Both the position numbers and the translations under genes were made by a program. A stretch of DNA of 64,000 bases, taken from contig CDLV01000011.1 in NCBI GenBank assembly GCA_001244265.2, positions 992,001 through 1,056,000 of the forward strand, read 5' to 3'. Shown here piece by piece: positions 1 through 64,000 of this stretch. Numbering within the stretch: position 1 is the first letter of the stretch; each line of letters starts with the position of its first letter. Under the pieces are notes generated by a model that saw only the letters and a list, made by a program, of their open reading frames with translations, was not told the origin of the DNA and did not search any database. This DNA comes from Microbotryum violaceum (lineage: Eukaryota).

Positions 1-261
1 ACTCCGACTCTGGCCTTTTGCGTTGGCCCCGTTTGGATCCGTGTCAGGGTCGTGCAGCTCGTTCTTCGCGGCCTTTACCTCATCCATCGTGTCGTGCCTT
101 TGGCGAGCGACTGCCGGGCCTGACTTCTTCTGCAGAAATTTGGGCTTCTTGCCCGCTCGGTTGGCGTTGCGAGAGGCTGCATTTGGGTTATTCGTGTGGG
201 GCATGTTGCAGCGAAGGCTGTTGGCTTGATCGTGGGAGATGCAGTAGGGCCTCGTCGAGAC
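1..261 (-). CDS. Possible exon of an unidentified gene running off the left window edge
   Basis: Open minus-strand frame (STRPYCISHDQ...KGQSRS) begins after a CAG acceptor that ends a (CA)n/C-rich tract; no recognisable domain. Confidence 0.3.
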
Positions 262-292
262 TGTGTGTGTGTGTGTGTGTGGGGGGGGGGGG
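262..292. repeat. (TG)n microsatellite plus poly-G
   Basis: tgtgtg... followed by a G run. Confidence 0.9.
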
Positions 293-511
293 GTCCAGTG
301 GAGAGCAGTCAAGTCGCCTTCGCAAGCGGCGAATGGCACGCCCTGGCCGGTTGCCAAATGCCAAAGGCGACAGAACATGCATGCTGAGCGCCGCTCTGCT
401 CTGCTGAGCTCCTTCAGCTCTCCTGATACCGCTTGCGCCGTGCATCTGTTTAGCGAGCGAAGGATGTCTTGTAGTTGCAGCAGGCTTGAGAGAAAACCGA
501 AGGAACCGTAG

Positions 512-1426
512 TGTAACTAACACGGACGGCCTTAGTGGAAATAATAAATCAAAATAAACAGAAATTAGAGGGAAAGGGACGGAGGGCGGGAAGGTTCAAG
601 GACGAAGGATCGCTTTGCGAGGCGTAGCGCGATAGAGATTCAGTAAGACAGAGCAACTAAGACAAAGACAGTAGCCCCAGCGTAGTAATATGGCATACCT
701 TTGCGAGGCGTAGCGCAAGCGTCAAATAGAAGATTTGAGGGTTGGCAGTCTCGGCGAAGGGTATCCTATAGGGTGCTACGTGTTAGTTTGGGCGCGCCCA
801 ACTAGGACGCTCCTGAAAGACAGACGAAGGGCCGTACAGAGGTGAATCGCGGAGACCACTTGAACGAGTAGGGGACCGATTTGAGAACGTCAACAACTAG
901 TCGAGCGTACTCAGACCGGCGCGAGGAAGGGCGCGTGGCTGCTAGGAATCGTCGAGTCGCTTTTTTCCCGCGGCAGACGCGTGATGCTGTGCGGGTCGTC
1001 GGGAGGTCGACTCGCAGGCAATTGCGAGGTAGATCGAGTGCAGCCTTGAGCAAGATGAGATTCGACTTGTAGAGGGTCACCGAGAGGAACAGCACGATTG
1101 AACAGGATCCAGACGACGCGATCAGTGAAGAGCGAAGCCTAGCTTGGAGGCGTTGAGCGCTCCGGGGAGGCTAGGACGCTGAGCACTCTGGAGAGGCTAG
1201 GACGCTGAGCGCTCCGGAGAGGCTAGGAAGGCTGGTGCGGAGACCAGTGGGGTGGTGCACGGATGCGCGCTCTCTCTTGAGCGCGGAACTCTTACCGCTA
1301 AAGCTGAACAGACATCTTCAGGCGATTCAGGCGCTTGGTCGCTCGTCGAGCGTCTCGTGTCGGCCAAGTAATACGACGAACAGTCTCCGACTGAACGACG
1401 TTTGTGCCGATCTCTATTGATGAACA
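512..1426 (-). mobile_element. Putative LTR-like unit (TG...CA ends, no TSD seen)
   Basis: Bounded by tgtaac (512) and tgaaca (1426); internal ~27-bp tandem repeats at ~1155-1228 and an 18-bp direct repeat (613-630/699-716); no coding signal. Confidence 0.4.
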
Positions 1427-1776
1427 TGAATAATATATAAAAAATGGCTTTGGTTTGGGCTTGGGGCGAATTCCCTCACGACACCGCCCCGCGAAGAAAC
1501 CGGCGGGCAGCGCAAACAAGGGAGGGAAACCGGGGAGGCGGGCGGGAAAGCAAAACATTATGGAGTTTTGAGTGAGCAACAGGCGATGTTGCGAGCAAGA
1601 ATAGTTGGTTCTAGCAAGAGGGAGTGATTCACACCGCACTCGCCTTTCGACTCGCTCGGCGCGCCCGTTGGTCGCCTTTGGCAACCGGCCAGGCCTTCAG
1701 GTTCCCCACGTGATTCCACAGGCTCCCCTTCCTCGCCCGCGTCCCCATCGCGCGCACGTATCAATCCCCGTCCACC

Positions 1777-3321
1777 ATGCTCGCCCGACAACTCACGCGA
1801 TCTGCGCCTCGCTCATGCAAGGCTCTGCTTCCTGCACCCAAGGTTGCAGTCGCTCGATTGGGATGCAGCTCCCGTGATTATGCTCCTGTTCCGTTCACGT
1901 CGGCATTGCTGTCGCCTCTGTCGGTTCGCAACTTTAGCCAGACCTGCACTCGGTTCGACCAGAGTCAGTCCCTTGATTGTCCAGTGTGAGGACATCATGA
2001 ACAAGGTTAACTGACCTTGTCCGTCGGAAAAAATATGCTCCTGAAACCGTGCTCGTACTGCGGTGGTACTGCCTGCCTTCCCCTCTGCTCTAATGCAGGC
2101 GCCTTAACCGCCAAGTTAGCCGAGGAGATCAACTACGAACAGGAACAAGCCGCCGACACCATCAATAATGAGCCCGACTTCCTCAAAGAATTCAAAAATC
2201 AAGGTGTCTGGGAGGTGACTTGGCATTCTCTGTCCTGATATCAAAAGATATCGAGTACGATCGCGATCAATCGACCGACTGACCACCGCCGGCACGCTTT
2301 TCCTCAGATCATCGACGAGCCGGGAGCGGACGAAGTCATCCTCACGCGCACATTCGGCCAAGAAACGTGAGTGATGGTGCAGCAAGCACATTCAAGCATT
2401 CAACAACGGCTGATGCATTGCTGCCCTCGAATACCGATCCACCCCGCAGGATCCGCCTCATCTTCTCCATCTCGGACATCGACGCTGAGGCACCTCAGCC
2501 GCCGGAGCTCGAGCCCCAAGAACAAGACTACATTGATACGGGCGCATCGCCCGATGCTGGATCAGGTGGGTTGGGCGACGAGGCGACGGAATCGCCTTTG
2601 GACGAGGACATTTCCATTCAGGCCGCCATCACCATCACCAAGCCAGGAGGTGGAGCTCTCAGTATCGATACCGTTGCACAAGGTTTGTCTGCTTGCCCTC
2701 CCCCCCCGAGCGATACAATGGGCTCTCTGTCGTGCCATCTGCCTGTCGGATGCTAAGGCTTTGCATCTTCTGCGGTAGATGGTATCTTCACCATCAACAA
2801 TGTCACATTCTACAAGGATGCCCACATCGCCATGTCGATGGGTTCAGAAGCAGATTGGACTCGACAAGGCCTCTACATGGGCCCCGCGGTGAGTCGATCC
2901 CATCCTGCACACATGCAAGGTTCCGAAGAGCTGTCACACTGATGCATGGTCCCATGCAGTTCGAGAACCTCGACGAAGGTGTTCAAAACGAGTTTGAGGC
3001 CTTCCTCGAAGAACGTGGGATCGACTCGAACCTGGCCATTTTCATTGCTGAGCTCGCCGAACACAAGTCAGTCGCCCGAATCTGCTGCCTGCACGTGAAC
3101 CCTAACCCTCGCTAATTTTGTCATTCAAATTTATCCGCGCGACCCAGGGAGCAAAAGTAAGGACCAAACTCTTCGATTTAATCGCGCTCTGAACGAACGA
3201 AAGCTGACTGCCTATCCTGCCTTCTTTCCTGCCCAACTTGTGGCACTTACACCTCCAATTGCTCCCTTTCAGGGAATATGTTTCATGGCTCCACAACGTC
3301 AAAGAGTTCCTGGAGAGGTGA
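1777..3321 (+). CDS. MAM33: Mitochondrial acidic matrix glycoprotein Mam33/p32 (C1QBP family), multi-exon
   Basis: Arg/Ser-rich presequence MLARQLTRS...; exons encode LAEEINYE, GLYMGP, FENLDEGVQNEFEAFLEERGIDSNLAIFIAELAEHKEQKEYVSWLHNVKEFL; GT-AG introns; stop TGA 3319-3321. Confidence 0.9.
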
Positions 3322-4494
3322 AAGAGTCCGGTATGAATCCCATCGTGCCGTGTGGGCCGGTAGGAACCGCGCGCGAGGTGAAAATCTTCGCATGGGAGGG
3401 AAAAGTAGCTGTTTCGCATGACCTTCGCGATGTCGTTCATCTCATCCCAGATTTGCCATTAAAGACACCCACCACTCTCCCATCACCATTACGCCTCGAG
3501 GTTCAGGATCTGCCCACGGACGACCCGACGTGCATGCCGGCGCGGTACGCTGAGCTTGCCAAAGTCGGACATACTGTCTTCGGTGCCGCTGGCGCCAGCC
3601 AATGGCCGATCGAGGAAGGTTATCCGGGGCAAGTGATTAACACGGTTGAAAATGTTAAAAGCTCTGGCCTCAAGTGCGAAAGCCTGTTATCAGACAATCT
3701 TCCGAACGTTTTTGGAGCTGAATTACATATAGTTGGGGTTCGAGGGCGACGGCGCAAGTACCGACCCCCTTATTAGCGACCCGCTAAAAGCATTTACCTC
3801 GGTGACAGCAAGCAGTAAGTTGGCAAAGGGCCTCAAACTGGCCTCAGAGGACCTGGCAAGCAGCCGCCCGAGTGTCTCTTTACGCCCGCTTCTCGTCTCA
3901 TCCCATTCCACTGCAGTTTCTTGATTTACACCGCTACCTCCCTGATCCTGTCTATCACTGGGGACCGACAGTTCCGCAAGGCCCAAGCCCTTGTCCCACG
4001 CCCATTCTCCCTTCCAAGACTATACGACCACCACGCGACTTGACGACGGTCGCCTCGCCTACGCGCACTCCGCCGCCCCGTACAAACGACGAGATCGCAC
4101 CGCTCCCTCGGTACAGAAGCGCACACTCGACAGTACGCACGAACACGCCCTCATCCACACGCCAGACACGACGACATCAACTTGGCTCATCTAATCGGGT
4201 AGCTCACGACTAGACGCTTACCCCGGCGACACCTCTTCTGGGCCGTCACGATCTCGCTCTTTGGCGGCGGGCTCCGGCATTCGAAACGCGCGCGCGCCAG
4301 TTCCGCGTCGAATCGTTCAACAACAAACTCCGAGGAGCCGGCGTTCCAGCACTCCCCATCACGAAGGCGCAGCACCCACCACGGGTATCGCCAACGAGTC
4401 TGCTTTGTCCACTACCACAGGGCAGTCCTATTGTCGGGACCATATCCAGCACACCACCTTTGCTTCATCGAGCCCGCGCGAAAGCACAGGTCTG

Positions 4495-7400
4495 ATGCCT
4501 TCGCCCACGCATGGCGGACGTGCCGGCGGCGCGTCGTCAAGCCAACCGCACTCGACCGCGGCGACCAACGACAAGCGTCAATCAAGACACGAGAGGGAAA
4601 GACGACAAGAAGGGACACGTGATCGTGATCGTGACGACCCCAAGTTCGTGGGATCCTGGCGTATCGGCAAAACCATCGGCAAAGGCTCATCAGGTGACTT
4701 CAGGCATCCGAATGATGGGCTTACTTTCTTCCGCCTCGTTCGCAAGCCCGACCACTGACAGTGACCTTGTTTCCGCATCTTCGTGCTCTATGTTTCAGGA
4801 CGGGTCAAGATAGCTAAACACAAGGAGACGCACCAGTACGCTGCCATCAAAATTGTTCCCAAGCCTCGTGCCGCCGCAAGATCGGCGTCAAAGGCTGACA
4901 AGGTGGGTCCACTGACTAGAGGGGCGTCAGCGGTCAAGGGTGAGAGCTAACACGTCGGCAATTCTGCGCGAGCTCCAGATGCTGCTCGGAATTGAGCGGG
5001 AGATCGTGATCATGAAGTTGATCGAACACCCCAACGTACTCCGACTTATGGATGTTTGGGAGACCCCTGACGATCTGTACGCTCTACGCTCTTTCCTTGG
5101 CCCCGCGAGCGGTAGATAAATTCCATTTGATTCGAGAACTGACTCCCGGAACTACTTCAATCACTGGTCTCCAGCTATCTGATCATGGAATATGTTAAAG
5201 GTGGCGAACTGTTCGATTACCTTGTATCCAAGGGAAGTCTGCACGCCGACGAGGCACTGCACTACTTTCAACAAATCATTTCCGGTGTCGACTACTGCCA
5301 CCGCTTCAACATATGCCACCGGGATCTTAAGCCCGAGAATCTGCTGCTTGATGGCGATGGAAACATCAAGATTGCGGACTTCGGTATGGCGGCCTTGGAA
5401 CGCGGCGGGAAACTCCTCGAAACGAGCTGTGGTAGCCCACACTACGCCTCACCTGAGATCGTTGCGGTGAGTCGTTGCGCTGCTGTTTGTCACCTTAGGT
5501 CTTACCTGCTGAATGCGCGAAGTTGTTCGGCCGTATGTAGGGGCTGAACTATCATGGCGCATCGTCGGACATCTGGTCCTGTGGTATCATCCTCTTTGCC
5601 TTACTGACGGGTCGATTGCCGTTCGACGACGAAAACATTCGCAACCTTTTGGCTAAGGTCAAGGTTGGCCGCTTCACGATGCCAGCCGAACTCACTGATG
5701 ACGCCAAAGACCTGATCAGGAAGATGCTTGAGGTTGATCCGGAGAAGCGCATCACGGTGTGTACCCGCTCGCCGTGGGCTCTCCAAGGAAGCAGCGCGTA
5801 ACGGAGCATTCATTCACGTTTCTGACCGCAGATGGATCAAATCCAGCGACACCCTTGGGTCACTCGGATCCCTCCGCGGTCAATCCATGGCGCACCTACC
5901 TTTGTCCCGCCTAGCATCGACTCGATCGATCATCCCGTTGCATCCCGACGAGAGATCGATATGGAAATTCTCACCAACCTCAAAACCTTGTGGAATGGCG
6001 CTGCTGAGGATGACATCATTCAAGCCCTGCTGTCTAGCGAAAAGTCGTGGGAAAAAGTGTTTTACTGCTTACTCTACAAGTACCGCACTCGAAACCTGGA
6101 GAACTTCAACATGGACGACAAGGAAATCTACAGACCACCCAAGAAGGCCGATCGAGGTGCGTTGATTTCAGATGCTGCAGCCCTGCCAACGCTGCCTTTG
6201 TAGAATTTGACGAGGTTGTTGCTCTTTACCAGAAAAACGGCAACATGTCGTCTCTTCGGGCGCAACCGCCAATCGCAGTCGACGATCACGGTCATCCTCG
6301 TCCAACGTGGCCGCAGGCGCATCTTCTGATGGTAAGCGTCCGAGCAAACCCACAAGTGCCGCCACGACAGCGGCCGCTGCCATAACTCGCCCTGCTCCAC
6401 CGGTCCCGACCGTGGCTGCTCGTGCCATTGGCCCATCGTCTGTGACGGCCATGACTTCGACTGCGGCCACCTTGGCTGGGCCCTCCGCGCAATATTCACG
6501 CGGCCCTCGCCCTTTGCCTTCTGCGCCGAACTCGTCCACGCCCTCGGCGAACCGCGTACCGCAAATTCAGTTGCAGTATGCGACCCCAGAGACGGGTACG
6601 CCATCTGCTTCGAATTCCGCTCCAAAGCCGCCCCAATCGCCCGGATGGGAGAGCGTGCCGCCCTCACCATCTCCACTAGCCAACTCCACCTTCAGATCGG
6701 GCCTCGACCTGGGCGTAGACGCGGCCAATGCGTCTGCCGTTACCTCGGTCCAACCGAGCAACTTTTCTCGGATTGTCGAGAAATATGATGGTGCGACTTT
6801 GGCTGCATCCTCGGCACCCCCCGTGCTGCCCATCGCGATCCCACAAACAGGCGACGCGGCGATGCAGCAATTTTTCCACGATCTCGTCGGTCATCTGCAA
6901 ACAATGTCCTTGCATGGCTCTTCGCCGAGCTCGCCGGTGTCGTCTCCCCCAACATCTCACCGCCAGTCCTTCCTGAGTGCGACCTCGAATGTTGGCCCCG
7001 TTATGACTACGCATCAATCGGCACATACGCGGCGGCGATCATCCGCTGGCGATCAATTTGAAGATGCCGAGGAAGATGAGTCAGACAAAGCGAACTCAAT
7101 CACCGGTTACTCGCCATTCATGAGCGGTAGCGAGTTTCAGGTCGGCGGCACGGTCAGATCACGCGATGGGGCGACTTCGCCGGCCATGTCGATGTCTACG
7201 AACGCTTCATCGCCTCAGCGTACTTCACATCAGATGGCGCTTGGCCGGCCGCGCTTTACAGTTCGAGGCTCTTCCAGGGCTCCCGTCAGCGATGGATCCC
7301 GACCGAGCTCGTCCCGCGTCGCCAGCTCTTTCACCGAGGACAAAGAAAACACCCGTGTGACACCCCATCGCAATTCTGCGCCTCCACCTGTGGCACCTCG

Positions 7401-8283
7401 TATGCAACAGAAGATGTCGAGCCAAGAGCAGCGCAGCGCTCTGCAGGGGCTGGCAATTCAAAGCGTTGCGTTCGACTTCGAGATGATTGAACGGCCCGAA
7501 TCGCCGACCGCCTTGCTCAAGCTGTCGCAACAGCAGAAGAAGCTGAAGGCGGACAAGAAGCACCATCGTGAGTGATGTAAAGGCAGAATCGCAGATGTGT
7601 GTATTATGTCATTCGATGCTCACGGATCGCGAGGTATCTCCCATCAGGATCCGCGCCAGATGTGGGATTCTCGCCAGTTGTGGGCATCTCGGGGGGTTCA
7701 CAGTCCTCGCCCAAGCAATCCTGGTTCGCCGGTCTGTTCCACTGGAAGCAGTTGTCGTACACACTGATGTCGACTGAAGATACCAACTCGACGCGCTCCA
7801 CTTGCAAGCGGATACTCGAGAGCCTCGGCGTAATAGTGCTGCTTGCCAACGAGGGTGGGAGCTCCATTCTTAAATGTCGCTGTGCTGGTGACGGATTGCG
7901 AGGTGAGCCCATTCGCGTTGGGGTGTGCGTGGCTTTGTCACGGCTCGACTGATCCGACCCTGCTGTGAATCGCAGAGTCACACGGTTCAGCTGGAGCGCT
8001 CAAGGCGGTCAAGTTCCGCGTCGAGATCTCCCGCCACGGCTATCACTCGTCTTCAATGGGGGTCCCGTCGCCGAACTCGAACCACGACCGCATGCTTTAC
8101 CCCACGGTCGTAACTCTCGTTATGGAGAAGGGTGCACACTCGACCTTCAAAGCGACGTACAATCGACTGCGATCGGCCTGGGAACTCGATGCCCCTTCGT
8201 CGGCTGGAGGTGGTCTAAGATTGATTCCAAGTCCGCTTCCGTCGCCGGCTATCGGCGCAATGAGGAGTCCCCTCTTGGCCTAA
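4495..8283 (+). CDS. Nim1/Hsl1/Gin4/Cdr2-family Ser/Thr kinase with C-terminal KA1-like domain, multi-exon
   Basis: [82 protein letters not shown]; start codon uncertain. Confidence 0.9.
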
Positions 8284-8499
8284 TCCTTGACGAGTCTAGT
8301 TGGAGCGCGAGGCAGAGCGCCTCTTGCCTCATTTTGCGGGGTTGTTTTCCCTTCTCTCTACTACCCCATATACCCGTACAGACTTTATTTCACCTTGTAA
8401 TCATGTTTATATTGGAATACACTTGCTTGTTCTGTTTGCCTGCTACCCCTTCGTCTGGCGATGGGAAAGGGAATCTTCGCAAGACAACTGTGATTGTTT

Positions 8500-9670
8500 C
8501 TAGACGACCTTGGCCTCGGGTCCTGCTATAACAACTTGCTTTGGCTTGGCGTGTCTCTCGTGCTCTTCGATACTCTTCAACGCCCTTCGCACGCCGCTCT
8601 TTGCGTCGGGGTACAATCTGGCCTCGAGGCGATCAAAGCCCGCCTCGACAACGTGTTCGACCGGCTCGTCGAAAATGAATGGGAGCGCAGGGATGAACCC
8701 GAGCCCTGCACGCCGAGAGCGCCGCTTAGCGAAACACCCCGGAGCCAGGGCATGGTTGTGGAAGATGCGACGTACCCAAAGCTGATGGGAGCCACCGACG
8801 GACGGCGATACTCTTCACGTTGGCTTTCTTGACCGCTATTGCAGTATATCGTACGATGGCATGGATGGTGAGGGAAGGGAAAAGCATTGAGGCAACACTA
8901 TGAAAACGAGGTCCAGATCTCGGGTCAATGTTGGACCAGGTAATGAACAGGGCGTGATTCCCTTTAGGTCATGGTTTCGGGAATTGGCCTAAAGCACCAA
9001 AGGCATGCGCACACACACCATTGAAAAATGGCTCGTTTGGCGACATTCAACCCAACGACTGTCGACACAGCTTCGGGGCAGTTCTCGTTTGCGCGGACTG
9101 GCGGAGTGCAAGTTTCGCATGTAGGACAAACGAAGCTTCCGTTAGCATATTGGCCCTTGAACACATCCGAATGACGGGAAGCCAAACCCACGCCGCGCCT
9201 TGTAGCCTTCGTAAGCCACATCTCCAACGAGGTACGCCCACGACACGCCGTACGCGCCGGTGACCATTTTCGGATTGACGATCGGTCGTACGCTTTCGCC
9301 TACATCGGAAGTGTACTGCGCGAATCCCGGTATGGACGATCCAATTAGTGCTACGATGGTTCACCACGCCTGCTTCTGCGGCGAAGCTGACAAGAGCTGC
9401 ATGCGACGGGACCGAAGACCTACGGCGAGATAGCGAGTCATGGGTTGGAGCACGGGCCGAATGCGTGCGAGGTAAGCTACGGGTGCACGTCGTGCGAGAT
9501 GGTGCGAATGAGCGCTCGTCTGTAAGCATACGTCGAGATAATCGACCTAGATCTCGAACAAGCGTACCGAGATACCGAGCGGAGGATTCGGTCGTGTCGA
9601 TCTCGCCATCGACAATTTGCTGTTCCATTGTGTCGACAGGCGAACCGGCGGGCTTGGCAACCGAGGTCAT
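8500..9670 (-). CDS. MTFP1: Mitochondrial fission process protein MTP18/MTFP1, multi-exon
   Basis: Spliced minus-strand exons encode DTTESSARY, YTSDVGESVRPIV, KRAIFQ, PSLTIHAIVRY, GLGFIPALPFIFDEPVEHVVE; the ORF track shows only fragments. Confidence 0.8.
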
Positions 9671-10129
9671 TGTGGATACTCACCCAGCGTAAGTAGCGAT
9701 GTTCAACTATGCGAGAACGAGTTATCAGTGGCCGAAGTGCGTTAACGAAGGGCTCGAGGGTCGGGTGAGTAACGCAAAAGCAAGTCAGCGAGTCGAGGTG
9801 GACGAGGTAAGAGAAGCCCGGTCCACGACGGCGCGCTGCCAACGGTTGCCGGATGACTTACGAACGACGGAGAATCGCGGCGCGAGCTGCAGCCCAGGCC
9901 TGCCATAGGCTGGCGCGAGTTTCCGAGCCCAGCACCGCACTGCCCAGCAACTGCCCAGCAGAGCTAGCAGAGTGGTGACTTATTCAAGCGCGAGCCATCG
10001 CGAGGAGCGCGTCTCGAAGCGAAGGCAAACGGGCCCAGCGTTTGTTAGATGCTGTCTTTGAATAAGACTAGCTGGAATTTATGGCTTTAAATTTTAGACC
10101 AGTCATGCCGTAGGCTGCTCAGGGTAGGC

Positions 10130-10324
10130 CAAAATTGGGCCGACTCACGGGAAAAATGTCAAAATCTGCAAAGCTTAATTAAGGCGCCTCGGGGGCAAAA
10201 CGTGTGTTTCGTCCCAAAATGTCAATTTTCTGCAATGCGCCTTGACGATTTCCAGGATTTTGGGTCCTCACAATGTCAAAAAAGAATAAAAAAATGCGCC
10301 TCCGGCTGGGCTTTCGGGGGGCCC
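10130..10324. mobile_element. Orphan right end of the AGGACCC-type TIR transposon family
   Basis: 10273-10324 closely matches the reverse complement of 14957-15001 (cgaaagcccagccggaggcgc-T tract-gaca). Confidence 0.6.
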
Positions 10325-10457
10325 GGTAGGGCCCAGTTATGCCGTAGGCTGCTCAGGATAGCTCTGATGCGGATGCGGTGGCCTCCTCGACTCCGCCGAC
10401 GCATTCTGGCCGATAGACCGCATCGACCTTCTATCACCTGTCAGTTTCTCCGAAACG

Positions 10458-11826
10458 ATGCTTTCTCCGACCGACCTCACTTCCATCCATGACTTTGCCA
10501 TCGCACTCGCCCAAAGAGCGGGTGCTATGATCAAGGCTGCTTCCGAGTCGCGCTTCGCCGAGCACACCAACATCGCCCAAGATTCAAGCAAGAAGAATAG
10601 AGTCGATCGTAGGTATTCTTGGTAGCTTCGTCTTCTCCAACGGTCCATTTGAGGAAGAGTCATTTACCGTATCAACCCGCTACCACACCACCATCCACAT
10701 CGCTATTGCAAGTCGTCACCGAGACGGACCAGGCCGTTGAAGCCTTCATCAAGCAATCCATCTCGGACAAGTACCCGGGACATGCTTTTATTGGGGAAGA
10801 ATCTTTTGCAGGTGGCGAGGTCGTGCACCTCACTGTGCGTTTGCCTCCTGGGCTCCACCTCTCGCTCGAGCACGGTCCCAAGGAAAGCGATCCGCCGGGC
10901 TAACCGATGTTCTCGCCAATTTCTGCGACGCGCTGCGCATCTCGATAGGATACCCCGACGTGGATTGTGGACCCAATCGGTACGTTCCATCATGCGCCTT
11001 CGATGAACGTACGAAGCTGTCGGACCGCGAACCTGACAGCCCCGTCCGGCCCGGACCGTCCTCTTTGGCGCCAGATGGCACCACCAATTTCATCCACGGC
11101 TTTGATCACGTGTGCGTATCCATTGGTTTCACACACGAAGCCGTGCCCGTGATTGGCGTCATTTTCAATCCTTTCCTGAACAAGGTACGCTGTCCGTACC
11201 GCGCAACACTTCCCTTCAACAGCCCCTTCTCTGATCTTTCTTGCTTTTACTGACTCAGTGCGATACATTCTACGACGCTCGCGGCGTGCGTTTTCGATCT
11301 CTATCAGCTCTACTCGGCCATCAAAGGCCAGGGGGCTTTCTTGAATCAGAGGATTCGGCTACCCCTTTCACACCCTAAGCCACCACCCTTGGCGTCCCTT
11401 TCCGATGCACTCATCGCCGTAGAATGGGGTTCCGACCGCTCCGCCGACATCATCTCCCACAAAGCCTCGACCTTCTCGCGACTCGCAGGCGACCCCTCGT
11501 CTGTACAGGGTGGAGTAATGGCCCATTCTCTGAGATCTATCGGCTCAGCAGCCTTGAACTACGCTTACGTCGCTTCTGGTCAGGTCGACTTGTACTGGGA
11601 GATAGGCTGCTGGTCCTGGGACGTGTGTGCCGGGACCGTCATTGCTCGCGAGGCCGGCGCCAAGGTATTCGGTCGAGGCGGAAAGAACTTCGAAGCCCAG
11701 GACTTGATGGGGCATCACTTCTTCGTCGTAAGGGCGATCGAAGACGGGGAGAAAGAAACGGGACCGCAGGCGCAGGCTCGAATTGCCGCGGAATTCTTCA
11801 AGGCTGCCGAGGAGTGGGAAGCCTAA
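10458..11826 (+). CDS. Inositol monophosphatase, multi-exon
   Basis: [48 protein letters not shown] motifs. Confidence 0.92.
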
Positions 11827-12106
11827 ATGACAATACACGTAGATTCGAGAAGCTGAGCAGAAGCTCTAAGACGTCACAAGCTCGGCGATCCGACCTCGGG
11901 CGTTCGAAGCCCTTTTCTCAAGCCTAAGGGTGCCAGAAAGCGAGAAGCGTGAGCGTTTGAAAAGCATCAGAGTGAGCAGGATCCCCAGGGCAACTTCTGC
12001 TTGTTCCGGCTGCTCGCGACGACTGCTCGCAGCAAAACTGAATCGATCGAATAGAAATTGCAAACAACGCCTAGGCGAGCGAATAACCCCTCTACAGGTT
12101 CAGATA

Positions 12107-14464
12107 TCAAACCTCACGGTGCTCTAGCCGTGTCAAGCCTAGTACCCGAGGCTCGGCGCCGTTCGCACCTTCTTCGGGACGACCAGGTGCTGAAATGGCG
12201 CCGTTCGCACTTTCTTCGGGACCATCAGGTACTGAAATGGGAGCAGTCGCCCGGGCCATAATATGTGCATGATTCGCTTCGGCATTACGCCTCCGTTCGT
12301 AGACGGGAAGGTAACCCATCTCGGCTTGCTCATACTCGTCGACAGATGCAACTCCTGGCCTGCGTGGCTTAGACGGGGGTGCCGAATAGTCGAACGTAGT
12401 CGCAACCGGCTGCGAGGGTGCGGGTAGCAACGCCGCAAGAGGTGCGGAAGGCGCGGGAACAGGAGGATCAGATTCCGACGCGAATCCAAGCCACGCGTCT
12501 TCGCCATCATCTTCGGGCAACACCGGGGCTGTAGCTGAAGCCAAGGGATGGGTTCTTGAAGAGGTAGCTTGCGGTCCTTCCCTTGCGTCGTCGTTAACCA
12601 CCTGTTCACGAAGACGAGCCAAGATTGTCTTGTCATCGGTGGCAAGGTGGGCCGTAAAAATCGACGAGTCGTGCTGTGTCGCAGGGTGGCTGCGACCGAT
12701 ATCAAGAGATTCCTGCGGGGCCCTTGTCGACGATGAAGCGCCGGAAGAGAATGGCGTTGCCACTGATGCCGAGGACAGTCCTTTCTCGTTCGGCCAATGC
12801 CACATGTCCGCAGGATCATGATCTTCAACGGCAGGTCGTGAGCTAAACGCACGGGACGGCGAAAATCTGGTCGTCATGGCAATCGTTGTCGAAGACGGTC
12901 GATATGCGGGTGGTCCGGGAATCGGCAATGCTAGACCTGCAGTCGCTGGTGAAGCGCCGAACGTAGCCGTAGTCGACGTGTCCGGCAATACTTGCACGCG
13001 ATTGGGTCGGATTGGGTTGGGCCCATATAATACGGCCGGAGTAAAGGGCTCGCGAAGCCCACTTTCTCCCCGGTCGAAGACGCTGTGGCTGTGAGTGCTG
13101 GCTCTGGAGGACACGCGACTGAGGTCTTCCACGGACTGCGTGGTCGAAGCTGAGGGTGCACGGTCGAGCTCTCGAAATATGGTCGATGGCCCAGGTGACG
13201 GCGAGGGGGGTTGGCTGACTGCCGAGAGAAGGCGAGCTGCGATTCGAGCGGTGAGGGTGTTCTCAGGAGTATTGCGGCTCGAATGTGAGCCTGTGAGTGC
13301 CCGGCTTTCATCATCCTCGTCCTCGTCCTCGTCCGCGTCGCTGCGATCGTCATCGGCAGCGGCTCTGGCGGCACGCTGCTCACGACGACGACGTATTCGG
13401 GCAATCGTGGATGCGGTCGAGTTACGATAACCGCCGACTGGTCGCCCTGACGGACCCGCACGATGAAAGTTTACGTTGCCACTTCCGCCGTCACTGATGG
13501 ATCGTGCAGGTTCCGAACCGTTAGGATGTGCAGTGTCCTGGAATGAGGTAGACTCGCCTGCGACGGCCGCGACAGATAGACGCTTGCGTGGGGATTTGAC
13601 ACTGGTGCCTCCTTGCTTATTTCTCCCGCCCCGCGTCCGCCGCGACGCAAGGGAGCCAAGGCCAACCTGCTCCATGAGTTTCCCTACGCGTCCTTTCTCA
13701 AGCTCCGCGGGATGCTTGCGTTTCCTCCTGTGCTTCTTGCGTCGCCAAATCGCGGAGCCTACCACGGTCGCGATTACCAGGATTGCGACCAGGACCGAAA
13801 TGGCAACAATGACCGGCACAGCATAATAGTTCGTTTCTCTGGGTATCGATTTCCATCCGTCGGGTATCGTTATTTGTTTTGGTGTCGAAGTGGCTGACGC
13901 GCTGCTTGAAGACGTTGATGGAGTAGAGATGGCCAGGTTTTGCCGCTTCTTTAACCTCGCTAGGCCCCTGGACCGACGCAAGAGGACTTGCCAGTCGGAG
14001 GAAACGGCAACTGAAAATGACCTCGAAGTAAATGTTGGCCTCTGGAGAGCTGAGTATCCCGTTTGTCCACATAATTCATCAGTGCACCGAATACGTCTCT
14101 TGAAGTTCAAGCGATTCACTTGAGCCTCGGGCGGCGATGATGAAGAGGACGCGACAACCGCACGGCAGTTTATCAAGCATCCTGCCAGGATCCAGATGCC
14201 CCAATGCGGCGAACAAAGCTTCTTCGCGTGCGCGTGCGTTGCCGTCCTCTTAGGGCGTGTCGGGTGTTGGTGGGTGGTGCTTTGCCGCCCAGAGGAGGCC
14301 TGCAGCGACAGCGCGGCAGCATCCACAGCCCGGGCGCTGGAGCAATGGTCTCGAGAGACAAGGGCGATTGATTCCGCCGAAGAAATGAGGCTCCAAGACT
14401 TGACCGTGACGGACATCAGTCGGCGCTGTCGCTTGCTCGGAGGTGATGCTGATGTTGGAGTCAT
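12107..14464 (-). CDS. Low-complexity membrane protein with PY motifs
   Basis: Long intronless ORF; TM helix YYAVPVIVAISVLVAILVIATVVGSAIW followed by basic RRKKHRRKRK; PPAY, LPVY and HLATDDK motifs; start uncertain. Confidence 0.7.
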   Translation of the reverse strand: MTPTSASPPSKRQRRLMSVTVKSWSLISSAESIALVSRDHCSSARAVDAAALSLQASSGRQSTTHQHPTRPKRTATHAHAKKLCSPHWGIWILAGCLINCRAVVASSSSSPPEAQVNRLNFKRRIRCTDELCGQTGYSALQRPTFTSRSFSVAVSSDWQVLLRRSRGLARLKKRQNLAISTPSTSSSSASATSTPKQITIPDGWKSIPRETNYYAVPVIVAISVLVAILVIATVVGSAIWRRKKHRRKRKHPAELEKGRVGKLMEQVGLGSLASRRTRGGRNKQGGTSVKSPRKRLSVAAVAGESTSFQDTAHPNGSEPARSISDGGSGNVNFHRAGPSGRPVGGYRNSTASTIARIRRRREQRAARAAADDDRSDADEDEDEDDESRALTGSHSSRNTPENTLTARIAARLLSAVSQPPSPSPGPSTIFRELDRAPSASTTQSVEDLSRVSSRASTHSHSVFDRGESGLREPFTPAVLYGPNPIRPNRVQVLPDTSTTATFGASPATAGLALPIPGPPAYRPSSTTIAMTTRFSPSRAFSSRPAVEDHDPADMWHWPNEKGLSSASVATPFSSGASSSTRAPQESLDIGRSHPATQHDSSIFTAHLATDDKTILARLREQVVNDDAREGPQATSSRTHPLASATAPVLPEDDGEDAWLGFASESDPPVPAPSAPLAALLPAPSQPVATTFDYSAPPSKPRRPGVASVDEYEQAEMGYLPVYERRRNAEANHAHIMARATAPISVPDGPEESANGAISAPGRPEEGANGAEPRVLGLTRLEHREV
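12155..12238. repeat. 2 x 42-bp in-frame tandem repeat
   Basis: ggcgccgttcgcac...gaaat at 12155 and 12197. Confidence 0.85.
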
Positions 14465-14956
14465 GGCGCGACGGGGAAGCCGGGTGGAAAAGCGGTGCCG
14501 AGCACCCAATCGCGAGCCGGGAAGAAGCTCCTTACACCAGTCTACTCGTTCACGCAGGACAAAAAAGCAGTAAAACTGCGGGCTAAAACTGCGGGCCAAT
14601 ATTAGGGCAATGCTGAAAAGCCTGTGCATACATAAGCTATCGGGTGTCAGTCCAGGCTTGACGTCTAGCAAGCCGGGCCGGACCGTCAGCGCCGGCGATC
14701 AGGGAACGTCGTCGAGCAGCGACCGCCGACCAGAGTATTGTCATGGGGTTGCTTCCACACTCGACACACGATTAGGTGTAGAGAGCAGGCAGTGGCATCA
14801 AACGCACCTCGGGATGGCAGAATGGCTTGGCAAAGTCTTTCCAGCTGGTGTAGCAACCCCAGAACGAGCCGCAACTGGTCGACGAGGGTGGAGTGGAGGG
14901 GGGGCGGAGGGGGGGGTCGGCAGGGGGGTGCACGGGGCGGGGGGGCCAGGACAGCT

Positions 14957-15001
14957 AGGACCCCGAAAGCCCAGCCGGAGGCGCTTTTTTTTTTTTTGAC
15001 A
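14957..15001. mobile_element. Left TIR of the AGGACCC-type family, cut by a Helitron
   Basis: aggaccccgaaagcccagccggaggcgc resembles the ends at 16936, 18320, 24621 and 39462/39709. Confidence 0.65.
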
Positions 15002-16866
15002 CCAGTGGGAACCCGTTAAATTAACGGGAGGATCAAATTCAAAAAAAAAGCAGGATAATCGAACAGTCTACATGATCTCCGCGCAGAGGTTAAGAAAACA
15101 CCCTACGAAGTACAGCAAAGAAACAAATCCATTCATCCTACATTCATCGCCGAAACAGCCTGCATGTCGCTTGTTGCCGGATTTGGCTTCAAACACATGT
15201 GCAATGAGATCCGGACGGGTGCATGCTTTGTCATCCAGCCCCAGTGCAGCCTTGGTTTCCGGTGCTTCGGGGTCGTACGTCACCGTGATGAGCAGCGGAG
15301 GCTTTCCATGTTTGACAACGCACGCCATCGCATCCTGGTATCGCTGCGTGATGTCGCGATTTGGTTCGGGGTCAAGCCGTTGATGCCTTGGGTCGTGGTG
15401 AGGCGTAGGTTCTCTTGATGTAACCGGATGTGTTGAGTCAATCGGTCTTGACTTGGGAGTACATCCGTAATTCACGAACTCCAGGAAGGGACGTTGGGTG
15501 CAATGCGGGATTGAGAAGTGCTCGTCGCGTTTGGCAAGTAGTGCGCAAAGAATTGTGAACGCGAGACTTGCCACCTCGACCCCTTTACTTGACCTTCGTC
15601 CTAGGTGTTCAAAAGTTACTGTCAGTCTGTGCTTGCGCCTTAGACAGAATGGAACATCAGAGAAAGAGCCGAAGACGCGTACGTTCGCCATCACCATCCT
15701 CTTCGTCCCCTTCCTCGCCGTCTTCATCCTCATTGTCGCTGTCTTCGTCCTCCTCTTCGCCTCCGTCATCAAGACTGAGACCCGCAAGTACCTCGCGCGG
15801 TTGGACACCATTGTCGATCTGCTCTCGGTTTCTGGTGATTGGCAGCCCAGCTTGGCGAAACCCGCAAAGAGAAATGTTGGGGTGGAAGCCATCTTCCCCT
15901 GCAGGAAATAGTAGTGGCTACCGGAGAGGCAACGCAGACGGATGGAGCGAGCTGATGACTTGGTACTTGGGGCCGACCATCGGGACATCGATCACCGTGC
16001 ACCTGGAGAATACGGTCTTGAGGTCCACGATCTCCCATGTTGGTGTCGGAATCGCAGATAAGCATCGCCATTTCCGTGCTTGACGTAGGAAGGTTGTGGG
16101 TACGTCGGTCCCGGCCTGGCGGGAGGCAGAGGCGCAGGATCCACTCTTTGGCCGTATCCCAACCTGCGCGAGCTTTGGCCGATGCGAACTCCCTCACAAA
16201 GCGATTGCCGGTGCGCAGAATGGACTCAAGCTTGGTCAAAGTAGATCGTTGCATGCGACTGTCTGCGCCGTCGGGTCCAAGTCGAGTGTCGGTGGCCTCG
16301 GCCGGGTCGATCAGCCATGTTTGAGCAAAGGTTGGGCGTTGAGTCACGGCAGGGATCAGGGCGCCGAGTCGATGGTAGAGGCGACCAAACACGCGAAACA
16401 CAGGGGGTCCTAGCGTGCCCACTTGAGTTTGGTCCCAGAGGGCAGCGAGCGAAGTGAACGACAACGCGTTGTTGTACGACCGGGCATTCTCGCGGAATGC
16501 AACCGCTTATGTGTGGGTGGGTAGAACAATTCAGCATGGGGTCTACTGCAGACGAACGTTGTTGGACGGAGCAACTGACCGCTATCCGAGCCTTCAAGAA
16601 GCTGCCCATACTCGAGATTGGGCTGGGGAGGGGGAGGTAGCCGCACCTTGCCCTGCGAAAACGTGGGGCTTGAGGGGTTTGAGCGCGATTCGAGCCCGGC
16701 GCACTCGCCTTTGCGGAGGTGGTGGTGGGGCGAGCCCAGCGTCGAGTTGGCCATCGCGCTGACCACGCTGTCCGTTCTGCACAGCTGCACGGCGGGCTCG
16801 TATACGTGTCGCAATGCCAAGATCGGTTGAATTGTTGTCATGACGCGCGGGGGCTGATTCTGTTGA
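15002..16866 (-). mobile_element. Internally deleted, frameshifted Helitron (N-terminal and Rep motif 1 remnants, no helicase)
   Basis: 3' hairpin CCCGTTAA-T-TTAACGGG then CTGG|T; FRVFGRLYHRLGALIP, LLFPAGEDGFHP, YQDAMACVVKHGKP..ITVT, RPDLIAHVF; A|TC 5' end at 16866 or 16857. Confidence 0.9.
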
Positions 16867-16935
16867 TCGGAGCGGGACGAAGAGGAGGGTCGAGCCGCGG
16901 GCGCCCAGCAGCGGGCGCTCGAGCAGGCCCATGGT

Positions 16936-18320
16936 AGGACCCCGAAAGCCCGGCCTGAGGCGCGTAGCGCCCAACTGGACAAATTTGGGGCCTCAGATGG
17001 GCCAAAATCGCCACGACGCGTAGTCGGGGGTGGACAAATCATGGTGCGCCGGTGTGGGTGGGGTCCCAGGCCCGTAGGTTTCAGTGGACAAATCGGGACC
17101 CATTTCGGCCACGTTCGGCTTGGAAAGCCAAAGTTTGCCGACCCTCAAGAGCAGCGGGAGCGCGCGCGAAACATTCCGGGCTGTACCGAATTCACAACAA
17201 CGGCTCTAATTGATGGATATTTTGCACTTCCAACATTTATTCTTACAAATCTACAATTAATTTGATCGACTTGCTCTAACCTTCGGTTTTCATGAATTAT
17301 AACCTCTTGGCTAGTTGAACGAAGCGTTTGAAAATTTGAACGTTCGAGTGCGCGCGTCTCTTGCCTTCCCCGCCACGTCGCGTCGACGTCGTCTGTGCCA
17401 TCATCGCCAATATCCTACATTCTCGGCACGGCTTGCTTTGACGAAACGTAGAGGTCCGGATATCGATCTCTTTGACGATGATTTTGAGCGAATGGCACCC
17501 CTCTTGGACGTGAGGGTGTCTGAGCTTTTCGCCTCCAGCTTTGACAAACCAGCCAATGCACCCGGATTCAGCTTAAACAGCTTTCACGGTCGACAGACGA
17601 GCCTCTCGAGTTTGAATCCCTTGCTAGGCCGCTCGATGCTTTGAGGGACAAGTTGAAGATCGTGGAGCAATCCTTGCGGCACGTAGGCAAGGCCACCCGT
17701 CTATCATTATCGGCTGCCTTTCGACGTCGAATCTGGCGGCATATGCATCACGCTGAGCGCATGCGTTCGGTTGTTCTCAGTAGCCAAGAGTTGGTGAAGT
17801 TATCCGCGTGTCGGCATCGAAGATCAACGTCCCTTCGTTAGAGCTCTGGAGGTGATGCCGTCACTGCTCGTTGAGGAGCAATTACCCCCTCAATGAACCT
17901 GGGGGTTCGTAGATCTCACTGTAGCTAGCTTACTGCTTCGCAGAGTGACTGCAATCGATCTTACCTCTCGTGGTTCGTTACATGTATGCTATGGCCACGT
18001 TAAATCATAGGCAAAGAGGCAGGCAGTAAGTGCAGGTGGGGAGCCCTCGGCGAAGCAGAACCGAAACGGCTGACGCGCGCGCGGGCTCCGCCGATTCGGC
18101 CCGAGCGAAAAACGTCCGGACGGCGTTTTCGCGATTTTGAAAGATGTTTTAGAGTATTTGAAGCAATTCTAGAGCTATTTTTAGAGGCGCGTAGATGGAC
18201 TGGACATTTTGGGGACATTTTTGGGCCAAAATTCCAAAAAATGGTGGACAAATGAGGTCCAAAATCGGCGATTTTCCCGGATTTTACCTACGCGCCTCAG
18301 GCTGGGCTTTCATGGGTCCT
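16936..18320. mobile_element. 1.4-kb non-autonomous TIR transposon with 8-bp TSD
   Basis: ~32-bp imperfect TIRs starting AGGACCC; TSD CCCATGGT at 16928-16935 and 18321-18328; subterminal ggacaaat repeats. Confidence 0.9.
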
Positions 18321-18597
18321 CCCATGGTAGCCCATGGTACGGCGGCGCTACCCTCGCGCCCAAGACTTGGCGAGGTTGCGATGGCCCTCCCTGAGTCCCT
18401 GGCGACCTTGGGACCGGGACATAGCAGCGAGGGTTTGTTCTTGAATGAGTGTCACTAAAATTGGATGAGAGTGAGAGGGAGAAAGGAAAGGTTCGAGGGA
18501 GTGGCGCAGGATTATTTACGTGGTTTGATTTGTTGTTCAGCCCCTAATGCCGCTGGTCGACTGCCGGACGCCGTATCCGAGTTCGAGCCGACCTTCC

Positions 18598-21500
18598 ATG
18601 AGCATCAGACCCGCCCCGATAGCAACACCCGTGTATAATTCAACAAAGCTCACAATCTTCGAGAATTGTACGCCTCCGGCTATCGATCCATCGAGGTTCG
18701 ATCCCCTTGCACGTCGATAGTGGAGCACATGCCAATCGGTTCCGAAGCATTCTGGCAACATCTGGACTCTGTCGAGCAGCTGAAGTCAACCATCTCGGAT
18801 AAAATCGATTGGCTAAGCACTGTTAAGGTCAATGAATGACAAAGGCGACGCCGCGTACATCAAGCTGGCGCGAGCGAAGTTGTTGGCTTTGCACTGTTTT
18901 CGCTCGTATGGGATGCCACTTTTCGAAGACGGTCATCTGATCACACTCGATCATCTTCTTGAATTTCTTGGTACGTGGACGTCTGATCTGAAGGAGAGCA
19001 CACTTACTGACACAAAGTGGATTTCAACAGCACTCTAACGGACAATGGCACTTCCTGGCTCTCCATGGACACGCTTGACGTCGCTATGAAGAGCACACAT
19101 GCGATCAATCCTCGACATGCATCGATCTCGGACCTCGTACAATCCAGTGTGGTCTACTTCTTTCAACAACACCACTGCCAGAAACGACGACAACGATTCG
19201 AAGGAGATCTTCATTTAGTACACATTCGCGCGCGGGTCTTTGCAGGCGAGTGCAAGATCATTTACATGCCACTCTATCTCGAAGAGTCTCGTCATTGGGT
19301 TATTGCTCGCGCGGATGTCAAAAAGAAGACTTGGGAACTTGCAAACTCGCTCAAGGCTTGTTCGCTGGAAACGAAAAACGCGCGAGGCTGCGCTCGACGC
19401 TCTCAATTTCCCCAACGTCGTCATTCCAAGCACGCAGCCACCAACGGTGATGCCTATACCTCAACAACTTGATGGCGACTCTTGCGGGCCCGCATGTATC
19501 AGCATACTCGAAAAGGACTGTCTTGGTCTGCCTTCCTTCGACCCTTCGATTCGAGCCAATTCCTGCGACTGGCCCATGAATGTCTTGTGGCCTCAACCTA
19601 CGACACTATGGAGGACGTGAATGCGAGTCTCGAATCGGAGCTCAGCCAGATGGTACTGGAAACGGCAACCGAGACATCTCGCAACGTATCAAGTGTTCTG
19701 GACATTCTGGCGTCGAGCGAAAATCTCCTGCCAAGCGGCTCGATAACAGTCGAATCCGCCGTCGATCCTGCAAGCTCAAGTTTGGAGAAAGCAACGCAGC
19801 ATCCAAACACAATTGCGGCGTGGGGCGAACTCCTGTCATCCAAGACGCCCGTCGATCCAGTGGTTCAGAAGAACGCTCCAAGCAGCAAATCCCAGTCTGC
19901 CAAAGGAGATCACAAACACGCCACCAAGCTGAAGCAAGAAGGACAGAACGCCGAGTGGTCACGTACAGCACGGGGAAATCCCGAAAAATTCCAGGCAATG
20001 CAGGAAAAGGTCGAGAAGTTGATGTCTGGTTCGCGAGTAACCGTTTCCAGACCGCAGGATGTCACGTGCAGACGCTGTGCAAATGTCGTGAAGTTGCGTC
20101 GCGATTTCGATGTCACTCGCTTCGAGAATCACCTCACAAAATGCCGCGGAAGTCAACAAAGCAACGGGTCGATCACTGGCTTTCTCACCAGAGCTGCTGA
20201 TCCGCCAAGACCTCTTCAACCGCCGCAATGTCCCGGATTGCGCGAAGGCGAATTTCTCAAGTATCTCGAGGCAACCTCGGCAATTGGAGGAGGCGCAACA
20301 CCACGTCATGAGATTATCATGGATCTCTTTCCAAAGCGCGCCAAGCAGTTCAATAAGAATCGGTCCTATGACCCCTTGGACGACGAAGAGAAGCAGCAAG
20401 TTGACCTTGAGGAGGAAGCGCATTTCGTGTGGGTCAACAACCACGCTTTGAAGAATGTCAAAAGCAAGAGCTGTACCAGCAAGGGTAGTTGGAAGCAGTT
20501 AGGGCCAAAATCGCAAGCTCTTGCTTGCATTAAGTGCCGGAATCTGCTTCTCATTACAACTTTCCGCAAGGCTCTTATTCGCAAGCGTGTCACCGGGAAG
20601 ACTGCCAAGTACACTCGCAACGCATGGAAAGGCGCAAGCACATTGATCAGCAACATCTACAAGCGGTACGCGGGCCTCGAATGTCTTTTTAATGGACGAG
20701 GAAAACGCACACCTTTTCTCCGATTTGCTCAAGGTGTCGCCAAGAAAAAGTTCAAGGGGACGGCCATCCTCTCCGGAATGATCGAGGCGGCCGTTATCAG
20801 ATCGGATCGCGAGGCGAAAGGATCTTCGCTCAGGGGTTATCGCCGGAACCAAGCCCTCCTCAACTATGAGCACGCTCTTGCTTTGGCCTCGCCTGCGACT
20901 TACCGGATCCACCAAGCCAGCATTGGGGGCTCGACTTTTCGCAAATTCCGGTGAGACTCACGTTTGTGCAAGCATTTGCCAGGTGATGATGCTAATATGC
21001 TGCAAGGTGATAACTCCCCAGAGCACTTCGAGCCACCGTCGAAAATCTGCAATTAGGAATTCACATGCCGACCATACTACTCGTTGCTGCGTATCTTCGA
21101 GAAATCGGATGCACCTTCAATCTCCACATGGATGATACCAAACTTCGACCTCGCAGTGTCTACGTTGACGGGCAGGTTGGGCCGCAGTCTTACGAGCTGG
21201 TCGGTACGGAAGGCAATCCCATTCCCTACGATACGTCTGAGGCTCTTCAAGCCCTCTTTGGTGGGGCCGATCCTCCCGTGGCAGGCACAAAGGTGGGCGG
21301 ATGGTGCTTTCTCCCGCGCGGTTGCAGCTACCTCTCTGAAGTTCTTCGCTCGTACTACAGATTCGAGTTTATATGGTAGCCCCGAACCAACTTGGAGCAC
21401 GAGCTCGATTATTCGCCGCATTTGTCATTGGCGACAAGGTTGATACATCTGCAAGCGTGGCGCAGATGGTCGATATATTGGAAACGATCGAAAGATGCAA

Positions 21501-24400
21501 GCTTTCGGACATGCTGGCTTCCATATCGGCAGATGGCGCGGCAACAGAAGGTGTCATTCAGCGTGAAGTCGCCGCAATCTTCGAGCGCAAGTCGTCGAAC
21601 CAACAGGCAGCCTGGAAGATCCCACCACCCTCTTTGTCGTCATCTGTTTTCTCCCCGTGGAGATCTCATCGGTTTGGATCGGAACCACCCCAACTGCTAT
21701 GGGTCGCGACCCAAAGCATGTTGGCAAGAATCTCCTCAACTCTTCCAATTCCGGAGGGCGGGCCATTATTGGAGGAACCGGCTGCGTCGGGCATCAAGAC
21801 TTCTTGACGCTCATCAGGGTCGAAGATTCGAGTCGAAAGATACTATACAACCGTGACGCGGAGACCCGTGATCGACAAGACGACAACGCCGCTCACAGAG
21901 CCTTCTCAGCTGCTACTCTCGAACTGGCTGCGGACGAGTGCAACGCCGGCAATCTGGACCAAGATGCAGTCGTCTTCCTTTTCCTCTGTGGAGAGCTACA
22001 TGACGCCATACAGAACCGCTCTTTACAGCCACTAGAAAGGGTGAAGAGGCTCCTCACCGTTTGCTATGCATTTGAAGGGTGGTCCAAGTTCGTCAGAGTC
22101 TTCCCCGAGTACTCTGGTGATCATTTCCTCAGCGCAGCGACTCTGGACGGCGTCTACAAGGTGGTCAATTGCTGCATCGCACTCATTCGCAACTATCGCG
22201 ATTATTGGCCATCCGAAGTTTTTCTACCCTGGCGCCATGGCACGGAGATGGTCGAGCACTTTTTCGGCAGCCTACGGAAGATTGTCCCGGAATTTGACGC
22301 CCTAGATTTTCTTCAAGTGAGGGGACGCGCTCTGAGCTGATCATTCTTTTGTTGTGAGATGAGATCTAATCTCCATAGGCTATTCTACTGTGCAGGCAGC
22401 ATCCAAAATTTCGCTGCTCATGGACTTCTCGCTTCAAGTGAATGCCTCGCAAACAGACAGCTCAACTGGATACCATCACACGTATGACGACACAACCGCA
22501 ATCAATCTTTCGGCTCTTGGCTCGTATCCTTCGGATACACAGATCATACAAGCGAGCCAAGAAGCCGTGCGACTAGCTCGTGATCTACTCGAAGCGACAA
22601 AGATGTGGCCAAACTTGGTCGAGGCTGGAGCGCGCCCACCGAATCAATTTCAAGAGGACATCATGGTAGATGAAGGTGAGAGTGAAACTGTCGCCTGCCA
22701 AGTCTCTTCCTATATCACTGTAGTAAATGACACACAGCCTATCATATATCAGATGCGCATGATTTATTAGTCGACGACCCCAGTCCGGCGGAGCTCGTCG
22801 ATTGTGCACTGGATCAAATTCGAAACGGAGCTACCAGTGATAGGGTCACCCTTCAATTGGAGGAACAGGCTGCAGTTGAAAGCGCAATCTGCGCATTGAC
22901 AGCTCTTGACATTGACGTTGAGGATATGCTGTGAGCTGACAGTCAAGAGTCTTTCTAAATTCAACTTTGAAGCTGATTGAACGACTGACCTTTCTTCAGG
23001 GACTCAATTCAGACTCATTATGACCAAGCTCGCCAGCAACAAGCAGAGGCGGAGGAGGGGAACAAGGTGCAGGAAGAACTCAACCAGCACTATGCTGAGT
23101 TCCAACCTGCGGGCTTGCACGAAAAAGCCAAGGTAAATTATTAACGGGTGTCGGTGGTCACTGCATGGTCGATTTCGGGGACTGAGATTATTGTTCTCAT
23201 TGCCCACTATCTTCAGGTCGATATGCTACCTTTAGGTGGTCTAGCACAACGAAGCCAGCGCGGAGCCGAGTTATTGCTCAATCACCTCAAGGCTCATCGG
23301 AATGCTCACCAATGCGACCATCTTAAAGCCATTTTACGAAAAGGTCGGCAATCCGCCGCAATATCATCCACAGCTTCTGACTCCAACGGATCGAATCAAT
23401 CGCCTCAAGGATCACATGCTGCTGTTCATTCGGCTATTTTGCGCGGTCTGCTTGAATCCAGGAACGATGAGCGATGGCAAAAACTCACGGGAATGTCTCG
23501 GAATGTCCGTTGGACCGGGGGTGGAACGGCCGGTCGAGAGATGACCGAACACGAAGTCGAAACAAGGCAAAACACGCAGGACGCAAGATCGCATGTATGC
23601 AGAATTTTGGAGAAAATCACCTGCTTTTTTCTGAATTAACATCTTGCTGCGATGTTGAATAGAAAGGGATAGGAGCTCGGGCCGTTCGCTACCGACAGCT
23701 CGACCAGCAACATCCACACCTCGGCGCAAGCAATGGCTCCGTATCGGCCAAGAATCCATTGAAGATCGGCTCCTTAGTTGTCTTTGGACTACATCACACA
23801 CAAAGCTGTGATGAACTTCCCAATCGCAACAGCCGCGGCCAAGTTCGAATCTTCTTCTTGAATGGTCACCGGGTCGTCAGCTGCCTTGACACCTACAACT
23901 CGAGCATGCAGACCGTTGAGCCCCTAGCTGGTTTTGGCTTCGACGGCCACACTTGGCGAGTCCTGGCATAGCAAAAAACGGGGGTATTTCGGGTATGGCT
24001 TTGGGAGTGCGCGCTCTGCCGAGACGATCCCGGCGCCATCCCAGCACCATCCAGGCGCTCGGCGCTCAAATCTAGGACGATCCTGGATGGTCCCAAGAGG
24101 GCGAGCGCGTGCCGGGATGGTGCTGGGATGGCGCCGGGATCGTCTCGGCAGAGTGCGCACTCCCAAAGCCATACCCGAAATACCCCCGTTTTTTTGCTAT
24201 GGGACCCACAGGCGCAAGCGCGATATTGCCAGCTGCAAAGCTTCAAAGAGGTCCTTGCAGCGTTCATGGCCCCGATTCGGAAGGGACTTGCGCATGCTGG
24301 CGAGGAGAGGGGCAATGCAGCCGGAGGGAGCGGAGCCGATAAGGTGTCGGGACCTTCGCAGGGTCCAAGTGGCCGGCTGTCAAAGCGGACGCGACGTTAG
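18598..24400 (+). pseudogene. Decayed multi-exon transposase gene: Ulp1/C48 peptidase, Zn finger and P-element/THAP9-like DDE domain
   Basis: RHWV..NSL..PQQLDGDSCG (19290-19490); CxxC..H..C (~20065-20145); MDDTK (21128), SADG (21532), DPKHVGKN (21708), EHFFGSLR (22254); frameshifts near 19380, 19560 and 21655; 5' limit approximate. Confidence 0.75.
23967..24201. mobile_element. MITE with ~85-bp TIRs, CA..TG ends and 2-bp TSD (GG)
   Basis: catagcaaaaaacggggg.../...cccccgtttttttgctatg; removing it and one GG restores the frame WRVL|DPQAQARY. Confidence 0.9.
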
Positions 24401-24554
24401 TACCGGGTCGCGTCGTCGGAGCGATTTTTCGTATTTCTGGCTGTTGGAGAGCGATTTTTGGGCAGTTTTGCGACATTGAATTTTCATGTTTTCGGAAGTT
24501 TTTCAATGTACGACCGAAAATACGTACAAATCGACCCCTCAGACACCTCATCCC

Positions 24555-24621
24555 GATGTACAAATCGGCCAAAAATCGCCGTTTTTCAAGACGCACATTG
24601 GGCTGAGCTTTCCCGGGTCCT
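24555..24621. mobile_element. Right end of the AGGACCC-type element, ~220 bp downstream of the transposase stop
   Basis: ggctgagctttcccgggtcct; ~65 bp similar to the MITE right end at 39645-39709. Confidence 0.7.
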
Positions 24622-24710
24622 GGAGGCACCGCTTGGCGGCGAGGACAAGGGGGCGGCTTGGTCGCGAGAGCAATGGGGCGGCTTGGGCGAAGACAAGGGG
24701 GCGGCTTACA
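24622..24710 (-). mobile_element. Truncated LTR fragment
   Basis: Minus strand starts TGTAAG after a purine-rich tract; ggggcggctt repeats like those at 49005-49070. Confidence 0.4.
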
Positions 24711-24928
24711 CGCGCGACCCTCCCTCGTACGGATAACATGAGTCCGTGCCCAGTACGCGTCACTTATGAAACCCTTCTGCAAAACTCAGATTTTGGTACT
24801 CTGGAATCCATATGGTATGTAGAAACATTGCAGCATCAGCTCACTAGCGGTTGCTAAGAATGGAGTAGATGTTAAGCATCCCCAAACAGTTGATTAACTG
24901 TCTGCAGTAGGTTTCATGCACTCAGAAA

Positions 24929-25813
24929 ATGACAACCTCAACTTCTTCTCGTGTCCACCGTAGAATCCGTATGATCCAGCACCGCGAGGCTAGCGCCAGT
25001 CAGACCCTGCGGAAATCAGGAGCGGATCCACACAAAGCACTCTCCTTCCTTGTTGAGCGGATACTTCGTCCATTTCGAGCATAACAACGCCTGGATGGGG
25101 TACCTTCTAGACAACGCCAAGTACGCTCATGTCAACAACTTAAGCGATGAACCAACTGCAAGTCAAATACAAAGGGGACCGCTCACCCGACAACAAAGCT
25201 CGCCAGAGCCATACCTATCGGATGATGAATCGGATTCATATGAGGATGAGGATGATTCGAAACTCGGCAGCTTTGGTCGCGGTCCCCCCCAAGTCCTCGA
25301 TGTCTCGCACCTCCTCAGCCTCGGGGCTTTCGAACTCTCGCAAGAACTGTTCCAGCGACTCCGAAGAGGATTCGACAAGCGATTCATACTACGGAGTTGA
25401 AGAAAACAGATCAGAGAAGAATTACCTGACAACGTCGTCTCCGCACCACTCCTGGCTCGGAAAGACAAGAAGATTTGGACCGGCATACCTGCGAGCTCTC
25501 TCGGCGGAACGCAGACCGACGAACTGTCGAACACGAAGCGCGGAGGCGTTTTTCTCAAACATCATCTTCACCACTGCAGAGTACAACGAGCTCCGTCTCA
25601 GGCCGCTCGTTCCTCGCAAGCAGAAATCCGAATGGAAATTTGTAAGCAACCTCCCTGTCCTGGAGCTCCCAAGGTTCATAGCTACAGAGGTGTGTCGAAG
25701 CTGCGTGCTGCGCTGTGTTTTGTTTCGTCCTGTGATCGACCTAACTCTTATTCGTGAGATATATCAACAGACGCATGACTGGGCTCCACGCAAATATGAA
25801 TGCTGTCTCGCTG
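24929..25813 (+). pseudogene. Degenerate unidentified coding sequence interrupted by the 25814 element (may resume at 27888)
   Basis: Overlapping protein-like ORF pieces with an acidic tract, cut at the insertion. Confidence 0.3.
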
Positions 25814-27885
25814 CATCAGCAACTTTGCCACTTTGCTAAATGGCACTAAATAAATCTCGAGCCGCTAAACCGATAAAGTGCGCAAAATGGCACAAAATGG
25901 CACAAAATGGCACTCAGATTGGCACTGTTTGATGAACTTAGCAAAGTTTGATGAAGTTGACACTTAAAATTTGGAGGAGTGCTGTGGTGAGGTGTAACAA
26001 TGTCAAGACCTTGGTTGCTATTTTTCCTATTACCAACTCTAGGTATCAGTATACCAAGTATTCGACCTGCAATAGATACATAAAGACATGATTTGCTCTC
26101 GACACATGTTTGCAGTATTGCAAAATATTCTCCTACCAGAACTGAAGCTATACTGATGATTCAATTGAGCACTCATGACAGGGGCTATTCTGACAGATCC
26201 ATTTGCGCCGCCCTCCCTTTCCCCTTCCCGCGACTCTGAGGCGTTCTCGGATCACGTAGAATTTTGATGCTAAATACCCTCCCAAAGCGATCACAAGTTA
26301 CAGTCAACTGGTTGTTCCAGATGTCCACAACATTCTGGATATTCCATGCTCGTGCGATCTCCATTTCTCAAAATAGCACCTGCCCAAGATCCGATCGTAA
26401 AACATCCTCAACCGAGTGTCGTAGATTGCAGTAGTCGCTGTGCGGCGACGTAAGAAGGAAATGCGCCTCTTGCGCCTACGGACAGAGTGGGACTTAGACA
26501 AAATCTGGGAGCAAGGCGCGAGTCGCCGCGCGCGGCGCGCCGACTCAACTGGCGCGAACCGGGCCTTCGCCAAGACGTGTGCGCAAGCGCCGTCACGGCC
26601 AAGTGACTCGCATTAGCAGATTAGGCCACGGCTGCGTGTTGTTTACCAAGTCCACGCGCCGTCGCGAGCCTCCTTTTCCTTCCTCCCACTCACTGCCACC
26701 GCTCGCGATCCCCATCCCTTGTTCCCTCTTGCCTCCACCATTACCTTTCAATCTGCCCCGGCTATTTCCGAGTGAGTTGACCGTATGGCACAGTTATTGA
26801 AAGGTATGGCTGAAGCGTTACAAGCCGCCGGCAAAGACACCGCCAGCGACCGGCGGGACCAATGCGCGGTCAACCGAACACGAAGCAGACTGAGGCGCAC
26901 GTCACATCTTGGCAACGCTGACCATCTTCGGAGGGGTTCCTGGAACTTCGCTGTGGCCACACTTTTAGGGTGATCTTGAAGAGGTTATACTGTTGTCCAG
27001 AGCAGGAAATGGCTAATAAGTATTTGCATTACTGCAGAGAGATTTCCAGTTCGGCCGGAAGTCAGGCGACCTGTCTAAACACTGTTGAACGATCTCGTCG
27101 CCGTGTTCGCAGCTTGCGCCAAGAGCCAAAAGGTGGCCTCTCTCAATGCGGCGCAGCTGGACAACCAACCCCTGGCTTTTGGTCTAGTATCTTATGCTTA
27201 AGGTGCGGTGAGTCGAGATATTTTCCGCGGATATCGTTTTCATCCCTGTAACATTCGACCTAAAGTTAGTCTACTGGTCCCATCAATAGGCGCGTGTGTC
27301 TCTTGAAAAGATGATGCCCCCAATTGCGGAGTTCTCAGGTGAGTCTCAATCACCAGTTGTTGCGACATACTGTTTCCCCAGGGGGGGGGGGGGGAGGGGT
27401 TATGCTTCCGTTTTCAGGTGGCGAAGCAGTGGCCAAAGACTCGCTCGAGGCAGGCCTGGCACTTAGGCACAGGGCACAGTTGGTGCCGAATGATACGTAA
27501 GAAGAGGACTCAGAATAGATTGTTTGGCTGGCAGTAGCCTAGTACTTAGCACTGTGATTATGAGTGGAATGCAAGCATGTACCAGTACTACCAGGCATCG
27601 ATCGCTCAAGCGCGCTTATACACATAATAGCACTGAAATCAGGTTGTTGTTGCAAAAGCACTATAAGTGCACTAAATGGCACGGAAGCCACTAAATGGTA
27701 CAAAGTGCACTAAATGGCACAAAGTGCACTTAAGTGCACTTAACTTAAGTGCCTTTTAAGTGTCATTTAGTGACCCACCGGAGATTATAGAAAGTGCACT
27801 AAATTTCACTAAAAGCGCTTTTGGCACTAAAGTGCGCTAAATTTCACTAAATTTCACTAAAGCGCGAGTGGCAAAGTTGCTGATG
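25814..27885. mobile_element. 2.07-kb non-autonomous CACTA/CMC-like DNA transposon
   Basis: Perfect 19-bp TIR CATCAGCAACTTTGCCACT; 2-bp TSD TG; dense subterminal AAATGGCAC/AAAGTGCACT repeats at both ends. Confidence 0.9.
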
Positions 27886-28450
27886 TGTCGTCGAGCGACC
27901 TTACGGTAAGGCGCCCTCGTCTACTCATCATCAACAGCCGTCGGACGTGGCAGTGGGGATCTGATGACGTCCAGAACTGCCCATCACTCTTCTAGAAGCT
28001 TGGAGTCAATCCGCGAAGGTCGACCTGTCGTGGTGGTTCTGCGGATGGCCGTCGTTGCTCGTGGGCCTGCAAAAGAGATCGGGGGCGTTTGAACATCGTT
28101 CAACTGCAATGATCATACAAGCAAAAGTCCGCCGATGTCGAAGCGTGACTTATTAGAATCTGTATCTTCGCTCGATCTCTATGAACTGTTCTTCATGGAT
28201 GAGAGGAGCGAAGGACCGGTGCCAATTCTGGTCTAATCCGAATCGGCGCAATCACGTTCGGGAGTGTCGGCCTTGGCGGTTCGGGCGCCGGACCGCTGAC
28301 ACCACGGGCGCGGGCAGAACATCGATGTAGCAACTACTGCTTCGTCCGCCTCGTCTCACCGGCTAGATGTACTATAGACCTGTACATACATCATACTACT
28401 GTTCCCAGAGTGATATATCACACATTGCAAGAGATACAGGCGTCTACACT

Positions 28451-28600
28451 ATGTGGTACCAAAGTCGCCATGAACGTGGTACAAGAATGACCTCGGGTGT
28501 GATCCCAAAGTCCGCTCCGATGTGATCCCAAAGTCGCCTCCGATGTGGGACCAGAGTCGCCTCCGATGTGGGACCAGAGTTGCCATCCTCGGGACCAAAG
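28451..28600. repeat. Degenerate ~23-bp minisatellite
   Basis: gatgtgggaccagagtcgcctcc-like units, about 5-6 copies. Confidence 0.7.
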
Positions 28601-28973
28601 TGCCCAGCTATTCGCGCGATTAACCTAATTCCGATATTTTTCAGCTCCCTGTTCGACTGCACCAATCAGGAAGTCGGGTACCCAGGATGCCCCAATCCAT
28701 GCCACCGGCATACCATCCCGGGCCGCAGCAGCGCGCCAGCAGTGTACAAACCAATTTCAGCAAGACAGATGGAATTTTCGAGCCAGATATAAGATTTCGG
28801 ACTCTCAGACATTCCTTTCACACAGGATGGAAACAATCCGTTCGCTTTCTTCTTGAAATCGAGGTCAAACTCTTGATTGCGTAACAGATACGCACACGGC
28901 TTCCACACGCTACGCAGGTTGCAAGCAAAGATAACCTAATCGGCTAACGAATGTGAGCTGAATTTTGCGATTC

Positions 28974-30142
28974 TCAATCGAAAAGACCGAAGCCCATGTC
29001 GTCATCGGACTCCTCTTCCTTCTCAGGTTCCTTCTCCTCGGCCTTGGCGGGGGCAGCAGCGGACTCTGTCGCAGCAGGAGCGGCGGCAGCGAAGGCCTCG
29101 GGGTTGGCCAGGTACTCCTTGACCTTTTCGGCACCTTCGAAAGTAACATCGGTGGCAAGAGCAATGGCGAGCAAGTTCTTGTACGAGTTGACAAGCGAGT
29201 GCGTTACCGAAGCAATAGTCGGGTAGTTGAGCGCGAGCGAGATCGCGGCAACCGTCTTCACACCCGACATGAATTGGTCGATGAGGGTCGACTCTTCGAC
29301 ATCGAGGACCGAAGGCGCAAACAGCTGTCCTTGGTCGAAAATGTAGATGATCTTCATGCCGTAGGTGAACGGCGAGATGTTGAGCATGTTCAGGAGCGTC
29401 GCCTCAGACGATCCCACGCGCGAATCGGCCTGGACCAAGTGAATGTCGGAGACGATTTCGATCGTACCGCGGGCAATCTTGGTCGGGATGTTGAGCGCCT
29501 GGAAGAATGAGGTCTTGCCGGGTTCCATGCCCGTGTTACCGGCGGGGACCCAGACGTCATTAGGCGCGTAGGCACCGGCCTTGGCGGGCGCGGCGACCTT
29601 GTTGGCAAGGATAACTTCGCGGATCTCCTTCAAATCCGAAGAAGTGAAGACGAAGCCAACGTTGCCCTTAACGTGGGGCAAGAACTTTTCGAGCGAAGGG
29701 TTCTCGGCCAGGATGAGGCGGATCGCGCGGCGAACCATCGTGTTCTTTCCCATGAGGATCGTACCCTTGCCACGAAGGGCTTGACGGATTTGATGCATCT
29801 GGTTAGAGCCAACATTGTCGACGTTGACGATGAAGATCGAGGCTGTGAGGGATGAGAAAGGGGGAGAGGGGGCAAGGTCAGTCAACGGTCAGCAGTAAGC
29901 ACCTGGCAAGCTGACGGCCGAACGACCGGCAGGCAATCCGGTCCAGGCGCGAGCATCGCAACAGCGGGGCGGGACGGGTACCCAGGACGCAAAGACCAGG
30001 GCCGCATGGCTCGCTGAAGCGCTACCGCGCTGGGAAGGCAAGAAACGTGCGTCTAGAGTATCCCACTGGACTTACGATAGGTCTCGATCAAGTCTTTGAG
30101 CTTAGCGAAGTAGGCCAACTTCTCGTCCTTGGAGCGTCCCAT
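28974..30142 (-). CDS. RPP0: 60S acidic ribosomal protein P0 (uL10); exons 30142-30076 and 29842-28974
   Basis: [16 protein letters not shown]...; [24 protein letters not shown]-terminal [13 protein letters not shown]. Confidence 0.98.
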
Positions 30143-30878
30143 GTTTAAACAAGGCGGGTGTTGCGAGATGGGTGGTGGGGAGTCGGTAGCGTTGGTGGTG
30201 GTGCAAGTCTACCCTTGGGCTCTGTCCAGAGGCGCAAAGAATTTAAAGACGTTGCTGTGGAACCGGTGAAGAGCGAGAAGCACAAAGGAGTGGGTCAGTT
30301 CTGTCGGCTCGTGGTGCGAACGAGGAAAAAAGCAAATGCGGGTCGAATTGGTGCAATCAAACGTGCACTGCGCCCCACTGGGAATTGCCTGAGGTAGTCA
30401 CCAGCTGCTAAGCCGTATTACGAAGTGTATAGGCGTATACTGGCCAGAAGATCAAACTCACCGAGGTGCTTGCAGTGGGAGGGCGACAAGTGATCCGTGT
30501 GCAGGCTCGCACTGGCAGGCGCTGGCCGGCGCGCGAACCTATATACGCTCAACTTAACTTCCAATACGGTCGGGCCAAAATCATTTCATCCAGCGACTAA
30601 ATGGCGGTCTCGAGTCAGCCTTTAAAGACAGCGCGGGCAGCGCACGTCACCCGAGCTCACAGGCCCAAGTCCGCACGCACAACACCAGGAGTCACCAGTA
30701 AGTAAATATCTCTGACTCGTTGGGATGCAAAACACTTAGACTTCAACCTGTGAGTGCTCGGATTCTGTTCCTCGTACATCCCGGATAATTCCTGAAGGGG
30801 GCGAAAACTAGTGGGTGATTACAACACTGGACAACTTTGAGGCATTTTGTAGATACATGATGTTGGACTGCGCAAACG

Positions 30879-32840
30879 TCAAAACCTCGGAAGTTTCGCG
30901 GGCTTGTCGAGTGCCAATTCGAATGGCGTCTCTTTGTCGGCCCGATCCACTATATTGGGGGGACGCTTGGCAAAAGGGTTTCGGTGCAAAAGCGCTAGAC
31001 CAGGGGTTTCAAAGGGTCTGGCTTTGACGCTACTAGCCAACGCCACTTTACTGCGCGAGCTTTTGGTGCGACTCGATCCAGCCGAAAACCCCTTGCTGGG
31101 TTCGTCATTGATCGTCCGAGGCCGTGAAGTTCCCGTGGAGAGTGAGAAGCAGGGAAGCATCACATTTTGACACCTATCCTTCCGGAGTCGCTTCCTTGGG
31201 CGGATGAGGTCGCCCTCATCAACCGTTGCAACCCTGTCGCCGGCCGGACCAGAGGGCCAGGAGGAGGTGGGGAGTGGCGCCTGACTTGCCAAAGGTGTCA
31301 TCACGTGAAGCTGTCGCAGCAGCATCAAATTTGATCGAGGCGGTACCGCTATTGTTCGCATGAGGCAAGACCGACGCTCTTGTGCCCCTGGTTGTTGGTA
31401 GAACGGATGCCTAGTCGCTTGTTCGCGCGCTGTTGCTGGCCGTCGCTCGCTTTCGCGTAGGTCCCACGCCGCAATGCGATCCGCTTCGTCTTCGGGATCT
31501 GACAGGGGGTCGATTTCGGTCTTGCTGGGTAGCTGCGCGCTACCCTTCGCAGACAACAAAGTGGCACCATGGCCTAAGATAGCATCGTCGCGGACCTTGA
31601 ACGCCGCGTATCGCGCATCAGACTCGGAGTTGGCAGAGGACAACAATGCCTCCGTGGAAACGCCGGAGGTGGAAGTGACCTTGCCGTACACGGGAGAGAA
31701 GCTCGCGTACCGAGCTTCCCTGACCATGTCGACGTCTTCTCGGATGCAGATTTGGGGCGACGCCGCGTGCTCGTTGTGCATCTGTGCATCCCGGAGTCTT
31801 GGGATTGCATCAATGTGCACCACTATCGATTTGCGCAGGCGACGGACCTGTCGGGTGTCGCCGACTCGAATCTCCCCCAATTGCTGCAGGTATGCCAATA
31901 TACGCGCTGGGGAGTAGTTGATGCTGCTGAAGAGCTCGAGCTCGAGCGAACTTGAAAGTCCCTGCATTTCGAGAGCAACGCGGTTTGCGATTGCACATCT
32001 CCAACCAGATCTTGGCTCATCGGTCCCTCGAGGCAGAGATGAAACAGCGGCGTTGAGAAGGGACCGCACTTGGGAAGTACAACTCGTCCCTCGCACGTCA
32101 AGCATCCGCAATGGTAACGCCGCAAGATGCTTCACTCCAGAGTTGGTCACTCTCTTCAGAGAAGCCAAGCTCAAAACCTGCATGTGTCGATATGAGCGTT
32201 TATCGTGCTCAAAGGCGCGGGCGATCCACGCCAAGCCGTCGTCGGTGACCTGAGTTGATCGAAGCTTGAGTACGGCGAGAAAGTTGGCGAGGGGGTCTTT
32301 GAGAGCGATGATGTCTTGGTCCGAGAACGCGGTTTCCCCTAGGTCAAGGACGGCGAGAAAGAAGCAGGGTGCCGCGATCTGTCCTGTCATCGCTCGTTGT
32401 TGTTCATCTTGGGTCCACTCCGTCTGCCATACAACTTGAGATCGCTCGTTCGCGTCGCTAAGCTGGCGTATCTCGAGGTGATCGCTTCGGCACAGGCCAC
32501 GGTAGGTGCAGTGGCGCTGGGGCATATCGGTTGACAAGACCGTCGCAAAGTCGACGAAAACATTGAATGGGAGCAGGCCGATTTCGGATTGTGACGCGAT
32601 CGCCTGGAGGATTTCGGAAGCACGGTCCCGATGGAAGTTGCCATCTAGATGATCGAATATTCCCTGTCTCAACCAATTGCGAGCGACCACATCCACACAA
32701 ACGGAAGAAAGCGACGGAACACAGGAAAGTACGGTCTCGAACTGTCGATCTGCCAGCTGATCGAAAGCGATAGCATCCAACCGGGAGCGAGACTTGAATC
32801 GACTTGTCGAGCTCACGGTGAAGTCCTGCCCGCGAGCCAA
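30879..32840 (-). CDS. Hypothetical RNI-like leucine-rich-repeat protein
   Basis: 653-codon ORF; LDLGETAFSD, LKLRSTQVTDDGL, LSLASLKRVTNSGV, LDVRGTSCT repeats; start uncertain. Confidence 0.7.
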   Translation of the reverse strand: MARGQDFTVSSTSRFKSRSRLDAIAFDQLADRQFETVLSCVPSLSSVCVDVVARNWLRQGIFDHLDGNFHRDRASEILQAIASQSEIGLLPFNVFVDFATVLSTDMPQRHCTYRGLCRSDHLEIRQLSDANERSQVVWQTEWTQDEQQRAMTGQIAAPCFFLAVLDLGETAFSDQDIIALKDPLANFLAVLKLRSTQVTDDGLAWIARAFEHDKRSYRHMQVLSLASLKRVTNSGVKHLAALPLRMLDVRGTSCTSQVRSLLNAAVSSLPRGTDEPRSGWRCAIANRVALEMQGLSSSLELELFSSINYSPARILAYLQQLGEIRVGDTRQVRRLRKSIVVHIDAIPRLRDAQMHNEHAASPQICIREDVDMVREARYASFSPVYGKVTSTSGVSTEALLSSANSESDARYAAFKVRDDAILGHGATLLSAKGSAQLPSKTEIDPLSDPEDEADRIAAWDLRESERRPATAREQATRHPFYQQPGAQERRSCLMRTIAVPPRSNLMLLRQLHVMTPLASQAPLPTSSWPSGPAGDRVATVDEGDLIRPRKRLRKDRCQNVMLPCFSLSTGTSRPRTINDEPSKGFSAGSSRTKSSRSKVALASSVKARPFETPGLALLHRNPFAKRPPNIVDRADKETPFELALDKPAKLPRF

Positions 32841-33378
32841 TGGTAATGTCAGTTAGCCGTTCGCGCGTCGTGACGCGACGACCATTTATCGCATGAACGA
32901 GTACGAACCCGATAGCCCACGCCATCTATGCCCGAGAACACCAGCCCATCGTTCTTGGTGTTCGAGTAGTGACTGTGGTTGGTTGAGAGACGTGCCATTA
33001 AGTTCAAAGTAAGCACACAGACAAACGAAGGCATCGTCGACATCAGTGGATCGTTTTGAACTCACGGCGGCATCCGGTCTACCACCAGTCCGGATCAGAA
33101 GCGGGTCGGGGGAGGCCGTGGGGTTATGGTAGCAAACTGAGGCAGCACAAGGCTCTGAGGCTCTGTTGGGCTGTCGTTTTACGTGAAGGAAAGGGTGGTA
33201 CGTGCCGAGGCGAAATGGGCCGATCCGCGCCAAGTGGAGCCGTAAACTTAAACTCGCTTGACGTAAACACCCTTAACGATATCGTTCAACCAAGCCCGGA
33301 ATCTCGGTGCCGCTCTTCTTGCTCCTACGATGCGAAGAGCGCCTCACAAGTCAAGGAGCTGGCAAGATCCGTCAGTCG

Positions 33379-35833
33379 ATGGAGCCCGTTGCCTACGTCG
33401 ATTCGCCTTTCGCACGGTACCTCGAGGGTTCGTTCTTCACGTCATACTCAGCCCTCGACTCCCCGATCGACGTCGATCGCCGGTCTCACCGGCCCATGAA
33501 TCTTGCCCTTGCCCGGCAGCCGCTGCTGACTTTGGCTCGTCTTTCACATGGTACAGAAGCCGGAATCGAAGAGCATACGCGACTTGAGAGCTTTCCTGCA
33601 CTAGCCATCGGAGAGCCCAACGTGTTCGATATCTGTGCACTCAACAACGCCGATGTCGACAGCCCGCCGGACCTGCTGAAGTCAAGGGGATCGCCATCAA
33701 CCCCACGCAGATCCCGCTCGAGGCAAGAAAATGGCGACGAGTGCATCAAATTTGCCCTTTCGACTTCTTCGCTGCTTACACCTAGGCTGAAGGATGCTTT
33801 GAACTCTTATCCCCCGCCTTCGCACCAAAGATTGTCGGTGACCGAGTGCTCAGCCCGGGCGGCCACCGTGCATTGGGAAATCGGCGAGTCGCCAAGAAAC
33901 TTGGGCATCGAGGAGGCTTTCAAATGTTTGTGGCAGCGATTGGATTGCACAGTACGGAGAATCGTTTCGAGCATGCCCCTGCTTGCGTCGCCCGTCTCGC
34001 CTTTTCGCGACTTACCGGCGCAAACTTCGGTCGAGACAGCTTACACCATGGTCGACATGACGAGGTTGTTTGACCGTCTCATTTCGGCGTCACAAGAGTT
34101 CGACCTGCATGCTGCTCAAGTTCTCCGATCTCTACGATCAGCAAAGCCTTGTTCACCTGGCAGCCAGCGGTGAGCCACCAAGACTCGTTACAGAAGTCTC
34201 AAGAAGAGATCTTCTCCTTTCATAGGCATCCCTAACCTGGTCGTCACCTCTGTCCCGCCGCTGGCTTAGCCCATCTTCGCCCGGCTCCTCGAGCCGAACA
34301 TTGCAGTCGCCACCACTGGACGCATCTCTCGTCGTTTCGGTGACACCCCAGGTATGTCCTGATAACCACTGGTGGCTGGGTTCAAGCTCGCCTCCCTCGA
34401 CGAAGAGGATGAGAGTGCTCAACCCTCTTCATCCCTGGCTCGCACAGCCTAGCGGCCTCACCTCGATGTATTCAAGAATGCTAATGTTGATGCAAGAGAT
34501 GGCCCACGAATATCAAAGCGCTTTTTGGGATCCGCTCTTCTCTGCCCTCGGAGCAGTCGTCATCTCTGATGCCACAGGCGGCTCAAAAACGGCAGCGGAA
34601 CCCAACCTTCGAGACGGCGTTCTCGGTGGCATCCACCGCGCAAACAGTATTGCCAGAGGTGCTGGAGGCGGTGCGGGAAAGCATCGAGCCCGACCTTCTG
34701 TCGGAGCTGAAGGCGTCTTCGGAATTGGCACAGCCGGTCAAGGCGAGTCGCCTGGAGCGGTGAAGATCGGAGGCAGAAGATCGCTCTCACCTCGCCGTCG
34801 GCCGCTATCGTGGTCTCTGGAATACACTGTTCCGACGTCGGGCCTGTCCGGTACGATACCCTTGCCATTCGACAACACCTCAGTCGATGGTTACGAAACG
34901 AACTCGGAGGAGACTGTGCCTGATAAATTGCAAGCCGCTTTCGAGAGTGTCCATGGTGCCCGGCGATTGTGGCTTCTGAACCTCACTGCCATCATAGGTC
35001 TCCCTTCCACTCGACTAAACCCTCTGGCCTCGCATGTCGGCAGTATGGCAATGACGGTCCGGCGGAAGCTGAATCAGCTGGAAGGTTTGCAGATCGTGGA
35101 CAAGAGACGCATACTTTTTGCAAGTAGTGCGAACGCTGACTTGCTGCCACCCTGGAACGGTCACAATTTCGCCCCTCCGCCGCCTCAGTCGCCCGCGGCC
35201 GTCTTGCTTACTGATCTCGAGGGATGCCACGCTGCTCTATGCGAATTGCTACGAGACATGGAAGTCCAGATGGCTGCAACCGTGGATGAGGCTCGAAAGC
35301 GACTTAATGAGGAGTCTACATCATCCCCAGCCGCGCTGTTTACTCGTCACGACTCGGTGCGACAAACCCTGGATATGCTGCGGCGGAATTACGACGAGTC
35401 GAGACTCATTTTGCGCCGAATCGAACCAGATGCGGAAGTCGGCAGACGACCTCTCACGGCGCTCTGCGCTCGAGCGAACTTGCCAGCGGCTGTGGCAGAA
35501 GACGTCAACGCTGAGGTGCACGCGGCAGTGCTTCCAGCCTCGTCGTCGTTTGTCGAACTCGGGGAAGGATCCGAGCTATTTGAGACCAGTCCCTCGCACG
35601 CTGTCGATGCAGCTGACCCGGAAGTAGAGCAAATATTTGAGGCGAACGTACCAGCTTCGCCAATGCCTCTTCGCAGCACGAGGGCGCGAGAGGAAAGAAT
35701 TCGTGCGAAGCGTGATCAGCGTGTCTCTGACCTGCTCAAGTCACCAATATCGTCCGAGATCAGGCTTATCGGTGAGCTCAAAGGCGTATTGGAAGCTCGA
35801 CGGAAGCTCCTAAAGGCGTGTGACGATCTATGA
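33379..35833 (+). CDS. Vezatin-like (VezA/myosin-binding domain) protein, probably one intron at ~34170-34225
   Basis: N-terminal MEPVAYVDSPFARYLEG, IKFALSTSSLL and C-terminal REERI...IGELKGVL resemble fungal vezatin homologues (recalled, not searched). Confidence 0.6.
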
Positions 35834-35927
35834 CGGAATGCAATGCAGCAAAGTACAAATTCAACTTGTAAGGGTCAGACGGGCCTTGGTCGGTTTGCGT
35901 TCGCAGAATACGGCGCTTTGTCGCTCC

Positions 35928-38900
35928 TCACAGCACATATACAATTGACGAAGGCCGAACAAACAACCCCCGGCTCACCTCCATACTCTCGCCCCGAGAG
36001 TTGACACCCAGACTGCTACGCGGCCTGCTTCGAGTTGGTGCCTCGCGCGTGGCAAATGCAAGTTGATATTCCGCTTGCTCGCGTATCTCGGCGTCGCGTC
36101 GAGCCGTGGGCTCAGGGCATCGACGCAGATCGAAATAACGAAAGCCGTCACGAGAGCCATCGTTCCACTCGTCATTTGCCTCCACCTCCGCCGGTATGTC
36201 TCCCTCGGCAACCTCGACGCCGACCCAATGAGTGTCGGGGGTAGCCCATTCTACCGGGCCTATATATCGAACGACAGCCTTAATCTGTATCCGCCGCACG
36301 TCACTTTGGTTGATCGTTGCGATGCACGGGATGCCAGCCAGCAGGGTTGTGCCTCGAGGATTTTGATGGCGCTGAAAGGGCAGCTTCGTCCTAGCATCCC
36401 TGCTCGCACAAATAGCGAGACTGTCTTCATTGGTGATCCGATTCTGAATATATAAGTTGGCACTATGCTGGGGCGTTGCTTTTGACAAATGTAGGTGAGC
36501 CTCGCTGTCTGGTGAACTCTTTTTCGAGTTCAGTGCGGTGGGCCGGCTCGACGGCGCCCGCACGGCCGTCAGCGAGATGGCGGAAGTTGTACGTCTCGCC
36601 AGTTTCGGTGGGTATAGTGGCGAGATCCCGGTCGGCGGCTTTGAAGTTGACGTTGAGTCGGAAGTTTCACGTGAGGTTGCCGGGACTCCGACCGATTCGC
36701 ATCGAAGCGGAACAATTGTCGAGGGCGCACTCAACCCCTGAATCGCGGGAGGGTTCTTCGATGGACGATGGATGCGGCCTGAAGAGGTTGGGCTGGCCCT
36801 AGAGTCCACAGAGCCAGTCCTCGAACGAGTTTTTGCTGCGGTCGACACTTCAGAGGCCAGCGTGGGTAAGACGCCTGCCTCGCGGCGTCCGGCACGCACT
36901 GTAGTCGCACCATCGAAACTCGTGGAGACACGAGTTTCAGCTGTCCCTGGCCCAATCTCAGTGGAGGTGCTGCCCGCTGGTCCTCGTCGTCCAACAGGTA
37001 CTCGATGATGGGCTGCATTGGATGCAGAAGCCGACCTTACGATGCGAGAAGATGAGGACGCCGACCCTAGAGACCTGGCGTGGCGCGCAGCGGACGTGCG
37101 ATCAGAGAGACGTTCATCGCCTCTAGCGGCACTCCCAGGTGGGTCAATGTGGGTGGCGCGGCGGGGTACGTCTACGATCGGGAGTCCGATGTGTGCAGCC
37201 AAGTCGGTAGACCGTGCGCTTCTTGAGTCCAATGCTCTAAGCTGATTTTCGCCACTTGCCAGCTGCCACTGCGCATTTTCGTTGAGTACTAGTTTCGATG
37301 GAGGTCTTGCTATTGTGGGCGTTATGACGGAAGTGCGGATCGGTGGCCGCTTTGAAGCCGTGGGTTGATATAGCAGATCAGCCTCAGCTACGGAGATATC
37401 TGTTGGAGGAATAAAAAGAAGCGGGAGATGAGCGCCAGGCTGGCTACACTGTGACGACGTCAAGCGCTGAATTCACACTCACGATCAGCAAGTTCTTTAA
37501 GGCACCATGCTTGCAGCCTGGTGAATTCGCCGGTATCGCGAATCGACATCCAGCGGGTCTTGATGTATTTTGCGATCCCGTTTCGGGCGTCCTCCACCAA
37601 CACCTTGGCATCTATCAAGATCCCCTCCTCTCTGAGTAGAACCGAGCCGACCAGTGCTTGATATGTGGCACAAGCCCTGGATTCCGCAAGGCCTCGAACG
37701 ACGAGTTCTAGCAAATGTTCCAGAACATCGGCACTGAAACCCACGCCGTCAATTAGATCCACAAATGACTCCGAAGTAACTACAGCGGCCAGGTCTCGAC
37801 TGAGGACTTCGACAAGGTGTTCTTCAACGGCATCCAACATTGCGCGAATGTGATGGACCCAGGCATGGCGATTGGTCTCGATGCGTTTCCGAAGTTGTAG
37901 CGCTTGCTTGACAACAGATGTCGACGTTTCTGCGCTTATTCCGGAACACACTTGATCGAAGAGGGCTTTTTGAGAAGAGTGGTCAAGCGTACCGATGTAG
38001 GCGCTGTCCCAGACTTGTCCAAAGTGACCTGTGATGACCATGAGAGCGCCACGTGCCAGCCGTGCAGATTGCACGTCAGGCGCCAATGCAAATCGGTATA
38101 TTCTTGCAGCACGATTCGGTGTCATCATAGACTCGATAGAAACCTCGACTTGCTCTTGCAGAAGGTCCAGCCCAAGGAAGGCGGCGCCGCGCCAGATTTC
38201 GAGAGCCGTTGCGAGATCAAATTTGCGTGAGGAGAAGTGGAGTGTGCCGCTATAGACGTAGCCAAGGATGAACGTAAAAGAAGCAGACGAGAAGAGAGGC
38301 GAAGGGAGGGTGAGGATACAGGTCTGAGCATCACTGAATTCGCCGAGGAGGATGCAGGCGAAATAGGGCACGCGAGCCGCCAAGATAGCACGATGGGAAG
38401 CGAAAGACGATGCCGCATATCCGCCGTCATCGAGGACGATTGTTACATCCGCGTAAAGCTTGCTCCGCCAACAATACAGGAGATCCTCACGAAGCTTCGC
38501 GATGCCGGTCAGGCCCGGGACGGAGTCCTCTCGAATCGATTCGTGAAAGCCCTCGAACAAAACATGCACGCCTTCGGTGCCCTGCGTGCCGAGGTACAAC
38601 ACGTCGAGCCACGCTTCAAAGAGAGCTGGATCGGTGTCGGCAAGCATCAGACGCACGACATGGTCACTCGATTCGGCTATCAACGTCGCCGAAGATGTTG
38701 TGGCCGTCACTATCGATTCAAGACTAGCGGACGACGTGGATCGTAGGAAATGGGCGTCCCGTGCATCGTCGCGGGCGCTGGTACCAGTGTTGAAGGACGA
38801 AGCGACCGAGTCGGAGCAATGTAGTGCAGGCGAACACTGAATAAAGCGTTCTTGGAACGACCCTGGAGGAATAGTGGAGTACCTCTTCTTCGATCAGACC

Positions 38901-39335
38901 TACGATTCGAACCTTCAGCCGTGCGTGCACGTTGATCACTCCAGCCCCACGTGACCTTCTGGTCCTCCAGCGTCGACTGCACGCTGCCGAAGGCACGGCA
39001 GGCTCGCAGGGGAGGAAAGGGAGGGCTGGTAACCACACGCATTCGAGAAACTGACCTGATGAGCGACTGTAGACGATCGCCTTGTGAGCGTAGACGAGTA
39101 CTTCATCGGGACAGGAGCGGCCCGGCCGGGTTGGACCGTGCGCGGCCCAACACACGTCCCCGAAAAACCGTCGAGCTTCATGGCGCAGTTTCGAAAGGTC
39201 TGCCAGCCACTTCTGGCAGCTGGACTGCTCGGTCGAAGCCACGGTGACTGGAGTGAGAAGGGTCGTCCTTGGCGGTCCGAGTGTAGCAGTGGGCGTGAAG
39301 GTGAGCGGGGCCGGGGGCACTCGCGCGTAAGGCAA
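35928..39335 (-). CDS. BTB/POZ plus C-terminal CAP-Gly domain protein, multi-exon
   Basis: FGDVCW..YAHKAIVYSR; LYADVTIVL..FASHRAILAARVPYF; VVRYIGPV..WVGVEV..NDGSRDGFRYF; 5' end unresolved. Confidence 0.85.
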
Positions 39336-39461
39336 TGAGAGGCAGTCGGTAGCTGTCGAAGAGGCTGTCGAGAGCGTCGGGAGGCAACGTACTAGCCCAG
39401 ACTAGCGCACCCAGACCGACCCAGACACCACCGCCAGACACTCCCCGACATCGGGCCAGAC

Positions 39462-39709
39462 AGACCCGGGAAAGCTCATCGATCAGCCCAATGTGCGTCT
39501 CGGAGAGTTGTACTTTACGGGCCCCATTATGCCTTGTGATATGCTACATGACGTGAATTCTCACGGTAGAGTAACTTTTCCAACGCAAGCCGATAATCTG
39601 GTCTTACACCGGAATACGTACACCGCTTATATAGGGATATTCGGTGTACAAATCGGCCTAAAAACGGGGTTTTTCGAGACGCACCTTCGGCTGAGCTTTC
39701 CCGGGTCTT
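39462..39709. mobile_element. 248-bp MITE of the AGGACCC-type family with 8-bp TSD GGCCAGAC
   Basis: 17-bp TIR agacccgggaaagctca; TSD at 39454-39461 and 39710-39717. Confidence 0.9.
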
Positions 39710-39908
39710 GGCCAGACTGTGCCTGTCTCTACACTGTCTCTACCTGCCCGACGCTGGACTGCGCTCTCCCGCGCTTCAAGTCCGCTCGTGTCCACCACGC
39801 CACAGTTGGTGTTGAGGAGACTCGAGACGACCAAAAAGGCCTGTTTGAGTCATCCACTCCCAGCGAGCGCTGCTGTACATACGACCGCGTCACGCTGCGC
39901 CTCATTTG

Positions 39909-42900
39909 ATGGCTCGCCTACGTCCGATCGAGTCGACGCCTACGTCGACGACTGCCTTCGCAACCAGCGACGACATAACTCGAGCGCTTGCAACCAAGGA
40001 TGCCCCGTCGCTCATCAGTGGTCCGTTTTTGTTCTACGATAGGATGCCGATTCAGCTCGGTTGGATCAGCTACGAGCAGGGTGTACATCCGCTGTGGTTC
40101 GATTCGGTCTGTGAACTGACAGTTTGGACTTGTTCTCGCAGCTCTGGCGTCGATCCAGCAAAGCGCGCATGCGCTTGTCACCGCCGAAGCGCCTCCCGCG
40201 CTGCGGCAGCACCCGCTGCACGACTTCATGAACAAGTACCCAACAATAGATCCCATTTTCATGTCCTGGGATCTAGCTCACCGGGTGAGTCTGCGTTTGC
40301 AAGCCCGCGGGAGTTGTGGGGAGAAACTGCTCCTTCTGTGCCCCGTCAGTGTTGGCGTCGCAGCGCTGATTGAACTGTCTCTCACTTGCCTCTCCCTTTC
40401 ACAATAATGATTTATCTTCGCCCCAAAAGACAAACAACCCTTCGCTCACCAGCGCCGTCCTGAACTGCCTCGGATCACTCGTCCGCTTGGCCTCCCAGAA
40501 TGCGCAGCGCGGCGAGCCCGAGTTCGTGCGAAGATTACTTGCACAATATGCAGCACAGCTCCAACGAGCTTTGAATCCGGGCAGGAACGATACCACGGTG
40601 GCTGCACTCAAGCTCCTCAATGTCGTGGTCGCGTTTGACTCGGGCCGCTTTGCGCGCAGGGCTTTCGACGCTCTGCCTTGGACAAGCAAGGCCACGTCTC
40701 GGTTGTTCAAGACTCGTTTGCAGGACAATACTCGCGACCCTTTGCGCCGTCCCGACATTCGCACTCTTCTCGTTATGCTAGTTCTGTCGTTCTTATCGAT
40801 GAATGATGCTCGCCTTAAAGGCCAGGTGTTGGAGACTCGAGGATTGCTTTCGGGCATGATCAAGGGTCTTTCGGACGATCCACCTCCCGTCGTACATCAC
40901 GTCCTCGTCGCGTTCTACCGTGATGTCATTGTCGCCCGATCGGTGGGCCTTGGAATTCGACGTGCCCTTCTGGATGAAGCCAACCTGAAAGAGGTCAGTT
41001 ATGTGCTCCGACTCCATCTTCAAGTTCGCTGTTCCGAGTTGGCTGACGGCATCGCGTGAACACATCGAATTTCAGATTGTCAAATTGTATGACATCGTCG
41101 AGCGAAACGATGAATGGATAGAGTCCCACAACGGTTCTCCGACATCAGGCGTCCCTAGGCTCGGACGCACGGTGCACGCATTCCTGTCGGCCGTTGTCGG
41201 ATGGCTCGGAGACCAGATCGACGAAGCGCCTGCGCGATCTGCGGGAGCGCAGAGAACTCTCGGGACGCTACTCATTGCTCTGAAAGTGACGGAGGATGCG
41301 AGACAGCGCGACCTTGCCCTCCGCGTGCTGCAACGGGCGCCAAACCTGGTCGTGTCGTATTGGGCGAAGTTTCCGGCCTCGTTCGATCCTCGCCTGTCTT
41401 CGCGGTGGATATCCGCCATCACCTGGGCGACGCAGATCACATCTTTGCCCCTTCCACAAGGACTGTCCGCCGAGTTGACATTGCCGATAAGTTCCGCTCT
41501 GGTTGACTCCATCTGCCCGAGTGCGCTCAACCGGCCCTGGTTCACGAAGGCGATGCAGCAAAATGACCCGATGGTGGCGTATCTGAGCGCGACACTATTA
41601 CTTGCCATACTCCAAAAAGCGACTCGTGTGCTCATTCGCTTGGCCGAAATTGCGCGGCAGTGTGAAGAGACAGAGACGGTAGGTCATTGGGTTTCGCTGG
41701 CCAGAACCGTCCGGCTTCGTCTCCAAGCGATCGTGCCCGACCCTCAGATCATCATGGCGCTCAGCGCCGTACCATCCACGCCTGCCGCGCCCGCCCCGGC
41801 AACGTCGACTTCGCGGAAGAAGCTGAAACTCCAATCGGGATCGGGAGCAGCCGTCGAGACAACGGTCGAGAATGATCATGTGGACACGATCGCGCAGGTC
41901 GTTCTGAATCAGCAAAGGCACTTGCGCATTCACATCGCGTTGCGCCTGCTCTGGATGTACCATCGTGTTACCCCTCGATTTATTACAGCCCTGCGCTACG
42001 ACTTCGGAAAGCTGCTCCATCGACCTTGGTACACCTCAGGTTCGCCCGGCATCGAAACCGTCACATCCGGATACGCACTGCGTGTTGCGAGTCTTCACAC
42101 CACAGCTGTGGTTTGGGTCCGCCCCACAGAGGTTCTCAAGACAGTCTTGTCGCCGCTACTACAGCGGTTGCGGACGACTGCTTCCGAAGGGAATCGCGTG
42201 TTGCTCTTGATGATCCTCACCCGAGTTTTGAGGACACCCTTGCTCTTTGGCGACAACTTGGACGAAGCCAGTGATTGGCTCGAGGCCGTGATGTGGATTA
42301 CTCGCGACAGCGCACCAGCCGGTACCGACGCGGCTCTTGCCTTTTTCGAGGATTGCGTCCAAAAGGCATTGACATGGTCTTCCGCTGCGAGCACTGGACC
42401 TGAGCTGCGAGCGGCGGCGTCTCCTCTGCTGCGAGTTGTCCAAGGCAATCTCCGTCGAGAGCTCGAGTACTCTGCACGATCACCCGCGGAGTCCACACTG
42501 CGACTTGTGCGCTTCTTCTTCTTCAGCAAGCTTGGATCAATCGAATCGTTGACCGTGCTGAAGCAGGTTGTCGGCGGTCTGACTGCGTCGCTTGGGGAAG
42601 TGGAACTGCTGGCGGAGACAACGCTGCGGGTCTTAGAAGAGTGCCTCCTTGTGGTTCAAGGCAAGGTTGTCAGAACGAGGACCACTTGCATTGACGAGTC
42701 GCTTGCACATGATTTCTGCTCTGATGCCACATCGCTGCCGCCGCTCACTTTTGACATGTATCATCCAGCACTACAGAGGTCTGTCCGCATCTCGACCTTG
42801 CTTCCTCCAATGCAAGGCAAGTTTTCCTGACCCTTCACTCGTATTCACAGGGCTACGTGGTATATACCTACGTCACTGCTTATGCTCCACCTCTCTCCAC

Positions 42901-45900
42901 CTCTTATTCGGGACGCAGCTACTCTGAAGTTCACCTTGGCACGAGTGCGCGGTGCCCGAGCCTGGTTAGCTGCAGTCCGAGTGCTTTTGCTGCGAATTGC
43001 CGGCTCCGGGAACGGCGTGTTCGCTTGGATGGTCATTTCGATTTACGAAGATTGTCCAAGTCCTGTCCAACGAAATCGTATCCGGACTTTAGTCTCTGGC
43101 AGCGACGCTATCCTCAAAGTCCTTGCACGCAGCGAAGAGCCCGAACATCTCTCGGGTGAGTCCGCTGCCGAGACTTCCCTTGCTCATGCCGTTGAGAGCT
43201 GATACTGGGGTCGCCCCCCTCCCTCAGCGATGCTTCACCTTGTCCGTGTTCTTTTCTCTCCGAGCAATCGCAATGGTCGGCGCGCCGCAATGCCATATTG
43301 CCAGCTCATCCTCAGCAATGATGAAGCGAAATTGTCTCCCGGGGTGAGTATGTGCAACTACCCCGGACTTTGTATTGTGAGAGAACCCTTGCTGATGCAC
43401 AAGAGACCTTATTTCCACAAAAGTTGTTACTCACAAGTGGCCCATTAATGCCGTTCTTTGGTCAATCATCCCTGCTCCGCTTGACCGTGTCACTGCTACG
43501 TCATGTAGTCAACGATACGCTGTCGATGGATCAATGGACGCGTGCAACATTGGATGCTGCTTTGCATCAATGTAGTTTCGTACCTTCAGTGGCCGTCGTG
43601 AACGAATTGTGGGTTCAACACTTCGCAACATTGTGCTCGTTGGCACAGCTCTCCCATCCTGTCAAAGGATGCGAAGCCGTCTTGCTGCACGGTGCTGGCT
43701 TCTTCTCCAGTGACCGCAACAAAGCTTCCCAGATCAAGTCATTACTCGATCGTCATGCGGTCGACTGGACAGGAAACCTGCTGGCCACACTGGCCACAAA
43801 TCGCTCGTTCATGATCGTCCTGGTGCAATTGGTCTCTCGCTCCGAACCAGCGCGCGCGCTCTTCGAATCCTTCGTTGCCACGCAGAAACGCCTCGACCTA
43901 GCGTATGCTGCTCCCCTGAGCTCCATGGTCAGCACGCCCATCAAAGGGCCAGGTGTGGCCGACGCGTTGCGCAAGCTCATTGTCGAATGGACGAAGCACC
44001 TGGTCGCCGCCAACAACTCAACCCCGACAACAATAGATGAGGCTGCGTTCTTGGTGGGGACATACGCAGTACAAAGTCCCAACCTGACCCAATTGGTGGT
44101 CTTGATAGTGGAAGGTGCTCTACCACAATCTACAGACCAAGTTTTCAGTCATCGTCCAGTTCGGTTCCTTTCGCAACTTGCACAGCACATGCCAGCAGCG
44201 CAATCAGTGCTTGGTGATTGGGTCAACAATTCGTTCGAGGGGATCATTCGGTACACTATGGAACACAAAGACGACAAGGGTCACATCTGTGATTTGGTCA
44301 GCGAATTGGGTGAGTGCCCATGAACAACAGGTTTGCAGGTACTGTGCTAATCATGCGTGTTGGGGCACAGTGCGGACGCTCAAGTTGCATCGTACTATTG
44401 TCTGCAAGCAACATCTCTTCGATCCGCTCCTCACGGCGATCATCCACCGTCGACAGGATCAGAGCGACTACAGCGTGCTTGCAGCAATGCTTTGCAGCTT
44501 GAGTGACTGGAAGGTAGGCAAGCAGTGACCATCCAGGCACATTTGCTATTTTGGACATTGACATCGTTGGGAGTGTCTCTTTCTGCAGGATCAAGATGTT
44601 GCTCGCCATCTGAATGCACTGTTGGCAACTCCTGCTTTCCGATCGCAATCACATCACCGTGCAAGCGAGTCGAGTATTCGGCTCATTGCCGCGCTTGCCC
44701 GCGCTTCATGGACTGCCGCCGTATCTTGCCGACTTGTTGACCGACTCATGCCAATCTATGGGGCGACCACATCGGCCCAAGACGTGGTCATCCTTGAGAT
44801 CTTCCAACGACTCGAGCTGGAACACGCAGGATCAATCAATGCAGCATCAAGGAGCTGGTCGCCAGACACTGGCAATCGAATGTTGGACAAGAATCGCTGC
44901 GCGAGCCTGCACCATCTTGACCCACGCCTGATGCGCAACGCCTGGCTACAAGCATGCGGTTCAGCTCTTCCACATACCAGCGGGGTGGTGAATTTTCCCG
45001 CGTACGACCCAGGCTTTCTACTGCCTTTTGTCTCCCACACAATGGCGGAAGATGAACTCAAGGCCGCAGATTGGACAAACCTACTTGAATCTGGAGCCCT
45101 TGGTATTCCAATTGCTGCGCTTGCATCTCCTTCACCAAATATGCGTCAACTCGCTTCGTCTACGCTTCAAGCTGCACTGAGCAAGTCGCGGGCTTCCGTA
45201 TTTCCAGAAAGGGATGAGCTTGCCCTGGTGTTGCACATGTCGCGCCAGTGCATCTACCGAGTCAACGGCGAACCCGTCCCAGCTGTCATCTCTCTCTTCT
45301 TGTGCTGTTGTGTCCTTGCTCTAGGCACACCGGCTTCAACGCTTTATCCGGCTTTTATGCAATTCCTCTTGCAGCGCTCTCAAGTCGACCAACACGATGT
45401 ACCAATGTTTTATGCTACACTCTACTCGTCAAGTGCACTGCCCGAGGAAGAACGCAAATGGCTGGTCCTTTTTCTAGGTCACGGGCTTATGCGGGCACAG
45501 GTGAGTCTTGGTGTGATCATGCTGCACAAATTCATTTATGCTATGGTCTTTGCTGATCTGTCTTTTCCCATGACAAAAGGACTGGAGAATTCTGCGCCGA
45601 CGCCAGAGCTTTGAGCTCCTTGTCAGTCTGTTTGAATCAGCTCAGCATGATTCTTTCCTCAGACTGCACATCCTTCAGGTAGGCTGTTTGCTAGAGATGT
45701 CTGCAAGGAGATCGCGGGGGAAGATGACTGACTTGGCACATTTGACGCATATGCAGTTCTTCTTGTCTGGAGCCAAGATACCAAAAGTTGCCCGGGAACT
45801 TGTCAGACGCAATGGTTTGCTCTTTTGGATCACCACTGTTCCCTTAGTAGACAAGGAGGAACACTATTTGGCACTACAAATTCTGGGGAAACTCAATCTA

Positions 45901-45930
45901 GCTTTGCCAAGGAGTAGTGGTAGTGCCTAG
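39909..45930 (+). CDS. URB1: Nucleolar pre-ribosomal-associated protein 1 (Urb1/Npa1), multi-exon
   Basis: Large helical protein; RPDIRTLLVMLVLSFL...KGLSDDPP (Npa1 N-terminal domain); YGATTS, YDPGFLLP, DVPMFY..ERKW (NopRA1 region); 3' end approximate. Confidence 0.85.
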
Positions 45931-46603
45931 CCACCTTTTCTAGTGACTCTAAAATTTCGAAGTGATTGTGGAGACTGCTTAATACATTTAATCAAATGTC
46001 CCATCTTTTTCATTGTCTGCAGCAATTTATCCAGGCATCCATCCATACATAATGCCGCGAGCAAATGGTGCAATTAATAATTACGGGGGCGCGTTTACCC
46101 CGAAGCTTGACCCATCTACCCCGGCAGAAACGTTTTTATTTTATTTGATAGACTTCATTAACAGCATAATTATATTATTACCTAGAAATCTTCGGAAAAG
46201 TCGGAGGGAATGCTGTTACGCACACTGGCAGAAGCCAGTAGTGTAGGACTCATTGACCCTGAACCAGGATCAACCATACCCACTAAAACCCCCTTTGGTG
46301 TCTTACAGAGACACTAGGCGACCCTTGGACTCCTGGATAGAGGCTCGAAGTGCAAAGTTCATTTACAAGTGGTGCATTATTCGCGCAAGTTTGGTGCGTT
46401 TGCTTCGGAAGAAAGGTGCGTTTACCAATTAAGGATGGTGCAGCTACCACGTAGCTGGGCAATCCGCTGTATCTCGTGTAGTATGCCATGTATCACCCTG
46501 AAACTTGACGAACCCTCCTACCGAATCACCAAGTACGTCCACCTTGAGTAAGAAGCACTCTCACCAGGACCTCATGTAGTTGGAAGTCGTGCCTGCACCC
46601 CCG

Positions 46604-46804
46604 TGTAAGGCGCCGCTCCGCTTACGCCTCACGACGACCTCGAGCCGACCTCTGCGGCCTCACGCTTGCCCTCGCGCGCGGCGCCGCCGCGTCTCTTGAC
46701 CTTAGTCCTTTTAGTAGTCTTTCTTCGCCTGCGAATTACACCGTTTGATCCTTTCAGTTTGGACTCGGAACCAGTGAGGCTCGAGAGCAATCTCGTGCCT
46801 TTCA
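46604..46804 (+). mobile_element. Solo LTR (Ty3/gypsy-type), 201 bp
   Basis: TG...CA ends, 5-bp TSD CCCCG; homologous to the minus-strand LTR at 49378-49559. Confidence 0.9.
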
Positions 46805-47193
46805 CCCCGGCTCTCGTCCCAGCCGCGGCCATCGTCCGGACCCCGGACCGAGTAATCCTCCCCCCCCCCCCCACCCTAGGCTGCAATACAATGACTAAGA
46901 CGATCAATCATCTCGGAGCTGCTGGATGTGTTCCTATGGGGTGGGACACATTGTATAGCATTCCTCACCATATTTCCTGCCTCAGCAACTCGGACAAGGA
47001 AGATCATTGACTGCCTTTTTAAACCATCCGTGAACCTGTCCTAACAAAGCTAGCAGCACATCACTAAGTGTTCTCGCCAATGTCACTAGCCGCCGTCATT
47101 ATCTCATTATATGTATATACATCCTTCCGTTCTACTCATAATGGCACGGCTTAGGATCGACGACCTCACTCCTCTTCTTGCAGCTGCTCAAAA

Positions 47194-47661
47194 CCAGTGG
47201 GAACCCGTTAAATTAACGGGAGGATCGAATTCAAAAAATAGCAGGATAATCGAATAGTCTACATGATCTCAGCGCAAAGGTAAGAAAACACCCTACGAAG
47301 TACAGCAAAGAAACAAATACATTCATCCTACATTCATCGCCGAAACAGCCTGCATATCGCTTGTTGCCGGACTTGGCTTCAAACACTTGTGCAATGAGAT
47401 CCGGACGGCTGCATGCTTTGTCATTCGGCCCCAGTGCAGCCTTGATTTTCGGTGCTTCGGGGTCGTACGTCATCGTGATGAGTAGCGGAGGCTTTCCATG
47501 TTTGACAACGCACGCCGTCGCATCCTGGTATCGCCGCGTGATGTCGCGCGTTCTATTCTTGAACGTCGAGCCCAAGGTCATCGAACGTCCAATTGGGTTC
47601 TGGGTCAAGCCGTTGATGCCTTGGGTCGTGGTGAGGCGTAGGTTCTCTTGATGCAACCGGA
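47194..47661 (-). mobile_element. Helitron 3' fragment, same family as 15002
   Basis: Same hairpin and CTGG|T end; YQDATACVVKHGKP..RPDLIAQVF. Confidence 0.9.
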
Positions 47662-47663
47662 CA

Positions 47664-48371
47664 TTGTTATTGATGCTTACCCTGACCAGGTAGACCTCCC
47701 TGAGCCTTCGCTCGTTGCTTCCCCTTGCTCCCTTGAGCCCCGCGCTGAGCCACTCCCACCCGCGCCAGTAGCCCCTGACCAGGGCCCCGCGCGCGGTCCC
47801 TCCCCTGCCCGTGATGTCCCTGACCAGGACTCACTCGCACCACCTGCCTCTGACCTAGGCTCCCCTGCTAGTGAGCTCCCTGACCCGGACTCACCTGCAT
47901 CCCGCTCCTCTGACCAAGGCAGCTCCGACTCGGCCCTCTCCACACCTTGCCTTCCCCGCGCCCCGCGGCTCCCCGTATGTTGCCAGCGCCACCCTCACTT
48001 GCTCAGTTCAACTCCCCGGATCCAATGGACCTCCTGTCACGCCCACGCAATGTTGCTTCGCTATGCGGGGTGCAGGAGCTTCCCAACAATGTGGATGATG
48101 CACTCCACTCGCCCTTGGCCGTGGCCTACCTTGCCTCTGGTGCCGCCACTCCCCTCGAGACCTCACCCGCCGACCCCACGGAACTGATCGCCCCTGCTTG
48201 CAACCCACCTCACTGGCGCGCAGCAATCGCCACTCCTCAAACGGATGAATGGCGCCTTGCGGCCCGCGATGAATTTGACTCGCTCTTGCGGGATTTTTCA
48301 GCATTCACACCAATTGACAAGTCCCTTGTCCCAGCAGACTCCAAGGTCCTGGGCTCCCGCTTTGTCTTTTG
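47664..48371 (+). mobile_element. Ty1/copia pol fragment (Pro/Ser linker and RT N-terminus)
   Basis: PPHWRAAI..EWRLAARDEFDSL..VLGSRFVF. Confidence 0.75.
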
Positions 48372-48794
48372 TGTTGAGTGGATGCCAAAGAGGTTTCGGA
48401 CTTGGGATGTAGCGACCGCTGAGGCTACTGGTGGGGTGTCAACGTAGCTGCTGTGTGCAACATTGGCCGTGGGGAGAAGTCGTGAGGCGGCACAAGCGCG
48501 GTCTGTCGAGACGGGCGCGGTGCGGCTGAACAATCTGTTCTCTACCAAAGATTAGCAGTCTGGCTAATATTGGGAAGCGGTAGAGAAGAGGAAGAGAGGC
48601 ATAAGGAGGCACGGGATGGACACAGTTCTATCAGGCAGGCGCGCAGGTGAATTATAGCAAGCTGGCCAATCACATTGCGAAGCACATAAGGCCAAACTCT
48701 TGGTGGGCCATTGAGGCTGAGAGGTGTCGTGTTGGACGACAAACACGAGGGGAGGACTTATCCACAAGGTCTGGTATTGATGGAGGTGGCGATC

Positions 48795-49159
48795 TGTTAC
48801 GGTGACTTCCAGGTGTTAGGCGACGTACTTCATGGAGGGGCAATGTTCTGTATTGCCGGTGGTCCATGAGGTCGGAGGCGGCAACTGGCTGTGGCGAGGT
48901 GGAGGAGGCCTTGGCTCGGCAACATGTGAGAGGTGCGGATATGACTAAGTCCCAGTGTGGAGGGTGCGGCGCGCGCGCGTGAGTTGAACAGGCGGGCGCG
49001 GGTTGGAAGGGGGCGGCTTGGCCGCTTGAGTAAGGGGGCGTCTTGGCAGAGACGAGGGGGCGGCTTACAAAAGGTGTCCGAGGCGAGAAAAGCGCCAAGG
49101 CAACAAAGGGCGCCCAAGGTTGAAGTGTTCGAAGGCTTGTAGTAGAATGAAATTCGACA
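48795..49159 (-). mobile_element. Putative 3' LTR
   Basis: Minus-strand PPT aaggggggg followed by TGTCGAA; CA end at 48814 or 48795. Confidence 0.5.
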
Positions 49160-49377
49160 CCCCCCCTTGTTCAAACACTTCCAGAAGAGCACGAAGGGAG
49201 GCTTGGACGAGATGTTGTTGATGACGAGGCAGTGACCAATGTAGTGAGACCTGGATCTGTGTGTGGAGCGGGGGACTTTACCAATTTTGGCCAAGAGAGG
49301 ATGTTGGTAGTTCTTGAAACCGCAAGATTGATGCTACCACAAATGTGTCCTCCGATGGTGTGACGGGTGGGGCCTTT

Positions 49378-50650
49378 CACGAGATTGCTCTCGAGCCTCA
49401 CTGGTTCCGAGTCCAAACAGAAAGGATCAAACGGTGTAATTCGCAGGCAAAGAAAGACTACTAAAAGGACTAAGGTCAAGAGGCGCCCGTGGCGCCGCGC
49501 GCAAGTAAGGCTTCGGCCGCTGAGGTTGTTGTGAGGCGTAAGCGGAGCGGTGCCTTACACTCACCCCTCCTTGAATCAATTCCCTTATCCGGGTTCTGAC
49601 GCAAACAATCGTTCGTCGTCGTCTTCTGAATCGCTTGAGATGCCTACAAAGGCGGTTGAATCACCGGTGTCCTCGTGCACTCGGATTGCGGCTACCATTC
49701 GAGGCCCGGGGGTAGATCCGGGGGGATCGCGACGAGGGGATGCAGTGTTGGGCTTGGAAGGGCAGTTTGAAGAGATGTGGCCTACCGTGTCGCATACGAA
49801 ACAGCGGCCTTCGAACATTGCCTTCTCCTTTGCTGCACCTTCCAACCTTGGTGTGCAAGGCCCCACAGCCTGAGTTGGTTCACCGCGTTCGTGATGTAAG
49901 TTGAGCCTCCGCATGCCTGTTGTTGCTTGCTCCAAGGTGATAGCGTCCCACATTGTCTGGAGATATGCCACAAGTGCATTAACGGAAAACTTGCCAAGCG
50001 CAAACAAGGGGGAGGCGGTCGCGCGGAGATACAGGAGCTCGTCGCATCGGTGGAGCAGTTGGCGCTTGAACAGTTCATCAGGGATGACTTGGGTGCCGTC
50101 GGAGGCCAATCCAGCTTGGCTGCGCTCTTGCGTCAATAGTGCAATGAATTCGTTGAACGTCCCGCTCTGTTGCGCGTTGAAAAAGGCGTGCTCCGCCGCC
50201 AAGCCGGTCTTCTCGCTGACGAATCGCGCCTTCACTTCCGCTGCAAAGTCGTCCCACGTTTTGAGCGCCTTCAACTTGTCGCGAGAATCAATGTACCAGT
50301 CCCCTCCTTCCCCTCCATCCGGCTGCCGGCCTCACGAATGAGGTGTACGGTCGCAATCTTGCCGTAGTTCCATTCGGCCGATTCGACCGCATCTTCGCAC
50401 CCTGCCAGCCAGCGCGCCACGTCCCTCGACTTGGAACCGCCTTCAACAACGGCATATCGAGCTTGACTCTTCATGCCGGGGTCTCCATGTGCAGGGGTGT
50501 ATCGCGGGAGTCGGGTGGCATTCTCCTGTTCTGTTCCGGTTCGATTCTGGGTTCTGTGGCGGGCACGGTGCTCGAGGCCGTGTTGCGGGGCTGGGCGGAG
50601 CGGGGCTGGGCGGGGGCAGGGGCCGGGGGGGTTCTGGGTTCTGGTTCTGG
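49378..50650 (-). mobile_element. Ty3/gypsy-like gag-only element with PPT and 3' LTR (49378-49559)
   Basis: TWDDFAAEVKARF and knuckle CFVCDTVGHISSNC; stop at 49585; PPT aaggaggggtgag then TGTAAGG; frameshift at ~50290. Confidence 0.8.
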
Positions 50651-53296
50651 TGTGATGAGTCCACTCTCAGCTCGGCAGAGGCGCCTCGGTCGTTACGCGA
50701 GCCCGCTAGCCCGCCCCCAGCGCTGGGGACTTAGACGCGCGCGACTGACTCAGCGCGCCAGCGCCGGGTGGATCCGTGCGCGTGCCCGCTAGGCCGCCCT
50801 CTGCGGTGGGGACTTAGACGCGCGCGACTGTCTTAGCGCGCTAGCAATTTCACCCGCGACTGGGCCTATCTCAGCGCGGGCCTCCTGTCTGTTCTTAGCT
50901 TCCTCCTCATCACTTCTGTTCGACTATCAACCCCTCCTGACAGTAGTGGTGATCGTCTTATAGGTACGCTGAAACTCATCACTTCTGTTCGACTATCAAC
51001 CCCTCCTGACAGTAGTGGTGATCGTCTTATAGGTTTTGAGCCCAACGAGCAACCAACTGCTCCTTGAGGGATTTTTCGAGCTCAACCACTCGCACCACAC
51101 ACGTCCCTCGCAGCATGGACAGCCCTCCCGCCGCACCCTCGCCGCCCAGGGATTCCAGCTCCCCTGAGCCCTCATTCAGCGCGCAAATCGCCACTCTCCA
51201 GGCGCAACTCGCCGCTCTGCAGGCCTCGCAGCCCCTAGCCGCTGCCGCTCCCACGCCCCCGGCCGTTGCAGCCACACCGGTCCACGCCACCACCGCATCC
51301 AAAGTCGTGTTTCCCAAACACGCTCGCCTTGACGGACCCAAATCTTTTACAAATTGGTTGCGTCAACTCCGTCTGACGCTCCCGAACCAGCTTCGGAGCT
51401 ACGTCCTCGACGGTGTCATCCCCGCTACCTGGACGGCCGAGCAGCTGCCCGCCCGTGACAACGCTGCCGCGAGATCATCGTTGGCTCTATTGACTCAGCC
51501 GACGTCTCGGCGGCCCTCGACGCCATCCCCAGCGACCAGCTGTCAGCTCCTCGCATTTTTGCGACTCTCAAGGCTTGTTTCGCACCGGACGATGCCACGC
51601 GCACCCTCGAACTCTTCGCCCGTCTTTGGGATTTCAAGAAGATGCCCGCTTCCGTCGAGGCATACGACACTTGGCTCCGCGAGTACATGTCGGTTGCACA
51701 AGAGATCCGTGATGCCAAAACGTCGCTCAACGACGTCCTCGCCACCCACGTCCTCACCATGGTTCCGTCCTGCCTCGACAGCTTCCGCCTGACCTTCACG
51801 GACGAGCAGCGAAGCCAACGCGAACTTCCCGAACTCACGGCGCTCACAGACCGCATCCGCATCCAACTTCGCTCGGCAGGACTTTCCACCTCGCCTTTGG
51901 CCATGCTCGCCACGCCATCGCTTTGTCCAGCCTGCCACGCCCCTGGTCACCGCCTTCGCAACTGCAAGTCGCGAGCCAAGCACCCCCCACTGGTCCTTGC
52001 CGCCGATGCCACAAAAAAGGCCACTGGGCCCTCGACTGCAAGCACCAAGGGGAGCAGAAGACCACCAGCGACAGCAACCACGACGACTCGGTCTCAACTG
52101 CGTCTCAACAGCCTAACATCGGCTATTTCGCCTCCTGCCTGTTTGCTCGCCGCCACCTCCCTGATGACGCCTTTGTGGTTGATTCGGGCGCCACGGCACA
52201 CATGGTTGCTGATCGGTCTCTGTTCACCACGTACCGCCGCACGGCGCAAACCAAAATAGGCGGCATTGCAGGCGGCATCACGGCCATTGGCATCGGTGAC
52301 GTGGCCTTCGTTGCCAAGTCCGGACATCCGATCACGCTGCATGGCGTCCTTCATACGCCTGGTCTCGCCGTCAACCTTCTATCCGTCTCTCGCCTCTGGG
52401 ACACCGACCGTGTTCGACTCGCCTTCACCAACGAAGGCATCGACATTGCAAAGGACGGTCAGGCCATTGCTCAAGGTCACAGGGTCGACGAGGGTCTCTA
52501 CCTCCTGGACGCGGATCACTCGAAATGTCAGCATCTTGCCTTACTCTCGCGTTCTGAGTCCACCGTGCCCCTGCTTACCCTCCATCGCTGCCTCGGCCAT
52601 CTCGCTCCATCCTCTATGCAGAAGATGATTGCCGCTGGTTTGTTGGACGGGTTTGGGGTCGGATATAGTGACAAAGACATAGAGCAGTTTGTTTGCAATG
52701 CTTGCCTTGGTTCCAAAGACCATCGCCTCCCTTTCCCTGACTCGGATTCGCATTCCTCCGAGAGACTCGGCCTCGTACACAGCGACATCCTGTCGTTTCC
52801 GACTCCGTCTTTGACCGGCAAGCGCTACCTTGTCACGTTACTCGACGACCACTCTCGCAAACTCTGGGCATACGCGATTGACCACAAAAGCGACGTCTTT
52901 CCAACCTTCAAGACTTGGCTCGCCGAGGTAGAATTGGAGACAAACGCACGCTTGAAGATCCTCCGCTCCGACAACGGTGGGGAGTATCGCTCCACCGCCT
53001 TCACGGAGTTCTGCAAGTCCAGGGGAATTCGCCGCCAGTACTCTATACCGTACACACCTCAACAAAATGGTCGCGCCGAACGTGTCAACCTTTCCATCGT
53101 CGAAGGTGTCCTCGCTCTCCTCGCCGATTCTCGTTTGCCCGCCACCTTTTGGGATGAGGCGGCCGCGTACTTTGTTTATTGCAAAAACAGGTGCTCACAC
53201 TCCGCTTTAGCCAAACAGACTCCAGAATCTGCTTGGAACGGCCAACGCACCACCGCCACCGCCCTCCACCCGTTCGGCTGCGCCACCTGGCTCACA
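50651..53296 (+). mobile_element. Ty1/copia element E1: 5' LTR 50651-51031, PBS, frameshifted gag-PR-integrase, truncated
   Basis: PBS ggttttgagccca; CCHC knuckles; [33 protein letters not shown]. Confidence 0.93.
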
Positions 53297-57694
<4,398 letters not shown>

Positions 57695-59567
57695 TATTCG
57701 ATCAACTCTACTACGTCAGCGATGTAGTTCTAGCCAAGAGTGATGAATAGGAAGCTAACAGTGTGAGAGCCACGCGCCCCAAGTTTCCCAGGCTCGCTCC
57801 GCGCGCCTAGCCCTGGGCCGATGCGCCCAGCTCGCTCCGCGTGCCTAAGCCCTGGGCCGGTGCACCTGACTCGATCCGCGCACCTAAGTCCTGAGCCGAG
57901 CGGAGTGGATTCCTCACACCCCCCCCCCCCCACGCGAACGCGAGGTAGACTTGAGCCGTGGGTGTCGCGTCCGGAGGCCCAGAGCATAGCAATGTACACC
58001 AAAAATCTTGGGACCTAGCGCCTTGGTGAATATGTCCGCAACCATGTTCGCTGTGCCGACGTGTGAGAGGGAGATATCGCCTTGGTGGACCATGTCGCGA
58101 ACAAAGTGCTTGCGGAGGCGTATGTGTCGGGTGCCAGAGGTGTGAACGGGGTCGTGAGCGACGGCGGCCGCGGCCTCGTTGTCGGTGAAAATGTGAGCCG
58201 CATCGACCGGGCGAACGTGGAGCTTGGAGAGGAGTTGTGTAAGGTAAATCGCTTCCTTACCAGCATGCGACAAGGCGAGGTGTTCGGCATCAGTGGTGGA
58301 ATCTGCTACCGAGTCTGACGCTTCAATGACCAAGAGACGACGGAGCCGGCCAAGTAAAAGACAAAGCCCATTGTGGAGATTGACGTGTCAATGCAGGCAC
58401 CCCAGTTTGCATCAGAATAGCCAACCACCCCTGTAATCTTGGCTGGACCGCAGGCGTAGAGTAGCTCATCACGGTACGTAGCGCGAAGGTAGCGAAGGAC
58501 GTGATTGACGGCGACCCAATGGTGGCGGCCGGGGTTGTTGGCGAACCGGGACAGGTACGAGACGGCGAAGGCAATGTCGGGGCGAGTGCCGAGTGAAATG
58601 TATAGGAGGGAGCCGATGGCTTGCAGGTACCACGACCGAATGCGTTCCGTTCCCTGACCCGGTACTGCCGTGAGCGAGAGGACGGGCGTCATTGGCACCG
58701 TAGCGCCGCGCGTTGTGGTGTCGAAGTGAAAGCGGGCGAGCACGTCCATGATGTAGCGCTCCTGAGATAAAGCAATGGAGCCATCTTCCAGGAGTCAAAT
58801 CTGGATGCCGAGGATGTATTCTGCAGGGCCGAGTCGTTTGACGCTGTATTGCTGTTCGAGGCTGGAGATGACACGCTCAATCTCATCGAGGGCGGGGCTG
58901 ACAATGAGGAGATCATCAACATATAATGCGATATAATGGGGCTGCTTCTGATAATCAATGCGAGAGTAAATGCAGTGATCAGTGCCCGTTGCCGTGTACC
59001 CAAGACTCCTGAGCGATGTGTCAATGTGGCAATTCCAGATGCGACCGGCCTGCTTAAGACCGTAGATCGAGCGCCGCAGCCAGAGAACCTGGTCGCTCGG
59101 GAAGTCAAAACCTCGTGGCGTCGTCATCCAGATGTCGTGATTGAGCTCGCCGTGAAGGTAAGCCTTGTCGATGTCAGCCTGATGAACGTGATAGCCGTTG
59201 CCAGCAGCAAGGGCGAGGAGGCAGCGAATGGAGGAGAAATGGGCGACGGGTGCGAACGTCTCCAAGAAGTCAATGCCGTCGCACTGGCGGTTACCCTGCG
59301 CAACAAGGCGTGCCTTCCTCCCTGTGATATCACCCTGTGCATTGCGCTTGGTCTTACAGACGAATTTGGAGGTGACGATGGTGGCGCCGGGGGTACCGAG
59401 GAACGAGGCTCGATGGTGAACACCTTGAAATTGTTGCGCATGGCGGTGAACTCGTCGGAGGCGGCTTGAGCCCAGAGGTTGTGCTCGTCGCTGGACATCG
59501 CTTCACGCCAGGTCTGAGGGTCGCTAGTGATCGATTTGACCGGCTCAATGGCTTCGAGGGTGGGGTC
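57695..59567 (-). mobile_element. Ty1/copia element E3: RT-RNase H, poly-G PPT, 3' LTR 57918-57695
   Basis: [44 protein letters not shown]. Confidence 0.93.
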
Positions 59568-60943
59568 TGTGAAGAGTCCACTCTCAGCTCGACAGAGGCG
59601 CCTGAGTTGTTGCGCGCACCCGCTAGCCCGCCCCCTTGCGGTGGGGACTTAGGCGCGCGCGACTGCCTCAGCGAGCAGGCGCCAGCGGACTTGGGCGCGC
59701 GCCCGCTAGGCCGCCCCCTTGAGGTGGCGACTTAGACGCGCGCAGCTGCCTCAGCGCCCTAGCAAGTTCACCCGCGGCTGGGCCTATCCCAGTGCGGGCC
59801 CCCTTTCTGTTTCTTAGCTTCCCTCTCACCACTTCTGTTCGACAATCAACCTCTCCTGACAGTAGTGGTGATCGTCTCATAGGTTATTCGCCATCGACCT
59901 ACCGCTGGCATGGACACGTCGTCGCCCTAACGACAGGTGCCCACCCAACAATCCCCGCCGAACAGCTCGCCGCACTTACGTCGCTGCTGTCGGGTCTCAC
60001 CACTGCCACATCCGCCACGTCGTCCGGCACCTCTCGCACCGCCTTTCCCAAGCACGCACGCTTGGATGGGCCCAAGACGTTTGCGAGCTGGACACGCCAG
60101 CTTCGCCTCTGCCTTGCGGACGACATCCGCTCATACGTCCTCGACGGGATCGTGCCCGCCGACTGGACACCTTCGCACCGCTCTGCCCGCGATGTCGTGG
60201 CACGTGAGCTCCTAGCGAATTCGATCGACTCAGCCGACGTCTCGGCAGTCCTTGACCAAATCCCTACCGCCGACCTCACAGCGCCCAAAATCTATTCGAC
60301 GCTGAAATCGCGGTATGCTCCGGATGACGCCACTCGCACGCTCGAGCTCTTCTCACGACTATGGAGTTTCCGGCCCATGCCCGGCACCGTTGGCGAATTC
60401 GACGGTTGGATCATGGAGTTCAAAGCCATTGCGCAAGAAATCATCGATACGAAGACGACTATCAATGATGTTCTTGCCACACTCCTCCTCGCCATTGCAC
60501 ACCCGTGCCTCGAGAGCTTCAAGGCGTCATTCACCGACGAACAGCGCACCCAACGATCTCTCCCTGCCATTGATTCGCTCGCCGACCGCATGCGTGTTCA
60601 ACTCCGGTCCACCAACGTCCCCAGCACCCAATCGGCCCTTCTTGCCTCGTCGTCGTCACGTCCTACCCGTCCCAAGTGTCTCGCCTGTTGCAGCCCTTTG
60701 CACCGTGTGGCGGAGTGCCCTGTGAGAGCGAAACACCCGCCGCCAGGACCCTGTCGCTCCTGCAAGCAGAATCACTGGTCTTTCGACTGCAAAAAGGCTC
60801 TCGAGAACGGCAAAAAGGCCAACACGGCGAACTCGACCGCCAACTCGCAACACCATGTCGGATGTCTCGCTACCGGCCTTCTCGCTCATCGTCGCCAGCT
60901 TTGCGCCAACTCCTTCGTCATTGACTCAGGCGCCACTTCGCAC
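59568..60943 (+). mobile_element. Ty1/copia element E4: 5' LTR 59568-59881 and gag up to the protease motif
   Basis: Near-identical to the E2 5' part; cut after IDSGATSH. Confidence 0.93.
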
Positions 60944-61346
60944 TATTCGATCAACTCTACTACGTCAGCGATGTAGTTATAGCCAAGAGTGATGAATCAT
61001 TACAACATACCTATTCGATCAACTCTACTACGTCAGCAATGTAGTTATAGCCAAGAGTGATGAATAGGAAGCTAACAACAAGAGAGCGCGCGCCTCACAT
61101 CCTCAGGCTGCGAACCTTGGGGCTGAGCCAATGGCCCAGGCTCGCCCTGCGCGCCTAAGTCCTGGGGCTGTGTGCGCCTGGCTCGCTCCGCGCGCCTAAG
61201 TCCTGAGCCAATGCGCCTGGCTTGTTCTGCGCGCCTAAGTCCTGGGCCGGTGCGCCAGGCGAGCGCGCGCCTAAGTCCTGGGCCGGTGCGCCAGGCTCGC
61301 TCTGTGCGCCTAAGTCCTGAGCCGAGCGGAGAGTGGATTCCTCACA
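60944..61346 (-). mobile_element. LTR of the E3 family with duplicated terminal segment
   Basis: tgtgaggaatcc...gatcgaata; gcgcctaagtcctg tandem repeats; no matching TSD. Confidence 0.88.
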
Positions 61347-61369
61347 GTAGCGTAAGATGTGCGCCACCG

Positions 61370-62826
61370 CTGCCCCGCACTCCCGGCCGCCCCGCCACGC
61401 AGACCAACGCCGCTACCTCAGCCAAAGTCGTGTTTCCCAAACACGCTCGCTTCGACGGTCCCAAATCGTTCACCAACTGGTTGCGTCAACTCCGTCTTGC
61501 ACTCCCGAATCAAGTCCGTGCTTACGTCCTCGAAGGTGTCGTTCCCGCTACTTGGACGGCCGATCAGCTTGCCGCCCGGGAACTCATCGTTGGCTCTATT
61601 GACTCCGCGGACGTCTCGGCCACGCTCGACGCCATTCCCAGTGACGATCTCTCAGCACCGCGCATCTTCACCGCTCTCAAGGCTCGCTTTGCACCGGACG
61701 ATGCTACCCGCACCCTCGAGTTGTTCGCCCGCCTTTGGGATTTCAGGAAGATGCCTGCCTCCGTCGAGGCATACAACACCTGGCTGCGCGAGTACATGTC
61801 CATCGTACAAGAAATTCGCGACGCCAAAACTTCGCTCAACGATGTACTCGCCACTCACGTGCTTGCCATGGTCCCATCGTGCCTCGACAGCTTCCGACTC
61901 ACGTTCACGGACGAGCAACGCAACCAACGCGACCTTCCCGAGCTGACAACGCTGACCGACCGCATTCGCGTCCAACTTCGTTCGGCGGGACTCTCCACCT
62001 CGCACTCGGCCATGCTCGCTACCGCCTCCCCATGCCCCGCCTGCCGCGCCCCCGGTCACCGCCTTCGTGACTGCACCTCACGCGCTCAACACCCCCCACC
62101 GGCCCCTGCCGTCGCTGCCACAAGAAGGGTCATTGGGCCCTCGACTGCAAACCGCGAGGCGACCAAAAACGAACCGGCGACGACAACCAGGACAACACAC
62201 CCTCATCGGTGGCTCAACAACCGAATGTCGGCTATTTCGCCTCCTGCCTGCTCGCTCGCCGCCATCTCCCGACCGACGCCTTCGTCGTCAACTCGGGCGC
62301 CACGACACACATGGTCGCCGATCGCTCGCTGTTCACGACTTATCGTCAGACGGCGCACACCAGGGTCGGCGGTATCGCAGGAGGCATCACGGCCATTGGC
62401 ATGGGGGACGTGGCGTTCATTACCAAGACCGGACACCCGATCACGTTGCGTGGCGTTCTTCACACGCCTGGCCTTCACGTCAACCTTCTCTCTGTCTCTC
62501 GCCTCTGCGACACCGACCGCGTTCGACTCGCCTTCACCAGCGACGGGATCGACATTGCCAAGGACGGCCAGGCCATCGCTCACGGGACTCGCGTCAACGA
62601 CGGTCTCTACCTTTTGGATGCGGACCACACCCAATGTCAGCAGCTTGCCTTGCTCTCACGTTCTGAGTCTCCCGTGCCCCTGCTTACCCTTCACCGCTGC
62701 CTCGGCCATCTTGCCCCATCCTCCATACAAAAGATGATTGCTGCAGGTTTGCTGGACGGTTTCGGGGCCGGGTACAGTGACAAAGACGTAGACGAGTTTG
62801 TTTGCAATGCTTGCCTTGGTTCCAAA
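61370..62826 (+). mobile_element. Ty1/copia gag-protease fragment E5 (E1-like)
   Basis: [45 protein letters not shown]. Confidence 0.9.
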
Positions 62827-62843
62827 TGTGATGATGTCACGCC

Positions 62844-64000
62844 TGCTCAAGCGGTGGTAAGTCTCTGATCAAAGGACCAAGGGAGACCAGACCAAGAAGT
62901 TGCTTGTTACACACCTGCTCAAGCACTACCGTAAGTTACCACATCTAGAGGGGTGAAAGATAATAGGAAGAGTAGTGCTCACCTGCTCAAGCGGTGGTAA
63001 GTCTCTGATCAAAGGACCAAGGGAGACCAGACCAAGAAGTTGCTTGAGCAGGAGAGAAACCAGAGAGGGGCCAGCTGGCTGGGCCTAAGTGCCCAGCCAG
63101 AGTCAGGCGCACGGACCTGGCCCAGAGTGGGAGAGCTAGAGTGGTGAAAAGTAGGCCAAAAGTGATCAAAATGAAGAGAGGAGGATGTTGAGGTAGATGC
63201 AAGATACAAGAAGGACATGAAGGAGATATTTGATCTCACACCCCCCCTACTTCGAGTATCAGGGAGCACAGATACCGAGTCGACTGCGGTGCCGAGCAAA
63301 GAGGTCGCGTGACAATGCTTTGGTGAAGATGTCCGCTGTCATCTCACCAGTGTTGATGTACTGGACGACAATATCGCCCATGGAAACCATATCCCGGACG
63401 AAGTGTTCGCGCAGGCGGATGTGCCGAGTCCGAGCATGAAATACCGGATTCTTGGTGAGAGCTTTGGCACCTTGGTTGTCGCCGTAGATGAGGACGGGCT
63501 TTGAAGACGAAAGGCCAAGCTCACCAAAGAGCTGACGCAGAAAGATTGCCTCCTTACCAGCGTGTGACAGTGCGAGGTACTCGGCGTCACAAGTGGAGTC
63601 GGCAACGCGCGATTGGAGCCGGGAGGACCATGAGACGGCAGCACCTGCATAGACAAAAGTGTAACCCATGGTCGACTTGGAAGAGAGGACGCATGCACCC
63701 CAGTTGCAGTCGGAGTAGCCCAAGAGCGGTGCCGGATCCCCACAAGTGTAGCGTAAGCCGTGAGGAAGAGTGCCAGCGATGTAACGGAAGGCGTGCTTGA
63801 CAGCTCCCCAGGCAGCAGCAGAAGGCGAGTGAGAGAAGCGAGCCAAGTAACCGACGGTGTAAGCCAGGTCGGGCTGAGTACCAGTGGATGCATACATGAG
63901 GGAGCCAATGGCTTGCAGGTACCGAGTGCGATCCGGAAAAGGGGTGGGCTGGAGCTCGACTTCAAGGCGGAGATCAGACTGCATGGGAGTCGCGACCGGA
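62844..64000 (-). mobile_element. Ty1/copia element E6: RNase H, PPT, 3' LTR 63240-62844
   Basis: [39 protein letters not shown] agtaggggggg then TGTGAG. Confidence 0.93.

Follow-up and report, generated by a model that had tools for sequence, protein, structure and literature searches.

A doubled R-U5 end with intron-like borders in the LTRs of copia elements from Microbotryum violaceum

Organization of the copia LTRs and elements

The window is the whole stretch of DNA that was analyzed, 64,000 nucleotides from Microbotryum violaceum (contig CDLV01000011.1, positions 992,001 to 1,056,000 of the forward strand); all positions are counted from its first letter. Six LTRs of three copia families (A, B and C) were found in the window. 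The terminal sequence was present in two copies in three of them and in one copy in the other three. The two-copy set consisted of LTR1 (50651-51031, plus strand), which reads TGTGA...TTATA and is the 5' LTR of the degenerate copia element A; LTR3 (56987-57366, plus strand), a solo LTR within the reverse transcriptase of element B; and LTR C1 (60944-61346, minus strand), a member of the diverged family C. The one-copy forms were LTR2 (53297-53611, plus strand), the 5' LTR of element B, which is followed by the PBS GGTTATTTGCCC; LTR4 (59568-59881, plus strand), the 5' LTR of element B'; and LTR C2 (57695-57918, minus strand), which is the 3' LTR of a copia element on the minus strand and is preceded by 13 consecutive G residues (57919-57931). 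No element with both LTRs lies within the window, and all element copies in it have broken reading frames.

The elements showed the Ty1/copia domain order of gag, protease, integrase and reverse transcriptase. In element A, the gag ATG is at 51115, and a domain search revealed zf-CCHC, Pol_BBD, gag_pre-integrs and rve, in that order, between 51713 and 53569. The same search found Pol_BBD followed by rve in element B and RVT_2 at 58798-59502 on the minus strand, in the element that carries LTR C2; a YVDD motif was present downstream of LTR3. LTR3 also has the short inverted ends (TGTGA...TCATA) and the 5-bp target duplication of this group, with CAAAC at 56982-56986 and 57367-57371, and its 3' end is TA instead of the usual CA. 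The empty site of LTR3 was present in contigs of three sequencing runs. Because the target duplication fixes the end of the solo LTR3, the end of LTR1 was placed at A 51031.

The PBS beside the 5' LTRs begins with GGTT, and that of element A occupies 51032-51043 on the plus strand (GGTTTTGAGCCC). Compared with the 12-nt motif that we take to be the PBS of Ty5-type elements (the anticodon stem-loop of initiator tRNA-Met), it has one mismatch in element A and two in element B; matches of such quality are not rare by chance, and the assignment rests on the position beside the LTR end. No tRNA genes were found within the window. Priming by a half initiator tRNA-Met is described for Ty5 and Drosophila copia in the accessible part of PMC5371799.

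Structure of the doubled LTR end

The end of LTR1 is an exact direct repeat, in which 50906-50965 and 50975-51034 are identical at 60 of 60 positions with a period of 69. Tandem Repeats Finder reported the same tract (50906-51034, period 69, 1.9 copies, 100% matches, score 258). A sequence-only reading of this DNA had proposed two identical copies of about 55 bp at this place; the identity held, and the length was corrected to 60 nt. Copy 1 (c1, 50906-50965, plus strand) ends in ATAG|GT, which is the LTR-end sequence plus GGT. It is followed by a 9-nt spacer (50966-50974, ACGCTGAAA), which reads GGTACGCTGAAA together with the preceding GGT, and copy 2 (c2, 50975-51034, plus strand) crosses the LTR end at 51031 into the first bases of the PBS. 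The 69-nt unit that the sequence-only reading had put forward as a candidate intron (50964-51032, plus strand) was read directly in the sequence: AG|GTACGC lies at 50962-50969, CTGAC at 51006-51010 and TAG at 51030-51032. As had also been claimed, the 5' LTRs that start at 53297 and 59568 have a single copy, and its junction with the PBS is precisely the one that splicing would give. Assembled contigs break at the LTR1 repeat, with pieces starting at 51005. Neither the 50963/51033 joint nor the 57298/57368 joint was among the joints listed for contigs of runs X1, X5, X17 and X19 on 50400-60399, a result with no bearing on splicing.

In LTR3 (plus strand), c1 (57244-57297) and c2 (57313-57366) are identical at 51 of 54 positions, and the spacer opens with GGTACGCTGAAATAG at 57298, the same start as in LTR1. 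The base after LTR3 is C, so that the AG acceptor is absent and the intron border is lacking there. We also found the two-copy layout in LTR C1 on the minus strand (61346-60944), which the sequence-only reading had missed. Here, c1 (61065-61011) and c2 (60997-60943) are separated by the spacer GTATGTTGTAATG (61010-60998), with a period of 68 and one mismatch in 55 positions as counted by eye. The candidate intron of family C is 68 nt long (60943-61010, minus strand); it starts with GTATGT, with which the spacer opens, has CTGAC at 60968-60964 and ends in TAG. The family C spacer contains two ATGs. Across the two-copy LTRs, the spacer length is 9-15 nt. CAGGTRCTGAAATGG was present within the 42-nt tandem repeat at 12155-12240, which lies at the end of an unrelated reading frame on the minus strand; the likeness to the spacer was judged to be a coincidence.

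Intron-like features of the unit

As judged from sequence marks only, the units of families A and C have the borders, branch motif and length of a short fungal intron. In particular, both are 68-69 nt long, open with a GTAYGY donor and have CTGAC approximately 22 nt upstream of TAG|G. Loss of the GT, branch motif or AG across the family had been named beforehand as evidence against an intron; all three are kept in a family that is only about 55% identical. To estimate the chance level, the unit was shuffled with its dinucleotides preserved and duplicated in the same manner, with 20000 trials per family under a strict and a loose rule. An intron-like reading arose under the strict rule in 68/20000 trials for family A and 93/20000 for family C (0.3-0.5%), and under the loose rule in 742/20000 and 601/20000, respectively. 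This rarity hints that spliceability matters. The tandem copies each end in AGGT, and removal of the unit restores the unduplicated sequence, as in an intron born by duplication; the 9-15-nt spacer is extra. A host intron consensus was also sought from frame-joining candidates in two host genes, which were too few and too uncertain for use. A hairpin predicted inside the unit has 13 pairs, none with a compensatory change, which leaves a conserved structure unsupported, and no Rfam families were found in 50000-62000. The two-copy leader had a folding z of -2.5, from which no inference was drawn.

One explanation, which we consider possible but rather unlikely, is that the unit is a working 5'-UTR intron that does not regenerate. 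The 68-69 nt would be spliced from the translated RNA, and the unspliced RNA would be packaged and transmit the intron. The one-copy LTRs would then result from occasional reverse transcription of spliced RNA, and the homogenization of c1 and c2 would be a rarer side effect of template switching. The element would benefit from the removal of the upstream ATGs of family C, both of which would go with splicing, and from the gain in expression that an intron confers. This explanation is consistent with the presence of GTACGC or GTATGT, CTGAC and the 68-69-nt length in two families with an identity of about 55%, with the rarity of the full reading among shuffled duplications and with the match between the one-copy forms and the spliced product. 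Precedents are given in the available portions of several reports: functional introns occur in the LTR retrotransposons Ogre and EVADE (PMC12786077), a single duplication can create a working intron (PMC3265369), and intron removal greatly cuts mRNA accumulation in Cryptococcus neoformans (PMC3744415). However, copy 1 and the one-copy LTRs also contain all signals except the GT, which argues that no signal has been shaped for splicing. The GT itself belongs to the GGT shared with the PBS start, and its conservation, seen in two independent lineages only, is weak evidence. In addition, the sustained identity between exon 1 and the 3' portion of the intron finds no explanation in a 5'-UTR intron alone. 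Lastly, in one contig of run X1, the unit end leads to the next unit via AAATAG only, without GGTACGCTG, so that the donor is absent.

Comparison of copies between LTRs and families

LTR3 and LTR4, which have two copies and one copy, respectively, are identical at 303 of 312 positions (97.1%), and LTR C1 and LTR C2, which differ in the same way, are 82.0% identical. The one-copy LTRs are what would be left if one repeat and the spacer, 68-69 nt together, had been precisely lost. Copy number thus differs between close relatives by precise repeat loss, as in the direct-repeat instability of reverse transcriptase. Family C is only about 55% identical to the other LTRs.

Upon comparison of the units, c1 and c2 were identical at 55/55 positions in family A, 51/54 in LTR3 and 48/49 in LTR C1, a likeness of 94-100% within each LTR. 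Between families, the units of A and B agreed at 50-51 of 55 positions and those of A or B and C at 23-29 of 48-51, so that divergence among the families reaches about 50%. At three sites, LTR1 and LTR3 carry different states, each shared by both copies of its LTR. The homogenization of the two copies within each LTR, as stated in the sequence-only reading, was thereby confirmed and strengthened. Between the spacers GGTACGCTGAAAT and GGTATGTTGTAAT, 10/13 positions match, which indicates that the two are homologous. Since the copies are alike within an LTR, the families are far apart and the spacers are homologous, the doubling is, by this comparison, old, and its copies evolve in concert. The spacer motif was present at the three spacers only, with four other matches of two mismatches each that lie within chance; an origin of the spacer as a copy of another element part was rejected, as the motif is confined to these three places.

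In LTR1, LTR3 and LTR C1, GGT comes directly after c1, as it does after c2 at the PBS. The lineages differ in the sequence at the 5' edge of the repeat, which is CTCATCAC in family A, A(T/C)CAC in LTR3 and ATTCATCAC in family C. In contigs of one DNA-like run, the family C unit end was joined back to its own start via the C spacer. None of the six LTRs in the window has three copies; the contigs, built from 31-nt words, cannot count repeats of 55-60 nt.

These comparisons also bear on the idea that only DNA-level events are involved, with slippage or unequal crossing-over making and removing the second copy, gene conversion homogenizing the copies after integration, and neither reverse transcription nor splicing taking part. 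Repeat loss by recombination yields the same short form, and homogenization after insertion could account for the 60/60 identity of the copies of LTR1 in an otherwise degenerate element. Nevertheless, we consider this idea highly improbable. Dispersed copies of three lineages have the same architecture, including a homologous spacer, which argues that this layout was inherited through replication and not made locus by locus. The repeat also straddles the boundary between LTR and PBS, which suggests that it arose on the leader, and gene conversion between repeats of 55-60 nt is generally expected to be rare.

Possible origin and maintenance of the doubled LTR end

The explanation that we favor, at a probability of roughly one half, is an old duplication of the R-U5 end and PBS start that was collapsed and homogenized by template switching of reverse transcriptase and that is built like an intron born by duplication. 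In this view, the final 55-60 nt of the LTR, its R-U5 end, would have been doubled head to tail with a 9-15-nt spacer in between. Because the PBS starts with GGT and these bases also come after c1, we infer that the doubling was made on the leader, from U5 and the PBS start. It would then have become part of the LTR, since minus-strand synthesis primes at the downstream PBS. The doubling, common to lineages A, B and C with its homologous spacer, would have collapsed repeatedly in each of them, and its copies would have been kept alike by template switches between them during minus-strand strong-stop synthesis and the first strand transfer. One, two or three copies would result when the transfer came too early or out of register, and subsequent collapse would mix them. 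In the accessible part of PMC3187697, direct repeats in retroviral genomes are frequently deleted by template switching, the more so the longer and more similar they are. Because AG|GT closes the duplicated piece, the sequence that begins with the GT behind c1 and runs to the AG at the end of c2 has all the sequence marks of a short fungal intron, and splicing of this unit would give back the single-copy leader. Some splicing of transcripts from the 5' LTR is likely and may account for the tolerance of the doubling, although it is not needed for the observations.

Four points stand against this favored explanation. Collapse loses the spacer permanently, and yet two copies persist in three lineages across an LTR divergence of about 45%; such persistence is more in line with selection or regeneration than with neutrality of the repeat. 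Homogenization also needs three-copy intermediates, which were found in 0/6 LTRs. The low rate of full intron-like readings in shuffled duplications, with its hint at a role for spliceability, is a further point, and the presence of both copies in the RNA is presumed by the model.

The persistence of two copies is relevant to the self-regenerating intron of the sequence-only reading, in which the 5'-LTR intron would be spliced and the 3' LTR would be read into and polyadenylated in copy 2. Strong-stop cDNA of the spliced leader would land on copy 2 and be extended through the spacer and copy 1, so that the two-copy LTR would be rebuilt with c2 overwritten by c1. This single step would cover both the two-copy persistence and the close match between c1 and c2 upon insertion (55/55, 51/54 and 48/49). 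The three c1/c2 differences of LTR3, which look private against LTR4, are consistent with such a cycle, and a lineage-specific 5' edge would be expected if the cDNA end had been joined there. The acceptor G would come from the PBS and is missing after the solo LTR3. We nonetheless regard this cycle as improbable because it requires splicing, a transcription start before c1, poly(A) in c2 and preferred landing on c2, all four together. Copy 1 offers the same sequence 69 nt upstream, and cleavage or landing there would be at least as likely; therefore, many one-copy progeny would be expected. The contrast that the model draws between 5' and 3' LTRs is unsupported in the window, as no element there has both. 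The broken reading frames of all window copies and the one variant contig that lacks the donor also count against it. The short form and the homogenization can, moreover, come from template switching between direct repeats, with no splicing required.

Retroelements replicate via RNA and are hence expected to lose introns. To our knowledge, the few intron-bearing retroelements keep their introns in the internal region. In these LTRs, an intron-marked unit at the R-U5 end has persisted through the split of at least two families, with its body kept identical to the preceding exon. If the unit is spliced, it would represent a natural, long-lived intron birth by duplication and a way to study splicing versus replication within one element. 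Without splicing, the unit would still document, cleanly and in nature, which register is chosen at the first strand transfer, a choice that leads to concerted evolution inside the LTR. If self-regeneration is true, the element would gain splicing without intron loss, and exon 1 and the intron body would be rewritten to identity in each cycle.

Comparison with known systems

No description of an intron inside a retrotransposon LTR was found in the literature titles and abstract openings searched, a scope outside which most subscription journals lie. A degenerate form of the junction pattern matched six loci in metagenomes, all of them unrelated, low in GC and without the repeat, and neither the junction pattern nor relatives of the element A polyprotein had a match in viral contigs.

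The closest likeness in anatomy is to intron birth by tandem duplication of an AGGT segment (the Rogers model; Hellsten et al. 2011, PMC3265369, as far as its accessible text goes), in which head-to-tail copies likewise end in AG|GT. The potato RdRp is a case of a duplication-born intron according to the available portion of PMC4974935. As in such introns, the GT of c1 and the AG of c2 bound the unit, its removal restores the unduplicated sequence, and the branch motif and length fit. The differences are that duplication-born introns lie in a host exon, whereas the present unit occupies the non-coding R-U5 end of an LTR, has a 9-15-nt spacer, is old and yet has copies that are alike, and is known from sequence alone.

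The precise loss of a repeat together with the intervening stretch, as between LTR3 and LTR4, resembles the retroviral direct-repeat deletion in the accessible part of PMC3187697. In contrast to retroviral direct repeats, those found here are short (55-60 nt), lie at the site of the first strand transfer and have a two-copy state that persists across family divergence.

A splice signal borne by the retroelement itself is shared with Ogre and EVADE (PMC12786077) and with foamy virus (PMC3694450), for each of which part of the source was available. In foamy virus, the major splice donor lies in the LTR upstream of the poly(A) signal and thus at both ends of the RNA. In the accounts available for these elements, the intron is internal or extends beyond the LTR, whereas in the present LTRs the donor, the branch motif and the acceptor minus its last base all fall within the LTR, and the body of the intron is a repeat of the preceding exon.

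A tandem duplication at the 3′ ends of the LTRs

LTR1, the 5′ LTR of the degenerate copia copy termed element A, was located at 50651-51031 (TGTGA...TTATA), and we found that it contains an exact 60-nt direct repeat (50906-50965 and 50975-51034), which takes in the final 126 nt of the LTR and the next three bases. The first and second copies of the doubled unit (c1 and c2) are separated by the spacer ACGCTGAAA (50966-50974), and Tandem Repeats Finder gave a period of 69, 1.9 copies and 100% matches. The sequence-only reading had described two identical copies of about 55 bp; the identity was borne out, but the measured length was 60 nt. Its landmarks AG|GTACGC (50962-50969), CTGAC (51006-51010) and TAG (51030-51032) were confirmed. 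The LTR boundary was fixed by LTR3 (56987-57366), a two-copy solo LTR inside a copia reverse transcriptase, which has a 5-bp target duplication (CAAAC) and an empty site present in contigs of three sequencing runs. LTR1 therefore ends at A 51031, and G 51032 is the first post-LTR base.

BLAST of LTR1 against the window located four LTRs of families A and B, including the one-copy 5′ LTRs of elements B (LTR2, 53297-53611) and B′ (LTR4, 59568-59881). In addition, the repeat finder revealed a 77-nt segment in three copies, corresponding to the ends of two minus-strand LTRs of a diverged family C, which is only 53-57% identical to the A/B LTRs. C1 (61346 to 60944) contains the unit twice with a period of 68 and one mismatch (c1, 61065-61011; spacer GTATGTTGTAATG, 61010-60998; c2, 60997-60943), and C2 (57918 to 57695), the 3′ LTR of a minus-strand element, is one-copy. 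These family C LTRs extend the two-copy and one-copy cases that had been recognized before. The two-copy form was present in three of the six LTRs in the window, spread over three lineages, and the one-copy relatives in each lineage equalled the two-copy form minus precisely 68-69 nt; outside the extra copy, LTR3 and LTR4 were identical at 303/312 positions. The feature is real, non-random and common to diverged families.

Other tandem repeats were observed on the U3 side of the LTRs (50666-50845, 57787-57899 and 61123-61324), with an 83-nt period and approximately 80% identity in A/B and periods of 39 and 75 nt in family C, where C1 has more units than C2. Elsewhere in the window, an 863-codon minus-strand open frame with no Pfam match has a 42-nt tandem repeat at its 3′ end (12155-12240; 2 copies, 90% matches). 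The repeat contains CAGGTRCTGAAATGG, whose likeness to the LTR spacer was judged a coincidence.

The copia elements and their surroundings

The elements belong to Ty1/copia, as evident from the domain order (zinc knuckle, Pol_BBD protease, gag_pre-integrs and rve) and from RVT_2 in neighbouring copies. The sequences adjoining the 5′ LTRs, GGTTTTGAGCCC in element A and GGTTATTTGCCC in element B, differ by 1 and 2 mismatches, respectively, from a 12-nt primer-binding site (PBS) motif of Ty5-type elements, and we take this segment to be the probable PBS. Priming of the Ty5 type is described as using the anticodon stem-loop of initiator tRNA-Met (PMC5371799). In run X19, three contigs at 57694 extend beyond the family C LTR end into GGTTATAAGCCC (element strand), a PBS-like start of the A/B type (agreement 0.65), and a 13-G run (57919-57931, minus strand) lies directly upstream of C2 in the polypurine-tract position.

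The region 50651-64000 is a nest of degenerate copia fragments, and every element copy in the window has a disrupted reading frame; an element with both LTRs was not present among them. Element A (5′ LTR and gag to integrase) is interrupted at 53297 by element B, whose reverse transcriptase contains LTR3 and which abuts the minus-strand element. The latter (3′ LTR C2; RVT_2, 58798-59502) is interrupted at 59568 by B′, which is 98% like B over 300 nt and ends at 60943 against C1. A second A-like gag-to-integrase stretch begins at approximately 61347 and shows 81-83% likeness to A in the gag stretches that were compared. An LTR-like insertion (62826-63100, starting TGTGATGATG) interrupts the A-like integrase region and carries a 65-nt exact repeat (62842-62906 and 62982-63046, spaced 140 nt). 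Host genes at 35931-45611 adjoin the nest. The minus strand has frames with CAP-Gly and BTB domains, and the plus strand carries a ribosome-biogenesis gene of the URB1/Npa1 type, whose few Atlas neighbours were eukaryotic, mostly fungal and mostly labelled Ascomycota. A Helitron_like_N domain (E = 3.4e-10) was found in an open frame at 15071-15991 (minus strand).

Concerted evolution and origin of the two copies

Over the common core, c1 and c2 matched at 55/55 positions in LTR1, 51/54 in LTR3 and 48/49 in C1, compared with 50-51/55 between A and B units and 23-29 of 48-51 between A/B and C units. The earlier observation that the copies within an LTR share variants was upheld, as there are three sites differing between LTR1 and LTR3 at which each LTR shows its own state in both its copies. 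With LTR4 as the reference, the three positions at which c1 and c2 differ within LTR3 appear to be private changes. LTR1 has the spacer GGTACGCTGAAA (next base C), LTR3 has GGTACGCTGAAAT and C1 has GGTATGTTGTAAT; between the A/B and C forms, 10/13 positions are identical, or 7/10 without GGT, for which the calculated binomial chance is approximately 0.004. Taken together, the likeness of the spacers and that of the copies within each LTR are most simply read as a single old doubling inherited by three lineages, with many later rounds of homogenisation between c1 and c2. The lineages differ in where the repeated tract has its 5′ edge, which recurrent events ending at different points would produce. 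Such concerted evolution is an unusual extra of these tandem-repeat LTRs.

GGT directly follows c1 in 3/3 two-copy LTRs and likewise follows the LTR at the PBS, and the spacer start (GGTAYG) resembles the PBS start (GGTTAT) minus one base. Since GGT follows both, the duplicated piece would have crossed the LTR/PBS border, which exists solely on the leader, either of the RNA or of the 5′ LTR. With minus-strand synthesis starting from the downstream PBS, a doubling at that border would be passed to both progeny LTRs. We thus infer that the duplication arose on the leader.

Intron-like anatomy

The candidate intron spans from the GT after c1 to an AG formed where the terminal A of the LTR meets the first base of the PBS, and its removal would restore a one-copy leader. 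It is 68-69 nt long with a TAG acceptor, and the A of its CTGAC branch motif lies 22-23 nt before its last base. The donor is GTACGC in A/B and GTATGT in C, although families A and C cannot be counted as independent, and conservation of GT over two lineages carries little statistical power. In dinucleotide shuffles of the unit, duplicated likewise (20000 trials per family), a strict rule (GT, R at +3, G at +5, YAG, and CTRAY 10-40 nt from the end) was met by 68/20000 for A and 93/20000 for C, and a loose rule by 742/20000 and 601/20000, respectively. The two ATGs in the family C spacer would be removed if the intron were spliced. Solo LTR3 is followed by C, and an acceptor is therefore absent.

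CTGAC and TAG also occur in c1 and in one-copy LTRs, and AGGT owes its presence to the LTR end and the PBS. By its sequence, the unit has the anatomy of an intron that arises when a segment with AGGT is tandemly duplicated, a route of intron birth described in PMC3265369 (see also PMC4974935). Across all readings, we consider splicing at an appreciable level to be slightly short of an even chance.

Of 24 sequencing runs, all in the form of contigs and none recorded as RNA, the DNA-like runs X1 and X5 together with X17 and X19, guessed to be RNA, were compared with 50400-60399 at 90% likeness. The contigs break at the repeat, and among the matches listed there was no 69-nt joint at either of the two A/B repeats, which has no bearing on splicing. 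X1 contigs rejoin the family C unit end to the unit start via the reverse complement of the C spacer, so further two-copy C junctions exist in that DNA. One X1 contig (57297/57244) passes from a B-type unit end to the next unit start with AAATAG alone between them; lacking GGTACGCTG, this two-copy variant has no GT. In one X17 contig, GCTGAAATAG immediately precedes a unit beginning ACCACT. Differences between the window and the contigs were mostly transitions (X1: A>G 100, T>C 91, C>T 63 and G>A 58; each transversion 9-21).

How the copies are lost and kept alike

Direct repeats copied by reverse transcriptase undergo precise loss of one repeat and the intervening stretch (PMC3187697). The one-copy form is not discriminating, as the sequence-only reading had stated, since reverse transcriptase, splicing with reverse transcription, and DNA recombination give the same form. 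DNA-level events alone would also yield it, but we regard them as very improbable.

Homogenisation would require one copy to overwrite the other with the spacer retained. Without splicing, an out-of-register first strand transfer could produce three copies, and a later collapse would mix them; the sole unproven need of this route would be that both copies lie within the terminal redundancy, and it predicts three-copy LTRs. We favor template switching with splicing optional, at a probability of roughly 0.5, although it leaves unexplained the survival of the two-copy form past irreversible collapse in three lineages. A working 5′-UTR intron, passed on by packaged unspliced RNA and not regenerated, would owe its persistence to selection; this reading leaves the identity of the copies unaccounted for and seems rather unlikely. 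Both persistence and copy identity would be accounted for by the self-regenerating cycle proposed from the sequence, in which cDNA from the spliced leader is transferred onto c2 at the RNA 3′ end. However, that cycle requires splicing, a transcript start before c1, preferential landing on c2, and cleavage inside c2 although c1, 69 nt upstream, has the same sequence, and we consider it improbable.

Comparison with known systems

LTR retrotransposons are generally without introns. The exceptions Ogre and EVADE carry introns in the internal region (PMC12786077). A search of titles and abstract starts in part of the literature gave no description of an intron inside a retrotransposon LTR. The premise that introns raise mRNA levels in basidiomycetes is supported for Cryptococcus (PMC3744415); its use here presumes a basidiomycete host. 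In foamy viruses, the major splice donor is located within the LTR and precedes the poly(A) signal, and U1 snRNP binding at this donor silences the 5′ poly(A) site (PMC3694450); we speculate that the donor adjoining the c1 end could work similarly. LTR tandem repeats and duplication-born intron anatomy are both already known kinds, which are combined here as a variant.

Follow-up and report, generated by a model that had tools for sequence, protein, structure and literature searches.

A candidate spliceosomal intron at the end of a Ty1/copia LTR in Microbotryum violaceum, possibly rebuilt by reverse transcription from a copy of its leader exon

Reverse transcription of spliced RNA is how textbooks explain the loss of introns, and retrotransposition reporter assays rely on it. 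An intron placed between the transcription start site and the primer binding site (PBS) of an LTR element therefore poses a puzzle, because one round of reverse transcription should erase it. Introns engineered into the Ty1/copia element Tto1 are lost from its cDNA, and the strong-stop cDNA of this element moves to a homologous stretch near the 3' end of the RNA (PMC3061985, in the portion cited here). Penelope-like elements carry a short spliceosomal 5'-UTR intron in their terminal repeat (pLTR), beside the start site, which survives retrotransposition and whose significance its authors call unknown; these elements belong to another order of retroelements, with GIY-YIG and no tRNA primer, and the available text of that report describes no copy of the leader exon (PMC8557442). 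In HIV-2, an optional leader intron lies upstream of the PBS and its splicing boosts translation, and, by the sections cited, the spliced RNA is excluded from particles, leaving nothing to rebuild, and no exon copy is present (PMC3315320). A maize preprint of 2026, which claims the first evidence of spliced transcripts inside LTRs, reports introns of 1303 bp on average in LTR-contained non-coding RNA and, in its available part, describes neither a retention mechanism nor an exon duplication (PMC13192763). Introners are whole mobile elements that become host-gene introns upon insertion (PMC12130899, as excerpted), and in Cryptococcus introns raise mRNA levels (PMC3744415, likewise in part). The literature search, in which older and subscription papers are poorly covered, found no description of an LTR intron that contains a copy of its upstream exon.

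The window analysed here is a 64,000-nt stretch of Microbotryum violaceum (contig CDLV01000011.1, positions 992,001 to 1,056,000) from a genome of 33 Mb in 20 contigs, and its part from 46 to 64 kb is a nest of LTR elements. On the minus strand at 61346-60944 lies a lone LTR of 403 nt, running from TG to TA, which belongs to a Ty1/copia type that we call type B and is present in a duplicated form. Its order is U3, X1, donor spacer and X2. X1 (61065-61011) is the putative first exon, a leader reaching from the supposed start site, which we infer from the X2 junction, to the donor. The 13-nt spacer (61010-60998) starts with the donor GTATGT and contains TGTAA, a candidate poly(A) element, and X2 (60997-60943) is a copy of X1 that would lie within the intron and bring its branch point and acceptor. 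The two copies differ at 1 of 55 bases (54/55 identical); when the 500-nt region was shuffled 300 times, no exact repeat longer than 11 nt arose at a spacing of 40-100 nt. The intron-shaped unit spans 68 nt, from the GTATGT at 61010, preceded by G, to a TAG ending at 60943, with a CTGAC branch-point motif at 60968-60964 whose branch A stands 22 nt before the acceptor end. The original prediction of a duplicated LTR end with a 68-nt intron shape on the minus strand is therefore confirmed.

Two other parts of that prediction did not survive. The final G at 60943 had been read as PBS-derived, and it is here the first base of target DNA, namely the pol gene of a neighbouring element, in an LTR that has no PBS. 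Type B had also been taken as a second type independent of E1, a type-A 5' LTR in the same nest. The X sequences of the two align with 39 of 62 columns matching (P=0.0005, 2000 shuffles) and the LTR starts are alike, so they are diverged sisters. The flanks of the LTR at 61346-60944 do not form a target-site duplication (TSD), and a twin with identical flanks lies at G000:C1:1134280-1134679. The pattern of its 5' flank has matches at three places, and a search for a partner LTR carrying the expected 3' flank found none; with its mismatched flanks, the LTR is probably a recombinant of two insertions.

The element itself is an ordinary copia. In the type-B element at G000:C1:985567-980187, zf-CCHC, Pol_BBD, gag_pre-integrs and rve are followed by RVT_2 (E=7.6e-52), in broken frames, and we assign the family to Ty1/copia because integrase precedes the RVT_2 reverse transcriptase and a 5-nt TSD is present in a full-length relative. 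The order Gag-protease-integrase-RT, the PBS, the polypurine tract and the 5-nt TSD are all shared with Tto1 (PMC3061985, in part). A 5-nt TSD bounds three of the eight type-B pairs listed, a poly-G tract precedes the 3' LTRs, and the termini of types A and B end in TA rather than CA. TG..TA is a non-canonical LTR motif and alone no bar to copia. Immediately 3' of the 5' LTRs stands a GGTTAT-type motif, with 237 matches in the genome against 2 in reversed controls, a candidate PBS that may pair with an internal stretch of initiator tRNA-Met (used as a half-tRNA primer); the host initiator tRNA was searched for and not found. The intron-shaped units carry U2-type signals, with a GT donor and a CTRAC-type branch in 40/40 copies each, a TA+G acceptor and a length of 67-69 nt. 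A Penelope-like element is rejected on account of the RVT_2 and rve integrase found in place of a telomerase-like RT with GIY-YIG nuclease, and the short intron near the start site makes for a functional analogy only. An introner is rejected since the 68-nt intron is an internal part of the LTR at a constant position. Introns are reportedly also born by tandem duplication across AGGT (the Rogers model), and here too the 3' part of the intron repeats the upstream exon. However, such a duplication is a one-off DNA event, head-to-tail and free of added sequence, after which the copies diverge, whereas here a unique 13-nt spacer separates copies that covary and stay 98.9% alike in type B, about 99%, while the families diverge, so this class is rejected as well.

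Copies across the genome were compared in a sample of 181 loci (717 kb including overlaps) picked by similarity or pattern, which is no census. Among the 68 type-B LTR ends catalogued, 43 are duplicated, 24 single and one complex; removal of one chimeric copy and collapsing of two copies with shared flanks reduced the duplicated set to 40, and the same filtering took type A from 43 to 39. The expected constancy of the splice signals holds, with donor GTATGT and branch CTGAC each in 40/40 independent type-B LTRs and no variation, and type A has donor GTA(T/C)GC and CTGAC in 39/39. The terminus is TA in 39/40 and 38/39 copies of types B and A, respectively. As had also been predicted, 5' LTRs are followed by G: all 28 type-B ends that precede a PBS-like motif are followed by GG, and the PBS therefore completes the TAG acceptor there. 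Type-B units are 67-69 nt long, with a spacer that is invariant at the donor (40/40) and variable at its opposite end, and duplicated ends are found on 5', 3' and solo LTRs alike. Within the window, E1 (50651-51043, plus strand) is a duplicated type-A 5' LTR whose 69-nt GTACGC..CTGAC..TA/G unit at 50964-51032 is closed by the first G of its PBS. Two further type-A 5' LTRs on the plus strand (53297-53611 and 59568-59881) are single and followed by a PBS, and the LTR at 61346-60944 sits in the pol of the latter.

The single form had been interpreted as spliced-like, and this part of the original prediction is weakened. A solo type-A LTR in duplicated form (56987-57366, plus strand, 5-nt TSD) has a single-form twin at G000:C9:1195543, and in neither is the next base a G; furthermore, the two LTRs are of unlike form in four of seven TSD-bounded elements. 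Single forms thus arise without splicing at non-G flanks and are rejected as proof of splicing. Together with the discordant pairs, they imply that deletion or recombination is active among these LTRs, a process that also homogenises repeats. Near-identical dispersed families with single-form or repeat-less LTRs are present in the genome, which shows that some lineages can do without the intron. Two TSD-bounded type-B elements (G000:C2:1038758/1033903 and G000:C7:1722766/1717555) have the same two unlike LTR variants in swapped positions, as if both LTRs derived from different templates.

X1 and X2 evolve in concert. In type B they differ by 0.57 bases per LTR, against 1.51 in shuffled pairs, and in type A by 0.49 against 3.91 (P<=0.0001 in both). 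At two non-CpG subfamily sites X1 equals X2 in 40/40 type-B copies, and most of the mismatches fall at CpG positions; repeats in the U3 of the same LTRs are only 87-89% alike over 54 nt. Concerted evolution alone is not decisive, because recombination between tandem copies could produce the same pattern. At the left edge of X2, the 6 nt preceding it occur as eight haplotypes in type B and those to the left of X1 as two; type A shows a smaller difference (7 vs 4). The base before ATCAC in type-B X2 has changed from C to G in 5/40 copies and from C to A in 1/40, compared with 0/40 in X1, and the change to G before a second A recurs on two spacer backgrounds. The length of the type-B spacer (units of 67, 68 or 69 nt) varies only at this edge, mostly by an added G; as a point against the model, X1 of single-form type-B LTRs bears no scar. 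Extra G at strand-transfer junctions fits cap copying or untemplated addition, and the hypervariable edge resembles a strand-transfer scar.

We put at roughly 70% the probability that the LTR end is a spliceosomal intron which is spliced and then rebuilt by reverse transcription at strand transfer, a mechanism whose steps are modelled on standard LTR replication (strand transfer as in Tto1; PMC3061985, in the portion cited). The transcription start would coincide with the left boundary of X1, and splicing of the 5' intron from the genomic RNA would join X1 to an intact PBS. The copy in the 3' LTR would be kept unspliced, either because its acceptor lacks the G or because the RNA is cut and polyadenylated within X2. 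Strong-stop minus cDNA of the spliced leader would then jump to X2 at the 3' end of the RNA. Unlike that of Tto1, the LTR here holds this homologous stretch in two copies with the donor between them, so that such a jump could restore the intron. The new LTR would consist of U3, X1 and spacer from the 3' end plus a fresh X2 from the spliced leader, X2 being recopied from X1 in each cycle and the intron thereby retained. Single forms would come from a jump onto X1 or from deletion between X1 and X2, and triples from a partly spliced or unspliced template. The model would therefore entail co-evolution of X1 and X2, a junction at the edge of X2, an X2 copied from spliced RNA and a working acceptor. 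Its weakest step is the purpose: a cap-proximal intron may increase the amount of RNA in a fungus rich in introns, and the spacer may hold a poly(A) element of which splicing strips the 5' copy only.

Nine LTR types of the genome share the exon-copy layout. Types C, D, E, F, G and J have their acceptor within the LTR itself, so that an acceptor completed by the PBS, as originally proposed, stands for the 5' LTRs of types A and B and is rejected as a general rule. The type-C 3' LTR of the window (63240-62827, minus strand) has X1 at 63045-62983, an internal acceptor and a 16-nt tail, and holds two putative introns, I1 (62982-62915, 68 nt) and a second one of 72 nt composed of spacer and X2 (62914-62843). 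The two abut at 62915-62914 around a zero-length exon (CAG/GTGTGT) reminiscent of a recursive splice site. Among 82 non-redundant type-C LTRs, 39 have the exact junction that lacks I1, on at least eight spacer variants, against 0/82 with the reciprocal loss, for which the microhomology is comparable (11 vs 13 nt). Of the triples in this type, 20 gain a short unit and one gains a long unit, with two more holding both; long-unit repeats are present in three of the non-redundant LTRs. A partly spliced template explains the type-C pattern, with counts that inheritance and recombination inflate. TGNAA occurs in 9/9 own-genome spacers (shuffle mean 2.1, P=5e-5), for a motif picked post hoc and with two spacers over-long in the test, and is absent from subfamily C3 and from two metagenomic loci described below, L126 and L228; it is a candidate poly(A) element, which splicing would strip from the 5' end. 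At L400:1450-1580, a fold-back junction links an inverted PBS region to a type-E spacer and X.

Metagenome contigs were scanned by motif, a search that selects for splice motifs, and gave at least 123 matches, in 27 clusters among those listed, with only one end-anchored copy of at least 25 nt among the 123, which counts against the model. L228 is a single locus of 679 nt from another organism. A 65-nt GT..CTAAC..AG intron interrupts its X1, and a second intron follows, whose tail (X2) equals exon 1 plus exon 2 at 54/55 bases. The ends of the first intron have only AG in common, and DNA slippage is therefore not readily the source of this X2, which we read from its sequence as a copy of spliced RNA. 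Judged by relatives, L228 is a copia, as the copia gag family PF14223 occurs in two of three relatives of the ORF downstream. Weak similarity to X persists in I1 of type C and in the first intron of L228 (P about 0.03 for each). In another metagenome, L126 repeats the A/B layout; its copy is exact over 38 nt and followed by G, and it has a weak copia gag match and AATAAA in its spacer; type C and L126 end in CA or TA. As a control, chance PBS-like sites in phage contigs had a donor and branch in 0/90 cases, with a longest repeat of 13 nt.

The alternative that fares best keeps the intron real and has it retained by ordinary means: spliced RNA would serve as messenger only, the unspliced RNA would be packaged, and X1 and X2 would be homogenised by copy gain and loss through template switching or unequal recombination. 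Single forms, triples and discordant LTR pairs are indeed common, and in HIV-2 the RNA with a spliced leader is kept out of particles (PMC3315320, in part). At least 85 of the metagenome matches, moreover, belong to a high-copy family from one metagenome (L113 and 84 others) with a 48-51-nt GTAAGT..GCTGAC..CA/G segment at the PBS and no exon copy. This copyless intron shape is left unexplained by our model, and if the segment is an intron it must persist in another way, for example by packaging of unspliced RNA as in HIV-2. Nevertheless, we consider ordinary retention unlikely, since it fails on the exact spliced copy in L228, where the ends of the first intron share only 2 nt, and predicts neither the hypervariable left edge of X2 beside a constant X1 flank nor the 20 long-short triples against one long-long triple in type C. 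In the L113 family the segment stops at a GGTTATGAGCCC motif, downstream of a TATA-like box. Loci L125, L190, L184 and L214 have gag-like ORFs and a donor-branch-AG arrangement that stops at the PBS without duplication, the gag being confirmed by Pfam for L125 and L190; in L168 and L224, a donor motif goes with an incomplete copy (10-16 nt) and an inverted repeat upstream. Pfam recognised no gag in the ORFs of L228, L168, L184, L214, L193, L224 and six members of the L113 family.

Splice-shaped skips were seen in run X11. The runs, none of the 14 being on record as RNA, were compared as assembled contigs only, in which a 54-nt repeat is beyond phasing. One X11 contig has an 84-nt skip at 57777-57694 on the minus strand, whose 3' border consists of the type-B TA plus the flanking G at 57694. 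It sits at a single-form type-B 3' LTR (57918-57695, minus strand) that holds one X only and is preceded by a poly-G polypurine tract. The donor, other than GTATGT, lies in U3 and reads GC in the window and GT in a twin at G000:C9:1195215, whose differences fit the contig better. A 77-nt skip at 62687-62611 (minus strand, GTAAGC..CTGAC..AAG), antisense to a copia pol gene and present in run X11 only, is canonical and marks this run as apparently spliced RNA; spliced antisense transcripts apparently cross the element nest at 62611-62687. Neither joint is among those listed for runs X1 and X3 (run labels, distinct from the leader exon) and the deep run X8, or in the 569 kb of genomic DNA compared, and there was no poly(A) loose end among the 24 listed of 245. 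The 84-nt skip supports the idea that TA plus a following G can serve as an acceptor, in one X11 contig and with a donor and an LTR form that differ from those of the proposed intron.

Another reading does without any intron: a slip of the reverse transcriptase would have copied the LTR terminus a second time along with the first bases of the PBS, GGTTATG having decayed to GGTATG, and the splice motifs would be incidental. Duplications of the LTR end that extend through the PBS and about 10-25 bases past it do occur (L244 and L395), the spacers of types A and B start one base off the PBS motif, and the junction from GTATGT to the PBS is inferred rather than direct. We regard this reading as improbable, given that types C, D, F, G and H, L126 and L228 have other donors (between them GTGAGC, GTGTGT, GTTAGC, GTCAGT, GTTAGT and GTAGGA), that several acceptors lie inside the LTR, that the donor is invariant in 40/40 copies while the far end of the spacer varies, and that the X11 skip ends at the type-B acceptor. 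Such a slip may still have been the birth route of the A/B intron, and the PBS-including duplications suggest that the A/B donor may have originated from the start of the PBS. The least probable account, and a very unlikely one, gives the duplicated stretch a structural role or one in termination (as a second R region or a poly(A) cassette) and makes splicing a by-product of read-through. TGNAA in 9/9 spacers tested, the AATAAA of L126 and a sole RNA-level joint stemming from read-through at a single-form 3' LTR would fit it, but the motif was picked post hoc, and the conserved donors and the spliced X2 of L228 are left unexplained.

If splicing followed by rebuilding is true, an LTR that is spliced and yet regains its intron in each cycle would be an exception to textbook intron loss with a simple mechanism. 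It would show the life of retroelements in fungi, such as Cryptococcus, whose mRNAs need introns to accumulate (PMC3744415), make start sites and strand-transfer points readable from plain DNA, and offer a testable model for intron retention in Penelope-like elements, which share the short intron near the start site (PMC8557442, as available); introns within LTRs are likewise shared with maize (PMC13192763, in part). A bolder version is possible, though we lean against it: an old trick of fungal copia elements, in which one or two leader introns are spliced and rebuilt at the first strand transfer, the intron carries a poly(A) element so that splicing silences polyadenylation at the 5' LTR while the 3' LTR keeps it, and older introns that are no longer refreshed diverge in front, which would make LTRs a recurrent source of new introns.

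Elsewhere in the window, 46603-46797 and 49378-49560 form an inverted pair of another LTR-like repeat, 85% alike. A host gene with introns, whose relatives have Pfam PF16201, adjoins the repeat nest at 43325-45614, and the regions 23967-24201, 25872-27820 and 28451-28580 contain, between them, a nearly perfect inverted repeat of 89 nt and short tandem arrays rich in AT.
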